This document shows, piece after piece, positions 1-64,000 of a stretch of 64,000 nt of DNA. The first letter of the stretch is position 1; every line of letters begins with the position of its first letter. The DNA lies in assembly GCA_947302535.1 (NCBI GenBank), contig CAMYVX010000001.1, positions 64,705-128,704 of the forward strand, in the 5' to 3' direction. Under the pieces are notes generated by a model that worked only from the letters and a program-made list of their open reading frames with translations, was not told where the DNA came from and did no database searches. The DNA is from an uncultured Bacillales bacterium (GTDB lineage Bacteria > Bacillota_I > Bacilli_A > RFN20 > CAG-826). The translations under genes and the position numbers were made by a program.

Positions 1-21
1 GATTTCAAGGAATCCAATGTT

Positions 22-216
22 ATGGAGCACCCAAACAAAATAGTGGAGTTTATTAATAATTATAACGATAGGATTAATTGCAAAAACAAAGAACAGTCAT
101 ATGTTATCTATAGATATTTTTCTACAGTAGTGTATGTGGCAATCGCATATGCCAATGGTCTAACAAGAGAAATCGATAACTATGAGAATGTATATTCGTT
201 TTTTAAAGGAAAATAA
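22..216 (+). CDS. hypothetical small protein (64 aa); possibly an immunity or orphan cassette partner of the downstream ORF
   Basis: Complete ORF with no recognisable domain. It is tightly followed by ORF 235..492 on the same strand. Confidence 0.3.
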   Translation: MEHPNKIVEFINNYNDRINCKNKEQSYVIYRYFSTVVYVAIAYANGLTREIDNYENVYSFFKGK

Positions 217-234
217 AGAAAGGAGGGAACTTGC

Positions 235-492
235 ATGCCAAAATATCCAAATAGGATTGTGACGAACAGAAAGTCGCCATCAAATGAAGCTGATTTGATT
301 AATGCTTATAAAGAATTAAACCCTAGAGCTTGTCGAAGAGACAGTCTTGACATTGCTGCCGTTAGAGCAAAAGACGGAACTCCAGGTCATGCTCTACTGA
401 ACCAAAGCATTAACAGAAGCAAGGATAGAGATAACCACATTGGTCAAAACTTTATCCCAGACAAAGAACTCAAAAAACAGATTAAAAAATAG
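235..492 (+). CDS. hypothetical small protein (85 aa) with a His/Asn-rich stretch resembling an HNH-type nuclease tip; possibly an orphan toxin C-terminal module
   Basis: A GGAGGG Shine-Dalgarno sits 8 nt upstream. The segment GHALLNQSINRSKDRDNH loosely matches an H-N-H pattern. The ORF is followed by a rho-independent terminator. Confidence 0.35.
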   Translation: MPKYPNRIVTNRKSPSNEADLINAYKELNPRACRRDSLDIAAVRAKDGTPGHALLNQSINRSKDRDNHIGQNFIPDKELKKQIKK

Positions 493-523
493 AACGGAGA
501 GTAATATATGAGTTCATTCTAAT

Positions 524-557
524 TAAGCAAGTTGCATTATTGTGGCTTGCTTTTTTT
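524..557 (+). terminator. rho-independent terminator
   Basis: Stem AAGCAAG (524-530) pairs with CTTGCTT (546-552) and is followed by a T7 run. Confidence 0.5.
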
Positions 558-711
558 ATGAACACTGGGATTTTTAAAGTCTGTTAGTAATCTTCTTATC
601 TATCACATCCATTATTATTAATTTTTATACTGTATGAATTGGTATAGTCGGACAAGTTTTTGCTCTAAAGGCATATTTCATACTATTATCAGTGTATTTA
701 ACAATTAACAC

Positions 712-733
712 ACTATATTATTGATAATATAGT
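712..733. repeat. perfect 10-bp-arm inverted repeat ACTATATTAT-TG-ATAATATAGT in a convergent intergenic region
   Basis: Read directly from the sequence. Each arm is the exact reverse complement of the other. Confidence 0.5.
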
Positions 734-878
734 ATATAGGCTTAACACACCTCTAATTGGAATTGTTACAGTAGGAATAATTTTATATTTTTAAAAAATA
801 GGGATTATTACAGTCTGTGAAAGACATCCATATACTTGGCTAATTATACAATTATTGTTTATATTTTGTTGCTGATAA

Positions 879-2552
879 TTACAAATTATATGAAATAGTC
901 AATGCGGGCTGCACACACGAACCATTGAATCCAACATAGTCGTTATTTAGTGTTCCGTTTTTATTGTTTCTAGAAGCACATGAACCATTGTTTTCATCTG
1001 TTTCTATTGGCGATCTTGTCCAACAATAACCAGTATGTGGTTTATCTACATCAGTAGAGTATTGCGCAGCATTTGCTCTAGCGTAATCTGTTGTTAAAAA
1101 TCTACGAGCAGGTGTAGCATTTGCTCCTGGGAATCCGTATTTGCTATCTGAATAATCTTTATAACTTAATAGTGTGACCTTATCGAAAGTATTTTCGCAT
1201 TCAAATCCGCTTTCTGGAGTAGCGGTACTAGAGGCGGAGTTATCTACTTCCATTGTTTGGATATTTTCTTTATTAAAGACAAATGTATTGTTATAGAAGC
1301 TATCATTTAGCCAGCTTCGTACTTCGCTATATTTGTAGTTATTTGGCATGATGGTTTTACCATCTATTTCTCTAGGACCACCGAAGTGGTAGCGTCTTAC
1401 TTCAATGAGTTTCTCGCTTAATAAGAAATAACTACTATCTTCGTTTTCAAGTACTCTCCAAGAGAGTGGTTCGACCTTAAACCAATATTCATTATCTTCA
1501 ATGATTTCATCGCCATTATCAAAATTACGGAGTGGTAAGGTTTCACCTGTTTCCATATCTTTTGCTATTTTAGCTTTTCTCTTCGCGTAGTATTCATGGT
1601 TGTAATAATAGTAACCATCAATCGTGGTTAATTCAGAGCTATTTAATTTATTAATTAAATCCTCGTCATTGACATTACTTTGTGGGTACATACCATATTT
1701 AACATATTTATTACTATCACCATAAATGGATGGTACTACACCGTGTTCTAAGTTCCACTCATGTTCTTCTTCGTCGTTCATGTAATGGGAATTAATGTAT
1801 GTAATATCATCTTTTAAAGTAAATGTATATTCTGTGTCTTCTGAGAGAAGATTATCTTCATTGTCATACCAACCAGTAAACAAATGATATTTCTTATCAG
1901 TAGGGATATTTTTAACTGTTACTTTGTTGATATCTTCTTCATCACCATAAACATAAATAGTACCTTTAGATTCATCTTCACTGTTGATGATTAGTCCATC
2001 AATCCATCTGGCAGTTAAGACTAAGTTACCAGTCATACCTTTTTTAATGGAGTCGACTCTATTGCCATCTTGGGAGAACCAACCCGCAAAGATATTAGCG
2101 AATTTCACTGGTCTAATTAATTCAAACTCACTATTGATGTTATATGAGGTTGGATATGTTTCTGTTGGGGCTTCTCCACCAAGGAAACGATATTCAATCG
2201 TGTACGTATCATAATCCCAAGTTGTTTTTAATGTCATATCACTTTTAACTGTATATGAATCAAATAACCAAGGCTTATCTTCATATAGCCATTCATCAAC
2301 ATGATATCCACGTTTAATTGGATCTTCTGGCTTAGTGATTTTATCACCTTCATTAACTGTGATATCAGCAATAGGTGTTCCACCTTGAGTATCAAATGAT
2401 ACAGTATAAGTAGTGGTAACAACATCTTCTGGCTCATCATCTTTACTGCCACCTGAACTCTTATTTGTGCCAGTAGCAAAAGCAATAATCCCGATGGTTA
2501 TTGATGTTATTAATAACGAAGATATAACAATAATTAGTTTTTTCTTATCCAT
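879..2552 (-). CDS. membrane-anchored surface protein with Listeria-Bacteroides (Flg_new-type) repeat domains and a Cys-containing C-terminal domain
   Basis: N-terminal transmembrane/signal segment LIIVISSLLITSITIGIIAF. Repeat segments such as YTVSFDTQGGTPIAD...GYHVDEWLY and YTIEYRFLGG...FAGWFSQDGNRV fit the F/Y-x-G-W consensus of Listeria-Bacteroides repeats. Confidence 0.65.
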   Translation of the reverse strand: MDKKKLIIVISSLLITSITIGIIAFATGTNKSSGGSKDDEPEDVVTTTYTVSFDTQGGTPIADITVNEGDKITKPEDPIKRGYHVDEWLYEDKPWLFDSYTVKSDMTLKTTWDYDTYTIEYRFLGGEAPTETYPTSYNINSEFELIRPVKFANIFAGWFSQDGNRVDSIKKGMTGNLVLTARWIDGLIINSEDESKGTIYVYGDEEDINKVTVKNIPTDKKYHLFTGWYDNEDNLLSEDTEYTFTLKDDITYINSHYMNDEEEHEWNLEHGVVPSIYGDSNKYVKYGMYPQSNVNDEDLINKLNSSELTTIDGYYYYNHEYYAKRKAKIAKDMETGETLPLRNFDNGDEIIEDNEYWFKVEPLSWRVLENEDSSYFLLSEKLIEVRRYHFGGPREIDGKTIMPNNYKYSEVRSWLNDSFYNNTFVFNKENIQTMEVDNSASSTATPESGFECENTFDKVTLLSYKDYSDSKYGFPGANATPARRFLTTDYARANAAQYSTDVDKPHTGYCWTRSPIETDENNGSCASRNNKNGTLNNDYVGFNGSCVQPALTISYNL

Positions 2553-2618
2553 AATTGTTGTCTATTATACATAAGATAATATAATTTTCAATTATTAAAA
2601 GACATTTTGCTTATCGGC

Positions 2619-3428
2619 TCAATAAATTTCAAGATAGTTACTTTTAAATGTTTTCTGTAGAACAACATCTCCTTTATATCTTGGATTAGAGATAACGCCA
2701 TCATACATTCTGGTTCTAAAGGTTTTAGAAAAGTTTAATGATGCAAAATCTCTTCTCATAAATCTATCAACATCATGCATCTTGATATTAGACACAAAGA
2801 GCATAAATACTGTCCTAATAGCGATAGCTTCTGGTTCATAGATGTAAATCTTAACAAAGCTATCTTTTCTAAATCCTAATATTGGTCTAACTCTTTTAGA
2901 GATATTTCCCGATTCCATTCTTTCATGGATACCAGAGGAAACACGAACCGACTGTTGACGAGATTCTTCCTGCGCTAGAGCGGAATACATGGTTAGCATG
3001 AAATCTAGTTTTGAATTGGAAGCATATAATTCATCAGTTTCAAAGTATACTTCAACACCCAGATTTCTTAATTCGTATATCGCTTGAAGAGTGTTTATCG
3101 TATTTCTACCAAACCTGGACATTTGCTTAACCAAGATAGGATCAATGAGTCCTTCTCAACATTTATCCATCATGTCTTGAAATTCTTCTCTTTTATCTAT
3201 GGATGTACCAGATTCAGTATCCGCAAATATTCCTACAAATTCCCGCGTGTTCTTCTTGAATATTCTTTTATATCTTCCAATTTGAGCATTAAAAGATTCT
3301 AGTTGTTCCTCACTATCAGTGGACACTCTAACATAGGCACAGACTCTTAATTTATGTTCTGGACTGGCTTCTTTTATTAATTCTTTTTCCAACTTCTTAG
3401 TCACTGGAATTATTGTCTTTTTTACCAT
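2619..3428 (-). pseudogene. large serine recombinase (resolvase/invertase family), disrupted by an in-frame stop and truncated C-terminally
   Basis: The N-terminal fragment (3156..3428) contains the catalytic-serine region YVRVSTDSEEQ. The second fragment (2619..3134) carries resolvase motifs (RFGRNT, LRNLGVEVYF) and the start of the recombinase domain. The two fragments are separated by a stop at about 3153. The combined length of about 260 aa falls well short of the 450-550 aa expected. Confidence 0.7.
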
Positions 3429-3597
3429 AGATACCTATAACAGGCATTTTGTATTTCTTTCTTAGAAGAATTATAGCTTCGGCCATCTCAAAAACATCGA
3501 TAACTCCCTTATCGCATAATTCTTCTAAGATATAAAGGCAGATGTTATATTCATATGGAAGTTTTTTATCTAGGATAACCTTGTCTTTATTGTGCAT
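3397..3597 (-). CDS. small hypothetical protein (66 aa), paralog A of a duplicated small ORF
   Basis: About 55% identical to ORF 8158..8394 (DKKLPYEYNICLYILEELCDKGVIDVFEMAEAIILLRKKY versus DKNQPYEYNIAIIILGELSNEGIIDIFDIAEALIKLRKLY). Its 3' end overlaps the recombinase start. Confidence 0.5.
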   Translation of the reverse strand: MHNKDKVILDKKLPYEYNICLYILEELCDKGVIDVFEMAEAIILLRKKYKMPVIGIYGKKDNNSSD

Positions 3598-3676
3598 AGT
3601 GGTGCCCGTTCCTTATGTGTCTATAAATCCATCAAAAAAGAGAGAAGTGCAAGTTGTTTTCAAGTATAATAAAAAC

Positions 3677-4894
3677 ATGAACGATAAATTAGATATTTAT
3701 TTTAGCAAAGTGTTTTGCCGCATGAGACATAAGACTCAACTCTTTAATGGTGCGGCTGATGATCATTATCACACTAGACTTCAGCACACAATCGAAGTTG
3801 AAGAGATTGCTTTAAAAATGGCTAAAAAGTTAATGTATGATAACTCTGCTATTAAATGCGACTTATCGAAAGTATCAAAAATAGCGCTCCTTCATGATAT
3901 CGGTCATACTCCTTTCGGTCATGCTGGTGAAAGAGCTTTGCATGAGATTATTTCTGGGCAATGCTGCAAAGAACATAATCTTCCAGATTTTAATAAATTA
4001 GGAGTTATTATTGGTTTCAAACATAATATTAATTCCGGACTTCTTTACATAGAAAGCGTCAAATTTGATAATGTCGATTTCGATATTCTTGACGGCATTG
4101 TTAGACACACAAAACTTTATTATGAAAATCAACAAGATTTGGATTACGGTTTTAAATACATTTTTCATGAACGCAAAGAATATTATGATAATAAAGGGCC
4201 GAAGACCTTAGAGGGTTTTATAGTTGCTTATGCAGATGAAATTGCCCAAATATGTTCTGATTATTTAGATATTTGTTTAGATAGCCAATCAAAAGGGCTT
4301 GTTCCAATTTCATTTAAATCCAGGCCGTTCACAAACCTTAGTGTTTCTTCTTCTGAAAAAAGAGTCGAGGCAAAAGCGGCTTGCGATTATTTGATTGATT
4401 TGTTTGCTGATTGTTTCAAACAAACCGATTCATTTTCGAAATTCAATGATAATGAATTCCTTAGTGTTTTAGATGAATTTGATGAGGCAAGAAAGAATTA
4501 TATTAAATCCAACAAATCCATCATTAAATATGATGATGAAAAATCAAAATTGATTAAATCTCTTTTTGCGTTTTATTACAATAATCCTGATGAAATTACA
4601 AACGATTTCTTTGATGACTTTGTATATAGATCTAGAAGAATAGAATATGAGACAAAGTTAGTTCTAAATGATGTTTCATTTCATACAGCAAACAAAAAGG
4701 AAACAATTAAATTTATTGAAAGAGTTTATTCAATTATTTCTGAACAAATAAGTGGCGAGCAACTAACTAATAACAACATTAAAGATTATAGAAACGTTTT
4801 TAAGTTGTATTTAAGAAGTTTGGCAGTTTTTATTTCAAAGATGACAGATAATTATGCGGAACACAAGTTTAGTAAAACACTTGACATTAAATAA
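3677..4894 (+). CDS. dGTPase-family (dNTP triphosphohydrolase) HD-domain phosphohydrolase
   Basis: RMRHKTQLF matches the dGTPase N-terminal motif (FRRLQxKTQV). The HD motifs are H..HTIEVEEIA and LLHDIGHTPFGH. I place the start at the internal ATG 3677, not at ORF start 3542, because the longer version would overlap the divergent small ORF. Confidence 0.8.
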   Translation: MNDKLDIYFSKVFCRMRHKTQLFNGAADDHYHTRLQHTIEVEEIALKMAKKLMYDNSAIKCDLSKVSKIALLHDIGHTPFGHAGERALHEIISGQCCKEHNLPDFNKLGVIIGFKHNINSGLLYIESVKFDNVDFDILDGIVRHTKLYYENQQDLDYGFKYIFHERKEYYDNKGPKTLEGFIVAYADEIAQICSDYLDICLDSQSKGLVPISFKSRPFTNLSVSSSEKRVEAKAACDYLIDLFADCFKQTDSFSKFNDNEFLSVLDEFDEARKNYIKSNKSIIKYDDEKSKLIKSLFAFYYNNPDEITNDFFDDFVYRSRRIEYETKLVLNDVSFHTANKKETIKFIERVYSIISEQISGEQLTNNNIKDYRNVFKLYLRSLAVFISKMTDNYAEHKFSKTLDIK

Positions 4895-4948
4895 CATTCA
4901 TCTATAATTTAGATATCAAAAGAGAAGAACTTAATTGTTCTGCAAATG

Positions 4949-4975
4949 AATCTCAGCAATGAGATTTTTTGTTTT
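4949..4975 (+). terminator. rho-independent terminator downstream of the HD gene
   Basis: AATCTCA-GCAA-TGAGATT hairpin followed by TTTTTTGTTTT. Confidence 0.55.
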
Positions 4976-5179
4976 CCATTTAGTTTGACCCATTAAAAAA
5001 TAAACCCCAATAAAACAGTATTTTACAGAATAATAAAAACAAACGGAGTTGAATGATTGCTTTATAAATGATATTTCGAGAATTTAAAGCAATAGATTTT
5101 AGTAGTAACTCTGGACAATTTCATTCCTATTGTAACTCCACTAATTGTCTTTATTATTGCCTAGCAATATACTTTATTT

Positions 5180-7888
5180 ATGAGAAGTTTGAAACTAGAT
5201 GCTAGACAATATATTAAAAACGCCAATGATAATATCGAAAGCAATATAGATTTATTATGTCCTAACCACATAGGTTTATGTGCTCAAAACATATTGGGCC
5301 AATCAAGAAACCTATTGGATGGATTCGCCCTTCTACAATATGGTATAGATTATCCAACTTCCAATATTGACAATGCCTTGAAATTGATTCAAGAGGCTCA
5401 AAAACATTTGACACAAAAAGGCAAGAATTATCGTTGCTTTGTAGACTTGTATTCCTTTTTGCAAGTTTCTGCCTCACATTATACTCAAAACATTTTTGAT
5501 TCTGAATCACTTTTACTGAAGTACTCCGACTATTTATTTGATATTAGAGAATCCGCTAAAACATTATTTGATATTGATATTTTAAGCAACCTCGAAGATT
5601 TTCCATTTTCAAACAAGGAAGATGAAGAATATTATCGTTCCATCAAAGATGTTCTATTAGAGGGCGATGGTGGTGAAAGCACCATCGATCACACATATTA
5701 TATAGAGAGAAGAGTAAGAAGAAGATTCGGTATATACGAATATGTTCTTTCGCCCGCAAACGACAAAAGAACTAAATTTGATCGTTTAACAGCTTTCTCA
5801 TTAACAAAAATCAATGATTCTCATTCTATTAAATGCCGATTTGCCAAAAAGAAATTGATTCACAACGGAATAACAATTCAAATCGTTAAAATTGTTGATT
5901 GGTCGATTTCAATAAGACCATGTGAAATTCAAAAGTTGGCGTTTATTCAGCATCTGGATTTCAAAATCAATAGAAATACATCTGGATATATGCCACTTAT
6001 GGATGCACTAACCGCAAATAATTGCAGTTTGTATGATTTTATTATTTCTCCTTCGTTTGAAAGCGATATTAATGAATTGCTTTTGGATAAAGATAATAAA
6101 ATACGTCGCTTTTTGGAAGAAACACGAAAAAACATTAACACAGATAAAGTTGGTAGTAAGACTTTAAAATATCTTCTCTTTATTTGCTTACATAACATCA
6201 TAAAATATCAAATCATTCGCGATCCAGAAAAACAATTGGGTTATTATAGTTTGAATAATAGGTGCTACGCCTTTGATTCTCACCCATTCTCATTATCACT
6301 CATAAATCATAATCCAAAGTTAAGCGATTTATTAGACTGTTTGCCAGAATACTGCACAAATGAAGAACTACTTAAAAGAACAATTGTTATAAATACAGAA
6401 GATAGAAAGATGCTTTATACACCAGTGAAAGAACTGGATAAGGCATTCAACACTCTTGATTATGCTAAGGAATTTAACAAAATGCTAGTTGAAAAAACAA
6501 AGGGCTTGGCAATTGAATTTTTCAACAACTATGCTTATATCAAGTCTTACGAAGAACATACTATTTCAATTTTAAATGCCTTAATTGCAAAAAGAAGGAT
6601 TGTTGACCCTGACTATGAATCGGTGGCACTGCCCTATATTTCAAGTCTTCGTGATAATGAAATAGATAATGAAAAGATTGATATTCTCAAAAAAGGCTTT
6701 ACAGATTCATCGGTGTTATTAATTAATGGTGCAGCTGGAACCGGCAAGACAACACTAATTAAACATTTTTCCAATATTTTTAAAGATAAGAAAATCTTAT
6801 ACCTATCATGCACTAACTCTTCGGTTCAAAATCTTCAAATTAAAGTTGGCAAATCAGATAATAGAACTTTCATGACTCTTGAGAGATTTAGAAAGAAGAT
6901 GAATACGGGTGGTAACTTTAATTATTCTATTTTAATCGTTGATGAATGTTCTATGGTGGAGAACGAGGCTTTTGATTTTGTTCTAAAGAACATGGATTTT
7001 GAAAAAATGTTGCTCGTAGGTGATGAAAGACAAATCGAATCTATCAAGTTCGGAAACTGGTTCGGTATCGTTAATTCATTGTTAGATTGCGGTTGCGAAT
7101 TAACGTTTACTCACAGGACCACCGACAAAAATTTACAAACTATTTGGGATGCCGTTAGAGAATTAGAACAGCAGGATAGACTTTATGAGAGAATAATTAA
7201 TGCCGGATATCATCATCAATTTGATAGTGATTTATTTATCCCTAAGAGTTCTGATGAAATAATACTTTGTTTAAATTATGATGGTCTTTACGGCATTAAC
7301 AACATTAATAGATATCTCCAAGAAAGCAATCCTAATAGGGCTGTTTCTTGGAAAGTTTGGACTTTTAAAGTGGGTGATAGGGTATTATTTAATGAAAGCT
7401 ATTACTTTAGAGATTATTTTTATAACAATCAAAAAGGCATAATTGAAAGCATCGAAGATGATGATTACTCGGTGACATTTGTTGTATATGTTAATAGTGA
7501 ACCAACCAATAATCACAGTTGTTCTTCTCATGTGCGTTGGATTAAAGAAGAAGATGAAAAAGATTATTACTCAATAAGAATTGATAAGGATGATGACGAT
7601 GACGAAGAAGATAATTCTACAAAAGTATTGGTTGTCCCATTTCAACTTGGGTATGCAATTTCAATTCACAAATCACAAGGTCTTGAGTATGATTCTGTGA
7701 AAGTCATTATGACCAAAGAAGTTGAAGAACAAGTAACACACAACGTGTTTTATACTGCGATTACAAGAGCAAAGAAATTTCTTTCTATTTATTGCGATAA
7801 AGAATCCTTGTCTAGGATTATCAATTCTTTTGAAAAGCAGACCACCAAAAACGACGCTGAAATAATAAAGCGAAAATATAATCTTTAA
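5180..7888 (+). CDS. SF1B RecD/Pif1-like DNA helicase (AAA_30 + UvrD_C_2 type) with an uncharacterised ~430-aa N-terminal region
   Basis: Walker A LLINGAAGTGKTT. Motif II ILIVDECSMV. Motif III LLVGDERQIES. Motif V AISIHKSQGLEYDSV. Motif VI YTAITRAKKFLSIY. The N-terminal 430 aa has no motif I recognise. There is an acidic insertion DKDDDDDEEDNS. Confidence 0.75.
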   Translation: MRSLKLDARQYIKNANDNIESNIDLLCPNHIGLCAQNILGQSRNLLDGFALLQYGIDYPTSNIDNALKLIQEAQKHLTQKGKNYRCFVDLYSFLQVSASHYTQNIFDSESLLLKYSDYLFDIRESAKTLFDIDILSNLEDFPFSNKEDEEYYRSIKDVLLEGDGGESTIDHTYYIERRVRRRFGIYEYVLSPANDKRTKFDRLTAFSLTKINDSHSIKCRFAKKKLIHNGITIQIVKIVDWSISIRPCEIQKLAFIQHLDFKINRNTSGYMPLMDALTANNCSLYDFIISPSFESDINELLLDKDNKIRRFLEETRKNINTDKVGSKTLKYLLFICLHNIIKYQIIRDPEKQLGYYSLNNRCYAFDSHPFSLSLINHNPKLSDLLDCLPEYCTNEELLKRTIVINTEDRKMLYTPVKELDKAFNTLDYAKEFNKMLVEKTKGLAIEFFNNYAYIKSYEEHTISILNALIAKRRIVDPDYESVALPYISSLRDNEIDNEKIDILKKGFTDSSVLLINGAAGTGKTTLIKHFSNIFKDKKILYLSCTNSSVQNLQIKVGKSDNRTFMTLERFRKKMNTGGNFNYSILIVDECSMVENEAFDFVLKNMDFEKMLLVGDERQIESIKFGNWFGIVNSLLDCGCELTFTHRTTDKNLQTIWDAVRELEQQDRLYERIINAGYHHQFDSDLFIPKSSDEIILCLNYDGLYGINNINRYLQESNPNRAVSWKVWTFKVGDRVLFNESYYFRDYFYNNQKGIIESIEDDDYSVTFVVYVNSEPTNNHSCSSHVRWIKEEDEKDYYSIRIDKDDDDDEEDNSTKVLVVPFQLGYAISIHKSQGLEYDSVKVIMTKEVEEQVTHNVFYTAITRAKKFLSIYCDKESLSRIINSFEKQTTKNDAEIIKRKYNL

Positions 7889-8157
7889 AAAACAGATAAA
7901 ACAACAACATAATTACAGCATTAATTCTTAAAAGAGGAATAGTGGCTAAAGGCAATCATAAAGTTTTAGCGACTTATGTTATTCACTGTAATAGTAAGAA
8001 CTCTAATAAATCTAAATTAGTTAAATCTATGTATCGTGTATATCATGAATCGCAAGGATTTAATTGGCCAAAGAGTTGGATATATGTATTTAGGATATGC
8101 ATTATATAGCGAGAAAAAACATAGGGATGTCAGATAGATTATAAAAACGACATATGG

Positions 8158-8394
8158 CTAGTGTTTGTCATAGAGTTTACTTATGGTTTGTAGCTGACAT
8201 AGACAAACACTCGCCGAGATATTTATAAATGGGAGATTATATAGTTTCCTTAATTTAATAAGAGCTTCCGCTATATCGAAAATATCTATTATTCCTTCAT
8301 TAGATAGTTCACCAAGTATGATTATGGCTATGTTGTATTCATATGGCTGATTCTTATCGATTACGAATCTATTTTTCTCTCTTTGCTTTCCCAT
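8158..8394 (-). CDS. small hypothetical protein (78 aa), paralog B of the duplicated small ORF
   Basis: Paralogous to 3397..3597. It is divergently oriented 61 bp from the STAND gene. No recombinase ORF lies downstream of it. Confidence 0.5.
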   Translation of the reverse strand: MGKQREKNRFVIDKNQPYEYNIAIIILGELSNEGIIDIFDIAEALIKLRKLYNLPFINISASVCLCQLQTISKLYDKH

Positions 8395-8455
8395 ATGTCT
8401 ATAAGTTGATCAAAAAGAAAAGTAATTCAAGTCATTTTGAAATATAATTATTAGC

Positions 8456-11400
8456 ATGAGCGAAGCGACCCAAAACGCACTTAAAGGTTATGGCTTCCAA
8501 ATGGAAGTTGCTATCTTATTTTGTTTTTTAATGGAGTTTTATCCAAATTCGTTTGATTATCTAAAATGCGAAATTGGAGATGAAGTGGAACATAATTTTG
8601 ATGACATTATTTTAAAGTCCAAAACCAAATCATATTTTATTCAAGTGAAAAATTATTCTTCAAAAACCGAAAAAGCATTTTACGAAGATGGTTACATCAT
8701 ATATTGTGGTCAAAAAATAAAATTGTCGAAAACAGACATAAATGTTTTTGTGTGTAATTCTATCTATTGTGATAACGAAAATATAAAAAAAGACTTTTAT
8801 GGTCTGCAAGCTAGTTATATTGAAGAAGGAAATGTCTACATCATATATTTATCGCCAGACCAAATTGAATCTTTTAAGAACGATAATTGTATTAACGATT
8901 TCAGAAGAAGACAATTAGATTCATTTTTTAGCGCCAAAATATTAAACTCAGAAAGAATAAATATAACCGATTTGCCTAAATTTGAATTGTATTGCAATGA
9001 GTTGGCTGAACAAACAATTAAAGTTAGAGAGTTTATTAAAAAACCGGACGAAAATGTTTTGTTTATTGTTGCGCCACCCGGTTATGGAAAAAGCCATTTT
9101 GCAAACGAGATTGAATTGCCTAAAAAGATTATTTATAGATTTTGGATTTCACAAGCAGATAATAATTTCACAGATAGACTAAAATATAGCCACTTCCTTG
9201 AACAGCTTTCTTATTCTGTAGATAATGGTGAACATCGTAAAAAGGATTTGAGGACCATTATAGAAACACTGTCCTTTAATGGACAAACACTTATTTTGGA
9301 TGGGCTTGATCATGTGTTTACGTATAATCAGCTAGAAGTCAATAAATACATAGATTTTATTAATGAATGTTCGAAGAAAAATACAATCAATCTTATTGTT
9401 TTAACAAGGCCATTAACCAATACATTTTATAAAAAGTATAAAGTGTTGTTCTTACAGAACTGGACAAAAGATGAATGTTCTGCATACTGCAGATATTTTA
9501 AGATAAACAGAGAAGGGCAAGAGAAAATTTATAATATTTCTAATGGCTATCCAATAATCGTACATTATTTATGCGAGGAATACCTTAAGAAAAAAGGCCG
9601 CCTTTCTATTGAAGGAAAAATCGATGGGTTAGATGATTATTATGAAAAAATTCTCTCAGTTGGCGGTTTTGATTCTAATTTAAACAGACTTAGATTAATT
9701 GCATCAATCACCCCTTTTCTTCATCTGAACGACCTGGAACTTTTGTATGACGGCTTTATTGCAAATCAACTTGCATCACTGATTGGTGATTTTCCTCATT
9801 TAGTTTCATGCAGTAATAAAAGAGTTTTCTTTTATCATGAATCTATTTACCAATACATATTATCTAACACAGATATTTCTTATTTTGATGAAATACACGA
9901 GAAAATTTTTAGCTTATTGCTTTCCGGCGATGTTACATTCATGTCGAGAATTTCTTTGTCTCTTTTCAGCAAAGGACAAGTGAAGAAACTGATTAAAAAA
10001 TATTCTAATTTAGATTTCTTCAAAAGTTTATTTGATAAAACGTTTGATTTTGAATCGATAAAAGTTTTTTATAGAAAAATAATGGATGAACTGAGCACTT
10101 TCAAAAGTGCCCCGATTGATATTTTTTGTATATATAATTTGGTATTAATACTTCTTCTTTTGAGTAGGAATTGCTATGAAGATAACAAAAATTTGGTTTT
10201 CCAATTATTTACACAATTAGAGAACAACAATAACAAATGGGAAAATTATGTGTTTAGTAGTGGGGCATTATTTAATGTTTTTTCAGAGATTAAATCTATA
10301 CCATTTTTAGAAAGAGACCCAACTGATATCTTTATTTTGAATGACGGAGATTTGCCTATTGAGGAAATGATTGAACAGGAGAACAAATATTTTAATGTTC
10401 TTAATTTTGATTATAGAAAACCAACATCTAATTATCTTGAACTGAATAAAACATATCCAGATTCAAATGTTTTGGCTGAATACTTTGTTTCTGGATACAT
10501 CCATGAGACAGATTCTATTTGCAAAACAATCATAAACGAGTACGAAAATGGATATAGCAACTATTATATTGCTCATAAAGTGTTAAATTCACTTAGCTTT
10601 ATAGATTATAAAACAGATACATTTCCTATTACTTTTGCATTAAGCAAGGCTCTTGATAGATTAAGATGTTTGGGAATTAAGCAAGGCATCGCTGAATATG
10701 ACACAATTTCTAGTTTTCTTCTGTCGCATAAAGATTTGAATACATTCGACATGTATAATGATTTGAATGGTTATATTAGATATTCAAACAAGATTGGTAG
10801 AAAACTTAATTTATGTGAAATAGCCCCTTATTTGTTGATGATGGATGCACACAAAGATCAAACTATCAGTTATGTTCCTGAAACTATGGCATTATATGTT
10901 AAGCATGGCGTTTTTACTATTGATGAATGTCGTCGATATCTTTCTAAAATATATTCTCTAATCGATAGTGGGAATAAATCGGCAGCTACAAATTTTATAA
11001 ATGAGTTAGGGCAAGAATATGTTGATGAGCTCATGTCTAATGGTTTTTTTGATACAGATTCGTTTTATATTTTTTACTCTAGTCTTAGCAAAAATATCCT
11101 TAACAAATTGCCATTTAATTATGTTTTGAATTACGCAATGGACTATTATTTGCGCTATCCTCAATCAAGAACTTATGTCACTAATGAAGAATTAGGAAAT
11201 ATCCTTAAATGTAAGCACATGAAAAAAATTAGACAGATGTTTTATGCGGATGGTATTGAAATAAAGTACACTTCATATGCAAAATCACAAAAGCGCGATT
11301 TTACAAAAAAACAGCTTGAAAAAGATTGGTATTTTAGAGATGGTTGTCTTGAACTATACAAAAAATATGATTTCTCTATAGAACAAATGGCTAGGTTATA

Positions 11401-11656
11401 CGATGGATGGGGTTTTAAATTATTTGATCCAAGTATCTTTTCTATCTTTGATGATGATATCGTGCGCTCTAATATAGAAAGAATTATTTTTATCGGCTTT
11501 ACCGAGAAAAAGGATATTTTCTATAAATATTTCCAATATAATGCAACACTTATCTACACGATTCCGATGTTTTATCATTTATATTGCAAAGATTTTAACT
11601 ATAAAAAAGCAGGTAAAATTTTTAAAAATTTCTTAGACATTATTCTTAGAATTTAA
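8456..11656 (+). CDS. STAND/NACHT-type P-loop NTPase (antiviral-STAND / bNACHT-like) with an N-terminal PD-(D/E)xK-like (DUF4297-like) nuclease domain
   Basis: Walker A FIVAPPGYGKSHF. NACHT-style Walker B LILDGLDHV. The N-terminal ~150 aa contains GYGFQMEVAI...FDDIIL...IQVK, consistent with a restriction-endonuclease-like fold. The C-terminal ~600 aa is a long helical region. Confidence 0.65.
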   Translation: MSEATQNALKGYGFQMEVAILFCFLMEFYPNSFDYLKCEIGDEVEHNFDDIILKSKTKSYFIQVKNYSSKTEKAFYEDGYIIYCGQKIKLSKTDINVFVCNSIYCDNENIKKDFYGLQASYIEEGNVYIIYLSPDQIESFKNDNCINDFRRRQLDSFFSAKILNSERINITDLPKFELYCNELAEQTIKVREFIKKPDENVLFIVAPPGYGKSHFANEIELPKKIIYRFWISQADNNFTDRLKYSHFLEQLSYSVDNGEHRKKDLRTIIETLSFNGQTLILDGLDHVFTYNQLEVNKYIDFINECSKKNTINLIVLTRPLTNTFYKKYKVLFLQNWTKDECSAYCRYFKINREGQEKIYNISNGYPIIVHYLCEEYLKKKGRLSIEGKIDGLDDYYEKILSVGGFDSNLNRLRLIASITPFLHLNDLELLYDGFIANQLASLIGDFPHLVSCSNKRVFFYHESIYQYILSNTDISYFDEIHEKIFSLLLSGDVTFMSRISLSLFSKGQVKKLIKKYSNLDFFKSLFDKTFDFESIKVFYRKIMDELSTFKSAPIDIFCIYNLVLILLLLSRNCYEDNKNLVFQLFTQLENNNNKWENYVFSSGALFNVFSEIKSIPFLERDPTDIFILNDGDLPIEEMIEQENKYFNVLNFDYRKPTSNYLELNKTYPDSNVLAEYFVSGYIHETDSICKTIINEYENGYSNYYIAHKVLNSLSFIDYKTDTFPITFALSKALDRLRCLGIKQGIAEYDTISSFLLSHKDLNTFDMYNDLNGYIRYSNKIGRKLNLCEIAPYLLMMDAHKDQTISYVPETMALYVKHGVFTIDECRRYLSKIYSLIDSGNKSAATNFINELGQEYVDELMSNGFFDTDSFYIFYSSLSKNILNKLPFNYVLNYAMDYYLRYPQSRTYVTNEELGNILKCKHMKKIRQMFYADGIEIKYTSYAKSQKRDFTKKQLEKDWYFRDGCLELYKKYDFSIEQMARLYDGWGFKLFDPSIFSIFDDDIVRSNIERIIFIGFTEKKDIFYKYFQYNATLIYTIPMFYHLYCKDFNYKKAGKIFKNFLDIILRI

Positions 11657-11888
11657 TTGCATTAATACAGTCGAAAACTTTTTTTGAGACAAAATCTTTG
11701 TATTTATTCAGTCGGTGAAAGACAAAAATGAAAAGATTAGTTTCTAATATCAATGCATATAATCAAAAGCCACACCCTTTTCTTAATTCAACTGTAACAG
11801 TATGACGTTTGACATACTAAAACCACAAATTGAAACTTAGTGTGACAAAAAAGTTGATTTTGGCACATCAATAAATTATCATTTAAGC

Positions 11889-13079
11889 ATGAAATACGAT
11901 TCTGTTGAAAAGCAATTTCATAAATTAACAAAAGAACAATTTGATGAATGGTTTGATAAAAGGTTTAATTCAAACACCACATATCATTTTGATATTGAAA
12001 TTGGCAAATCACCTGCTTTCTTTTGTTTTGATATCCCTTTATTCAATAAAATTCTTGAGATTCAGCAAAAGAATGACCAATTAAATAATTTATTTAATAA
12101 TTTGCCTCTTATTGCAAGCCAACAATATATTAGAAATTCTCTTGTTGTTGATGTTAAAAAAACAAACGAAATAGAAGGAGTGTTTTCTTCTAGAAAAGAG
12201 ATCTTTGAGTTAACTGAAGATCTTAAAAAAAGGAAATCAAATAAGATAGGATCTATTGTTAACAAATATCTATTACTGCTCAACGGAAAAAGCGAAAAGA
12301 AAATTTCCAGTTGTGAAGATATCAGAAAGATTTATAACGAATTATTTATATATGGTGATGAATCTTTGATTGACCCAGATAAATGGCCTGATGGCAAGCT
12401 GTTTAGAAAGGATTATGTTGGAGTTTATGATGCCGGCAATGATGAACCTATCCATAATGGCATAGTGCCTGAAGAAAAAATAATTAAGTATTTAGATGTT
12501 GCGGTTTCAATTTTGAATAACCAAGACATCAATGCATTTGTCCGTATATCTTTGTTTCATTATATTTTTGAATACGCCCATCCATTTTATGATGGTAACG
12601 GAAGAATAGGTAGATATTTAGTATCGATGTTTGTTAAAAACAAAATAAGTAGTATCTTTGCTTTTAGAATTTCATCAGGAATCAATAACTATAAGAACAA
12701 GTATTATAAAGCATTCAAAGACACAGAGGGTGTTTTGAATAAAGGCGACTTAACTCTATTTGTTTATGAATTCCTGGATATCTTGGATAAAACCTATGAT
12801 GATTGTATTGATTACGCAAAATCTAAAAAGAAAGAGCTTGAGGACAAATATAATGACCTTAAAGCTAAAATGCCTAGATTAAGTAAAAACGAAGACAATG
12901 TTTTGTATGTGTTAACGCAGGCTACTATTTTTTCCGATTTTGGTATAACCATTCAAGAGATACAATCAACATTAAAAATCAGTGTGAGAACTATTAGACG
13001 TTGTATTAATACGTTTAAAGAAAAGTCCATTTTAACTGAAAAAAGGCTTTCTAAAAAAATGCTGTATTCCTTGGTTTAG
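11889..13079 (+). CDS. Fic/Doc-family protein (AMPylation-type Fic domain)
   Basis: Canonical Fic motif HPFYDGNGRIGR. The C-terminal region is wHTH-like. Confidence 0.8.
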   Translation: MKYDSVEKQFHKLTKEQFDEWFDKRFNSNTTYHFDIEIGKSPAFFCFDIPLFNKILEIQQKNDQLNNLFNNLPLIASQQYIRNSLVVDVKKTNEIEGVFSSRKEIFELTEDLKKRKSNKIGSIVNKYLLLLNGKSEKKISSCEDIRKIYNELFIYGDESLIDPDKWPDGKLFRKDYVGVYDAGNDEPIHNGIVPEEKIIKYLDVAVSILNNQDINAFVRISLFHYIFEYAHPFYDGNGRIGRYLVSMFVKNKISSIFAFRISSGINNYKNKYYKAFKDTEGVLNKGDLTLFVYEFLDILDKTYDDCIDYAKSKKKELEDKYNDLKAKMPRLSKNEDNVLYVLTQATIFSDFGITIQEIQSTLKISVRTIRRCINTFKEKSILTEKRLSKKMLYSLV

Positions 13080-13122
13080 AGTGTTTTATTTGAGGATATT
13101 ATTCGGTTGCATTAAATACCAA

Positions 13123-13911
13123 TTAATACACATATTCAAATGAAGCATATGGATGTTCTATATCCATCAATACTTTATTTTTCTTTTTAAGTGTATATCT
13201 TATCTTCACACATGGACACTCATGTATAAATCTAGTCATATTACCTTTAGTGGGTGCTTTTAGAGCATGACCGTTAAAGTCATCTATATTTATATCTAAT
13301 ATGTATTTACCTTTTTTGATAATAATATGATTTTGACTTATAAGTTTTGCTTTAGCAAAGTTATAAGTACCAAATCTATATTCTTTATTATTATGTTCAA
13401 TTAGACAGGTTACCCCTGTTATCTTAAATAATGCTAATGGTATCGTGGCTACCGCTAGTGTGATACTAGCTTCTTTATTAATAGCATTTAGCCATAGATA
13501 ATTCTTAGGAAAGTTTCTCCCTTTATCACCTTCTATGTATCCATTACCATTAGCGAAGTCTATTTCATTACCATTAATAGTGATACTTCCACTTAACTCA
13601 TGATACATAGAATATATTTGATGCTTACATTCAATAGGTAGGTACCTATAGTAAGACATAATATCTTTCCTATTCTTTAATAGTGGCCCATATTTAATCT
13701 CACCAGTAATTATCAAATCATCTTGATGAACATTAAAAGATATACCTTTAAAAGATATTTCTATTTGTGATAAATCTTTTAATAAATACGATCCATCATT
13801 GGCGATGATTTGTATCATCTTGCCTTCATTACTAATAGAATCAATTATTGCGACCATATCACCATTAATTGATTGATGCTTATAGTAAATACCAAAGAAT
13901 TTGTTTTTCAT
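13123..13911 (-). CDS. hypothetical protein (about 262 aa from the internal Met; ORF extends to 13989)
   Basis: Long ORF with coding-like composition. The motif YIEGDKGRNFPKNYLWLNA weakly resembles tocopherol-cyclase/CrtC-like proteins. I could not reach a confident family assignment. Confidence 0.45.
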   Translation of the reverse strand: MKNKFFGIYYKHQSINGDMVAIIDSISNEGKMIQIIANDGSYLLKDLSQIEISFKGISFNVHQDDLIITGEIKYGPLLKNRKDIMSYYRYLPIECKHQIYSMYHELSGSITINGNEIDFANGNGYIEGDKGRNFPKNYLWLNAINKEASITLAVATIPLALFKITGVTCLIEHNNKEYRFGTYNFAKAKLISQNHIIIKKGKYILDINIDDFNGHALKAPTKGNMTRFIHECPCVKIRYTLKKKNKVLMDIEHPYASFEYVY

Positions 13912-14048
13912 AATAATCAGTTTAAATGATTTGAAAACATCAATAAAGAAGAAACACGAATAATCTAATGGTGAACGATTGAAACACAAGATATTTGCTA
14001 TTATTTTTTTGTTCGTATATAATACGATAGCAAAAAGAGAGTATTATT

Positions 14049-15257
14049 ATGGTTATTTCAGTAGCAGGTACAGGATATGTTGGATTAAGTAACGCGATTA
14101 TATTAGCCCAACACAATAAAGTTTATGCCGTAGATGTAGTTCCATCTAAGATTGATTTAATTAACAACAAAAAGTCTCCAATCATCGATAAAGAAATTGA
14201 AGAATATTTGGCAACTAAAAAGTTAGACCTTACTGCTACATTAGATGGTGATAAAGCCTATAAAGATAGCGAACTAATCATCATTGCCACTCCTACAAAC
14301 TATGATAGCGCTACTAACAAATTTGACACATCCTCTGTTGAATCAGTTATTGAACAAGTGAAAAGAGTTAATCCTAATGCTTGGATTATTGTTAAATCAA
14401 CAGTGGGTGTTGGTTTTACCAAATATGCTAGAGAAAAACATAATTATGATAAAATCCTTTTCTCTCCTGAATTCTTGAGAGAAGGGAAAGCATTATATGA
14501 TAATCTTTACCCATCAAGAATAGTGGTGGGTGTTCCTGAAAAGAAAGAACCATATTTATCTAAAGCCAAAGAATTCGCAACTTTGTTACAACAAGGTGCG
14601 ATTAAAGAAAATATAGAAACCCATATCTTAGGATGTACAGAAGCAGAAGCTGTTAAGTTATTCGCTAATACATATCTTGCCTTAAGAGTGGCTTATTTCA
14701 ATGAATTAGATACATTTGCTCAATTAAAGGGTTTAGATACTTTGGATATCATTAAAGGTGTATCTGCCGATCCACGTATTGGAGACTTCTATAACAATCC
14801 ATCCTTTGGTTATGGTGGATATTGTTTACCTAAAGACACCAAAGAGTTAAAAGCTAACTTCGAAGATGTTCCAGAGAACTTAATATCCGCGATTGTGGAA
14901 TCTAATAGAACAAGAAAAGACTTTATTGCTGATAGAGTACTTCAACTTGCTGGATATAAGAACGATGGTAAAGATAATGTTACTGTTGGTATCTATAGAT
15001 TAACCATGAAATCCGGTAGTGATAACTTTAGACAATCGTCTATCCAAGGCGTTATGAAGAGATTACAAGCTAAAGGTGTAAAGATTGTTATCTATGAACC
15101 AACACTTAAAGATGAAGAATTCTTTAACTCTAAAGTTATTAAAGACTTTAATGAATTTAAGAAAGTATCTAAAGTCATTATTGCTAATAGATACGATGCA
15201 TCTTTGGATGATGTTAAAGATAAAGTCTATACAAGAGATTTATTAAGAAGAGATTAA
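14049..15257 (+). CDS. ugd: UDP-glucose 6-dehydrogenase
   Basis: N-terminal Rossmann motif [12 protein letters not shown]. Catalytic Cys motif GGYCLPKD. Lies adjacent to a UDP-glucuronate epimerase. Confidence 0.9.
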
Positions 15258-15259
15258 TT

Positions 15260-16279
15260 ATGAAGATATTGGTTACAGGCGCTGCTGGCTTTATAGGTTC
15301 TTTTCTTTGCAAAAGACTTTTAAGTAGCACTCAAGATGAAATTATAGGTATAGATAATGTTAATGATTATTACGCTGTTTCTTTAAAAGAAGCACGCTTA
15401 GAAATGCTTAAACCATTTAATAAGTTTAAGTTCATCAAAGGCGATATTTCAGATAAGCCATTCATTGATAAAATGTTTGATGAATATAGATTTGATATAG
15501 TGGTTAATTTGGCTGCTCAAGCAGGTGTTAGATATTCAATTGATCATCCAGATGTCTATATCCAATCTAATATTATTGGCTTCTATAACATCTTAGAAGC
15601 CTGTAGATACCATCCTGTTAAGCATCTGGTTTATGCTTCAAGTTCATCTGTTTATGGTGGTAACACCAAAGTTCCATTTAGCACCGATGATAAAGTAGAT
15701 AATCCAGTGAGTTTATATGCTGCGACAAAGAAATCTAATGAATTATTAGCCCACGCTTATAGTAAACTATACAATATTCCTTCAACAGGATTGCGTTTCT
15801 TTACTGTTTATGGACCAATGGGTAGACCCGATATGGCCTACTTTAGCTTTACTAATAAACTCATTAAAGGTGAAACTATTGAGATATTTAACTACGGTAA
15901 TTGTAAAAGAGACTTTACCTATGTAGATGATATAGTTGAGGGCATTATTAAAGTTATGAATAAAGCCCCAACTAAAAAAGATGGAGAGGATGGATTACCA
16001 ATCCCTCCATATAAGGTTTATAACATAGGTAATAACAACCCTGAAAATCTTTTAGATTTTGTACAAATATTATCTGAAGAACTCGTAAGAGCGGGTGTGC
16101 TTCCAAAAGACTATGATTTTGAGGCGCATAAAAAGTTAGTACCAATGCAAAAAGGCGATGTACCTATTACATATGCCGATACAAGTGATTTAGAAAGGGA
16201 TTTTGGCTATAAACCATCTACAAGTCTTAGAGATGGATTAAGACGATTTGCTCAGTGGTATAAACAATACTACAAATGA
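15260..16279 (+). CDS. NAD-dependent epimerase, probable UDP-glucuronate 4-epimerase
   Basis: KILVTGAAGFIGS. The SDR Ser motif YASSSSVYG and the YxxxK motif YAATKKSNE. Positioned immediately after ugd. Confidence 0.8.
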   Translation: MKILVTGAAGFIGSFLCKRLLSSTQDEIIGIDNVNDYYAVSLKEARLEMLKPFNKFKFIKGDISDKPFIDKMFDEYRFDIVVNLAAQAGVRYSIDHPDVYIQSNIIGFYNILEACRYHPVKHLVYASSSSVYGGNTKVPFSTDDKVDNPVSLYAATKKSNELLAHAYSKLYNIPSTGLRFFTVYGPMGRPDMAYFSFTNKLIKGETIEIFNYGNCKRDFTYVDDIVEGIIKVMNKAPTKKDGEDGLPIPPYKVYNIGNNNPENLLDFVQILSEELVRAGVLPKDYDFEAHKKLVPMQKGDVPITYADTSDLERDFGYKPSTSLRDGLRRFAQWYKQYYK

Positions 16280-16283
16280 AAAT

Positions 16284-16306
16284 GACGGCTGGTTGCCGTC
16301 TTTTCT
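16284..16306. terminator. bidirectional rho-independent terminator between convergent genes
   Basis: GACGGC-TGGTT-GCCGTC hairpin followed by TTTTCT. Confidence 0.6.
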
Positions 16307-16330
16307 ATCTTTTCTTCTTTTTCGTTCGAA

Positions 16331-18166
16331 TTATATTTTTTTGACAAAAAGATAGTTGTCGATGACCAAAAAATCAAAAGTTCTTCCTGAATATCTTTTG
16401 ATACCCTTTTCTATCCTTGTTGTCTCCCATGTTTTTCCACTTTCATACCCGAAGGCTAGTTCACCCCTTTGTCCTCCAAAAATAAAATCGCCATCTATAT
16501 TTTTGAAGAATAAACACGGTTCGTTTGTCTCATAAATAGGGTAAGTTTGTTTGTAATTATCAATGCTGGAAATTTTCCCTATGTAGACACCAGTTGAATT
16601 CCTATAGATACTATTGCTATGATTAAAAATTAATTCACGATTTAATGTGTCATGATCGGATGCGAAAATAAAATAGTTTTCATTTTCCCGCTCATACAAA
16701 TACATCCCCATACCTCTTTGAATAGATTCGTTGGTGAAAGTCAATTGAGTAACAGGAAAAGGAACTGTCATATCTATGTTCGAATATGTATCTCCTTCTT
16801 TGTTGCTCATAAATAGCACCCAGCCATTAGGATATGTTTCGCCTGTTCCTATGAGCCACCCATCTCGAGCCCTATCAACAAAATGTATATGTCGACAAGG
16901 AAGCGAGTTGGAAACATTCGATACATTTTCGTAAAGATAGAATTCAGTTTGACTCTTGATAACAACTTTATAGAAAATTGAATTTCCTGGGTTATTATCA
17001 TTGACATCGTTGTTTAAAAGATATGAAGCTATTTTGTTATTTGTTGTTCCGGATAGAAAAATGATGTTACCATTTTTTAAGTTGTGAGGTTCTTCTGTGG
17101 TAACAAGAGCTGGACAGCCGTTATTAATGTTGAGGACCTTGATTTTTGGTCCGAGTGAAAGATAGCTATCTTTCTGATTAAGTATCAACGAGCGTTTTTG
17201 TACGTACAAATCCTTTTCATTATCTAACTTTAAACCATCACAATTGATTGGGTTACCATGATTTAAACCCCAAACATTTTCATCACCTTGTTTAAAATCA
17301 TAGTCTCCGTAATCAGAAAACTCATACTTAGCAAACCAGTTTCTGCCTCCATCAGATGTTGCCACGATAACAATCCTAGCGCATCGATCTGTGTTGGAGC
17401 GATAAGTCCCAATCACTGTAATTTTTGTATCAATCTCTATTCCGTCCAAATAGAAAAACGGATTTGATGCGCTTTCTCTTTTTGGGAAATAGAATCTCGA
17501 TAAGATATCTCCATTGGTAGAGACAAGATATTTTTTAAAGCCAACATTTCCATACTTTGATTTAGTTGTTCCATTCACTCTCGGATGGTATAGATATACA
17601 TCATCTTTGAAACCAGGAAAGAAATACTCGTTTTCATCTACATTTTCGTTATTTGTTGGATATTTTCTTCCTGGAATATCCCAGACGGCGCTTTCTTCAA
17701 AGTGAATGATATCATGGAATTCGCTAACTCCTTCAAGGTTTTCTTCGGATGATCTACTTGGGAAATTATGAAAAATCTGGCATTTATTGGTTATAATAAC
17801 CAATCTCCAGGAATCAACTATATTCTTTGAGGAACATTTTCTACAATATGGTAAAAGCAAACACTTATCTATAGTGCTGCCATCAATTAAATCTGGAAAT
17901 GTCTTTTTGTTTAATTTAATTTTATAATGAAAATGAGGATTTCTATAATTCGGGCATAGAATAATAGTGGTTTTATTACTCTCAAGGCATATAACATCGT
18001 TATATGCGGCAACTATTTTTCCATTTCCACCAATGTGTTTATAAATATCGTATTTCTTAGTCGAAGTAAATAGCCGATATTTTAAATACTTTCTCTTTCT
18101 TTTGAATTCATTTCCAATTCGCTTATAGAAATAATTTTCTAATTTGCTCAACTTTTGTTTGTTCAT
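16331..18166 (-). CDS. hypothetical protein with BNR/Asp-box (sialidase-like beta-propeller) repeats
   Basis: Asp-box-like motifs ATSDGGRNWF and ESGKTWETT. I chose the start at internal Met MNKQKLSKL (18166) so the gene does not overlap the + strand gene. The ORF extends to 18271. Confidence 0.5.
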   Translation of the reverse strand: MNKQKLSKLENYFYKRIGNEFKRKRKYLKYRLFTSTKKYDIYKHIGGNGKIVAAYNDVICLESNKTTIILCPNYRNPHFHYKIKLNKKTFPDLIDGSTIDKCLLLPYCRKCSSKNIVDSWRLVIITNKCQIFHNFPSRSSEENLEGVSEFHDIIHFEESAVWDIPGRKYPTNNENVDENEYFFPGFKDDVYLYHPRVNGTTKSKYGNVGFKKYLVSTNGDILSRFYFPKRESASNPFFYLDGIEIDTKITVIGTYRSNTDRCARIVIVATSDGGRNWFAKYEFSDYGDYDFKQGDENVWGLNHGNPINCDGLKLDNEKDLYVQKRSLILNQKDSYLSLGPKIKVLNINNGCPALVTTEEPHNLKNGNIIFLSGTTNNKIASYLLNNDVNDNNPGNSIFYKVVIKSQTEFYLYENVSNVSNSLPCRHIHFVDRARDGWLIGTGETYPNGWVLFMSNKEGDTYSNIDMTVPFPVTQLTFTNESIQRGMGMYLYERENENYFIFASDHDTLNRELIFNHSNSIYRNSTGVYIGKISSIDNYKQTYPIYETNEPCLFFKNIDGDFIFGGQRGELAFGYESGKTWETTRIEKGIKRYSGRTFDFLVIDNYLFVKKI

Positions 18167-18191
18167 ACTATCTATTATATTATAATATAAG

Positions 18192-20927
18192 TTGGATTTA
18201 TTCCAATCATTAATGCGGTTAAATATGTCTTTGTTAAAGAAAATAAGCAACACTTTCACATCAAAAATCACTAGACCGATTCTATCGAATATATTTGATT
18301 ATGTTCTTGTTGGATTGTGTCTTCTTTGTAGTGGCTATTCATTGTTTACTACATCCAATACAACTCCTAGAACAGTGTTTACTTGTGTTACCTTTTTTGT
18401 GATACTTGCAAGATTTGTGTTGACTTTTGACTTATCAACTTTAAAAGAAATCAAAAAGAACAAACGGCTATTGATTCCTCTGCCTTCTGTATGGTGCTTT
18501 TTGTTGTTGGGCATTTCGGCAGTTATCACTCTTTTTGTCAACAACGAATCAACTTATTTCATTTCATATTTCTATTATGGGATATTGGTTTTTTCAGCTT
18601 TTTTACTTTGTTATACTATTTCATTTAAGAGGTTCATTAAGGTATTTTGTGATGAGTTATTCTATTTAACAATAATTGCTATATTATTGTTTGCTCTTCA
18701 CAACATTGTTTCACCCTCTCTTGGTTTTTTGTTTTTTGACGCTGATAATACCATTTTCTCTAATAGCTTTCTTATATTTACTCAAAACGAATATGTGAAT
18801 AGAATTCATTCTATTTTTTGGGAGGCTGGCGTCTTTGCCTCTTTCTTGCTGTTGGCTTTGGCGTTTGAACTCCTTTTTTCTGACAACTTTAAACTCAGTC
18901 ACATCATCGTTTTCTTAGTAGCACTTATTTTTACTTTCTCAACAGCTGGCTACCTTTTGGCGGTCTTTATTATAGGGCCATTTTTTATTTATAAAATTAA
19001 AAACCAAAAGGTTAGAACTGCATTTGAATATGCATTTATACCAGTTGTTGTTCTCTTGCTTGTTGGTTTCATTTTCCTTTCAAGAGAACTTGCTAAATTT
19101 GCACCGACTCTTTTTGAAAAGATAGCAAAGGAATCTAATTCATTTACAACAAGATTGTATTCGCCCAAGATTAATCTTGAAATATTCCTCGAAAAGCCTT
19201 TCTTTGGTTGGGGGATTCATGGATCTAACGAAAGATATCTAGAAGTAGCTAATGCCGTACAATATGAAACTTTAATCGATGCACAGACTTCGACGAGTTT
19301 TGGATTGTTGGCAAGATTTGGTGTTTTTGGAATCATCTACACTTTAATGATGTTTTTTGGTATTGTGTTCGATAAAAAAATGCAGCCGCTTTCTTTGGTA
19401 TGCGTATTTCTTCTTTTCTTTGTGATTGTTAATAAGGAACCTCATGGTAATATGCTTATTTCATGGGCGTTGCTTTTCTTTTTTGTTCACAACAACATTG
19501 ACCAAGATATCATTGAAAAAAGACACAAAAAAAGTGAGTCTCCAGTTTATGAGAAAAAGACTTTGTTAGATGTTATTGAGAGTAAAGGCGATTCTGGAAC
19601 TGTTGCAAGAAATACGTTCTTGAGTCTTGGCTTGAAAGGCGTTGCTTTACTTGTCGGGCTTTTTACAATCCCTATTTATTCTAAATATTTTGGGAATGAT
19701 TCTACTTATGGTATTTGGCTGACATTCCTATCAATTATAACTTGGGTTATGACATTCGATTTAGGGTTTGGAAACGGAATGAAAAACAAACTCATCGAAA
19801 CCATTTCCAAGAAGGATAACGAAGAGGGAAAACGCATAGTATCCTCAACATATGCCGCTTCTTTAGCCATTGGTTCTGTTATCCTTGCTGTTGGTCTACT
19901 TATTATCAATCTAATTGATCTTGTTTCTCTATTTAATTTTGATCCGAGTGTTATATCAACCTCTACTGTTAGAATTGCTTTTTGTATTACTTTCTCGACA
20001 ATTGCAATCGAATTTGTTCTTAAGAATATTTCTCATATTTTCCAAGCGCACCAAAAACATTTTTTATCAAATCTCCTCCCTCTTCTCGCAAATATCACAC
20101 TTTTGATTTTTGCTTCAACTTCTAATTTCGGTAGTGTTTCTGACAAACTTTTATTCATATCAATAGCTTATTGTGTCATCACTTTATCTCCATATTTAAT
20201 TGCTTCTTTAATTGCTTTTTTAGGGCCATTAAAGTCAATTGCCCCAAGCTTTAAATATGCTTCGTTCTCAAAAGGAAGGAGTGTTATTTCTTTAGGACTA
20301 TTATTTTTTCTAATTCAATTAGCGCTTCTATTTTTAAATTCCATGGATCAAATTCTTGTTTCTAGTATTTTTTCCTCGGAAGACGTTGTTCTTTATACTA
20401 AATATTCCAAGTTCTTCAACGTCATTATTTCCATTTCCAATATTTTTAATAACATAATGTGGACCAGTGTTTGCAAATCAATATCAGACAATAATAAAAA
20501 ACAGTTAAATAAGGGCATAAAATCTCTATTAGCATTTGATTTACTTATGTGTCTCATATGTTTGATTATTGCTTTATTTATGCAGCCTCTACTAGATGTT
20601 TGGCTTGGTGAAAGCAGCTTCTCTGCTCAGCCATTTATTATCATTATTATTTTGTTATTTACTATAGAAAACATTTTTGTCTCGAGCACTGGGTCGTTGC
20701 TAAATGGATTTCAATGCCTTTTGCCACAAGCGATTTCTGTTGGTGCTGCTGCCATAGCAAAAATAGCGCTTGTGTTTATAATTCATAATATAAATAATTC
20801 TATAGGTTGGGAACTTGTATTTATTGTCAACGTTTTTGTCTATTTGCCAATATTGACAACCAACCTGTTCTTCCTTTACAAGTCATACAAAAAATTTAGT
20901 AAGAAAGTAGAAACATATGGAAATTAA
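18192..20927 (+). CDS. polytopic membrane protein: N-terminal Wzy-like O-antigen polymerase/ligase domain in frame with a C-terminal Wzx-like (MOP superfamily) flippase domain
   Basis: The N-terminal ~440 aa is multi-TM with a Wzy_C-like segment HSIFWEAGVFASFLLLALAFEL. The C-terminal ~450 aa resembles the start of a polysaccharide-biosynthesis (Wzx) protein: NTFLSLGLKGVALLVGLFTIPIYSKYFGNDSTYGIW. No stop codon separates the two halves in this frame. The halves may still be two genes if the second uses a TTG start. Confidence 0.6.
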   Translation: MDLFQSLMRLNMSLLKKISNTFTSKITRPILSNIFDYVLVGLCLLCSGYSLFTTSNTTPRTVFTCVTFFVILARFVLTFDLSTLKEIKKNKRLLIPLPSVWCFLLLGISAVITLFVNNESTYFISYFYYGILVFSAFLLCYTISFKRFIKVFCDELFYLTIIAILLFALHNIVSPSLGFLFFDADNTIFSNSFLIFTQNEYVNRIHSIFWEAGVFASFLLLALAFELLFSDNFKLSHIIVFLVALIFTFSTAGYLLAVFIIGPFFIYKIKNQKVRTAFEYAFIPVVVLLLVGFIFLSRELAKFAPTLFEKIAKESNSFTTRLYSPKINLEIFLEKPFFGWGIHGSNERYLEVANAVQYETLIDAQTSTSFGLLARFGVFGIIYTLMMFFGIVFDKKMQPLSLVCVFLLFFVIVNKEPHGNMLISWALLFFFVHNNIDQDIIEKRHKKSESPVYEKKTLLDVIESKGDSGTVARNTFLSLGLKGVALLVGLFTIPIYSKYFGNDSTYGIWLTFLSIITWVMTFDLGFGNGMKNKLIETISKKDNEEGKRIVSSTYAASLAIGSVILAVGLLIINLIDLVSLFNFDPSVISTSTVRIAFCITFSTIAIEFVLKNISHIFQAHQKHFLSNLLPLLANITLLIFASTSNFGSVSDKLLFISIAYCVITLSPYLIASLIAFLGPLKSIAPSFKYASFSKGRSVISLGLLFFLIQLALLFLNSMDQILVSSIFSSEDVVLYTKYSKFFNVIISISNIFNNIMWTSVCKSISDNNKKQLNKGIKSLLAFDLLMCLICLIIALFMQPLLDVWLGESSFSAQPFIIIIILLFTIENIFVSSTGSLLNGFQCLLPQAISVGAAAIAKIALVFIIHNINNSIGWELVFIVNVFVYLPILTTNLFFLYKSYKKFSKKVETYGN

Positions 20928-22095
20928 GAAAGAAAACATTAACAAAACCATGAAAGTTGGTGTCATATCTGCTGTTATTGAATTATTGGTTTTTGTGATG
21001 GCGTTTTTCTCATCTGTTTTTCTTCTTGGCTCCGACTATAAATTTGGAATTAAAGGTTTGGCAAATAGACTTAAAAATAGTGGCGAGCAAGAAATGGCAA
21101 TTGCTTCATATATCGAAGAAAATAATGCTGATAAATGGGAAACAATCTCATCAAACCATACAAGCAGTAGACCATTTATAAATTGTGCATCTAGATTTGT
21201 TGAAACATCTATAGATAAAAAGGAAATAACTGTATTTGATGTTCCTGAATGTGATAATGCTCATTATTCTTATAATCACATTTACGGATATGATGTTTGG
21301 CCAAAGATGGAGAGCGGCAGAATAGTTTTATCTAAAGATTTATATGTTTCTACTAAGTCTAGTATTGGTGATTCTATTTCAATAAAACTCGGAGAAGAAA
21401 CAAAAGTATTTACGGTCATTGGTTATTGTGAAGGCTCTAAAGAATCTGATAGGACTAAAATGGGAAATGTTATGGCGGATTTTTTAGGTGATTTTGCCGT
21501 TGTCATGAGAGAAGATTTAGATGACGTTGTGGTTTCTGGATATATGAAAACCGTCTCTTTGAATCAAGAAACACGAAGTTTTGAACTTGCGATAAGAGAT
21601 TGGACGGCTGATAAAAATGTTAATCCGAAAACAAGCAAATTCTCTAACTATGAAATACAAAATATATTTGGATTCTACAGTTCTGTTAATTCTAAGAAAG
21701 TTTTCCTAATACCAATTGGAATTGCTCTATTACTTTTGTCAGCTGTCTTGCTTTTATATTTTCAATTATCTTTTTACAAGTGTAATAAGCTAGGCAATAT
21801 AGGTTTATTGGTCATAACCATTAGCAGCATTTTAATTTGGTTTCTAGCGTCATTTATTTTTTCAAAAATAAAATTTAAATTGTTTGGCTATAGTGTGGTT
21901 CTCTCGACCACCGGTGCGTTTGTTTTGCCAACAATTTTACTATTATCATTCTGCTTGTTTTATATTGTTAGACTTCTTTTATTGGAAAAAGAAATTATTA
22001 ATAAACACAACATTGAGAATTCAGAAAATCTTCAGGAGGAGAAAGAAAATGAAAACAATATGGATAATGAATCATTATGCGACGAGTCCAAATAA
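20917..22095 (+). CDS. membrane protein with FtsX-like permease topology (N-terminal TM, large extracytoplasmic domain, three C-terminal TMs)
   Basis: Hydrophobic segments lie at residues ~13-36 and in three C-terminal stretches. No catalytic motif is recognised. Confidence 0.45.
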   Translation: MEIKKENINKTMKVGVISAVIELLVFVMAFFSSVFLLGSDYKFGIKGLANRLKNSGEQEMAIASYIEENNADKWETISSNHTSSRPFINCASRFVETSIDKKEITVFDVPECDNAHYSYNHIYGYDVWPKMESGRIVLSKDLYVSTKSSIGDSISIKLGEETKVFTVIGYCEGSKESDRTKMGNVMADFLGDFAVVMREDLDDVVVSGYMKTVSLNQETRSFELAIRDWTADKNVNPKTSKFSNYEIQNIFGFYSSVNSKKVFLIPIGIALLLLSAVLLLYFQLSFYKCNKLGNIGLLVITISSILIWFLASFIFSKIKFKLFGYSVVLSTTGAFVLPTILLLSFCLFYIVRLLLLEKEIINKHNIENSENLQEEKENENNMDNESLCDESK

Positions 22096-23314
22096 TGGAC
22101 CTTTGCCACGTCATTATTATCTAGCCAAAAGATTTAAAGAATACGGATACAAAGTCTGTATATTTGCATCCAACCAACTTCATGCGACTGATACTGAAGT
22201 ATCAACAGGCAAAGAGAAATATGCCGAAGTAGAAGAAAATGGAATTAAGTTTTTCTTCTTAAAAACAATGAAATATAAAGGCAATGGTGTGAAGCGTATT
22301 TTAAATATGCTTTCTTTTAAGAAAGCTTTAGTGAAAGTTTGGAAAAAAATAGCGAAGAAATATGGAAAACCCGACATCGTTCTTGGTTCAAGCGCTCACC
22401 TATTTACTTGTGTTTCCGCTCTTAAGATAGCAAAGAAAAATAAAATACCATGCATCTCTGAAGTTCGTGACCTCTGGCCAGAAGAACTGTTCACTGTTGG
22501 TAAGGTTAAAGAGAAGAGCTTCTTTGGAAAAGTGTTGCTAAGATTAGAAAGAAAAATATATGAAAAGTCAGATGCTCTTGTCTTTACTAAAGAAGGAGAT
22601 GTTGATCACATTAAAGAAATGAAATGGGATATCGCTCAAGGCGGTAAGATTGATTTAAATAAATGCAACTATATCAATAACGGCGTTGATTTTGATGAAT
22701 GGAACGCAAATATTAAGAATCACGTTTTCCCAATTGCTACGAAACCAGTTGGTAAGTTCTATGTTGGATATGCAGGATCTATTCGTCCTATGAATAACGT
22801 CGAACTTCTTATCGAAACTGCCGAATTAATGAAAAATGATAAATCGATTGTCTTCTATATTGCTGGGGCTGGCTCATTGTTAGAGAGTTTAAAACAAATG
22901 GCCAAAGAAAAAGAATTAGACAATATCGTTTTTACCGGATACATGGATAAAAGAATGGTGCCTTCGTTCCTCTCAAATATGGATTTGAATATCTTAGTCT
23001 ATTCTGACACAAAATATAATTGGAGCAGAGGCAATAGTTCAAATAAATTATTTGAATATATGGCAAGTGGTAAGCCCATTATTTCGACTGTTAAAACAGG
23101 TTACTCAATTATTGATAGATATAAATGTGGTGTAGAAATTGCTAAATGTGATGCCGCCCACTTATCAGAAGCCATTTTGAAAATGAAAGAATTAAACAAG
23201 AATGATTATGACACATATTGTCTTAATTCTTTAAAAGCTTCAAAAGACTTCGACTTTGATAAATTATCAAAAGACTATATCTCATTAGTTGAAAAATTAA
23301 TTAAAAAGGACTAA
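22049..23314 (+). CDS. GT4 glycosyltransferase, WbuB-like (candidate L-FucNAc transferase)
   Basis: N-terminus MKTIWIMNHYATSPNNGPLPRHYYLAKRFKEYGYKV is typical of the WbuB/WbjE subfamily. AGGAGGA Shine-Dalgarno lies 9 nt upstream of ATG 22049. The ORF-track start 21884 is probably an upstream extension. Confidence 0.75.
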   Translation: MKTIWIMNHYATSPNNGPLPRHYYLAKRFKEYGYKVCIFASNQLHATDTEVSTGKEKYAEVEENGIKFFFLKTMKYKGNGVKRILNMLSFKKALVKVWKKIAKKYGKPDIVLGSSAHLFTCVSALKIAKKNKIPCISEVRDLWPEELFTVGKVKEKSFFGKVLLRLERKIYEKSDALVFTKEGDVDHIKEMKWDIAQGGKIDLNKCNYINNGVDFDEWNANIKNHVFPIATKPVGKFYVGYAGSIRPMNNVELLIETAELMKNDKSIVFYIAGAGSLLESLKQMAKEKELDNIVFTGYMDKRMVPSFLSNMDLNILVYSDTKYNWSRGNSSNKLFEYMASGKPIISTVKTGYSIIDRYKCGVEIAKCDAAHLSEAILKMKELNKNDYDTYCLNSLKASKDFDFDKLSKDYISLVEKLIKKD

Positions 23315-23354
23315 TATTTTAAAGCAATATAGGAATTAAGGAGTTTTATTTATT

Positions 23355-24575
23355 ATGAATAAAGAAAAAGTTGTTGTTGTTGGTATGGGTTATATTGGCC
23401 TTCCAACATCTTTAGCTTTAACAAATGGCGGTATTGATGTCGTTGGATACGATTTAGACGCCAGAAAAATAGAAACATTAAAAAAAGGACAACTAACCTT
23501 TAAAGAAGATGGGTTAATGGACCTTTTTGAAGAGGCTAAGAAAAAAGGAATCTCATTTACATCAAATATTAAAGATTTGGTCAATGAAAATTTCTTCATT
23601 ATTTCTGTTCCAACGCCATACGATAAGGACAGTAAAAAAATCGATCCTTCGTATGTTGTTTCTGCATTTTCAAGCATTTATTCCATTTGTCCAGAAGGAT
23701 CAATTATTGTTATCGAATCTACAATTTCTCCTGGCACAATTGATAAAACAGTGAGACCACTCGTCAAAGAAAAACATGTCAATTTAGTCCACTGTCCCGA
23801 AAGAATTATCCCTGGCAACATGGTTTATGAACTCAAACACAATTCTAGAACCATTGGTGCAGACGATGCTGAAATCGGTGAAAGAGTTAAAAAAGTTTAT
23901 TCTTCTTTCTGCGAAGGAAATATCGTTATTACCTCTATTAAAGTTGCAGAAATGACCAAAGTTGTTGAAAACACATTTAGAGATATCAACATTGCGTATG
24001 CAAATGAATTGGTCAAGATTTGTGAAAAAGCCGGTGTTGATGTTTATGAAGTTATTAGAATTTCTAACGCACATCCACGTGTCAATATTCTTCAACCAGG
24101 TCCAGGAGTTGGTGGACACTGTATTTCTGTTGACCCATGGTTTTTAGTTGGTGATTATCCAATGGAAGCAAATCTTATCAAACAAGCTAGATTGATAAAT
24201 GACTCTATGCCAGAATATGTTTTGACTAGAGTTAGTAAGGTCGCTGAAAAGAACAACATTTCTTTTGATAGAATTGGCATTTACGGATTAACTTATAAAG
24301 AAAACGTTGATGATTTCAGAGAAAGTCCATCTTTACAAATGTTAGAATTTAGACAACAAACATGTTCAAAAAGTTTTGTTTCATTCGACCCTATGTTAGA
24401 AACAAAAATTGTTGAAGGCCAAGAAATGGATTTTAAAACATTTTTATCTAAGGTTGATCTAGTCATTGTCATGCAAAACCACAAACATCTTCTAGATAAC
24501 AAAAACCTTTTAAAAGGTAAAATCGTTTTTGATACAAAGAATTGCTTAGATATTGACGGAGTGTACAAATATTAG
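23355..24575 (+). CDS. wecC: UDP-N-acetyl-D-mannosamine dehydrogenase (UDP-sugar dehydrogenase family)
   Basis: VVVVGMGYIGLP Rossmann motif. Catalytic Cys motif GGHCISVD. Lies immediately upstream of wecB. Confidence 0.75.
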   Translation: MNKEKVVVVGMGYIGLPTSLALTNGGIDVVGYDLDARKIETLKKGQLTFKEDGLMDLFEEAKKKGISFTSNIKDLVNENFFIISVPTPYDKDSKKIDPSYVVSAFSSIYSICPEGSIIVIESTISPGTIDKTVRPLVKEKHVNLVHCPERIIPGNMVYELKHNSRTIGADDAEIGERVKKVYSSFCEGNIVITSIKVAEMTKVVENTFRDINIAYANELVKICEKAGVDVYEVIRISNAHPRVNILQPGPGVGGHCISVDPWFLVGDYPMEANLIKQARLINDSMPEYVLTRVSKVAEKNNISFDRIGIYGLTYKENVDDFRESPSLQMLEFRQQTCSKSFVSFDPMLETKIVEGQEMDFKTFLSKVDLVIVMQNHKHLLDNKNLLKGKIVFDTKNCLDIDGVYKY

Positions 24576-24579
24576 TTTT

Positions 24580-25686
24580 ATGAAAAAAGTAATGGTTGTT
24601 TTCGGTACTAGACCAGAAGCCATCAAAATGTGCCCTGTTGTTTTGGCGCTAAAGAAAAGAAAAAAACTCGATGTAGTTGTTTGTGTTTCTGGCCAACATA
24701 GAGAAATGTTAAGCCAAGTTCTCGATGTTTTTGGTGTGGTTCCTGATTATAACCTTGATATCATGAAGGAGAAACAAGATTTATTCCACATTACATCCGA
24801 AATCCTTTTACGTTTTAAAGATGTTTTACAAAAAGAAAAACCTGATTTAATTCTCGTTCATGGTGATACATCTACAACATTTGTGTCTGCCTTATCAGCT
24901 TTTTATCTACAAATTCCGGTAGGACACGTAGAAGCTGGGCTTAGAACAAATGATATTTATTCTCCATTCCCAGAAGAATTTAATAGACGTGGTGTTTCTA
25001 TTATTTCTAGATTAAATTTTGCTCCAACGAAATTATCTAGAGAAAACCTCTTAAAAGAAAATGTTGATCCTAAGACTATTTTCGTTACTGGTAACACCGC
25101 GATTGATGCTTTAAAAGTTACTGTAAAAAAAGATTTCGACTCGGATTACTTAAGATGGGTAGGAGATTCTAAACTAATACTTCTTACTGCTCACAGAAGA
25201 GAGAATCTTGGAAAGCCTCTTGAAAACATATTTGAAGCTGTGAATGAATTAACAAGACGATATCCGGATATAAAAGTCTTATATCCTGTTCATATGAACC
25301 CATTAATTAGAGAAACGGCAGCAAAGGTTTTTAAAGACAATAAACAGATTAAACTAATTGATCCATTGGAACCGATTTCATTTCATAATCTCATTTCTAA
25401 ATCATTCTTTGTTATGACTGATAGTGGTGGAATTCAAGAAGAAGCCCCATCTTTAAACAAACCAGTTTTAGTTTTAAGAGAAGTTACCGAAAGACCAGAA
25501 GGTGTTGATGGTGGAACTCTAAAATTAGTTGGCACAAATAAGGATTCTATTTTAGAAGCTGCTTGTGATTTGATGGAAAATAGGAATGGTATCTTTGATA
25601 AAATGAGCAGCGCCGAAAATCCTTATGGAGATGGTTTTGCTTCTGAAAGAATTGCAGAAATTGTTGAAAATGAACTTTATCGATAA
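24580..25686 (+). CDS. wecB: UDP-N-acetylglucosamine 2-epimerase (non-hydrolysing)
   Basis: MKKVMVVFGTRPEAIKMCPV. HVEAGLRT. DSGGIQEEAPSLNKPVLVLR. Confidence 0.9.
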   Translation: MKKVMVVFGTRPEAIKMCPVVLALKKRKKLDVVVCVSGQHREMLSQVLDVFGVVPDYNLDIMKEKQDLFHITSEILLRFKDVLQKEKPDLILVHGDTSTTFVSALSAFYLQIPVGHVEAGLRTNDIYSPFPEEFNRRGVSIISRLNFAPTKLSRENLLKENVDPKTIFVTGNTAIDALKVTVKKDFDSDYLRWVGDSKLILLTAHRRENLGKPLENIFEAVNELTRRYPDIKVLYPVHMNPLIRETAAKVFKDNKQIKLIDPLEPISFHNLISKSFFVMTDSGGIQEEAPSLNKPVLVLREVTERPEGVDGGTLKLVGTNKDSILEAACDLMENRNGIFDKMSSAENPYGDGFASERIAEIVENELYR

Positions 25687-27259
25687 ACTTAAAGTAATTA
25701 ATAAAGGGGAATTGTTTTCAAGATTTCTTTTTTCTTTACGAAAAAAAACTAAGCGTTACGATCGTTTTATTAAAAAACAATTAAATAATGGCAACGTCAC
25801 TCTTAAAAGAGTTGACTTATTTAGTAACGAACAATTATTACACATTTCTAGCAATCCTTTTTTGTTTGTTTACGGTGACATTTCAAAGGACATAAGAAAA
25901 GAGAAACCCGATCAAGAACTTAAAAAATGGTATCTTTGTTCTGAATCAAGCGGAAAAGATGATATAAGAGTGACTTGGGAAGAAGCTAGACTCCAAAACC
26001 TTAATCTCTTAGTTAGCAATTATATAATTACAAAAGATGCCGGTGTTTGTTCTGATATAGATGATATTCTGCAAAAATGGTTCGCTGTTAATCCAGTGGA
26101 TATGGGTATCAATCATGTATCAAATTTAGAAATAGCTATTCGCTTTTTGGTTTTATATAGAGTTTGGTACTATTGCGCGCCATATATTCATTTCAATTTG
26201 GAACAAGTTTTATATTCATATGCTCTACATATCTTCTATGATTTACCAAGAACGCAAAAATGTATTCCTAACAACCATGCGTTAGGAGAAGCAACAGCGT
26301 TATTATTAGCCTCAAAGGTTTTTAATAACCAAAAATGGTATAAAAGAGCCAAAAAAGTATTGCTTTCGAGATTTAGTTTAATTAACGACAATGGCGAATC
26401 TACTGAAGAGTCTTCGGGTTATCAGCTTTTTGCTACACAAATGCTATTGATTGTGACATCTATCACTAATGAATTTGATCAAATAATTGAAAAAAAGATT
26501 AAAAACTCAATTATTTTGTTAAAAGCATTAAGCGATAATGATGGTAATATTGCTCAATTTGGCGATTGTGATGGAGGGCTTTTCTATTGCTTTGATTCTA
26601 TCAAAAGAAACAATATAGCCGCTCTTAGTGTTGATTATTTAAGTGCTAACAAAAAAGTTAATAAGTGGCTTGAAGAATCAAAGCCATTACCAGAATCATC
26701 TTCATACTTATCAATCCTTGAACGTGGAGATATTAAGATTGCTGTCATAGGTGGACATGAAATGAATCACGCTCATATACAAGCCTCGTCCTTTATTATT
26801 TGGTATAAAGGAAAACAAATTACTTTTTCTCCTGGAACATATCATTACAATGGTGAACAAAGCTTTGTGAGGCTTAAATTGTCTTCCCTTGAGATGAGTT
26901 CATGTATAAACAATAAGAACATTGATAGAAACAATTTTGTGACAACTTTTAGACATAAAAAAATAATAAAGTCTATTTCGCTTAGCAAAAAAGAAGAAAG
27001 CATTATTGTTTGCATCAAGATTAAACACAGAATTCTTTATAGAACAATTACAATTAAAAACAACAAAGTTGTTATACTTGATGAATCAAATGGTTTGTTG
27101 GGCGACTATTCTATTTGTTTTGGCGAGAGCAAGCCACTGTTGTTAGAAGGAATATTTTCAAAAGATTCATTCTCGCCTGAATATGGTTCCATTAAAAGTG
27201 GTAAATATGTTCGTGTTGCTGGCAATGAACTAAAAAAAGAAACTGTGATTGAATTATGA
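25670..27259 (+). CDS. heparinase II/III-like (alginate-lyase-like toroid) family protein of unknown role in polysaccharide synthesis
   Basis: About 530 aa. NHALGEATALL motif. Commonly found next to wecB in Gram-positive polysaccharide loci. Start placed at internal ATG 25670. Confidence 0.45.
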   Translation: MNFIDKLKVINKGELFSRFLFSLRKKTKRYDRFIKKQLNNGNVTLKRVDLFSNEQLLHISSNPFLFVYGDISKDIRKEKPDQELKKWYLCSESSGKDDIRVTWEEARLQNLNLLVSNYIITKDAGVCSDIDDILQKWFAVNPVDMGINHVSNLEIAIRFLVLYRVWYYCAPYIHFNLEQVLYSYALHIFYDLPRTQKCIPNNHALGEATALLLASKVFNNQKWYKRAKKVLLSRFSLINDNGESTEESSGYQLFATQMLLIVTSITNEFDQIIEKKIKNSIILLKALSDNDGNIAQFGDCDGGLFYCFDSIKRNNIAALSVDYLSANKKVNKWLEESKPLPESSSYLSILERGDIKIAVIGGHEMNHAHIQASSFIIWYKGKQITFSPGTYHYNGEQSFVRLKLSSLEMSSCINNKNIDRNNFVTTFRHKKIIKSISLSKKEESIIVCIKIKHRILYRTITIKNNKVVILDESNGLLGDYSICFGESKPLLLEGIFSKDSFSPEYGSIKSGKYVRVAGNELKKETVIEL

Positions 27260-28425
27260 AAAAGGTACTATTTTTAACAAAATGTAAATTTCCAGACGGT
27301 GATGCCTCTTCTAAGAGATATTGGGTTTTTTCTCAGTACTTTAAAGATAGGGGTTATGATTGTGTTTTCCTTGGATTTGGAGATACACCATATCAAAAAG
27401 AAGTTCAAATAGATAATTCTAAAGTTATATCTCTCAAAAGATATAAAAAGCCAAATTTAATTCAAAAAGTTTTAAATCACCATAGATTAGACTCAAAGAT
27501 AATTGAGTATGCTTTAGAACATCATAATGATGTCGATGTTGTTTTTATTGATCCTAGATTCTTTAAAAAACTTAATCATAATTCAAAAAGAAGAAACAAA
27601 TTCCAAAAGGCAATGTTTATTTATTCCATCGTAGAATATTATTCTCCTTGTGAATATCGTTTCAATGGTTTGTTTTCTAAGGGTTTTAAGGAAAACATAC
27701 ACTATAACAGTCATATTTTACCGTTAGATGGAAAAATAATTGCCATTAGTTCCGCCCTTGAAGATATGTATCTTAAAAGAGGATGTGAAGTTGTTCGCAT
27801 TCCATTTGTTGTTAATAACACCAATGTTTCAATTCAAAGTAAATATTCCGAGAATGGTATTGTGAAGTTTATTTATTGTGGCAATCCGCGTGCTAAGGAT
27901 AATTTGCCTGATATCTTAAGAGCATTCTTGTTATTAGATGATAATCTGTTTAAACGTAGCCAAGTATCAATATTGGGTGTTGATCAAACATGGCTAAAAA
28001 AGCAAGGATTTAAAAAAGCAGAGATTAATAGACTAAAGCAAATAGTGCATTTCTATGGTCGTATACCATTTAAAAAAGTTATTGAGTTCTACTTAAATAG
28101 TGATTTTTCACTATTATTAAGACCATTTAATGAAAGGTATGCAAAATGTGGTTTTCCAACAAAAATATCTGAAAGCCTTGAATATGGTGTTCCACCAGTC
28201 ACAAATTATACAAGTGATCTCGGTTTATATCTTAGAGATGGTATAAATTCCTTTGAGGTTAAGGGCGATGATGTTCATTCTTTTGCTAAAGCTTTGGAAA
28301 ATTGTTTTAATTTAAGACTACAAGAACATCAAAATATGAAAAATAATGCGAAGAAAACATCTATTGAAGAACTCAATATATTGTGTTTTTATGACGAATT
28401 AGACAAATTAACGGAGAACAAATAA
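27256..28425 (+). CDS. glycosyltransferase (GT4-like)
   Basis: C-terminal GT4 signature GFPTKISESLEYGVPPVT. Confidence 0.6.
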   Translation: MKKVLFLTKCKFPDGDASSKRYWVFSQYFKDRGYDCVFLGFGDTPYQKEVQIDNSKVISLKRYKKPNLIQKVLNHHRLDSKIIEYALEHHNDVDVVFIDPRFFKKLNHNSKRRNKFQKAMFIYSIVEYYSPCEYRFNGLFSKGFKENIHYNSHILPLDGKIIAISSALEDMYLKRGCEVVRIPFVVNNTNVSIQSKYSENGIVKFIYCGNPRAKDNLPDILRAFLLLDDNLFKRSQVSILGVDQTWLKKQGFKKAEINRLKQIVHFYGRIPFKKVIEFYLNSDFSLLLRPFNERYAKCGFPTKISESLEYGVPPVTNYTSDLGLYLRDGINSFEVKGDDVHSFAKALENCFNLRLQEHQNMKNNAKKTSIEELNILCFYDELDKLTENK

Positions 28426-28426
28426 T

Positions 28427-29518
28427 ATGAATGTTTCAATAGTGGGCCCAGTTAAACAAAACGCTTCAGAAGGTAAAACAAACCCTAAAATTTTTATATA
28501 TAAACAAGCATTTGAAACTATTGGTTATTCAGTCAAATTGTTTTCGACAACGATGTCAAAAATTCATGTTTTTAAGCTATTGAAAAATTTAAAACAAGCA
28601 CTGAAGTTTGGCGATACAGTTGTTTTGATGTTTGGGGGAAATGCTTGCCGCCAGTTAGTTAAGTTTGTTTTATTTTTGAATAAGAAATACAAAAAAAGAA
28701 TTGTGTTAGCTCCGTTTGGTACTGGACCATTAAATCCTATTTTAAACAATAAAGATAATGAATTTGTTAATAAATTTATTAACAATTTAGATTTTTCCGG
28801 AATGAAAGATAAGAAAATGGCGAAACAGCTAAAGCGTTTAGATTTGGTTGTGGTGCAAAATGATACCTTGGCTAGATGTTTCACCTCTTTTTATGGCTTA
28901 GATAATGTATTTGTTTTACCAAACATCAGGTTTTCTAGTAACAACCAAAATAACGAATATAAATGTGATGGCGAATCAATAAATGTTGTCTTTATTTCAC
29001 GAGTTGTAGAAGAAAAAGGAATACTCGATTTAATGGATGTTGTTAATGCAATTAATAAAGAACAGCACTCGAACAAAGTTAAATTAAATATCTATGGTGA
29101 AAAACATTTAAATGATAATCAAGAATCCATTTTTAATGGATATTTAAATGATAATGTTTCTTATTATGGACCAATCCCCAATAAAGAAGCCGATGAAGTT
29201 TTAAAGAAAAATACGATAGCTTGTCTTCCTACGAAATATGTTGGTGAAGGCACCCCTGGTTTTTTAATTGAGGCATTGATTGCGGGTGTGCCTTTGGTTA
29301 CCTCTTCGTTTACACAAGTTAACGACATAATAAAAGATGGTGTTGATAGTCTTATATTTAAAATCGGTGACAAGGATGATTTAAAAAGCAAGTTGCTGTT
29401 ATTATTAAATAACCGCGACATGCTTTTGGAACTTCATAAAAATGCGATTCAATCAGGAAAGCGATTCGCCTTTGAAAATAATATTGATACTATCCAAAAA
29501 ATGATTGAGGGAAATTAA
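28427..29518 (+). CDS. glycosyltransferase family 4
   Basis: GEGTPGFLIEALIAGVPLVTS (E-x7-E GT4 motif). Confidence 0.75.
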   Translation: MNVSIVGPVKQNASEGKTNPKIFIYKQAFETIGYSVKLFSTTMSKIHVFKLLKNLKQALKFGDTVVLMFGGNACRQLVKFVLFLNKKYKKRIVLAPFGTGPLNPILNNKDNEFVNKFINNLDFSGMKDKKMAKQLKRLDLVVVQNDTLARCFTSFYGLDNVFVLPNIRFSSNNQNNEYKCDGESINVVFISRVVEEKGILDLMDVVNAINKEQHSNKVKLNIYGEKHLNDNQESIFNGYLNDNVSYYGPIPNKEADEVLKKNTIACLPTKYVGEGTPGFLIEALIAGVPLVTSSFTQVNDIIKDGVDSLIFKIGDKDDLKSKLLLLLNNRDMLLELHKNAIQSGKRFAFENNIDTIQKMIEGN

Positions 29519-29519
29519 A

Positions 29520-30716
29520 ATGGCGGATTTAATCAAAAAGAATTTATTGTTTTTCTCTCACGTTTATCAAAACGATTCTTTCGAGAAAGATGTTGCTGAA
29601 TATGGGAAGAGGTTTCCTGGCGTTGCTATTTCTAATTATGAAGCTGGTTTTCTTGCTTCAATTTGCCTTATTTCTAATATGACGGTATCGAGAATCAATC
29701 GTCCGTTTTTGCCATATATAAAGGATTTTGAAAATAAGGAAGAATATCCAAAACCATTTTTCTCTAAACTTGTTACTAAAAAATATCAAGATGTTTATTA
29801 TTATAAACATATCAAATCAAGTAAGATCGTTGTTGAAAAGATTAGGCAATCTGATTATATTGTTTTTTCCACTTATCATGATTGGAGACTTTTTAAACTC
29901 GTTAAAAAGATTAATCCAAAAACGAAGTCGATTCTTTTACTTCCTGATTTACCTAATTTTATTGTCAATAAAAAAACATCATTTAAGCATCGATTGTTGC
30001 GTCAACATTTGGCGAAACGTTTTATGAAATCACTTTCTTATATTGATGGCTTAATTCCTATTACTGAAGGTATGGGTGCTTACTTAAACAATAGAGTACA
30101 AAAGCAATTGCAAATTGAAAGCGTTGCGAAGGATGAAGATATTCAAAATAAAGACCGTTCCTCATTTAAGAAACAAATTGTTTATTGTGGAGGTCTTTCT
30201 AAGAGCTATGGTGTTTTAGAATTAGTTAAAGCATTTAATAAGTGTGATTTATCTTCCTCATACAAGTTAGTTATTTGTGGTAAAGGAGAGGCAGAAGAGG
30301 AAATTAAAGAACTAGCAAAGAATAACGAAAATGTGCTTTTCTTAGGTTTTATTCCAAGACAAGATGTTTTGGATTTGTTGTCCTCATCAGCATTTTTAAT
30401 TGTTCCGGAATCACCAAAAAATGAATATTCAAAATATAGCTTCCATTCTAAAATAATCGAATGCTTGGGTTCTGCTACACCCACAATTGCTTATATGTAT
30501 GAAGGTATACCTAAGGATTATGCACCATATATATTAAAGATTGAAGGCAAAGGCGAAGACGTCGAAAAAGAAATAACGCACGCCTTAAATACCTATCTTA
30601 AATTATTGAAAGATGATAATATTTCTTTTGGTACAAGAGCAAAAGATTTTATCAAAGGAAGGAACTCGAAAGAATCTGTCTCAATTAAAATTGAAAGATT
30701 TCTTTCTGAATTATAA
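29520..30716 (+). CDS. glycosyltransferase (GT4-like)
   Basis: YCGGLSKSYGVLELVKAF and the C-terminal segment ECLGSATPTIAYMYEGIP. ATG at 29520. The ORF track began at an upstream TTG. Confidence 0.6.
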   Translation: MADLIKKNLLFFSHVYQNDSFEKDVAEYGKRFPGVAISNYEAGFLASICLISNMTVSRINRPFLPYIKDFENKEEYPKPFFSKLVTKKYQDVYYYKHIKSSKIVVEKIRQSDYIVFSTYHDWRLFKLVKKINPKTKSILLLPDLPNFIVNKKTSFKHRLLRQHLAKRFMKSLSYIDGLIPITEGMGAYLNNRVQKQLQIESVAKDEDIQNKDRSSFKKQIVYCGGLSKSYGVLELVKAFNKCDLSSSYKLVICGKGEAEEEIKELAKNNENVLFLGFIPRQDVLDLLSSSAFLIVPESPKNEYSKYSFHSKIIECLGSATPTIAYMYEGIPKDYAPYILKIEGKGEDVEKEITHALNTYLKLLKDDNISFGTRAKDFIKGRNSKESVSIKIERFLSEL

Positions 30717-30722
30717 TTTATT

Positions 30723-31925
30723 ATGAAAAAAGTGCTTGTTTATTATCTTTATTCCGAAAAAAATGCCGGCGATATGGCGATATGTTTTGGATTGCTCGAT
30801 TTATTAGAATGCATCCATGATATTTCTATCACCGTTGTTTCTAGATATTCTGGCAAAGAAAATTTATTCGTCAGATCAAAATGGTTGACGCTTAAATATC
30901 ATCCTAATATCAACGTGAAGCCAGGCTATATAAAATATAATCGTGACGGAAGTAAACTTTCAAAACTTAAATCTTATTTAAGTGGTTTCGTTATTTCAAG
31001 TTTCCCAAGCTTCAATAAGAACATGAAGAAGGAAATAAAAGAAGCTGACCTAGTCTTATTTAACGGGGGCAATTTTTTAAGAACAAATTCGTTTGCCGAT
31101 AGATCTAGAATGAAAGCGTTATTTTTCCCTCTTAAGTACGCTAAAAAACATGGCAAAACAGTTATTTGTATGCCTCAATCAACAACCACAGCCAAAAGTA
31201 AAAAGGCATTAAGAAAATTAGAAAAAACTTTGAATGTGTTTGATTATATTTTCCTACGTGACCCGTTATCTTATTCATATTTTAAGGAACATAGAATGTT
31301 CGACGAACAAAAATATTCCCTTTCTTGTGACTTGGCATTCTTTTCTAATGAGCCTGTTGTTGAAAAAATGGACGAGCATCTTACATTAGTTAAAACAAAG
31401 AATATTGCTATTAATTGTCGTTTGACATCTATTGGTGACATAGGCGAAATTTCTGAAGATAAAAAAGCCGATATCGCAAATACTTATGAACATTTGATTA
31501 CAAATTATCCAGAGTATCAATTTAACTTTATCTGCCAAACAGAGAAAGATTATCCTTTCATGAATGCCTTTTACAAAAAGCTATTGGAAAAGGGTATTAA
31601 GAATATTGGATTCTTCAAAAACAACGACCCATACATTTTAAAATCAATTTATAAGAAGCACGATTTGCTCATTTCTATGCGTCTGCATGCGAGTATACTC
31701 GCTATTTCATCTGGTATTAAAGTGATTGGATTCTCTTATAAAGAGTGGGGTTTTAAAAACGCTGGTATTTTAAATCAATTCGGCTTCAAAAATTTTGAAA
31801 ATGGACAAGGGGTAATTGATAGTTTTGAATCAGTGCTCGCTCATGATAAGGCTATCGATACAGCACAATTATCAAAAGATTTTAAAGATAGTATTCTTGA
31901 AAAAATGGAAGGTTACATTAAATAG
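30723..31925 (+). CDS. polysaccharide pyruvyl transferase family protein
   Basis: N-terminal NAGDMAI motif. Fold-family resemblance to CsaB/WcaK-type pyruvyl transferases. Confidence 0.65.
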   Translation: MKKVLVYYLYSEKNAGDMAICFGLLDLLECIHDISITVVSRYSGKENLFVRSKWLTLKYHPNINVKPGYIKYNRDGSKLSKLKSYLSGFVISSFPSFNKNMKKEIKEADLVLFNGGNFLRTNSFADRSRMKALFFPLKYAKKHGKTVICMPQSTTTAKSKKALRKLEKTLNVFDYIFLRDPLSYSYFKEHRMFDEQKYSLSCDLAFFSNEPVVEKMDEHLTLVKTKNIAINCRLTSIGDIGEISEDKKADIANTYEHLITNYPEYQFNFICQTEKDYPFMNAFYKKLLEKGIKNIGFFKNNDPYILKSIYKKHDLLISMRLHASILAISSGIKVIGFSYKEWGFKNAGILNQFGFKNFENGQGVIDSFESVLAHDKAIDTAQLSKDFKDSILEKMEGYIK

Positions 31926-31927
31926 TT

Positions 31928-32584
31928 ATGAAAAAAGATTCTCGTGGTATTAAAAAAGTTGGACCATTTTATTATTTCTTTAAAAGGTTCTTTGATATTC
32001 TTTTTTCCTTTATCTTTTTAGTCTTACTTTCTTGGTTACTTTTAATCTTAGCTATTATAGTTAAATGTTCATCTAAAGGACCAATCCTCTTTAAAGATGT
32101 AAGAGTAGGAAGAAAAGGTAAAACTATTAAGGTTTGGAAATACCGCTCAATGTATATAGATGCAGAGAGTAATATTGATAAATATCTTACTCCAGAACAA
32201 AAAGAGATTTGGATTAGGGAAAGAAAACTTGATAACGATCCAAGAATTACAAAGATCGGTCGCTTCTTAAGAAAGACTTCTTTAGATGAATTACCTCAAT
32301 TATTTAATATCTTTGGTGGTTCAATGACATTCGTTGGTCCTCGCCCTATTACTAAAGTTGAGTTAGAAGAACACTTCAATGAGCAAGAAAAAGAAATCAT
32401 TCTCTTAGCTAGACCAGGCTTAACTGGATATTGGCAAGTATATGCAAGAAATGATGCTGAATTTGAAACAGGCGAAAGACAAAAACTAGAACTCGCCTAT
32501 TTCCAAAAAAGAGGATTATTCTTCGACTTCAAATTATTGATATTAACTATCCCCGCAGTGTTAAAACATAAGGGTGCAAAATAA
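31928..32584 (+). CDS. undecaprenyl-phosphate sugar phosphotransferase (PglC/WbaP C-terminal-domain type priming transferase)
   Basis: DELPQLFNIFGGSMTFVGPRP. Single N-terminal TM. Confidence 0.85.
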   Translation: MKKDSRGIKKVGPFYYFFKRFFDILFSFIFLVLLSWLLLILAIIVKCSSKGPILFKDVRVGRKGKTIKVWKYRSMYIDAESNIDKYLTPEQKEIWIRERKLDNDPRITKIGRFLRKTSLDELPQLFNIFGGSMTFVGPRPITKVELEEHFNEQEKEIILLARPGLTGYWQVYARNDAEFETGERQKLELAYFQKRGLFFDFKLLILTIPAVLKHKGAK

Positions 32585-32615
32585 AAGCAGGCAACTGCAA
32601 TATTTGCATATTTTA

Positions 32616-32643
32616 TTGACATAGAAGCCTTGGGTTATATAAT
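32616..32643 (+). promoter_or_regulatory. sigma-70-type promoter (TTGACA-16 bp-TATAAT) preceded by palindrome TGCAATATTTGCA
   Basis: TTGACA at 32616-32621 and TATAAT at 32638-32643. GAGG lies 8 nt before ATG 32662. Confidence 0.5.
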
Positions 32644-32661
32644 ATACTCGAGGTTTTTATT

Positions 32662-33855
32662 ATGACACTTAAAGAAATACGCAAAAATTGCAAATTAACA
32701 CAAAAGGAAGTGGCGGATATCGTTGGTATGCCACTTAGAACATATGTGAATTATGAAACTAACGAAGCAAATGCCGATCAAATTAAATTAGAAGGGATTA
32801 AAGATAGACTTATGGAATATATGGCTAAAGATACATCAATATTAAAAGGAAAGGTTTTATTAATCACTGGTGGTACCGGTTCATTTGGTCATGCCGTAGT
32901 GGACCGTTTCTTAGATACTGATATAAAAGAGATTAGAATTTTATCTCGTGATGAGAAGAAACAAGATGATATGCGCAAAGCATATAATAACGAGAAACTT
33001 AAGTTCTATATCGGTGATGTACGTAACTTAGATAGCATCATTGATGCTTTTAAAGGAGTAGATTATGTCTTCTCTGCAGCGGCATTAAAACAAGTCCCAT
33101 CTTGTGAATTCTATCCAATGGAAGCTGTACGTACCAATGTTATTGGTAGCGACAATGTTATTACCGCTTGTGTGCGTAATCATGTGAAGAAGGCTATCTT
33201 CTTATCTACTGATAAGGCTGCTTATCCAATTAATGCGATGGGTATCTCTAAAGCCTTAATGGAAAAGAATGTTATTGCTAGAAGTAGGCAACTTCTTCCA
33301 GGAGATACAGTACTTTGTTTAACTAGATATGGTAACGTTATGGCGTCTCGTGGCTCTGTTATCCCCTTATTCTTAAATCAAATCCATGAAGGTAAACCAA
33401 TAACCATCACTAACCCAGATATGACTAGATTTATGATGACTCTTGATGATGCAGTGGATTTAGTCTTATATGCTTTTGAACACGGCGAACAAGGTGACTT
33501 ATTTGTCCAAAAAGCACCCGCGGCCACGATTGAAACATTAGCGAAAGCTGTTATTGATTTAACTAATAGTAAGACTGGTATCTCCTATATTGGTACTAGA
33601 CACGGTGAGAAACTATACGAAACTCTTGTTACACAAGAAGAAATGCTTAAGTCCGTTGATATGGGCAACTTCTTCTGTATTAAAGCGGATAACCGTGACC
33701 TTAATTATGATAAATACTTCTCTAAAGGTAATAAGAAACTCAATTTAGGAGAATCATATACATCTCATAATACTGGTAGACTTGATGTTGAAGGAATGAA
33801 ACAGTTATTAAAGAAACTTGAATTATTCGGTGGACCAGTCAGACAACACGAATAG
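32662..33855 (+). CDS. capE: UDP-N-acetylglucosamine 4,6-dehydratase/5-epimerase (CapE/FnlA-type) carrying an in-frame ~50-aa N-terminal XRE-type HTH extension
   Basis: The core aligns closely with S. aureus Cap5E: LLITGGTGSFG. ILSRDEKKQDDMRKAYNNEKLKFYIGDVRN. TRYGNVMASRGSVIPLF. TRFMMTLDDAVDLVLYAFEHGE. The extra N-terminus is MTLKEIRKNCKLTQKEVADIVGMPLRTYVNYE. Confidence 0.85.
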   Translation: MTLKEIRKNCKLTQKEVADIVGMPLRTYVNYETNEANADQIKLEGIKDRLMEYMAKDTSILKGKVLLITGGTGSFGHAVVDRFLDTDIKEIRILSRDEKKQDDMRKAYNNEKLKFYIGDVRNLDSIIDAFKGVDYVFSAAALKQVPSCEFYPMEAVRTNVIGSDNVITACVRNHVKKAIFLSTDKAAYPINAMGISKALMEKNVIARSRQLLPGDTVLCLTRYGNVMASRGSVIPLFLNQIHEGKPITITNPDMTRFMMTLDDAVDLVLYAFEHGEQGDLFVQKAPAATIETLAKAVIDLTNSKTGISYIGTRHGEKLYETLVTQEEMLKSVDMGNFFCIKADNRDLNYDKYFSKGNKKLNLGESYTSHNTGRLDVEGMKQLLKKLELFGGPVRQHE

Positions 33856-33866
33856 GAGGATTATCT

Positions 33867-35015
33867 ATGCCTTTTAAAAATAATGGAAAAATCAAATTAA
33901 TGATTATCGTTGGTACTAGACCAGAGATTATTCGTCTAGCCGCGGTCATTAATAAATGTAGAGATTATTTTGATACATTACTTGTCCATACTGGACAAAA
34001 TTATGATTACACCTTAAACGGCGTGTTCTTTAAAGATTTAGGAATCAAAGATCCTGATATTTATTTAAACGCGGTGGGTAATGATTTAGGAGAAACAATG
34101 GGCAACATCATTGCTAAATCTTATCAAGCGATGGTGGAACATATACCTGATGCAGTTTTAGTCTTAGGTGACACGAATAGCTGCTTATCAGTGATAGGTG
34201 CGAAACGTTTACATATCCCCATCTTCCATATGGAAGCCGGTAATAGATGTAAAGATGAATGTTTACCAGAAGAGACTAATAGAAGAATTGTGGATATTAT
34301 CTCCGATGTTAATTTAGCTTATAGTGAACACGCTAGACGTTATTTAGCCGATACGGGGCTACCAAAAGAAAGAACATATGTCACAGGCTCCCCAATGGCG
34401 GAAGTGCTCTCAAATAACTTAAAATCGATTGAAAATAGCGATATTCTTACTAGACTCAACTTACAAAAAGGTAAATATATCCTTTTAAGCGCGCATAGAG
34501 AAGAAAACATCGATACTGATAAGAACTTCTATTCCTTATTTAACGCGATTAACCAATTAGCGGAAAAATATGATATGCCAATCCTTTATTCTTGTCATCC
34601 TCGTAGTAAGAAGAAACTGGAAAAGACTGGCTTTAAGTTAGATAAACGTGTAGTAATGCATGAACCTCTAGGTTTCCATGACTATAACAATTTACAAATG
34701 AATGCATTTTGCGTTGTTTCTGATAGTGGTACACTTCCAGAAGAAAGTAGTTTCTATGCCTCTATTAATAGACCAATCGCGGCAGTTTGTATTAGAACAT
34801 CTACTGAAAGACCAGAAGCGCTTGACGAAGCTTGCTTCGTTTTAGCGGGCATTGACACCAAGAATCTTCTTCAAGCGGTGGAAGTCGCTGTGCTTAATAA
34901 AGCAGGATGTAAACCAGTAAGAGACTATATAGACACAAATGTGTCTGATAAGGTTGTGAAATTAATCCAATCTTATACCGGCGTTGTGAATAAGATGGTT
35001 TGGAGAAAAGAATAA
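33867..35015 (+). CDS. capG: UDP-N-acetylglucosamine 2-epimerase, CapG/FnlC-type (UDP-L-FucNAc pathway)
   Basis: KLMIIVGTRPEIIRL. VHTGQNYDYTLN. FHMEAGNRC. VTGSPM. Confidence 0.85.
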   Translation: MPFKNNGKIKLMIIVGTRPEIIRLAAVINKCRDYFDTLLVHTGQNYDYTLNGVFFKDLGIKDPDIYLNAVGNDLGETMGNIIAKSYQAMVEHIPDAVLVLGDTNSCLSVIGAKRLHIPIFHMEAGNRCKDECLPEETNRRIVDIISDVNLAYSEHARRYLADTGLPKERTYVTGSPMAEVLSNNLKSIENSDILTRLNLQKGKYILLSAHREENIDTDKNFYSLFNAINQLAEKYDMPILYSCHPRSKKKLEKTGFKLDKRVVMHEPLGFHDYNNLQMNAFCVVSDSGTLPEESSFYASINRPIAAVCIRTSTERPEALDEACFVLAGIDTKNLLQAVEVAVLNKAGCKPVRDYIDTNVSDKVVKLIQSYTGVVNKMVWRKE

Positions 35016-35019
35016 GTTT

Positions 35020-36123
35020 ATGAAAGTACTTGTCACAGGTGCGAATGGCTTTATAGGTAAACATATGTGCCTTCATCTATCTAGAGAAGGTATAGATGTT
35101 TTAAAGTACGATTTAGATAATAAAGAAGAAGACCTTATTAATTTTATTAATGAAGCTGATTTTATTATCCATCTAGCCGGTATTAATCGCCCATTAAGTA
35201 AAGAAGAGTTTTATGACGGTAACACTAACTTCACAAAGAAGGTTGTAGATTTAATTAAATCTAGTGGTAAAAATATTCCTATTATTATGTCTAGTTCCAC
35301 ACAAGCTGAATTAGATAATGATTATGGTAAAAGTAAGAAGATGGGTGAAGACTACCTATTAGCGAGCGGCCTTCCTGTATACGTCTTTAGGCTTTCTAAT
35401 GTCTTTGGTAAATGGTGTCGACCTAATTACAACTCTGCATGTGCGACATTTTGCTATAACATCGCTCATGATTTACCAATAGAAATTAGAGATAGAGAAT
35501 ATGTTGTCCACTTTAATTACGTGGATGATATATGTGCGACATTTATCTCTATTATCAAAGATAACAACCATAAAGGCTCTAAAGATATTTTAAAAGTGAA
35601 TCCCATTCATGATTGTTCTTTAGGTAGACTTGCTGATTTACTTTATTACTTTAAACAAGAAATAGAATCAGATAGGCACTTACCTCTAATTCATGATGAA
35701 TTTGAATTAAAACTATTTAAAACATTCTGTGATTATCTTTCTGATCCAGGATATAGTTTTAACTTTGCTAGCGATAATAGAGGCTCATTTGAAGAATTAT
35801 ATAAATCTAAAAAATGGGGGCAAATAAGTGATAATGTTTCTTTCCCTGGAATTGTCAAAGGCGGGCATTATCATACCTATAAAAAAGAAATATTCTATAC
35901 CGTAGTGGGAACATGCCGTATTAGACAAAGAAGTGTTAAGGATAATACGATGTTAGACGTCACTGCTAGTGGACTTAACTCTCACCCAGTTGATATCCTT
36001 CCTTATTACACTCATGAGATTACTAATATAGGCAAGGTAAATAGTCACACGATTATGTGGATATCAGAGATTTATAACCCTGATACCCATGATACATATA
36101 GAGAAGATATAGAAGCAAAATAA
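35020..36123 (+). CDS. capF: CapF/FnlB-type bifunctional reductase/epimerase (UDP-L-FucNAc pathway)
   Basis: MKVLVTGANGFIGKH Rossmann N-terminus. C-terminal cupin-like region. Length 367 aa. Flanked by capE and capG homologues. Confidence 0.75.
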   Translation: MKVLVTGANGFIGKHMCLHLSREGIDVLKYDLDNKEEDLINFINEADFIIHLAGINRPLSKEEFYDGNTNFTKKVVDLIKSSGKNIPIIMSSSTQAELDNDYGKSKKMGEDYLLASGLPVYVFRLSNVFGKWCRPNYNSACATFCYNIAHDLPIEIRDREYVVHFNYVDDICATFISIIKDNNHKGSKDILKVNPIHDCSLGRLADLLYYFKQEIESDRHLPLIHDEFELKLFKTFCDYLSDPGYSFNFASDNRGSFEELYKSKKWGQISDNVSFPGIVKGGHYHTYKKEIFYTVVGTCRIRQRSVKDNTMLDVTASGLNSHPVDILPYYTHEITNIGKVNSHTIMWISEIYNPDTHDTYREDIEAK

Positions 36124-36130
36124 GTAAAAT

Positions 36131-36178
36131 ATAGGCAAAAGTGTTTACTGTAGTATACAAAAATGCCTATTTTTTACT
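36131..36178 (+). terminator. putative terminator at the end of the polysaccharide locus
   Basis: ATAGGCA...TGCCTAT inverted repeat with a long loop, followed by TTTTTT. Confidence 0.4.
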
Positions 36179-36287
36179 TTTGACACGTTTATTTGACACT
36201 CTTTCAAACTCTTAAAATATTTTTATCTTTTTCTACCATGAGGCAATACTTTGAGATATAATCTCACTCAATGAAAGGAGTGTTTTT

Positions 36288-37511
36288 ATGTTAGATAAAG
36301 AAATTAAACACTTCATTACTGAAGAAAGAAAAAGACAAGAAGACAATATTGAACTAATTGCTAGTGAGAACTATGTTAGTAACGATATCTTAGAAGCAGT
36401 AGGATCAATATTAACTAATAAATATGCAGAAGGATATCCATCAAGGAGATATTATGGTGGATGTGTTAACGTTGATGAGATTGAAAATCTTGCTCGTGAA
36501 AGATGTAAGCAACTTTTTAACGTTAAATATGTTAATGTGCAACCTCATTCTGGTAGCACGGCGAATATGGCCGCATATCGCGCTTTGCTTAATAAGGGTG
36601 ATAAGGTTTTGTCTATGTCTCTTGATCAAGGTGGGCACTTAACACATGGTCATCAACTCTCCTTTTCTGGACAAGATTATGAATTCTATTCTTATCATTT
36701 AACTAAGGAAGGATTTATTGATTACGATGAGGTAAGAAGACTAGCTATAGAGATTAAACCACGTCTTATTTTAGCGGGCGCTTCTGCTTATCCAAGAATG
36801 ATAGATTTTGCTAAATTTAAGGAAATTAGTGACGAAATAGGGGCTTTTTTCATGGTGGACATGGCTCATATTGCGGGTTTAGTCGCTACTGGATTACACC
36901 CTTCTCCTATTCCTTATGCAGATATTGTGACAAGTACCACTCATAAGACTTTAAGGGGTCCTAGAGGTGGCATTATCATGACTAATAACTATCAGATTTA
37001 TAAGAAGATTAATTCTGTAGTTTTCCCAGGCATTCAAGGTGGACCATTAATGCATGTTATTGCGGGCAAGGCTATTTGTTTTAAAGAAGCATTAGAGCCA
37101 AGCTTTAAGGAATACGCGCAAAACATAGTTAATAACTGTCACCGCTTAGCGGATGAACTTATTCAGCGTGGCTATAAACTTATTACTGGAGGTACAGATA
37201 ACCATCTTTTACTAGTGGATATCTTCTCTTCTCGTGGATTAAGTGGTAAAGAAGCAGAAACTTTACTAGATAGAGTTGGTATTACTGTTAATAAAAACAG
37301 TATTCCTTTTGATACATTGCCCCCAATGATATCTTCTGGCTTAAGAATGGGGACTGCAGCGATTACTTCTCGTGGATTTAATGAGGCTGATATGGTGGAG
37401 ATTGCTGAATGTATTGATTTAGCCTTTAAATATAAGGATGACGATACTATGTTAGATAAGATCCATGATAGAGTCTTAAAACTAACTAGAAGTCATCCTC
37501 TTTGGTATTAA
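36288..37511 (+). CDS. glyA: serine hydroxymethyltransferase
   Basis: IELIASENYVS. HLTHGH. PLP-lysine motif TTHKTLRGPRGG. Confidence 0.95.
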   Translation: MLDKEIKHFITEERKRQEDNIELIASENYVSNDILEAVGSILTNKYAEGYPSRRYYGGCVNVDEIENLARERCKQLFNVKYVNVQPHSGSTANMAAYRALLNKGDKVLSMSLDQGGHLTHGHQLSFSGQDYEFYSYHLTKEGFIDYDEVRRLAIEIKPRLILAGASAYPRMIDFAKFKEISDEIGAFFMVDMAHIAGLVATGLHPSPIPYADIVTSTTHKTLRGPRGGIIMTNNYQIYKKINSVVFPGIQGGPLMHVIAGKAICFKEALEPSFKEYAQNIVNNCHRLADELIQRGYKLITGGTDNHLLLVDIFSSRGLSGKEAETLLDRVGITVNKNSIPFDTLPPMISSGLRMGTAAITSRGFNEADMVEIAECIDLAFKYKDDDTMLDKIHDRVLKLTRSHPLWY

Positions 37512-37543
37512 TTTTGTTGTTATAATGAATATAGGTATAACCT

Positions 37544-38089
37544 ATGGATTTAAAAGATTATAAAGATGAATTTGATGACGAAGAAGATATCGAAGATTAT
37601 TGGCACGATATTGATATCGACTTTGTTGAAGATGAATTAAAAGAGATTTGTAATAAATATCATGGCTATTATTATTCTGATGTTTCTTTTCTTGATATAG
37701 ATAAGAAGCCTTTTCTTATCGATCATATGTTAATCACAAAAGGCGGTATCTTTGTTATTAGAAGAAAATCTAATAAAGGTACAGTCATTGGAGAGATTGA
37801 TGAACCCATTTGGCTTGTTGGTGGAAGAACAATCCCTAACGCGCTTATGGAGAACGAAGATAGAATTAATAAGTTCCTATCTTTATTTATAAATAAGAAA
37901 CCTAAAGTCATAAATATGGTTTTAGTTATGAGGGCGTATTTCCTTTATCAAGCAGATGCTAAATTTGTTTGTAATTTACCTTTCACAGTGGATGAATTTA
38001 TTAAAGTTGCAAATGAAGAGTTATATACACTTGAAGAGTTAGATGAATTTAACAAGATAATTAAAGAAAACATTATTGAAAGCAAATAA
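37544..38089 (+). CDS. NERD (nuclease-related domain) protein
   Basis: DHMLITKGGIFVIRRKSNKGTVIGEIDEPIWL pattern typical of NERD. Acidic N-terminus. Confidence 0.55.
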   Translation: MDLKDYKDEFDDEEDIEDYWHDIDIDFVEDELKEICNKYHGYYYSDVSFLDIDKKPFLIDHMLITKGGIFVIRRKSNKGTVIGEIDEPIWLVGGRTIPNALMENEDRINKFLSLFINKKPKVINMVLVMRAYFLYQADAKFVCNLPFTVDEFIKVANEELYTLEELDEFNKIIKENIIESK

Positions 38090-38126
38090 ATAATATATAA
38101 TTTATTTAATTAAGGAGAATTATATT

Positions 38127-38366
38127 ATGGCAGCTAAAAAAGAAGTTAAACCCGCTCCTAAGAAAAATGCATCTTATCATCTTTCTAAAAGAGCAAGCGA
38201 TGGTAAATGGCAAGTTTTCCGCGCTGGTAGTGACAAAGTGATTAAACTTTTCGATACCAAAGCCGAAGCTGAAGCTTATACCAAACAAATGGCAGAGAAC
38301 CAAGGTGTTGGTTTCTTAACTCACGCTTCTAAAGGTAAAAACAAAGGTCGCGTCCAAAAGAAATAA
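38127..38366 (+). CDS. DUF2188-family small protein
   Basis: YHLSKRASDGKWQVFRAGSDKVIKLFDTKAEAEAYTKQMAENQG matches the DUF2188 pattern. AGGAG Shine-Dalgarno upstream. Confidence 0.6.
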   Translation: MAAKKEVKPAPKKNASYHLSKRASDGKWQVFRAGSDKVIKLFDTKAEAEAYTKQMAENQGVGFLTHASKGKNKGRVQKK

Positions 38367-38373
38367 ATAATAG

Positions 38374-39303
38374 ATGGAATGGCTTTATATCCTTCTAGGA
38401 ATCGTTGGTGGTTGTTTATTATTAATGATCATCTTCTCTTTGATTGTTTTTCATTTAGCAGTCAATCGCTATAGTTCCTGGAATACGGATAAAAATGAAG
38501 TCATTTTTTCTTTTTCTGAACCATTTAAATCTCAAGCTTATGAAGATTATGAATGGTATAAGAATAACGGCGAATGGGTTGATATTAAATCAAATGACAA
38601 TTTGACATTAAAAGCTAAATTATTTATTCACCCAAACGCAAAAAGAAATGTCATTATGATTCATGGCTATAGAGGGAAACCAGAATTTGATTTCTCTTTA
38701 AGCCATAGATGGTACTATAATCAAGAATCTAATGTCTTAATTATTTATCAAAGATCTCACGGACCAAGTGAAGGTAAATATATCACCTTTGGTATTTATG
38801 AACGAGATGATATCCATCTATGGGAAGAATATATGGAAAGATTAAATACTCTCCCTATATACCTTATAGGTATCTCTATGGGTGGAGCTGGTCTTATGAT
38901 GTCTTTTTATAAGCCTTATTCTTCTAGAGTAAAGGCCATTGTCGTAGATAGCGCTTATTATTCTATCCACGCTCAATTTGTAGATGAGATAGGTAAATTC
39001 GTTTCTAAACCAGTCGCTAGATTCTTTTTAATCTTCGCGAACTGGTGGTGTCGTCTATTTGCCCACTTCTCTATGAAACAAGTTGATACAAGAAAAATCA
39101 TGAAGGATATCAATATACCAGTCCTATTTGCTCATGGTGATTCAGATAAATTTGTAAAAGATTATCAAAGCAAAAGAAATTACGAGGCCTGTGATAGTTC
39201 TCATAAATACTATGTTCAAGGTCATGGAGCAGGACACGGATATACGTTTTTAACCGATGAACAAGAATATAAAGAAAAAGTGATAGAATTAATGAATTTA
39301 TAA
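38374..39303 (+). CDS. alpha/beta-fold hydrolase (membrane-anchored)
   Basis: N-terminal TM. IMIHGYRG. Nucleophile elbow GISMGG. C-terminal HG. Confidence 0.75.
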   Translation: MEWLYILLGIVGGCLLLMIIFSLIVFHLAVNRYSSWNTDKNEVIFSFSEPFKSQAYEDYEWYKNNGEWVDIKSNDNLTLKAKLFIHPNAKRNVIMIHGYRGKPEFDFSLSHRWYYNQESNVLIIYQRSHGPSEGKYITFGIYERDDIHLWEEYMERLNTLPIYLIGISMGGAGLMMSFYKPYSSRVKAIVVDSAYYSIHAQFVDEIGKFVSKPVARFFLIFANWWCRLFAHFSMKQVDTRKIMKDINIPVLFAHGDSDKFVKDYQSKRNYEACDSSHKYYVQGHGAGHGYTFLTDEQEYKEKVIELMNL

Positions 39304-39331
39304 TAAAAAATCCGTGTTTTAGACGGAAATT

Positions 39332-40213
39332 TTATAAGTCAGTAAGTTTTGGGAGTGATAATATTGCTCCCTTTTTACATACTGTTTTACTGCTACAAAG
39401 GGACGCAAATTCCATGGAGTAAGTAACGCTTTTCCCTTGAGATAAAGCTGTTAGGAACGCTCCGATGAAGGAGTCACCAGCACCAGTAGTGTCTACCGCT
39501 TTTACTTTATGAGCCTCAACTTTAACTTCTTCGTCTTTGTTTACTAGCAATGATCCATTTTCTCCTAAAGTGACAATAACATTCTTAACGCCGTACGCAA
39601 GTAAGGCCCTAGCTTTATCGCTATAAGAGATATCAACATCAACAAAACTATCTAATTCATGTTCATTAGGAATAAAGAAATCAATATAAGGGAATACTTC
39701 TTCAGGGAGTTCGTGATATGGAGCGGGATTTAATAAAGTAGTGCAACCATATTCTTTTGCTTTCTTTAAAGCATAAACGACAGTTTCCACAGGATTCTCT
39801 AATTGAATAAGGAAATAGTCCGCTTCCTTAAATAAGTTATCGATTTTATCGATATCTTCCTTATGTATATCTAAATTTGCTCCGGGAACAATAACGATTT
39901 GGTTTTCTCCTTGTATGGTATCAACGGTAATAGAAGCATAACCAGTTCCTTTATTTGATTCTTTTAATAAGCAATTAAGTCCTTGCTCTTTTAAAAAGGA
40001 AGAAGCATATTCACCGTTTTTATCTTTACCAAGTGTCCCATAGAAGATAACATCTCCACCTAAAAATAAAGATGCACAGGCTTGATTAGCCCCTTTACCA
40101 CCTACATTTGAGAAATATGATTTGCCAAATACAGTGGTGCCTTTAGAGGGCATAGTTTCGGTATAAACAACGTTATCTATAGAAATAGATCCAATAATTA
40201 ATATCTTAGCCAT
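39332..40213 (-). CDS. rbsK: ribokinase (PfkB family)
   Basis: GGKGANQA. DTTGAGDSFIGAF. Confidence 0.85.
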   Translation of the reverse strand: MAKILIIGSISIDNVVYTETMPSKGTTVFGKSYFSNVGGKGANQACASLFLGGDVIFYGTLGKDKNGEYASSFLKEQGLNCLLKESNKGTGYASITVDTIQGENQIVIVPGANLDIHKEDIDKIDNLFKEADYFLIQLENPVETVVYALKKAKEYGCTTLLNPAPYHELPEEVFPYIDFFIPNEHELDSFVDVDISYSDKARALLAYGVKNVIVTLGENGSLLVNKDEEVKVEAHKVKAVDTTGAGDSFIGAFLTALSQGKSVTYSMEFASLCSSKTVCKKGAILSLPKLTDL

Positions 40214-41135
40214 AATATTTGATTCCTTTTTCTAGGATATCCCAGAATTTATTAACATCAATATCAATAGCAACCCTGCAGTTAGCTTCTTTCTTTAAAT
40301 AGGAAAAGACATCACAGTTAGTTCTTCCATATGATGGTCCATGAGATAAATCTATTTCAACATTCATATCTTGATAAGTTAATAATGATTCATCAATTAA
40401 ACAAGCGATAGTGACTGGGTCATGTAAAGGAGCCGCTTCAATGCCGAAAGTTTTATTTTGGTTAGCGTTAAAGACTTCCATAAGTTTCGTAAACATATCG
40501 CTAGCCTTATTATTAATTTTTTCCATACGTTCAATAACTTGAGGAGTCACTAAGACTTGGCGAGTGATATTTAAACCAATCATTCTCGTCTTAATTCCGT
40601 TAGTTAAAACAATATGAGCAGCTTCTGGATCACAAAGAATATTAAACTCCGCTGCCGGGGAAATATTACCATTTGTTAATGAGCCGCCCATGAAAACTAT
40701 CTCTTCAATATGTGGGATAATTTCAGGTTCAGCTTTTATGGCTAAGGCAATATTAGTTAATGGGCCAGTAGCGACTATCGTGACTTTATCGTGTTTTAAA
40801 CACTCATTAATGATAAATTGATAAGCTTTTTCTTTTTCATAATGGTGTTCATATTTTGGAAAGATAAATCCATCTAATCCAGACTCTCCATGTATCTCTT
40901 CACAAATAATTCTATCTCTGACTAGAGGATTCTTTTCTCCAATAGCAATTGGGGCATTAATATTTAAAAAACTCGCAACATTAGCTGCATTTAAGGCTGT
41001 TTTTCGAATTGTTTGATTTCCTGCGATGACTGTAATTCCAAGTAAGTTGATATTAGGAGCGTAACCAGCGAGTAGTATAGCCATTGCGTCATCATGACCG
41101 GGGTCGCAATCTAAAATAACATTAATCTTATTCAT
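40206..41135 (-). CDS. ribonucleoside hydrolase (IunH/RihA family)
   Basis: N-terminal DCDPGHDD aspartate cluster. Co-oriented and overlapping with the ribokinase gene. Confidence 0.85.
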   Translation of the reverse strand: MNKINVILDCDPGHDDAMAILLAGYAPNINLLGITVIAGNQTIRKTALNAANVASFLNINAPIAIGEKNPLVRDRIICEEIHGESGLDGFIFPKYEHHYEKEKAYQFIINECLKHDKVTIVATGPLTNIALAIKAEPEIIPHIEEIVFMGGSLTNGNISPAAEFNILCDPEAAHIVLTNGIKTRMIGLNITRQVLVTPQVIERMEKINNKASDMFTKLMEVFNANQNKTFGIEAAPLHDPVTIACLIDESLLTYQDMNVEIDLSHGPSYGRTNCDVFSYLKKEANCRVAIDIDVNKFWDILEKGIKYYG

Positions 41136-41688
41136 ATTTGTCCTCCAGTTTTAAGAAGAAAAATCTTATAAATAGAATTACAGCGTAGGAATAAAATACA
41201 ACTGAAGTGACTATTAAATGTACTTTAATTCCTTCTTCTGTATGGATACATAATAAAATACCAAAGACTAATGTAAGTAAGGTTAATAATACATCAGGAA
41301 TCATATGATATTTTAATACTTTAATCTCTTGATATTTTTCAATTAATTCTAATCCTGCTTTAGCTATTTCAAATATACCCCAAATTAGACATGCGGTGTC
41401 TAAAGATAAACCAAATGTTGAACCTACTATGAAGAAGATTCCTAGAGCAATTTCTATGAGCGCGAAGATAAAGTCATGGATATACTTTCCGCCTTTATGT
41501 TCACTTGCATAATGGTATAGCACTTCAATGGTTCCTGCCCCCGCTAATATGATTCCTAGTGGGATTAATTCATATTCTTCTTTGGTAAATGCCAATATGA
41601 TAACCGCAGTGGCTCCAAATAAATATAGAAGTACTGTAATAATCTTAAGAGAAAAGATAAATTTACTATTCTTTTTAATTGTTTCCAT
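41128..41688 (-). CDS. hypothetical polytopic membrane protein
   Basis: Four or five predicted TM helices. No catalytic motif. Confidence 0.5.
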   Translation of the reverse strand: METIKKNSKFIFSLKIITVLLYLFGATAVIILAFTKEEYELIPLGIILAGAGTIEVLYHYASEHKGGKYIHDFIFALIEIALGIFFIVGSTFGLSLDTACLIWGIFEIAKAGLELIEKYQEIKVLKYHMIPDVLLTLLTLVFGILLCIHTEEGIKVHLIVTSVVFYSYAVILFIRFFFLKLEDKYE

Positions 41689-42893
41689 TAATCTATCCTC
41701 ACTAGTGAAATCACAACATCAATCATTTTATTAAATTCTTGAACATCTAAAAACTCATAACGGCCGTGGTGGTTGTAACTACCAGTTCCAAGATTAGGTG
41801 TTACTAATCCCATTTTAGAGAATGTAGCGCCATCCGTTCCACCTTTAATCTTTTTATATTTAGGTGTTATCCCGTTTTCTTTTAGAGCCTTTTCTGCTAA
41901 AGCGCATGGCCGTGGATCTTTATCTACAAATTGCTTCATATTTTCATATTGTTCTTTTATTTCAACATCAACATGAGCGGTTGGATATTTAGCGTTAACT
42001 TTGTTAACTGCTTCAACGATTAATTCTTTTCTTCTTTGAATGCCTTCCTTTGAGAAATCTCTTAAAATCATGCTTAAAGAGCAGATTTCATTATTACCAT
42101 TAACATCGTTAACATGCCAATAACCTCCATCTTCTTTAGCGTAATAAGGAGTTTCATTGCTTGGCAAATTATCAATGACCTCACTTAATAAGAGGAAAGC
42201 ATTAATTAATGTATTTGTTCCTTCTCCTGGATGAACAGCGACGCCATGCGCCTTTAAATGAACACCTAAGGCGTTATAGTTTTCATTCTCTATTGTGTCT
42301 ATATAAGAGCCATCAATTGTAAAGGCATAATCCGCATCCATTTTCTTTAAATCAAAATGTAGTGGGCCTTCTCCGATTTCTTCATCAGGAGTAAACGCCA
42401 CAGAGATATTTTTATGTTTGATTTCTGGATGAGCCTTTAAGAAGGCTAAGGCCCCCATAATAATAGCTATACCAGCTTTATCATCTGCACCTAAAAGAGT
42501 ATTTCCATCAGTAACAATTAAATCATGACCAATATGTTCTTTCATATGGGGGAACTGCTTTACTTCTAATGTGTATTTCTCACTTAACTTAATATTCTCA
42601 CCATCATATTTTTCAACTAGACGAGGATTTACACCTTTTCCAGTGACTTCTAGAGCAGTATCAACATGAGCATTTAAACCAATCCTATCACCTTCACCTT
42701 TTAAATGAGCATAGACCACTCCAAATTCATCTAAATAGGCATCAGTTAAATCAAGTTCTTTTAACTGTTTAACTAATAATCTAGATAGATCTTTTTGCTT
42801 TTCTGTTGATGGAGTTGTTCCGGCTTTATCATTTGATTGGGTATCAATTTTGACATACTCTATAAATCTTTTTAAATTCTCATCCATAATCAT
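41688..42893 (-). CDS. pepT: peptidase T (tripeptide aminopeptidase, M20B)
   Basis: GADDKAGIAIIMGA. PDEEIG. N-terminal IEYVKIDTQS. Confidence 0.9.
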   Translation of the reverse strand: MIMDENLKRFIEYVKIDTQSNDKAGTTPSTEKQKDLSRLLVKQLKELDLTDAYLDEFGVVYAHLKGEGDRIGLNAHVDTALEVTGKGVNPRLVEKYDGENIKLSEKYTLEVKQFPHMKEHIGHDLIVTDGNTLLGADDKAGIAIIMGALAFLKAHPEIKHKNISVAFTPDEEIGEGPLHFDLKKMDADYAFTIDGSYIDTIENENYNALGVHLKAHGVAVHPGEGTNTLINAFLLLSEVIDNLPSNETPYYAKEDGGYWHVNDVNGNNEICSLSMILRDFSKEGIQRRKELIVEAVNKVNAKYPTAHVDVEIKEQYENMKQFVDKDPRPCALAEKALKENGITPKYKKIKGGTDGATFSKMGLVTPNLGTGSYNHHGRYEFLDVQEFNKMIDVVISLVRID

Positions 42894-42928
42894 TTTTCCT
42901 TTAAAAATACGTTTAAATTGCTAGTTTT

Positions 42929-44917
42929 TTATTCAAATTCCACTGAACCAGTATAAAGTTGATAATACATTCCTCTTTGTTTAATGAGGTCGTCATGACT
43001 ACCTCTTTCAATAATGTGACCGTGGTCTAAAACCATAATCGCATCGCTATTTTGTACAGTGGATAATCTATGAGCAATAACAAAGACAGTTCTTCCTTTC
43101 ATAAGGCCATCCATGCCATCAGAAACAAGCTTTTCTGTTCTTGTATCAATAGAGGAAGTAGCTTCATCAAGAATCATCACTGGTGCGTCAGCAACAGCCG
43201 CTCGAGCAATAGAAATTAATTGTCTTTGCCCTTGAGATAAGTTACTACCATCTCCTTCTAAGACTGTATTAAAACCTTCAGGTAAACGAGAAATGAAGTC
43301 ATAAGCATTAGCGATTTTGGCAGCTTTATATACTTCTTCATCAGTAGCGTCTAATTTACCGTACCTAATGTTATCCATTACTGTTCCAGTAAATAGGTTG
43401 GTATCTTGTAAGACAATACCTAATGAACGTCTTAAATCTGCCTTTTTAATTTTATTAATATTGATTCCATCATAACGGATCTTACCATCCGCGATGTTAT
43501 AGAAACGATTAATTAAATTAGTAATAGTGGTTTTACCCGCGCCTGTCGCACCCACAAAGGCAATCTTTTGTCCTGGGTGAGCATAGATACTAACGTTATG
43601 CAAAACTAATTTATCTTGTACATAGCCAAAGTCAACGTCAGTTAAGACGATATCACCTTTAAGTTCTGTATATGTTAAGGAGCCATCGGCTTTATGAGGA
43701 TGTTTCCATGCATAATCATGGGTATGATAATCTACTTCTTCTATAGATCCATCTTCATGTTTAACAATATTAACTAAAGTAACATAGCCATCATCTTCTT
43801 CAATCTTTTCATCAAGTAAGTCAAAGCAGCGTGAAGCGCCCGCCATACCCATAACGATAAAGGTAACTTGTTGCGAGAATTGGGAGACGTTATTAGTAAA
43901 CATTCTTGTTAATAATAAGAAGGATACTAATGTGGCATAGAATGCTTCTTTCTCCATTACGTGGATACCAGTTAAGGTAAAGTTATTGAAGTTAGGAGTA
44001 ACATAAATAATACAACCCATAATAGCCACAAGAACGTACATAATATTTCCAATATTACCATTAATAGGCATTGTAATATTACCGTGGATATTTGCTTCAG
44101 TAGAAGCTTCACATAATTCATTATTTATAGTGTCAAATTCTTCCGCTGATTTTTCTTCATGAGAGAAGACTTTGATAACTTTTAATCCTCTAATGGATTC
44201 TTGGATATTGCCTTCAACTTTACCCACAATCATTTGTTGCTTCATAAAGTACTTCGCGCTTCTTCCACCGATAATCTTGGTATTTAAGAACATAGCGATC
44301 AATCCTAACAAGACCACTAATGTCATATAGATACTATTAATCATCATCATGGTTAATGTGAATAAGACCGCTAAACCAGTTCTAAGCATTTCTGGCAGGG
44401 ACTGAGAAATGAATTGACGGATAGTATCAATATCATTTGTATACATGGACATGATGTCCCCGTGAGCGTGTGTATCAAAATATTTAATCGGTAAATCCTG
44501 CATATGATTAAACATTTCTTTTCTCATTTTGTTTTGGAATTGTTGAGTAGTGATAGCCATCATACGTGCCCACCACCAAGCAGCAAAAACACCAATCGCG
44601 TATATAATAATTAAAATAATTAACAGAATAGAAACATTGCTCTTAATAGTGATACTTCCACCCATAACTGATGCTGGGTAAGTTTTTGTAATATCAAAAG
44701 GATTAACCGCGCCTTCATTAGAAACAATCGTAGTGGTTAATACGCCTGTTACTAATCCCGCAAAGATAGAACTTGATAAGTTAGCGATAACATTAAAAAC
44801 AATACAAATAGCAACAATAACCATTCTCCATGGATAAAGTTTAAATAGTTTTTTGACAAGGCGTTTCATTGTGCCTTTTTTGGCACGGCCTGCTTCTCTA
44901 ATTCTTACAGGTGGCAT
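42929..44917 (-). CDS. ABC transporter, fused permease/ATP-binding subunit (second half of a heterodimeric multidrug-type exporter)
   Basis: Six-TM N-terminal domain. Walker A GATGAGKTT. Signature LSQGQRQLISIARA. Walker B ILDEATS. The start overlaps the upstream gene's stop by one nucleotide (TAATG). Confidence 0.85.
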   Translation of the reverse strand: MPPVRIREAGRAKKGTMKRLVKKLFKLYPWRMVIVAICIVFNVIANLSSSIFAGLVTGVLTTTIVSNEGAVNPFDITKTYPASVMGGSITIKSNVSILLIILIIIYAIGVFAAWWWARMMAITTQQFQNKMRKEMFNHMQDLPIKYFDTHAHGDIMSMYTNDIDTIRQFISQSLPEMLRTGLAVLFTLTMMMINSIYMTLVVLLGLIAMFLNTKIIGGRSAKYFMKQQMIVGKVEGNIQESIRGLKVIKVFSHEEKSAEEFDTINNELCEASTEANIHGNITMPINGNIGNIMYVLVAIMGCIIYVTPNFNNFTLTGIHVMEKEAFYATLVSFLLLTRMFTNNVSQFSQQVTFIVMGMAGASRCFDLLDEKIEEDDGYVTLVNIVKHEDGSIEEVDYHTHDYAWKHPHKADGSLTYTELKGDIVLTDVDFGYVQDKLVLHNVSIYAHPGQKIAFVGATGAGKTTITNLINRFYNIADGKIRYDGININKIKKADLRRSLGIVLQDTNLFTGTVMDNIRYGKLDATDEEVYKAAKIANAYDFISRLPEGFNTVLEGDGSNLSQGQRQLISIARAAVADAPVMILDEATSSIDTRTEKLVSDGMDGLMKGRTVFVIAHRLSTVQNSDAIMVLDHGHIIERGSHDDLIKQRGMYYQLYTGSVEFE

Positions 44918-46752
44918 TACTCATTACCTCCTACTCTATTTTGTGTATGATAGATTTCTTGATAAATTGGATTGTTCTTTAAAAGTTCTTCACTAGTTCC
45001 AATGGCGTTAATATGACCGTCTTCCATAATGATGATTTGATCAGCGTCTTCTATAGAAGAAATACGTTGGGCGATGACAATTTTAGTCATCTCTGGCAAG
45101 TCCTCTTTTAATGCTTTTCTAATTAATCTATCAGTCTTTGTATCAACAGCGCTGGTGGAGTCATCTAGAATTAATACCTTAGGTTTCTTTAAAATAGCGC
45201 GTGCAATACAAAGTCTTTGTTTTTGCCCTCCGGAGAAGTTATTTCCTCCTTCTTCGACGCGTGTCTTATATCCATCTTTAAATGTATCAATGAATTCTTG
45301 CGCTTGAGCGATAGTGCAAGCTTTTTTCATTTCTTCTTCGCTAGCGTTGATATCTCCCCACTTGAGGTTTGATTCAATCGTGCCTGAGAATAAAACGTTC
45401 TTTTGTAAGACGACAGCGACTGCGTCTCTTAAAGAAACTAGGTCATAATCTTTAACGTTATGGTCCCCAACAAGAACCTCACCTTCACTGACGTCATATA
45501 AACGAGAAATGAGATTGATAACACTAGTCTTTCCTGAACCAGTTGTTCCTAAAATTCCAATAAATTGTCCGCTTTTTACGGTTAAATTAATATTTTCTAA
45601 CGTGTTTTTCTCGGCTTCTGGTTTATATTTGAATCTCACGTTATTGAATGTGATATCTCCATTTTTAACTTCATAGATTGGGTTTTCTGGATTAACAATC
45701 GAAGGTTCTTCTTTAAGCACTTCACCAATTCTTCTCACTGATTCAATAGATAAAACAAGCATAACCATAATCATGGATATCATCATGACACTCGTTAAGA
45801 TTTGGATACCATAAGTAATAAGAGATGACATTTGTCCAATGGTTAAACTTCCAAATAAGATTTCTATTGAACCATCTGGTTTACGTTGAATACCTTCTAC
45901 GGATGTGGCGATGATGTATGAGCCAATCGCGATAACTAAAACGTTAGAAACGTGAATCGCTGTATTCATGATTGGTCCATTAAGGGCGACAATCTTTTCA
46001 CCTTTGACAAAGTCATAGGTGATTTCGTCGCTTGCCTTATTGAATTTATCCTTTTCATAGTCTTCTCTTACGTATGCTTTGACAACACGTATACCGTTAA
46101 CATTTTCTTGAACAGATTGATTGAGTTTATCAAAACGTTTAAAGACTCTTCTAAATATCTTCATTGCACCTTTTACAACAAAGAATAGTCCTAAACCCGT
46201 GACCACAACTAGACCGATGAATATCCAGGCTAGAGACCCGCCAGTGACAAAGGCCATGATGGACGCAAATATCATCATTAATGGGGCACGTATAACGATA
46301 CGTATCATCATTTGGAATGACATTTGTACATAAGATATATCAGTGGTCATTCTTGTTATTAAGGAGGAGGCTGAGAATTTATCAATATTCGCAAATGAGA
46401 AAGATTGTATCTTTCTATATAAGTCACCTCTAAGGTTAGCCGCCATACCAACGGATGCTTTAGCGGCGTATCTTCCACCCATAATTCCTGAGAATAACGA
46501 ACCAAAGGTGATAAGAATTAACACCATGATTAAACCAAAGACAGAAACTGAGATATTGAACTTATCATAGTTATAAGTGGTCATAATGTCGTTAACATCG
46601 GTAATCTTTTCAATCGTATCGATTAACATTGACATAACAAAAGGAAGCAAAGTCTCTAACAAGACTTCTATTATCATGAATATAGGAGTAATTAAGGCAT
46701 ATTTTTTGTACTGCCTCACTGACGATAAGATTAATTTAATACTTTCTTTCAT
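44917..46752 (-). CDS. ABC transporter, fused permease/ATP-binding subunit (first half of heterodimeric exporter)
   Basis: Walker A GTTGSGKTS. Signature FSGGQKQRLCIARA. Walker B ILDDSTSAVD. Confidence 0.85.
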   Translation of the reverse strand: MKESIKLILSSVRQYKKYALITPIFMIIEVLLETLLPFVMSMLIDTIEKITDVNDIMTTYNYDKFNISVSVFGLIMVLILITFGSLFSGIMGGRYAAKASVGMAANLRGDLYRKIQSFSFANIDKFSASSLITRMTTDISYVQMSFQMMIRIVIRAPLMMIFASIMAFVTGGSLAWIFIGLVVVTGLGLFFVVKGAMKIFRRVFKRFDKLNQSVQENVNGIRVVKAYVREDYEKDKFNKASDEITYDFVKGEKIVALNGPIMNTAIHVSNVLVIAIGSYIIATSVEGIQRKPDGSIEILFGSLTIGQMSSLITYGIQILTSVMMISMIMVMLVLSIESVRRIGEVLKEEPSIVNPENPIYEVKNGDITFNNVRFKYKPEAEKNTLENINLTVKSGQFIGILGTTGSGKTSVINLISRLYDVSEGEVLVGDHNVKDYDLVSLRDAVAVVLQKNVLFSGTIESNLKWGDINASEEEMKKACTIAQAQEFIDTFKDGYKTRVEEGGNNFSGGQKQRLCIARAILKKPKVLILDDSTSAVDTKTDRLIRKALKEDLPEMTKIVIAQRISSIEDADQIIIMEDGHINAIGTSEELLKNNPIYQEIYHTQNRVGGNE

Positions 46753-47186
46753 AAGTGATCCTCCTCCATATTTTTAATGAGCAATTTGAGATTTTCTTCA
46801 ATGCTTTTTTGTTTTTCCTTATCTATATTTTTAAATAATTTATTAATAGTGATTTCTCTTTTACTTTGTACATCCTCAATAACTGCTTTGCCTTTATCAG
46901 TTGTTTCTATGGAAGGATAACGACCTTTATGTATTTTCTTGAGAAATCCATTTTTAATTAGTCTTTTAACGAGTCCAGATACTGTAGATTTTGATAAAGC
47001 AAAGTGCTGTTCAATATCTATTTGATGAACCTCGCTTGATAAATCAACATTATGATGATACACATAGAAAAGTATTCTTCCTTGTTGAGAAGTTAAATCG
47101 TGTAAAGATAAACGCTTGTCTAAATCTTCACGAATCTTCTTATCTAATTCCTTAATGTAAAAAAGAATGTCTTTTGCTTTTTCCAT
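46749..47186 (-). CDS. MarR-family transcriptional regulator
   Basis: wHTH segment LSSEVHQIDIEQHFALSKSTVSGLVKRLIKNGFLKK. Lies upstream of the ABC exporter pair. Confidence 0.85.
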   Translation of the reverse strand: MEKAKDILFYIKELDKKIREDLDKRLSLHDLTSQQGRILFYVYHHNVDLSSEVHQIDIEQHFALSKSTVSGLVKRLIKNGFLKKIHKGRYPSIETTDKGKAVIEDVQSKREITINKLFKNIDKEKQKSIEENLKLLIKNMEEDHL

Positions 47187-47209
47187 AATGATGCATATCT
47201 ATTATCAAC

Positions 47210-47223
47210 GTTCGCATGCGAAC
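47210..47223. promoter_or_regulatory. perfect 14-bp palindrome GTTCGCATGCGAAC in the marR / metalloprotease divergent intergenic region (candidate MarR operator)
   Basis: Read directly from the sequence. It is its own reverse complement. Confidence 0.45.
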
Positions 47224-47276
47224 TTGTCAAATACATTTTATTTAAAATGTGAATTTGTTATCATATTAAAGTACTT

Positions 47277-48821
47277 ATGAAATTAAAGAATCGTTTACTT
47301 ATTGCTATATCGTTACTCGGAGGAATTGCTTTATCTTCTTGTCTTTCCTATTGGGGTAAAGATTCTTATAACTCCTTGGATGATTTAATGATAAATGAAA
47401 CAGCGATGGATAGAACTTATCATGATTATACCGAGAATAGTTATTTTAAAATTGATAGCACCCCATCCCTAGGAAATCCTAAACTCTTAGTAGTGCCCAT
47501 TTGGTTTAGCGATTCATCCGCTTATATTTCTCCAAATAATAAAGAAGATATTAGGTACGATATATATCAAGCCTATTTTGGTAACACTGGCTGGTATAGT
47601 GTTCGTTCTTATTATGAAAAAGAGAGCCGCGGAAACTTATCTTTAGGAGGCACTGTTTCTCCTTGGTATGAATGCAACAAAGCCTCATCTTATTTTTATA
47701 CGAATAATAAGGCTACGAATAATTTGGTGTGCGAAGTAGTGGATTGGTATTTCTCTTTAGAAGATAGTGAAGAGAGAACTAGTTTTGATTTTGACACGAA
47801 TGGCTATTTAGATGGAGTCATGCTTATTTATGCTTCCCCTGATTATGTTTCTTTAGGAAACAATAATGCCTCAAATATGTGGGCATATTGCTATTGGTTG
47901 CAAGATAGCAGTCAACAAGACCGCTGTAAACCTGGACCTAATACGTTCTTCTGGGCTAGTTATGATTTTATGTATGACGAAGCTACTTCAGGAAAAAGAA
48001 CCGGAAGAAGTAGCTATGCTAGAGGAGACAATTCCTACTGCACGATTGATACCCATACTTATATTCATGAAATGGGTCACTGCTTTGGCTTAGAAGATTA
48101 TTATGATTATTCTGATAATGCTTATAACCCAGCGGGTGGATTCTCTATGCAGGATTTAAATATCGGTGGGCATGATCCTTATTCTGTTCTAGCTTTAGGC
48201 TGGAGCAAGGCTTATATACCTACAGAATCTGGTAAAATCACCATTCACGATTTCCAATCTAGTCATGATTTAATTTTATTAACTGATAGTTTTAATGCGA
48301 GCAAATCGCCCTTTGATGAATATTTATTACTCGAATTATATACACCCACTGATTTAAATGAGTTGGACGCTAAACATTCCTATATGGGTAAATACCCAAC
48401 TGGTTCATTTAAACCTGGAATTAGATTATGGCATGTTGATGCTCGTTTAGTACAAGTAGTTGGAGATTCCACGATTAATCTAACTCCTAAATATGACCCA
48501 CGTGTTGGCAATGTCATTTTTATGATGAGTAATACATATGATGATGGAACAAACAATCCTTATATGACACCTTTAGGAAAAGACTACGCAAATTACAATT
48601 TGCTCCAATACATTAGAAATGACACAAAAGAAACTTATAAGAGTAATTCCATGCTAAGTTATCGTGATTTATTCCTAGAAGGTGATACATTCACTATGGA
48701 AGATTATCAAGATCAATTTGTAAGAGGAACTCGCCTTAATAGCGGCGCTAATCTTGGATGGTCATTTAAAGTCATGTCTTTATCTAATACAACCGCCACC
48801 ATTGCGGTGAAGAAAGCTTAA
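47277..48821 (+). CDS. lipoprotein, putative zinc metallopeptidase (HExxH-xx-GLxDxY; M6/M64-like)
   Basis: Lipobox LLGGIALSSC. The HEMGHCFGLEDYYD zincin motif. Confidence 0.55.
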   Translation: MKLKNRLLIAISLLGGIALSSCLSYWGKDSYNSLDDLMINETAMDRTYHDYTENSYFKIDSTPSLGNPKLLVVPIWFSDSSAYISPNNKEDIRYDIYQAYFGNTGWYSVRSYYEKESRGNLSLGGTVSPWYECNKASSYFYTNNKATNNLVCEVVDWYFSLEDSEERTSFDFDTNGYLDGVMLIYASPDYVSLGNNNASNMWAYCYWLQDSSQQDRCKPGPNTFFWASYDFMYDEATSGKRTGRSSYARGDNSYCTIDTHTYIHEMGHCFGLEDYYDYSDNAYNPAGGFSMQDLNIGGHDPYSVLALGWSKAYIPTESGKITIHDFQSSHDLILLTDSFNASKSPFDEYLLLELYTPTDLNELDAKHSYMGKYPTGSFKPGIRLWHVDARLVQVVGDSTINLTPKYDPRVGNVIFMMSNTYDDGTNNPYMTPLGKDYANYNLLQYIRNDTKETYKSNSMLSYRDLFLEGDTFTMEDYQDQFVRGTRLNSGANLGWSFKVMSLSNTTATIAVKKA

Positions 48822-49198
48822 AGCCTAAACCATACAAATGGTAAGGGAATAATAATCCTCTTTTTGTTTTAAAATAACCATCAATTTGAATTATGTAATT
48901 ATCAATATAAATTTTATTTTTCCTTTCAATCAATTTGATAAATTTATTCAAATAATAGCAATTTTGCTGTTAAAACTAACTAAAAAGCCAATTTTTTTGT
49001 AGTTATTTCTTAATTAATAAGTCTAGTTTTTTTTATTTCAAAACTAAGTACTAAAGATTTAAAGTTAACCTCTATCGCTTTAAGAACTGATATCTAATTT
49101 ATTTAGATTTAACCACTATAATTTTTATAAAAAATTCACATGTATACGTAGATGTGTTATAGTGTTCTTAACATATTTTAGTTTTAAGAGGTACGATT

Positions 49199-52100
49199 AT
49201 GAAAAAAAGAAACCTTTTATTGACCGCGATTTCACTCACGATGCTTTTGTCGTTGGTGAGTAGACATTCGTTGATCAAAGATTCTAGTGACTATCTCGAA
49301 CCCGATAATGTCACTTATGATGATCCTTTATTTGTGGATTTTAATAATCCCGTCATGGTTCAACGTAATGCTTCAGTGAAAGCATCAAGTCTTACCATCC
49401 ATTATCATAATGATGATGGGGAATGCGCTAGCCGTGAATTGTGGATTTGGTGTTCTTTAGCAGAAGGACAAGCTCATACTCCAACTGTTTCCGCAGATGG
49501 AAAAGATATGACTGTGTCTTTTGACTTCACTGGAGATTTTGCTATCTTTGCTAAAGCCCCTGATTTTTCATTCATTGTGAAGAAAGTCGGCACTTGGGAT
49601 GGGCAAAGTGAAAACGTTGAAGTTAATTATGAAGATTATCCACCGAATGAACAAGGTAAAGCTGAAATATGGGCTATCCCTGGTGAAGGTAGTGCGGTTG
49701 AAATTTATAAGACCGAAGAAGAAACCAAGATGGATAGATTTATGTCCGCGACATTTACCGATTGGAAACATATCGAAATTATCGCGACTGATGTCCCTCA
49801 AACTTATAAACTTTATGCTTTAACTTCTAACTATATGAAGATTTCTGCAATTGCGGCGAATGCAGATAAACTTTTAGAGCAACAATTAATCGCTTCTGGA
49901 AGTTCTCCATCTTGCACAAATGTCGTTTATAACGACCTTCCCGCTAAAAAGTTTACTATTTCGCTTAACTATACAATTAAGCCCAATGTCCAATATTATC
50001 TAACAGGTATATTCACAGAATATGCTTCTTTCACAAAGACTAAATATGTTAGTTCACATCAACTTTATGAAACTCCTCGTTTCAGACAATACTACACCTA
50101 TAAAGGCAATGATTTAGGAGCAACTTATGAAGGCGCGAATAGCACAACCTTTAGAGTGTGGGCTCCTACCGCTGCTCGTATTAGATTACTTATTTATCCA
50201 AACGGCACACCTGAAGGTTTAACAGATGAAGAAAAGGGTGTTATTGGCGATGATACTGCTTATGGCTATGACATGGCTTATAGACCAGGTGGCATTTGGC
50301 AAGTCACTGTTACTAATAGAGACTTAGACGGTATGTATTATAACTACTATGTAGTTAACTCTTTAGGTAAGATTACCGCGACTGACCCATACGCTCATGC
50401 ATGCGGTGTTAATGGTGACCGTGGCATGATTCTTGACTTTGATAGAACTGATCCAGAAGGTTGGGCGGAAATTTCTCAACCTTGGGACCATGGCTATGAT
50501 GATATTGAAGCTCCGAATGATTTATCTATTTACGAAACTCATATTAGAGATTTAACAATGGATGAAACTTGGACCGGTACAAAACAAAGAGGTACTTATC
50601 CAGCATTTATTGAAAAAGGTACCACCTATACTGGTAAATATAATGGTAATGACGTTACCGTTAAGACTGGTTTTGACCACATTGAAGAAATGGGTGTTAA
50701 AGCCGTTCAACTTGAACCCGTATTTGATTCTGACAACTCTGAAGAACCAGACAAACGTGTTTATAACTGGGGCTATAATCCAAAGAACTATAACTGTATC
50801 GATGGTGCTTATTCCACTAACCCATACGATGGTGAAGTTCGTGTTAGAGAATTTAAAGAAATGGTTTTAGCTTTTGCTAAAAATAAGAACAAGACTAGAA
50901 CCATCATGGACGTTGTTTATAATCACGTCGCAAGCGCGCCAGGTAGCTGCTTTAATAAATTAATGCCTAAGTATTACTTCCGTTATTGGGAAGATGGAAC
51001 CTATTCTGATGGTTCTGGCTGTGGTAACGAAGTGAAGACTGAAGCTCCAATGATGTCCAAATATATCGTTGACTCACTTTGCTGGTGGGCAAAAGAATTT
51101 AACATCAAAGGCTTTAGATTTGACCTAATGGGTTTAATTGACTGGCAAACCTTAAAGAAAGCCGCTCAAGAATTATATAAAATCGATCCAGATATCTATC
51201 TCTACGGAGAAGGCTGGACTGGTAGTTTCATTCAAAGCGAAGCTAATATTGATAACAAGACTCCTGATAGACCATATTATGGTAACTGGGGAGCCAAGAC
51301 TAATGATGTCTATTCTCAATTATGGAAAGATGGCGATATGTGTTACGTTGGTGCCTTCAATGATAAAGGCCGTAACGAACTTAAAGGTGGAAATGATATT
51401 CCTGCTGGTGGATGGAGTTCACCTTATGGATTCATTTCTCAAGGTAAGGGCGATGTTGGCGATAAGTCTAGTGTCGTCGCGGATATGATGATTGGCTACC
51501 ATACTGGTAGTGGTGGAAATCCAAATCAATGTATCAACTACGGTTCCTGCCATGATAACTTCACACTATTCGATCAATTAACATATACAGTGTGCGCGGA
51601 TGGTACAAACGATTATCCGGGTAGTGCATGCGCTGCTTCTACCGCGGTCAACTGCGCGATTATGTTCTCTAATGGCGTAGCCTTTATGCAAGGCGGCGAA
51701 GAATTGTTTAGAAGCAAAGTCGTCTCTGATGAAGAATATGCGAAATACGGCGATACTGGTAATGTCATTATTGCTGGTAAACGTGTTTCTCATAACTCTT
51801 ATCGTTCATTTGATAGCACTAACTCATATAAGTGGGACCGTAAGATTTCTGTTACTGAAAACGGAAGCACTGTTTATGTCTTAGATTATGTAAAAGAGCT
51901 ACAAAAAGCCATTGAATTACGTAAAAATACTCCAAAACGTGACTATGGTTACTTACAAGAACATAACCCATACGACAGTGGTTCTGACTTAAATGTTTGG
52001 GGCCAAGGTAGTGGCAATACAACTTTAGGTATGAAGAACGGCGAATACTTCTTCTTCATTGCTGGATTTGATGCCGACCCAATTTCATTTGGTGCTTATT

Positions 52101-52225
52101 TCGATAGCGGATTCAATGTCCTAAAATTCTGTTCTAATCCTAAGAGTGGTGGCTTCACTCCAGATAGTGGAAGTAAGACACTTCAATTAGGCTGGTATAC
52201 CTGTGTATGCTTATCCAACAAATAA
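49199..52225 (+). CDS. pulA: type I pullulanase / debranching enzyme (GH13), with a secretion signal
   Basis: WGYNPKNYNCIDGAYSTNPYDGEVRVREFKEMV. GH13 region II GFRFDLMG. Region III YGEGW. Region IV GSCHDN. N-terminal signal/anchor without a lipobox Cys. Confidence 0.9.
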   Translation: MKKRNLLLTAISLTMLLSLVSRHSLIKDSSDYLEPDNVTYDDPLFVDFNNPVMVQRNASVKASSLTIHYHNDDGECASRELWIWCSLAEGQAHTPTVSADGKDMTVSFDFTGDFAIFAKAPDFSFIVKKVGTWDGQSENVEVNYEDYPPNEQGKAEIWAIPGEGSAVEIYKTEEETKMDRFMSATFTDWKHIEIIATDVPQTYKLYALTSNYMKISAIAANADKLLEQQLIASGSSPSCTNVVYNDLPAKKFTISLNYTIKPNVQYYLTGIFTEYASFTKTKYVSSHQLYETPRFRQYYTYKGNDLGATYEGANSTTFRVWAPTAARIRLLIYPNGTPEGLTDEEKGVIGDDTAYGYDMAYRPGGIWQVTVTNRDLDGMYYNYYVVNSLGKITATDPYAHACGVNGDRGMILDFDRTDPEGWAEISQPWDHGYDDIEAPNDLSIYETHIRDLTMDETWTGTKQRGTYPAFIEKGTTYTGKYNGNDVTVKTGFDHIEEMGVKAVQLEPVFDSDNSEEPDKRVYNWGYNPKNYNCIDGAYSTNPYDGEVRVREFKEMVLAFAKNKNKTRTIMDVVYNHVASAPGSCFNKLMPKYYFRYWEDGTYSDGSGCGNEVKTEAPMMSKYIVDSLCWWAKEFNIKGFRFDLMGLIDWQTLKKAAQELYKIDPDIYLYGEGWTGSFIQSEANIDNKTPDRPYYGNWGAKTNDVYSQLWKDGDMCYVGAFNDKGRNELKGGNDIPAGGWSSPYGFISQGKGDVGDKSSVVADMMIGYHTGSGGNPNQCINYGSCHDNFTLFDQLTYTVCADGTNDYPGSACAASTAVNCAIMFSNGVAFMQGGEELFRSKVVSDEEYAKYGDTGNVIIAGKRVSHNSYRSFDSTNSYKWDRKISVTENGSTVYVLDYVKELQKAIELRKNTPKRDYGYLQEHNPYDSGSDLNVWGQGSGNTTLGMKNGEYFFFIAGFDADPISFGAYFDSGFNVLKFCSNPKSGGFTPDSGSKTLQLGWYTCVCLSNK

Positions 52226-52233
52226 GGAGGTAA

Positions 52234-52644
52234 ATGAAAATGAAAAAAATTTTCTTAACAGCTTTATGCTCATTAGCTCTTATCGCTGCTTGTAATAGTA
52301 GTTCTAGCGGTGGCGGTGGTGGAGGAGATGATCCAACCCCAGGACCAGGACCAGAGCCCACTCCTACTCCAACTGGCTCCATTACAGTTAACTTCTATTT
52401 AGATTACAATCAACCTGATGCGAAGAATGTTTACTATTCTTATAAAGTAAATAACGGCGACAAATTAACTGAACCAGCTAGACCAAGCGAACCTATATTT
52501 GAAGAATTCCCCGTCTTTAAAGGATGGTCACATAAAGACATCATTGATAATGATGAAGATTTATGGAACTTCGCCACTGATACAGTTGACACCACTGATA
52601 CCGTGTTTTATATGTACGGTATTTGGGTTGCCCAAGGAGAATAA
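52234..52644 (+). CDS. small lipoprotein with a Gly/Pro-rich linker and a single Listeria-Bacteroides-repeat-like module
   Basis: Lipobox LIAACNSS. Linker GGGGGGDDPTPGPGPEPTPTPTG. C-terminal segment FKGWS...WNFATDTVDTTDTVFYMYGIW. AGGAGG Shine-Dalgarno upstream. Confidence 0.6.
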   Translation: MKMKKIFLTALCSLALIAACNSSSSGGGGGGDDPTPGPGPEPTPTPTGSITVNFYLDYNQPDAKNVYYSYKVNNGDKLTEPARPSEPIFEEFPVFKGWSHKDIIDNDEDLWNFATDTVDTTDTVFYMYGIWVAQGE

Positions 52645-52647
52645 TAT

Positions 52648-55401
52648 ATGAAGAAAAAATTCTTTCTCGCTATTCCTTTATTAGCGACTTTACTAATTAG
52701 CTGTGGTGGTTCTAGTGGAGGAGATGAACCTTCTCCTGAACCAGAGCCAACTCCTGAACCAGAACCAGAACCACAACCAGAACCTAGTAAGAAATTATTA
52801 GAAAACGATTCTGGTTTACCAACTGAGATTACTTATTTAGATGAACCATCAATCATGATTCACTATCAGAGATATGTGACTGGGGATGCTAAACTCGATT
52901 CCTATACTTACTGGGACTTATGGCTCTGGGGCGAAGGAAAAGATGGAGCGGTTTATCCATTTAACTATTCTGATGATTATGGTGTAATTGCTTATTATCC
53001 TGTCAGCGAACTTTATAATTCCAGGACTATCGGTTTCATCGTCAAACAAACATTTGAACACGCTGGTGATGGTAACTGGCAAAAAGATTATGGCCAAGAT
53101 AGATTTATGGATTTAGAACTCTTGACTCCAAATGATAAGGGTATTTATGAAATTTATCTTGCTAGTAAAAATAAGAACGTTTATACCGATTCTGAACACA
53201 AAAGCATTGCAAATTCCGTCTCAAAAACTGAATTTACATCACCAAAGATGATTGAAGTTGAGGCGAATAATCCTCTAGATGAATTAAAACTTTATCTTAA
53301 TGGAAGTCTATCTGAAGACTATACTCTTAATCTTTCTACAGATAAGAAATTAGCTAAATTCTCTTTAGAAGAAAACGCGCAAGTTTTTGATGCTTATCGT
53401 GTCTATATCAAATTTGCGGATGGTGTGAGTTGTGAAAGAGGTATCTCTATTAGAAAACTCTACACTAAGACTTTTGAAGAAGCTTATTACTATGATGGCG
53501 AATTAGGTGCGATTTATAGTAATGAAGAAACTACATTTAAAGTCTGGTCACCAGTTTCTCAAAGTATTGATTTATATATTTATAAAACTGGTACACCAGC
53601 CTCTATTAGTGGTGATTCGGAAGATGATATGCATGATACATATCACATGGTGAAAGGCGATAAAGGTGTCTTCTCTTATACTTTAGAAGGTAATTGGGAA
53701 GGTGCTTATTATACCTACTTTGTTACTAACGCCTTTAATCCTAATGGCAAAGAAGTTGTTGACCCATACGCAAAGAGTGCGGGTATCTCTGGGCTTAGAG
53801 GTATGGTTGTTGATTTCTCTAAGACCAATCCTTTAGGATGGGAAGATGTTGACTATTTACATTATGACCGTAAAGAATTAACAGTTTATGAAACACATAT
53901 TGCGGAACTTACTTGCTCTGATACTTGGGGTGGTAATTCTGAATATGCGAAGAAATTCCCTGGCTTCTATCAAAGAGGCACAACTTATGAAGAAGATAAT
54001 AAACCTGTTAAGACTGGTTTTGATCATATTAGAGAATTAGGCGTTAACGCTGTTCAAATTATTCCTATCTTTGATCAAGCTAATGACGAAACCAATATGT
54101 CATTTAACTGGGGATACAATCCTCTTAACTATAACGTCGTGGAAGGTGGCTACTCCACTAATCCATATGATGGTTATCAAAGAATTAGAGAATTCAAAGA
54201 ATTAGTCCAAGCTTATAATGGCGTTGGTATCACCATTATTATGGACGTTGTTTATAACCACGTTAATGGCTTGAATGGCTCTAACTTTGATGTTTTAATG
54301 CCTTATTACTATTTCCGTTACAATGACGGTAATGGTTCTGCTTCTAACGGTAGTGGTTGTGGAAACGAAACTGCTTCTGACCACTTAATGTTTAGAAAAT
54401 TCATGATTGATTCCACTTGTTTCTGGACAAAAGAATATAAATTAGGTGGATTCCGCTTTGATTTAATGGGTTTACATGATTTAAAAACCATGGAACTATT
54501 AACCGCGGCGAACTTAGAAATCAATCCTTATGATGTAATATATGGTGAACCTTGGGCGGGTGGTACTGGAGCTTTAGATCCTTCTTTAGCTGCGCTTCAA
54601 GTGAACGCTGAAAAATATGTTGGCTATGGACAATTCAACGATATCTTTAGAGATGCGATGATTATGTCTGGTATGAAAGAACTTGGTAACAAGGGTTGGG
54701 TCGATCAAACTGCATATGCGGTTGAAGCTCCAAAGATTGTTAACGGTTTAAAAGGTATTACTTTTGGGGAAGTGGGACCAGATAAGACTGTTACTTATGC
54801 TTCTTGTCACGATAACTACACCCTCCATGACCGTATCATGGTGGCCGGTATCGAAGGCGAAGCGACAATTAAACAAATGTCTATGTTAGCTAACTCTTTA
54901 GTCTTTACTTCTCAAGGTACAGGCTTTATGCTCGCTGGTGAAGAATTCAATAGAACCAAGATTGTCTACGACACAAATGGCAATCCAGTTGAAGCCGTTG
55001 ATGAAGATGGTAATCCATTAGGAAGATGGGAAGTTTCTGGTAACTCCTATAGTTCCTCTTATAAGACTAACGAATTAGATTATTCTCTTAAGATTAAGAA
55101 CGCTGATATGTTTGGAAACTATAAAGAATTAGTAGCTCTTAAGAGATACGCTGAAGGTTTGCATACCAGCGCTCCTAACAAAGTGACTTTAGAAGAAACT
55201 AGTGTTAAAAACACTATTGTTAAGGTTGAGTTCAAGTGCATGGGCTATGATATGGTGGCTTACCATACTTCTCCTGCTAATAGTGGAGATTATGTTGTTG
55301 ACACTACTGGATATGACCTTTATTTAGATACTTTAGGTTATGCTTTAGAAGATCAAATGACACTTCATCCATGCGAAACTTTAATCTTATTTAAAAAGTA
55401 G
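52648..55401 (+). CDS. pulA: type I pullulanase lipoprotein (GH13), paralog of 49199..52225
   Basis: Lipobox LLISCGGSSGG plus a PEPEP linker. WGYNPLNYNVVEGGYSTNPYDGYQRIREFKELV. GFRFDLMG. YGEPW. ASCHDN. Confidence 0.9.
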   Translation: MKKKFFLAIPLLATLLISCGGSSGGDEPSPEPEPTPEPEPEPQPEPSKKLLENDSGLPTEITYLDEPSIMIHYQRYVTGDAKLDSYTYWDLWLWGEGKDGAVYPFNYSDDYGVIAYYPVSELYNSRTIGFIVKQTFEHAGDGNWQKDYGQDRFMDLELLTPNDKGIYEIYLASKNKNVYTDSEHKSIANSVSKTEFTSPKMIEVEANNPLDELKLYLNGSLSEDYTLNLSTDKKLAKFSLEENAQVFDAYRVYIKFADGVSCERGISIRKLYTKTFEEAYYYDGELGAIYSNEETTFKVWSPVSQSIDLYIYKTGTPASISGDSEDDMHDTYHMVKGDKGVFSYTLEGNWEGAYYTYFVTNAFNPNGKEVVDPYAKSAGISGLRGMVVDFSKTNPLGWEDVDYLHYDRKELTVYETHIAELTCSDTWGGNSEYAKKFPGFYQRGTTYEEDNKPVKTGFDHIRELGVNAVQIIPIFDQANDETNMSFNWGYNPLNYNVVEGGYSTNPYDGYQRIREFKELVQAYNGVGITIIMDVVYNHVNGLNGSNFDVLMPYYYFRYNDGNGSASNGSGCGNETASDHLMFRKFMIDSTCFWTKEYKLGGFRFDLMGLHDLKTMELLTAANLEINPYDVIYGEPWAGGTGALDPSLAALQVNAEKYVGYGQFNDIFRDAMIMSGMKELGNKGWVDQTAYAVEAPKIVNGLKGITFGEVGPDKTVTYASCHDNYTLHDRIMVAGIEGEATIKQMSMLANSLVFTSQGTGFMLAGEEFNRTKIVYDTNGNPVEAVDEDGNPLGRWEVSGNSYSSSYKTNELDYSLKIKNADMFGNYKELVALKRYAEGLHTSAPNKVTLEETSVKNTIVKVEFKCMGYDMVAYHTSPANSGDYVVDTTGYDLYLDTLGYALEDQMTLHPCETLILFKK

Positions 55402-55421
55402 CGTACATACATACACATATA

Positions 55422-55446
55422 GAGTCAGGGAAACCTGACTTTTTAT
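55422..55446 (+). terminator. rho-independent terminator
   Basis: AGTCAGG-GAAA-CCTGACT hairpin followed by TTTTTATG. Confidence 0.6.
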
Positions 55447-55596
55447 GTTGTAATCTATTAATTTTCTACTTTATGAGTGACTTAAAAAGTCGCCCTTTTA
55501 TCTATGATAAATTAAAGTGATACAAAATAAGTTATTTGACAAAAGGCAATAATATTTTTATTATGTATTTGATAATTTTTTTAGGAGGAAATTTTA

Positions 55597-56274
55597 ATGA
55601 AAAAATTATTTACTGCTGCTTTAGGCACACTTATGATTTTTGGTCTCGCAGCTTGCGGTGGTTCTAAGAAAGATCCAGAACCAACACCAGAACCAGAAAA
55701 ATACGATACCACAAAACGCGCTGTACCAGAAGGTTATTCAGTGTTTGCTCAAGGTGGCGCTCTTGGTTGGGATCTCGGTATTGAAGGTACTGAAATGGCC
55801 GCAGCCTCTATCAAAGACGTTTCTGGTTTAAGCACCGACGTTGCTGATGCATTACAAGCTAAGTTTGACAAAGCTAGCGATGAAGAAAAGAAAGGTTTCT
55901 ATCTCTATACCTTAGAAGTTAAATTAGAAGGTGAAGCTGGCTGGACAACAAACGTCATGAAAGATGGCGAAGTCGTTGCTGTTGATGGTGCCAACACCAT
56001 TAAAGGCCGTATGGGTCACTATGATGCAGAAGACGAAGCTTGGATTTCCGATGCTTGGTTCCCAGATCCACACCTCTTCCACGCTGAATCTTTAACTCCA
56101 TCATCCTTATTCATTGCTGAAAACTGGGCTGAAGAAGCTGATGAACATGGCTTTGACTGGACAAGTAACCCAGCCGCTTATGAACAAGGCACCTACAAAT
56201 TTGTTTTAGCTCTTTATACCTGGGTTGCTCCATCTGCTACAGCTTGCAACATTGGCATGGCTTTAATTAAATAA
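55597..56274 (+). CDS. hypothetical lipoprotein (225 aa), Ala/Gly/Glu-rich
   Basis: Lipobox GLAACGGSKKDPEPTPEPE. AGGAGG Shine-Dalgarno. No recognisable catalytic motif. Located within the starch-utilisation locus. Confidence 0.6.
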   Translation: MKKLFTAALGTLMIFGLAACGGSKKDPEPTPEPEKYDTTKRAVPEGYSVFAQGGALGWDLGIEGTEMAAASIKDVSGLSTDVADALQAKFDKASDEEKKGFYLYTLEVKLEGEAGWTTNVMKDGEVVAVDGANTIKGRMGHYDAEDEAWISDAWFPDPHLFHAESLTPSSLFIAENWAEEADEHGFDWTSNPAAYEQGTYKFVLALYTWVAPSATACNIGMALIK

Positions 56275-56365
56275 GTTAATTATTTGTTAAAACTATAAAA
56301 ATGAGGGATAGATATTCTATTCCTCTTTTTTGTTGTGTTAAAATAAAAAGGCGAGGTCATAGCAT

Positions 56366-58384
56366 ATGAAAAAACCATTAATTCTTTCGATTTTATCTTT
56401 ATCTCTTCTTTTGGGTGCTTGTGGCGGCTCTAGTGGTGGAGGAGATGGACCATCTCCCGAACCAGGACCAACACCTACACCAGAACCAGTTCCTGAAGAC
56501 CCTGATTCTTATGTAGATAAATTACCTGATGCCACAAAGGACGGATTTATTCTCCACGCTTTTGGCTGGAAATTTAAACAAATTGAATCTCAACTACCTT
56601 ATATTGCGGAAGCTGGCTTTAAGAGTGTTCAAACTCTTCCAGTACAAACTCCAAAGAGTAATGGTTCCGCTTGGTGGGCATATTATCAACCATTAAGTTT
56701 TTCAATCGCGGAATCCACTCCTTTAGGAACTAAAGATGATTTAATTTCTTTATGCACTGAAGCTGAAAAATATAATATTTCCATTATTGTTGACGTTGTT
56801 TTTAACCATATGGCTAATATCGCGGATGGACAATACGAAGCAGATGGCACTCCTAAGGTTTATCCTGGAGTGGAAAGCTATGAACCTTATATTTATCAAC
56901 ATCGTAATGACGCTTCTAATCCTACCTTCCATCATAATAAGAATGCGACAGGTTCCGGAATGGAAACTCAATTCTATCAATATGGTGATTTACCAGATTT
57001 AAATACTGGTAACACTTATGTCCAAAATAGATGCTATGAATTCTTAAAAGAATGTATTGATGCTGGCGTTGATGGCTTTAGATTTGACGCGGCGAAACAT
57101 ATTGAAACTCCTGATGATCCAGATTATCCAAGTGATTTCTGGACTAATACTTTGGGCAAAGCTAAAGATTATTACAAAAAACAAACAAATAAAGAGTTAT
57201 ATGCCTATGCAGAAACATTAGGTAATCCACTTAAACGTAGTATTGAAGTTTATACGAAGATTATGAATGTTTTAGATGATGGCTATGGACCAAGTGTCGC
57301 TAACACTGTTGGTCAAAGAAGTGCAGAAAACACCATTAAATTAAATTATGGAAAGAGCACTGATGCCTCTAATATGGTGGGGTATGTGGAAAGCCATGAT
57401 ACATTTACAAGTGAAAAATCTCATCTTCCAGAAAAATGGGTTTCATTAAGCTGGGCAGTATTAGCCAGTAGAAAAGATTATAAATCTTTATACTTCGCTC
57501 GTACTGATGATGCATTTAATATTGGTCAAATTTATGACTATACATTTAAAAATGACACCGTCGGTGCGGTTAATAGATTCCATAACCGCTTTGTGAGTGC
57601 AGAAGAATATTTAAGTGCCTCTGGTTCTATCTTTGTGAACGAAAGAGTGGGTAATGACTCAAAAGGCGCGGTTGTTATCGACTTTAAACAAAGTAAAGAT
57701 ATTGAAGTTGACTTACCACATTTAGGCACCGCGGTTTATTATGACCAAATTACTGGCCAATCAGTAACTGTAAGAGATGGTAAAGCTTCATTCTCACCTC
57801 ATAGTAGTGGTATTGCAGTTTTAACTAAGACAAAGAATTTACCACTCCCCACGATTGAAGTGAGTGAAAGAGATACAGCCTTTGTAGACAACAAAGATAT
57901 TACTATTAAAACCACAAACGGCACTAAATCAACTTATCAAATAAATAACGGCGAAAAAGTCGAATTTAATAAAAAAGTGACAGTTTCACTAGATAAATCA
58001 ATGGCAATTGATAATCAAATTGATTTAACCGTGGAAGTCACTAATGGACAAATAACCGTTAAAGAAACATTCCATTACACAATCGTTAAACTTATTCCTG
58101 GCTACTTTAATGTCCTAGGAATTGATCCATCTGTATTCACTGATTTTGATGTCTATTTATGGTCCTGGACATCTACTTCTAGTTCCTATAACCAGAATTA
58201 TGGTATTCAAGACGGTATCCTCTTAACGGATGCATCTGGATTAGAAGGCTTCCTTGTCGTGGCGTTTGAAAAAGGACACGTTATTCCTAATCTTCATGAG
58301 TGGGATGATGCTTGTGTGAAGAAGAGTGTTGATATTAAAGGCTCTATCTTAGAACAAGGCTATATTGTTTTAGATACTTTCTAA
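56366..58384 (+). CDS. alpha-amylase lipoprotein (GH13)
   Basis: Lipobox LLGACGGSSGGGDGPSPEPGPTPTPEP. Region I DVVFNHMA. Region II GFRFDAAKHI. Region IV GYVESHD. Confidence 0.85.
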   Translation: MKKPLILSILSLSLLLGACGGSSGGGDGPSPEPGPTPTPEPVPEDPDSYVDKLPDATKDGFILHAFGWKFKQIESQLPYIAEAGFKSVQTLPVQTPKSNGSAWWAYYQPLSFSIAESTPLGTKDDLISLCTEAEKYNISIIVDVVFNHMANIADGQYEADGTPKVYPGVESYEPYIYQHRNDASNPTFHHNKNATGSGMETQFYQYGDLPDLNTGNTYVQNRCYEFLKECIDAGVDGFRFDAAKHIETPDDPDYPSDFWTNTLGKAKDYYKKQTNKELYAYAETLGNPLKRSIEVYTKIMNVLDDGYGPSVANTVGQRSAENTIKLNYGKSTDASNMVGYVESHDTFTSEKSHLPEKWVSLSWAVLASRKDYKSLYFARTDDAFNIGQIYDYTFKNDTVGAVNRFHNRFVSAEEYLSASGSIFVNERVGNDSKGAVVIDFKQSKDIEVDLPHLGTAVYYDQITGQSVTVRDGKASFSPHSSGIAVLTKTKNLPLPTIEVSERDTAFVDNKDITIKTTNGTKSTYQINNGEKVEFNKKVTVSLDKSMAIDNQIDLTVEVTNGQITVKETFHYTIVKLIPGYFNVLGIDPSVFTDFDVYLWSWTSTSSSYNQNYGIQDGILLTDASGLEGFLVVAFEKGHVIPNLHEWDDACVKKSVDIKGSILEQGYIVLDTF

Positions 58385-58385
58385 T

Positions 58386-58799
58386 ATGAACAAGAATAGA
58401 CTTAGAACTTACCCAATAAAATCTTTAACTATATTCTTGGCGATAACTTTTGTCGTCTCTTTAACGATGGTTATTATCTTTATTTTCCTTCATGATGAAC
58501 TTATGGTCATTAGAGTCTTAGTGTGGATTTTATGTGGCTTATTTACCGTTGCTTCATTCATTGTTTTAATACATCAGTTATTCTTCTATGTTGCGGTGGA
58601 TGAAGAGTATTTCTATCGTTATTATTTGTTTGGTTATGAGAAATATGCTTTAACAAAAATTAACAAAATCATCAACAATGAAGGCTTTTATGATGTTTAT
58701 GTGAAAGATCAACGTGTTGCAACTTTTGCTAGTGATACTAGAGAAAGTCAACAAATAATCATGTTCTTGGAACAACATAAAGTCAGTGTTGATTGGTAA
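58386..58799 (+). CDS. small membrane protein (two TM helices), hypothetical
   Basis: Hydrophobic segments IFLAITFVVSLTMVIIFIFL and VLVWILCGLFTVASFIVLI. Abuts the amylase gene. Confidence 0.4.
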   Translation: MNKNRLRTYPIKSLTIFLAITFVVSLTMVIIFIFLHDELMVIRVLVWILCGLFTVASFIVLIHQLFFYVAVDEEYFYRYYLFGYEKYALTKINKIINNEGFYDVYVKDQRVATFASDTRESQQIIMFLEQHKVSVDW

Positions 58800-58924
58800 T
58801 TATTCACGTATAGACAAGCAAATATTAATTAAATTATTTATTTTTATAAAAGAAACGATATACAATAGTAGATGAAGTTTACATTTGTATATAAAAACGT
58901 AATTTTAGGCTTAGGAGGTTTTTT

Positions 58925-60793
58925 ATGGCTAGTTTAAAATTAAGTCACATTTACAAAGTCTATGAGAATGGTCATAAGGCTGTAAATGATTTTAACATTG
59001 ATATCGAAGATAAAGAATTCATCGTCTTCGTCGGTCCTTCTGGATGTGGTAAGTCCACCACATTAAGAATGATTGCTGGTTTAGAGAATATTACCGCTGG
59101 TGATTTATTCATTGGTGATACCTTAGTGAACGATATGGAACCAAAAGATAGAGATATCGCGATGGTGTTCCAATCTTACGCTTTGTATCCACATATGACC
59201 GTTTATGACAACATGGCGTTTGGTCTTAGAAATAGACATATGCCAGAAGAACAAATTAGAGAAAAGGTCTTAGAAGCAGCGAAGATGCTTGATATCGAAA
59301 TCTATCTTGATAGAAAGCCAAAAGCGATGTCTGGTGGACAAAGACAACGTGTGGCCTTAGGTAGAGCTCTTGTTCGTGATCCAAAAGTCTTCTTATTAGA
59401 CGAACCATTATCTAACCTTGATGCTAAGCTCCGTGCTCAAATGAGAACAGAGATTACTAAATTACATAAGAAATTAGCAACAACTTTCATCTACGTTACC
59501 CATGACCAAGTCGAAGCTATGACAATGGGTACCAGAATCGTTGTTATGAAATTGGGTTATGTCCAACAAATCGATACCCCAATGAACTTATACAACAAGC
59601 CATATAATAAATTCGTTGCGGGATTTATTGGCACTCCACAAATGAACTTCTTTGACGTCACTTTAACTCGTAAAGGTGACAAAGTCACAATTAAATATCC
59701 TGATGGATCTACAAGCGTTGTTTCTTATGAATCCGTTTGTAAGATGGATAATAGATTCTTAGATGGCGAAACCACAGTTATCTTAGGTATCCGTCCAGAA
59801 CATATTGCTTTAAGCAGCAAGAAGACAAACTTAAGCGCCACTGTCAACGCAGTTGAACACTTAGGTAATGAATGTATCGTTTATGGTAAATTAGGTCAAG
59901 AAACTGGCGAATTCACCATGAAAGATGAAGGACGTAATATTATCATTAAGACCATTGAAGGTGTTAAGGTCGAAGTCGGCGATGTCGTCTATCTTGAAAT
60001 TAGTGAAGATAAAGTTCACTTATTCGATAAAGAAAGTGAAATTACTCTTATTCATGAAATTCCTCCATTCACTGCAGTGGAAAGCAAAATCAAAGGTGGT
60101 AAAGCTGCCTTATTTGGTGAAGATGCCGTCTTACCTCCAGCCTTATTAGAGGCCTTAGGTGACGCCAGTGAAGCGAGAATTGAAATTCCTCCATTTGCTG
60201 TTGTTCCTGGCAAAGATTTCAAACTTCGCGTTGCGAAAGTGGAAAAAGTCGATGGCAAGAACTTAGCATGGCTTGAAAATGGAGATAAATTCCTCTTTGC
60301 TTTAGTGGATGATGGTGTCAAAGCTGGTGCTTCCTTACCATTCTCCCTTAAATACGATAAATTAAGAATCAAGGTTAAAGGCGAAGTGGTCTTAGAACCT
60401 GTCGGCGAAACTGAATCCTTAATTGGTTCCTTCAAGAAAGTCGATGTTGCTAGAAACGAAGTCTCCTTCTTATACAACATTGAAGGTGTTGATTTACACG
60501 CTCCTGTAGAAGCGGGTTATAAGATCAACGCAGTTGAAGGAAACAAATGTTACAAGAAGAATTACCGTTATGTCTTTGATAGAAAGAAAGTCATGCTCGG
60601 CGAAGCCGGATTATCTGGTGTTGTCGAAAAAGTCTTTGACTACGGTAATCAAAAATATGCCTTACTTTCAGTAGGAGCACAAAAACTCTTAGTTGAAGTT
60701 GATAAAGATTTCAATACTGGACATGTTGACTTCGCTCTTAATGGCGATGACTTCGAAGTCTGGCAACAAGAAATCAACTTCCGTATTTGCTAA
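58925..60793 (+). CDS. sugar ABC transporter ATP-binding protein (MalK/MsmK/UgpC family) with a ~250-aa C-terminal extension
   Basis: Walker A GPSGCGKST. Q-loop. Signature MSGGQRQRVALGRAL. Walker B FLLDEPLSNLD. At 622 aa it is far longer than a canonical MalK. The extension contains the duplicated EIPPF(T/A)(A/V)V motif. AGGAGG Shine-Dalgarno. Confidence 0.85.
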   Translation: MASLKLSHIYKVYENGHKAVNDFNIDIEDKEFIVFVGPSGCGKSTTLRMIAGLENITAGDLFIGDTLVNDMEPKDRDIAMVFQSYALYPHMTVYDNMAFGLRNRHMPEEQIREKVLEAAKMLDIEIYLDRKPKAMSGGQRQRVALGRALVRDPKVFLLDEPLSNLDAKLRAQMRTEITKLHKKLATTFIYVTHDQVEAMTMGTRIVVMKLGYVQQIDTPMNLYNKPYNKFVAGFIGTPQMNFFDVTLTRKGDKVTIKYPDGSTSVVSYESVCKMDNRFLDGETTVILGIRPEHIALSSKKTNLSATVNAVEHLGNECIVYGKLGQETGEFTMKDEGRNIIIKTIEGVKVEVGDVVYLEISEDKVHLFDKESEITLIHEIPPFTAVESKIKGGKAALFGEDAVLPPALLEALGDASEARIEIPPFAVVPGKDFKLRVAKVEKVDGKNLAWLENGDKFLFALVDDGVKAGASLPFSLKYDKLRIKVKGEVVLEPVGETESLIGSFKKVDVARNEVSFLYNIEGVDLHAPVEAGYKINAVEGNKCYKKNYRYVFDRKKVMLGEAGLSGVVEKVFDYGNQKYALLSVGAQKLLVEVDKDFNTGHVDFALNGDDFEVWQQEINFRIC

Positions 60794-60812
60794 GGTTAAT
60801 CTGTTTAATAAG

Positions 60813-60840
60813 AACCACCGACAAATATCGGTGGTTTTTA
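60813..60840 (+). terminator. rho-independent terminator
   Basis: AACCACCG-ACAAATAT-CGGTGGTT hairpin followed by TTT. Confidence 0.65.
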
Positions 60841-60859
60841 GCAAATATTAAATATTGAT

Positions 60860-61753
60860 ATGGAAAAGAATAACGAAACAATAATTGATGAAAATAAGCA
60901 AGAAGTAGTGGACTCAAATCCTCGAGAGGTTAAAGAAGAAAAACCCGCTGATGTTTTTGTAATCAAACTACCTGAAGAGGAAAAGAAAGATCCTTTAACA
61001 GTGGAACCAAATAAGCCCGCTCATTGGAGCATGCGCGCCGCTAGTGGGCTAATTGATCTATGCCTTATTTTTGCTTCGGTCTTTGGTTTACGTGCTTTAT
61101 TCGTGGCTACTCCAATGGGTAATTATCTAAGAGAATTAAGTAGAGAGATTGTACAAATTCAAGATGATTACAAATTAGAACCCTTAGTTAAGGGTAGCGA
61201 AGAAACTGTTGGCTATAAAGTCTATGAAGGCGAAGAAAAATATACGACCTCCAATTATCAAGTTTATGAAGATGAGGAAGGTAAATATATTGTCATGAAT
61301 AATGACAAGATTTCTGATGAACTTCTTGATGCTTATACCAGTGCGGTAAGTGGAGATACCGAATATAAAAATGCGACATTTAATTATCGTTTAGTGGATT
61401 TTGGTTTTGTCGCTTTATCAGGATTTATTGCTGAAGGGATCTTCATTTTTGCTATTCCTTTATTAAATAAAAGAAGGGCCACTCTTGGTAAACTTGCCGC
61501 GGGTGAACAAGTTATTAATAGCAAATATCAAACTAAAACTAAATGGTATCAAATGTTTGGTAGATGGTTATGGACTTATGGGGTTGAAGGTATATTACCT
61601 TACCTATTCATCTCTAGCTTAACCACTGTTATTGTACCAATTGTTTTATTCGTTATTACTTTGTGCAATAAAGAAAGAAAAACCCTACACGATTTCGTTT
61701 GCAGAACCCGTGTTATTGAGAAAAGGACATTTCTTCCTTTAGATGAACAATAA
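60860..61753 (+). CDS. RDD-family membrane protein
   Basis: RAASGLIDLCLIF. ...RRATLGKLAAGEQVI, typical of the RDD domain. Confidence 0.55.
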   Translation: MEKNNETIIDENKQEVVDSNPREVKEEKPADVFVIKLPEEEKKDPLTVEPNKPAHWSMRAASGLIDLCLIFASVFGLRALFVATPMGNYLRELSREIVQIQDDYKLEPLVKGSEETVGYKVYEGEEKYTTSNYQVYEDEEGKYIVMNNDKISDELLDAYTSAVSGDTEYKNATFNYRLVDFGFVALSGFIAEGIFIFAIPLLNKRRATLGKLAAGEQVINSKYQTKTKWYQMFGRWLWTYGVEGILPYLFISSLTTVIVPIVLFVITLCNKERKTLHDFVCRTRVIEKRTFLPLDEQ

Positions 61754-61832
61754 TTTTATTATTGCTTTAATGAATTGAAAAAAATATAATGATTATGAAC
61801 TTCCTTAAAGGAAATATAGGAGATAATGCGTT

Positions 61833-63389
61833 ATGAAAAGAAAATCTTTATTCTTGTCATCCTCTTTACTTTTTTTGACAATGCCTCTTCTTGCTGGATG
61901 TGGTGGTAAATCATCTAGCGGCGGAACGAAGAAAATCGTTCTTTGGGTTGGTAGTGAATCTGCGGCTTTCTATAAATCAAAAGTTGCGGACTACATTGCT
62001 AGTGAAAATCCTGGAATTGAAGTTGATGTTGTCCCAAGTGATATTGGTTCTGCCGGTGGTGTTATGGATAAAGATAATACAACCTGTGGTGATATCGTCT
62101 CTATCGCTCATGATAACATTGGTAAATTATCACAAAAGAGTTTAATTGCTCCTATCGTTGATGAAGATTTATTAAAACAAATCGATGAAGACAACCCTCA
62201 AGGATTCAAAGATGTTATTGAAAACTATTTAGGCGCTCCAAGCGAAGATAACCAAGAAAAATACGTCTTCGCTGTTCCTTATATCTCCCAAGCTTTATTC
62301 CTTTATTACGATACTAGATATGTTCAACCTGATGAAGCTGATACCTTCGAAGGCTTAGAACAAGCGGCAGCGAGATACGATACCATACGTAGTGATGGTA
62401 AACATACAAAATCCTTCCTCGTGACTGGCACTGATGGATTTAACTTCTCCTTCCAAGTCTTAGCGAGAAAATTAGTTGATGGCGGTAACGTCGCTACTAG
62501 TAGAATTTATGAAGGTTTTGATAAAAACGCTTGTTATGAACAATCTAATGACCAAGTCGCGGTCATGAGATGGTTACAAAGAAGTCATAATTCCACTAAT
62601 GGTTTCTTACTTAAACCTGGTTCCAAATGGGAAATCTCTATTCAACAAAAAGACGCGCTTGCATCTATCGGTGGTGCTTGGCAATACGAAGCCTTCAAAT
62701 CCGCGGTTGGTGAAGAAAATATTGGTTGTAAACCAATTCCTACCTTCACATTAACTGAAGATGATGTTGCGGGTATTGAAGATGTTAAATATCCAAATGC
62801 TGATTATGTGAAAGAAGAATTACGTGGTAAGACTGATCCTGCTCCAGTAGCTGGTACAACTTATCGTGGTGGTTCCTTCGTTGACTGTAAATGTTTCGTC
62901 ATCAATATGGCGGCCATTCAAAAATTTGATAATTCTGAAGATAGAGAAGATATTTACTACAAGATGACTAAACTTGTTAAATATCTCTCCACTAAAGAAG
63001 TGCAAAAAGAATCATTCAAAGCGGCGTTAAACGTTCCTGCATTTAAAGGCGCTGATGAATACATTGCTTCCTTAGATCCTGAAAAAGACGACATTTCCAA
63101 ATCCGCTTTAGATATGGCGAAAGCACAAACTGCGATGAATGAATTTGGCATTGCTCAACCATTCGTTGATGGTAAATTAAATACTTATTATTATCAAAGC
63201 TCCGCTCCTGATTACTATGAACAAGGTATCAGAAACGATAGCGGTATTGATAAAGAATACTATGATACTTCCACCGTTATTGGTATTAGAAGAGTTCTCT
63301 TCTTAATCGAATACGTGTGGAGAAATGGTAAACGTCCAGATATCTCTAAGATTTCTTCTACTTTACCTGCTGCCAGTGATAAACAATAA
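61833..63389 (+). CDS. carbohydrate ABC transporter solute-binding lipoprotein (maltodextrin/oligosaccharide-type)
   Basis: Lipobox LLAGCGGKSSSGG. KIVLWVGSE, typical of the N-terminus of a sugar-binding SBP. Followed by a permease gene. Confidence 0.7.
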   Translation: MKRKSLFLSSSLLFLTMPLLAGCGGKSSSGGTKKIVLWVGSESAAFYKSKVADYIASENPGIEVDVVPSDIGSAGGVMDKDNTTCGDIVSIAHDNIGKLSQKSLIAPIVDEDLLKQIDEDNPQGFKDVIENYLGAPSEDNQEKYVFAVPYISQALFLYYDTRYVQPDEADTFEGLEQAAARYDTIRSDGKHTKSFLVTGTDGFNFSFQVLARKLVDGGNVATSRIYEGFDKNACYEQSNDQVAVMRWLQRSHNSTNGFLLKPGSKWEISIQQKDALASIGGAWQYEAFKSAVGEENIGCKPIPTFTLTEDDVAGIEDVKYPNADYVKEELRGKTDPAPVAGTTYRGGSFVDCKCFVINMAAIQKFDNSEDREDIYYKMTKLVKYLSTKEVQKESFKAALNVPAFKGADEYIASLDPEKDDISKSALDMAKAQTAMNEFGIAQPFVDGKLNTYYYQSSAPDYYEQGIRNDSGIDKEYYDTSTVIGIRRVLFLIEYVWRNGKRPDISKISSTLPAASDKQ

Positions 63390-63425
63390 GATTGAAATAC
63401 ACATTTTAGAAAGGAGGAATTATTA

Positions 63426-64000
63426 TGGCTGATGAAGTTATGACACAAGAAAAGAAACCAAATTTCTTTGTACGTTTCGGTCGTGGATTTGTCAATTTCT
63501 TTACTAAATCTATTCCTAACTTCTTCACAAAGAAGATTCCAGCGTTCTTCGTTCGTATTGGACACTGGTTTAGGGATTTTGGCTTAAGATTTGTCGATGG
63601 TTCTATTGGAACTAAATTATCACACTTTATTCTTGGTGCTGGTAGTGTCTACCACGGACAATTTATCAAAGGTTTAATCTACTTTGGTTTACAAGTCTTG
63701 TTTGTCCTTTACATGGTGTTATGCCCTGCGATTACAGGTCCTAACGGTGTTCAAGTTCCAACTGGTTATAAATCATTAATCAATTTACAACTTGCTGGTC
63801 AAGACGCCCACCTTCCAGAAGGCTCTGGTGGTAGATGGACTCCAGGTGGTGGTATTATCCCCGCTGATAGCTCAATCTTAATGCTCTTATTAGGATTAGT
63901 GACTATTGCCATTATTATTCTTTACATTATTGTTTGGTTAAGTAATATTAAGAGTTCTTATATTGCTGATACCGCTGTTAAGGAAGGAAGAAAGCCTTCT
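63426..64000 (+). CDS. sugar ABC transporter permease (MalF-like), 5' part only; runs off the window end
   Basis: AGGAGG at 63409-63414 followed by ATG 63426. Open frame to the window end with hydrophobic helices (LIYFGLQVLFVLYMVLC; ILMLLLGLVTIAIIILYIIVWL). Confidence 0.6.

Follow-up and report, generated by a model that had tools for sequence, protein, structure and literature searches.

The gene at 32662–33855 (forward strand) raises the question of whether an enzyme of sugar-nucleotide synthesis can also regulate its own operon. Within the window (the whole 64-kb stretch of DNA that was analyzed), the list of open reading frames (ORFs) gives here a complete coding sequence of 397 amino acids plus stop codon, in which an XRE-type helix-turn-helix (HTH) module and a short linker precede an FnlA/CapE-type dehydratase/epimerase. 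The catalytic and the DNA-binding domain thus reside in one polypeptide, encoded by a single ORF, as they do in >120 clusters of related proteins.

The fused protein and its translation start

The enzyme body (residues 64–397; 32851–33852, forward strand) combines an extended-SDR Polysacc_synt_2 domain (PF02719, E = 3.8e-101) with Polysacc_syn_2C (PF08485, E = 5.7e-21), and residues 59–389 aligned end to end with FnlA (PDB 4j2o, E = 1.5e-149) and CapE (PDB 3vvb, E = 2.4e-131). The Rossmann motif GGTGSFG is intact. In CapE, MxxxK replaces the YxxxK motif of the SDR family, and Asp125, Lys126, and Glu257 of the active site are mutationally defined (PMC3699295); the corresponding residues of the fused protein are D184 and K185 (CapE D125 and K126), M193xxxK197 (M193-G-I-S-K197; CapE M134xxxK138), and E316 (CapE E257), and across 56 relatives each of these catalytic residues was either invariant or conserved in at least 90%. 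The score against TIGR04130, the FnlA equivalog of NCBIfam, was 536.6 bits and did not reach the cut-off of 730, so the protein is filed as FnlA/CapE-type rather than as a proven equivalog; TIGR04130 was still its best family, with PseB far behind (306.8). Homology therefore predicts that residues 64–397 are a catalytically intact FnlA/CapE-type UDP-GlcNAc 4,6-dehydratase/5-epimerase. CapE is a stable hexamer (trimer of dimers) with ligand-dependent interfaces (PMC3699295), and we infer that the fused protein would assemble as a hexamer and convert UDP-GlcNAc.

The XRE-type HTH module comprises residues 1–55 (32662–32826, forward strand; example peptide, TYVNYETNEANADQIK), with helices at residues 3–10, 14–21, 25–33, and 40–53/55, and its recognition helix (25–33) begins with R26-T27. 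Against Pfam HTH_3 (PF01381; gathering cut-off, 23), the N-terminal 53 amino acids scored 36.1 bits (E = 6.5e-9) and the full fused protein 31.2 bits. The HTH character ascribed to the extension by the first-pass annotation was borne out by a profile match to the HTH of MqsA (E = 8e-6). An AF2 model of the module consisted of four helices with pLDDT values of 85–95 (87.6 for the module), and Foldseek returned a probability of 1.0 and TM scores of 0.7–0.8 to C-proteins, HipB, HigA2, P2 C, DdrO, and SinR, with C.BclI, C.Kpn2I, C.Esp1396I, and C.AhdI among the closest structural neighbors. The invariant residues of the module (T13, Q14, R26, Y31, and E32) are located in helices 2 and 3. By sequence and model, residues 1–55 are predicted to fold as an XRE/lambda-repressor-type HTH with a helix 2-turn-helix 3 arrangement. 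The linker (residues 56–63, DTSILKGK; 32827–32850, forward strand) connects helix 4 to Rossmann strand beta-1 and shows a dip in pLDDT to about 68; it is within this stretch, or immediately after it, that unfused FnlA proteins start. The full-length AF2 model, built on an alignment holding only relatives of about 90% identity, was confident for the HTH and had pLDDT values below 50 for the body, so no inference was drawn from it on domain docking or on pairing of HTH modules 13 bp apart on the oligomer.

A sigma-70-type promoter is located at 32616–32643 on the forward strand (TTGACA, 32616–32621; 16 nt; TATAAT, 32638–32643), confirming the promoter named in the first-pass annotation. It matches the consensus at 12/12 positions and is the only such match in 31800–34000, in a scan that was not enriched overall (11 sites found versus 9.4 expected). 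The transcription start site (TSS) predicted near 32650 would leave a leader of about 12 nt. By direct reading of the sequence, the Shine-Dalgarno element GAGG occupies 32650–32653 (forward strand), 8 nt 5′ of ATG 32662, and GAGG or AGAGG stands at an equal distance before the ATG of the extension in related loci, in agreement with the start codon originally proposed.

The fusion would be an annotation artifact if translation truly began at ATG 32812 or 32821 (Met51 or Met54), with the upstream stretch serving as a leader or persisting as the decayed remnant of a regulator. Both methionines are present in the window, gene callers favor the longest ORF, and the extension is missing from most FnlA proteins in nature, being absent in general from about 150 FnlA loci surveyed in many phyla. 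Within a clade of gut Bacilli/Erysipelotrichaceae-type MAGs, its length is strictly kept and it is under purifying selection. (An apparent match of L019, from Muribaculaceae, to query residues 10–388 was spurious; the upstream gene there is an unrelated 225-aa ORF, and its fnlA is unfused.) Against an artifact stands the comparison of fused relatives, which were collected as at least 120 clusters, each a single ORF. All of the 120 best homologues covered 100% of the fused protein at 87–94% identity, 106 of the 120 being exactly 397 aa long, and the extension had the same length in >120 relatives. It showed pN values of 0.13–0.29 versus pS values of 0.55–0.95, corresponding to a dN/dS of about 0.1–0.4 with synonymous sites saturated; despite that saturation, the extension was free of frame shifts and stops and constant in length across the relatives. 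For the enzyme body, dN/dS was 0.02–0.04; the value for the body of L011 was invalid owing to indels and was ignored.

The internal methionines fared differently. The sequence MAKDTS at 32821, which had been taken for the canonical enzyme start, is present at codon 54, but it does not have that role: Met54 occurs in only 15/119 relatives, a lack of conservation that leads us to reject M51 and M54 as internal starts, and residues 47–65 hold no Met at all in 66/119, which leaves no start there for an unfused enzyme. Unfused FnlA proteins start 4–8 residues before the Rossmann strand (M-x-F-K-D-K-VLLITGG), that is, at about residue 58–60 here. Moreover, no Shine-Dalgarno-like sequence precedes 32812 or 32821, whereas the one before ATG 32662 is conserved, and the predicted TSS allows only the short leader. 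The comparison thus effectively refutes an artifact and indicates that the N-terminal extension is translated and under purifying selection. The orthologue check, set beforehand as a refuting test, found the extension present and conserved in length among relatives, and the in-frame XRE-HTH/CapE fusion appears genuine.

The cassette and its candidate operators

Judged by gene content, the fused gene is the first of three in a portable cassette, fnlA-fnlC-fnlB (UDP-L-FucNAc pathway), that has its own promoter. The second gene (33867–35015, forward strand), which comes next after the fused gene in most related loci, encodes a non-hydrolyzing UDP-GlcNAc 2-epimerase in the FnlC/CapG position (Epimerase_2, E = 3.8e-78; 218.5 bits against NCBIfam wecB, cut-off 210). 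The third (35020–36123, forward strand) encodes an FnlB/CapF/WbcJ-type reductase (PF14667, PF01370), an SDR plus a C-terminal cupin-like Polysacc_synt_C domain, with a score of 332 bits against NCBIfam UDPAcbARedWbcJ that is below the cut-off of 500. The same trio was found in loci L161–L165 and L167–L171. The gene 5′ of the cassette (31928–32584, forward strand) encodes a Bac_transf initiating sugar-phosphate transferase (PF02397, E = 1.2e-57; NCBIfam EPS_sugtrans/WbaP-like); this gene ends the preceding block of glycan genes and lies outside the cassette. In other genomes the gene at this position is unrelated, and the cassette together with its control region sits in unrelated neighborhoods. 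Other HTH_3 proteins adjoin the cassette in L161 and L162.

The palindrome reported upstream of the −35 element is present as a 13-bp site, O1 (TGCAATATTTGCA, 32596–32608; consensus TGCAA-N3-TTGCA), 7–8 nt 5′ of the −35 hexamer and with its center at about −48 from the predicted TSS (−48 to −51 across loci). It is the only exact TGCA-N5-TGCA in the 64 kb, where 0.86 would be expected by chance, so the window alone does not make it significant; its high significance comes from conservation across loci. When at most 1 mismatch was allowed, O1 was found at the same position in 14/16 fused loci, versus 0/137 loci with an unfused fnlA (Fisher p = 5e-18; this and the binomial P values below overstate independence, the loci being related). 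Its position is fixed while the flanking DNA has diverged, and L164 and L166 carry it with 2 mismatches. The order O1, 7–8 nt gap, −35, 16–18 nt, −10 recurs in 11/16 loci. A CcpA cre site is a 14-bp sequence, TGWAANCGNTNWCA, with a central CG. The identification of O1 as such a site was rejected on comparison with this description, since O1 has 13 bp, an A/T center, and specificity for fused genes.

A second candidate operator, O2 (CGCAAAAATTGCA, 32680–32692), is a one-mismatch copy of O1 inside codons 7–11 (R K N C K) of the fused gene and forms an inverted-repeat pair with the O1 region. Relative to the predicted TSS, its center falls at about +36; the centers of O1 and O2 are 84 bp apart, and the two sites bracket the promoter. 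The 13-mer was identical in 6/16 loci, and GCA-N5-TGCA was retained in 11/16. Codon 7 was CGC in 14/16 loci versus a background of 17% (P = 1.8e-9), and Cys10 was encoded by TGC in 13/13 versus 64% (P = 0.003), consistent with preservation of O2 at synonymous positions. The site was degenerate or absent in L011, L081, and L167. The distance from O1 to O2 differed among loci (84, 86, 89, and 91 bp), which means that a loop would not have a strictly conserved helical phase. The window holds 7 sites with at most 1 mismatch (3.4 expected; 3 of 100 shuffles reached 7), and the five besides O1 and O2 were scattered and mostly intragenic, giving no evidence of further O1-type targets in the window.

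The same module was also observed on other enzymes: besides FnlA-type dehydratases (including the divergent P0146 and P0180), its partners include UDP-sugar dehydrogenases and a transketolase-like protein. The dehydrogenase fusions (>120 clusters) differ in the signature of their recognition helix, PLRTYKRLE, and carry GTGCCA-N3-TGGCAC in their own promoter in 4/4 independent lineages examined, placed inside the −35/spacer region; no such Ugd-type operator was found in the window. The half-sites are therefore TGCCA for dehydrogenase fusions and TGCAA for FnlA fusions, and L169 holds both fusion genes, each with its own operator type. With a different palindrome for each module family, the operator sequence co-varies with the module type. 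Upstream of the divergent fusion P0146 (L172–L174), about 130 nt of DNA contained an 8-5-8 palindrome, ATCGTTTT-CTTTA-AAAACGAT, and no TGCAA dyad.

These patterns bear on the possibility that the module is translated but does not bind O1 or O2, acting instead as a protein-protein or oligomerization element or a decoy while the palindromes serve a separate regulator. XRE modules are abundant in these genomes (the HTH_3 proteins beside the cassette in L161 and L162 are examples), and many non-regulatory partners carry the same module. A separate regulator is difficult to reconcile, however, with the restriction of O1 to DNA upstream of fused genes, with its travel alongside the cassette into unrelated neighborhoods that share no regulator gene, with the co-variation of operator and module in two families and within L169, and with the finding that conservation within the module peaks in helices 2 and 3. 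We consider this explanation quite improbable. The fusion-specific palindromes and their co-variation with the module offer indirect support for the HTH module as a putative sequence-specific binder of a dyad operator.

Proposed control of the cassette by its own enzyme

We propose, with a probability of roughly 0.6 on the basis of sequence comparison, that the fused protein is a self-regulating "trigger enzyme" that autoregulates the fnlA-fnlC-fnlB operon, in line with the control of the capEGF sub-operon suggested in the first-pass annotation. If the fused enzyme oligomerizes like the CapE hexamer, its HTH modules would come to lie pairwise. These pairs would bind O1 and O2, possibly at once and with looping of the intervening 84-bp promoter segment, and transcription of the cassette would be set by the concentration of the enzyme itself. 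Negative autoregulation is the most likely direction because the promoter matches the consensus at 12/12 positions. In a more speculative extension, occupancy by UDP-GlcNAc or NADP(H) may remodel the CapE-type interfaces and so alter the geometry of the HTH modules, making DNA binding responsive to substrate in the manner of BirA, PutA, or NadR.

As an observation on geometry, a center near −48 is as compatible with activation, whether class-II-like or like that of R-M controllers, as with repression. With the same fusion and the same operators, the protein might activate the promoter or change, depending on its concentration, from an activator into a repressor: when it occupies O1 beside the −35 element, it would recruit RNA polymerase in the way of lambda cI at OR2 or the controller C-proteins of R-M systems, and O2 would be a low-affinity repressing site. 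Consistent with activation, O1 stops 7–8 nt short of the −35 hexamer and leaves the core promoter free, the −35 hexamers are weak in many related loci (TAGACA, TTACTA, TTGCGT, and TTTTAA), and the closest structural neighbors of the module include the R-M controllers C.BclI, C.Kpn2I, C.Esp1396I, and C.AhdI. The consensus promoter of the window should nevertheless have no need of an activator, the dehydrogenase-family operator within the −35/spacer region has the geometry of a repressor site, and a site at +36 suggests a roadblock or looping. We thus regard activation as unlikely, and negative autoregulation as the preferred reading.

If autoregulation is correct, it would explain how the three-gene UDP-L-FucNAc cassette moves between glycan loci, and even outside them, with correct expression kept. 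Both candidate operators are defined to the base pair, O2 constrains codons of the regulator's own N-terminus, and the half-site of the sister family (TGCCA instead of TGCAA) provides a ready-made specificity-swap system. Many entries of gut Bacilli MAGs labeled "polysaccharide biosynthesis protein" or "nucleotide sugar dehydrogenase" probably hide regulators. As a broader and still doubtful possibility, the portable 55-residue XRE module, repeatedly attached in a lineage of uncultured gut Bacilli to the N-terminus of oligomeric Rossmann-fold sugar-nucleotide enzymes, each with a cognate promoter dyad, might define a class of self-contained metabolic switches that has yet to be described. The oligomeric or ligand state (UDP-sugar or NAD(P)) would gate DNA binding, and the FnlA hexamer would hold the promoter in a loop between O1 and the intragenic O2. 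Each glycan-precursor cassette would then maintain its own homeostasis and could transfer freely from one glycan locus to another.

Comparison with known systems

No prior description of an XRE-HTH/FnlA fusion was found in the searchable literature, including under HTH_3 plus Polysacc_synt_2. Only a few enzymes, most of them long-standing textbook examples, double as transcription factors; the trigger enzymes or bifunctional enzyme-repressors include BirA, PutA, and NadR. Their likeness to the fused protein lies in its most likely way of working, as judged here from sequence. The DNA-binding domain is a winged helix in BirA and a ribbon-helix-helix in PutA, whereas that of the fused protein is of the XRE type. 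The fused protein also differs from BirA, PutA, and NadR in its enzyme, a predicted hexameric extended-SDR sugar-nucleotide dehydratase, and in its pathway, which is the synthesis of surface-glycan precursors.

BzdR likewise consists of an N-terminal XRE-type HTH, a linker, and an enzyme-type C-terminal domain, in its case a shikimate-kinase-like one, and has been cited as a model for enzymes that recruit DNA-binding domains to become regulators (PMC3602430). Its kinase-like domain is no longer catalytic and serves only to sense benzoyl-CoA; the loss of catalysis was argued to be essential, and the bifunctional stage was built artificially by its authors as the Q1 chimera (PMC3602430). The fused protein, in contrast, keeps all of the mutationally defined CapE catalytic residues, with an omega of 0.02–0.04 for the body, and by this comparison it is not a BzdR-type member despite the similar architecture. 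It resembles the still-bifunctional stage represented by the Q1 chimera. By the BzdR argument, fusions that occur in nature and retain enzyme activity are a supposed intermediate in regulator evolution that has rarely been documented, and the fused gene would offer a clean and abundant natural example in surface-glycan precursor synthesis.

With FnlA, CapE, and WbjB (4j2o and 3vvb), the fused protein shares MxxxK, the active-site D, K, and E, and downstream genes resembling CapG/FnlC and CapF/FnlB; unlike it, all of the solved and about 150 surveyed FnlA/CapE proteins are without an N-terminal domain. The module itself has its closest relatives in sequence and structure among small XRE autoregulators, namely MqsA, HipB, HigA2, and the R-M controller C-proteins. 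Such autoregulators are dimeric HTH proteins that bind short palindromes at their own promoters, and they either stand alone (about 70–130 aa) or are antitoxins with a toxin partner. The Xre-RES system shows how two sites within a single promoter can be contacted by one complex that contains several HTH dimers (PMC12204516). The fused protein differs from these small autoregulators in that its dimerizing or oligomerizing partner would be a covalently attached biosynthetic enzyme.

The fused fnlA gene and its translated extension

The first-pass annotation had described an HTH-CapE fusion with its own promoter and an upstream palindrome, and each element was present in the window where it had been placed. 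The 13-bp dyad TGCAATATTTGCA (O1, 32596-32608) is followed by a -35 box TTGACA (32616-32621), a 16-nt spacer, a -10 box TATAAT (32638-32643) and a GAGG Shine-Dalgarno (32650-32653), 8 nt 5' of ATG 32662, which opens an uninterrupted ORF (32662-33855, plus strand) of 397 aa; the observation is thus confirmed. The promoter matched the consensus at 12 of 12 positions, the sole such match within 31800-34000 in a promoter scan whose overall number of sites was not above the shuffled-sequence level.

Residues 66-387 matched Pfam Polysacc_synt_2 and Polysacc_syn_2C, and the enzyme half aligned end to end with Acinetobacter baumannii FnlA (4j2o, E 1.5e-149) and Staphylococcus aureus CapE (3vvb, E 2.4e-131); in the comparison with the PDB, no solved structure covered residues 1-58. 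In CapE, mutagenesis showed that Asp125, Lys126, Met134 and Glu257 matter, and the hallmark M134xxxK138 takes the place of the SDR YxxxK motif (PMC3699295). The corresponding D184, K185, M193xxxK197 and E316 of the fused protein are invariant or at least 90% conserved among relatives, so the enzyme half is very probably active. The top NCBIfam model was FnlA (536.6 bits), far ahead of PseB; its domains, the active-site hallmark and the neighboring genes place the protein in the FnlA/CapE type, even though this score falls short of the equivalog cut-off of 730. The second cassette gene encodes a WecB-type UDP-GlcNAc 2-epimerase (above its NCBIfam cut-off) and the third a WbcJ/FnlB/CapF-type reductase (332 bits, under the cut-off of 500), and together with fused fnlA they are predicted to form the three-enzyme UDP-L-FucNAc route as for CapE/F/G.

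The proposal that relatives be checked for the extension gave a clear answer: in a search of 5.8 billion proteins, the best 120 matches (87-94% identity, query coverage 100% in all) spanned the full query, extension included, and 106 were exactly 397 aa long. Because gene callers prefer long ORFs, annotation-independent evidence was sought. Residues 47-65 lacked any Met in 66 of 119 relatives, making an ATG start without the extension impossible for those proteins, and the "canonical enzyme start" that had been assigned to M54 did not hold up, as Met occupies that position in just 15 of the 119. Across 14 loci with DNA, where synonymous change is almost saturated (pS 0.55-0.95), the extension had a pN of 0.13-0.29 with no indel, stop or frameshift, and an omega of ∼0.1-0.4 compared to 0.02-0.04 for the enzyme body. 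A GAGG/AGAGG Shine-Dalgarno lies 5' of the extension's ATG in related loci, and L3, R7, T13, Q14, R26, Y31 and E32 are invariant, with T13, Q14, R26, Y31 and E32 mapping to HTH helices 2 and 3. The missing Met residues, the pN/pS values, the conserved Shine-Dalgarno and the invariant HTH residues show that the extension is a real protein domain under selection.

The HTH module and its candidate operators

Residues 3-43 matched Pfam HTH_3 (gathering cut-off 23): the whole protein scored 31.2 bits, and the extension on its own 36.1 bits (E 6.5e-9). AlphaFold2 modeled four helices (3-10, 14-21, 25-33 and 40-53). Residues 1-55 had a pLDDT of 85-95 when the full-length protein was modeled, and modeled by itself the module reached 87.6. 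Foldseek against the PDB gave a probability of 1.0 and TM scores of 0.7-0.8 to the restriction-modification controllers C.BclI, C.Kpn2I, C.Esp1396I and C.AhdI, and in the same range to HipB, HigA2, P2 C, DdrO and SinR; the E-values were weak (0.03-0.17) owing to the short query (54 residues). These XRE proteins act as dimers on palindromic sites, mostly in their own promoters. By sequence profile the best solved relative was the MqsA HTH domain (E 8e-6), with invariant R26 aligned to MqsA Asn97, a residue that reportedly contacts bases in the MqsA-DNA structure.

When upstream DNA of the fused genes was aligned, the palindrome was the sole conserved feature in otherwise diverged intergenic regions. 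Of the 16 fused loci, 14 have the O1 consensus TGCAA-N3-TTGCA intact or one mismatch away from it. In 11 of the 16, a gap of 7-8 nt separates the dyad from the -35 hexamer, which puts its center at ∼-48 to -51 relative to the predicted start. Among 137 unfused fnlA loci, none had such a site (up to one mismatch) in the 150 nt upstream (Fisher p = 5e-18, which overstates independence since the loci are related). An exact TGCA-N5-TGCA occurs once in the window versus 0.86 times expected by chance, so the significance of O1 comes only from the cross-locus comparison.

A repeat finder paired the O1 region with 32675-32692, which contains O2 (CGCAAAAATTGCA, plus-strand reading, 32680-32692), a copy of O1 with one mismatch inside codons R7-K8-N9-C10-K11. 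O2 is kept as DNA, beyond protein-level conservation: 14 of 16 loci use CGC at codon 7, a codon that accounts for 17% of Arg positions in the rest of these genes (P = 1.8e-9), and Cys10 is TGC in 13 of 13 (64% background; P = 0.003). The two dyads flank the promoter on both sides with a center distance of 84 bp in the window and 84-91 bp elsewhere, without phasing; L011, L081 and L167 have a degenerate O2.

Several of the fused loci L161, L162, L169-L171 and L081 carry a TGCAA half-site between Shine-Dalgarno and start, within the 10-12 nt before the ATG (GAGGTGCAAAT-ATG). A full one-mismatch dyad, TGCAAGAGGTGCA, overlaps the Shine-Dalgarno 16 nt 5' of the ATG in L169 and L170 and may be a third operator; the window has no such third site. 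The window holds five more one-mismatch TGCAA-N3-TTGCA sites (19091-19103, 19595-19607, 25644-25656, 56245-56257 and 58718-58730), of which that at 58718 alone is intergenic, ∼200 nt 5' of ORF 58925-60793. The total of seven sites with at most one mismatch versus 3.4 expected is borderline, as 3 of 100 shuffles reach seven.

A sister family, other partners and cassette mobility

In L169, one of the loci with a fused fnlA, a further protein of 430 aa (6212-7504, plus strand) joins a homologous module (E 4e-12 versus the module HMM) to a UDP-glucose/GDP-mannose-dehydrogenase-family enzyme. This fusion represents a large and diverse family of >120 clusters: the best 120 matches in a deep search were 408-479 aa long and, setting aside a few that are closely related to the query, 40-52% identical to it, with coverage of at least 99% in 118 and a module HMM match in all 120. 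Further examples are L170:7087-8013, L175:3001-4305, L179:3001-4323 and L183:3001-4374. DNA binding by the module would predict an operator for this family too, and a matching dyad was found: a perfect GTGCCA-N3-TGGCAC lies upstream in 4 of 4 independent lineages examined at the DNA level, 3' of the -35 position and 5' of a -10-like box whose own 3' end is exactly 6 nt from the ATG. These positions suggest leaderless mRNAs and a classical occluding operator. The recognition-helix signature is PLRTYVxYE in FnlA-type modules and PLR(T/S)YKR(L/I)E in dehydrogenase-type modules. The operator half-site co-varies with the type of module, being TGCAA in the former and TGCCA in the latter, and L169 holds both gene/operator pairs within one genome. 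We consider this co-variation the strongest non-experimental evidence for palindrome recognition by the module.

The window's own UDP-sugar dehydrogenase (23355-24575, plus strand, 406 aa) has all three UDPG_MGDP_dh domains without the HTH module, and no Ugd-type operator was found in the window; the fnl cassette is thus the only predicted self-regulated unit of this type there. Two large glycan-locus ORFs (20917-22095 and 21884-23314, plus strand), the second a GT4 glycosyltransferase with a listed TTG start, overlap by ∼210 nt, which may reflect a mis-assigned start or frameshift.

A profile of the module was run against 1.84 billion cluster representatives; in the 50%-identity representative set, its commonest partner was a minimal nucleotidyltransferase of ∼160 aa with the motif CYLFGSYAKG...SDVDL (P0161, P0201, P0203, P0204, P0230, P0241, P0249, P0251, P0264 and P0270), of the MNT type that also occurs in Xre-MNT/HEPN toxin-antitoxin systems. 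Divergent Polysacc_synt_2 dehydratases (P0146, 390 aa; P0180, 342 aa) and a transketolase-N-terminal-like protein (P0226, 352 aa) also bear the module. The glycan-enzyme fusions may have taken their HTH from the nucleotidyltransferase-linked pool. DNA upstream of P0146 (loci L172-L174) contains a different palindrome, ATCGTTTT-CTTTA-AAAACGAT (L173:84-104). Proteins P0121, P0123, P0124, P0132, P0136 and P0162 (388-1014 aa) carry 5-12 tandem HTH copies resembling the module's first 35 residues.

FnlA was surveyed at ∼150 loci in species-representative genomes and metagenomes; nearly all begin M-x-F-K-D-K-VLLITGG, without the extension. Fusion carriers are gut MAGs (rumen, horse and others) labeled Erysipelotrichaceae, Bacilli, Bacillales or Firmicutes, including L001-L004 (89-92% identity), L081 (73%), L100 and L011, which is 61% identical overall with a module as similar as those of close relatives. 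Epimerase and reductase follow fused fnlA in either order, and neighborhoods differ widely: between GGDEF and flavodoxin genes (L161), between unrelated genes and mgtE (L162), 3' of an Fe-ADH gene (L167), and within glycan loci (L163, L164 and the window). The cassette behaves as a portable unit with its own control region. In L166 (6001-7898), a Bac_transf gene follows fused fnlA in place of epimerase and reductase, and the full 150 nt upstream contain no better match to O1 than TGCAATAAATGCT, which has two mismatches.

Predicted autoregulation and known systems

The comparisons show an active-looking FnlA/CapE-type enzyme carrying a selected XRE HTH, in a cassette whose strong predicted promoter is flanked by two fusion-specific dyads, and they support the autoregulatory interpretation of the first-pass annotation. 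CapE assembles as a trimer of dimers into a stable hexamer (PMC3699295); with this assembly, a fused enzyme would carry six HTH modules, sufficient to occupy both dyads at once. The simplest outcome of binding at -48 and +36 would be repression of the consensus promoter, by looping or roadblock. An activator acting from the site at -48 would also suit, and in some loci that site adjoins weak -35 boxes. Repression would result in negative autoregulation of the fused enzyme and the two downstream enzymes. Since the largest CapE subunit interface grows from ∼2,160 square angstroms in the coenzyme-bound form to 5,016 in the substrate-analogue-bound form (PMC3699295), one may speculate that substrate occupancy alters HTH geometry, giving metabolite-responsive repression. 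The system offers an enzyme/transcription-factor fusion with predicted operators defined to the base pair, and the sister family provides a natural specificity control.

The fused proteins are already in databases under generic names; in full-text literature outside subscription journals, we found no paper on an HTH fused to CapE/FnlA or on the HTH_3 plus Polysacc_synt_2 architecture. The predicted six-HTH hexamer on two dyads resembles Xre-RES, a multi-dimer complex that engages two promoter sites (PMC12204516). In presumed mode of action, the trigger enzymes BirA, PutA and NadR are closest. The closest architecture is that of BzdR, an XRE HTH with an enzyme-derived domain (PMC3602430); unlike a BzdR-type protein, however, the fused FnlA retains catalytic residues in its enzyme half. 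The BzdR authors had to build a bifunctional stage artificially (PMC3602430), and the fused FnlA is, judging from these residues, its natural counterpart.
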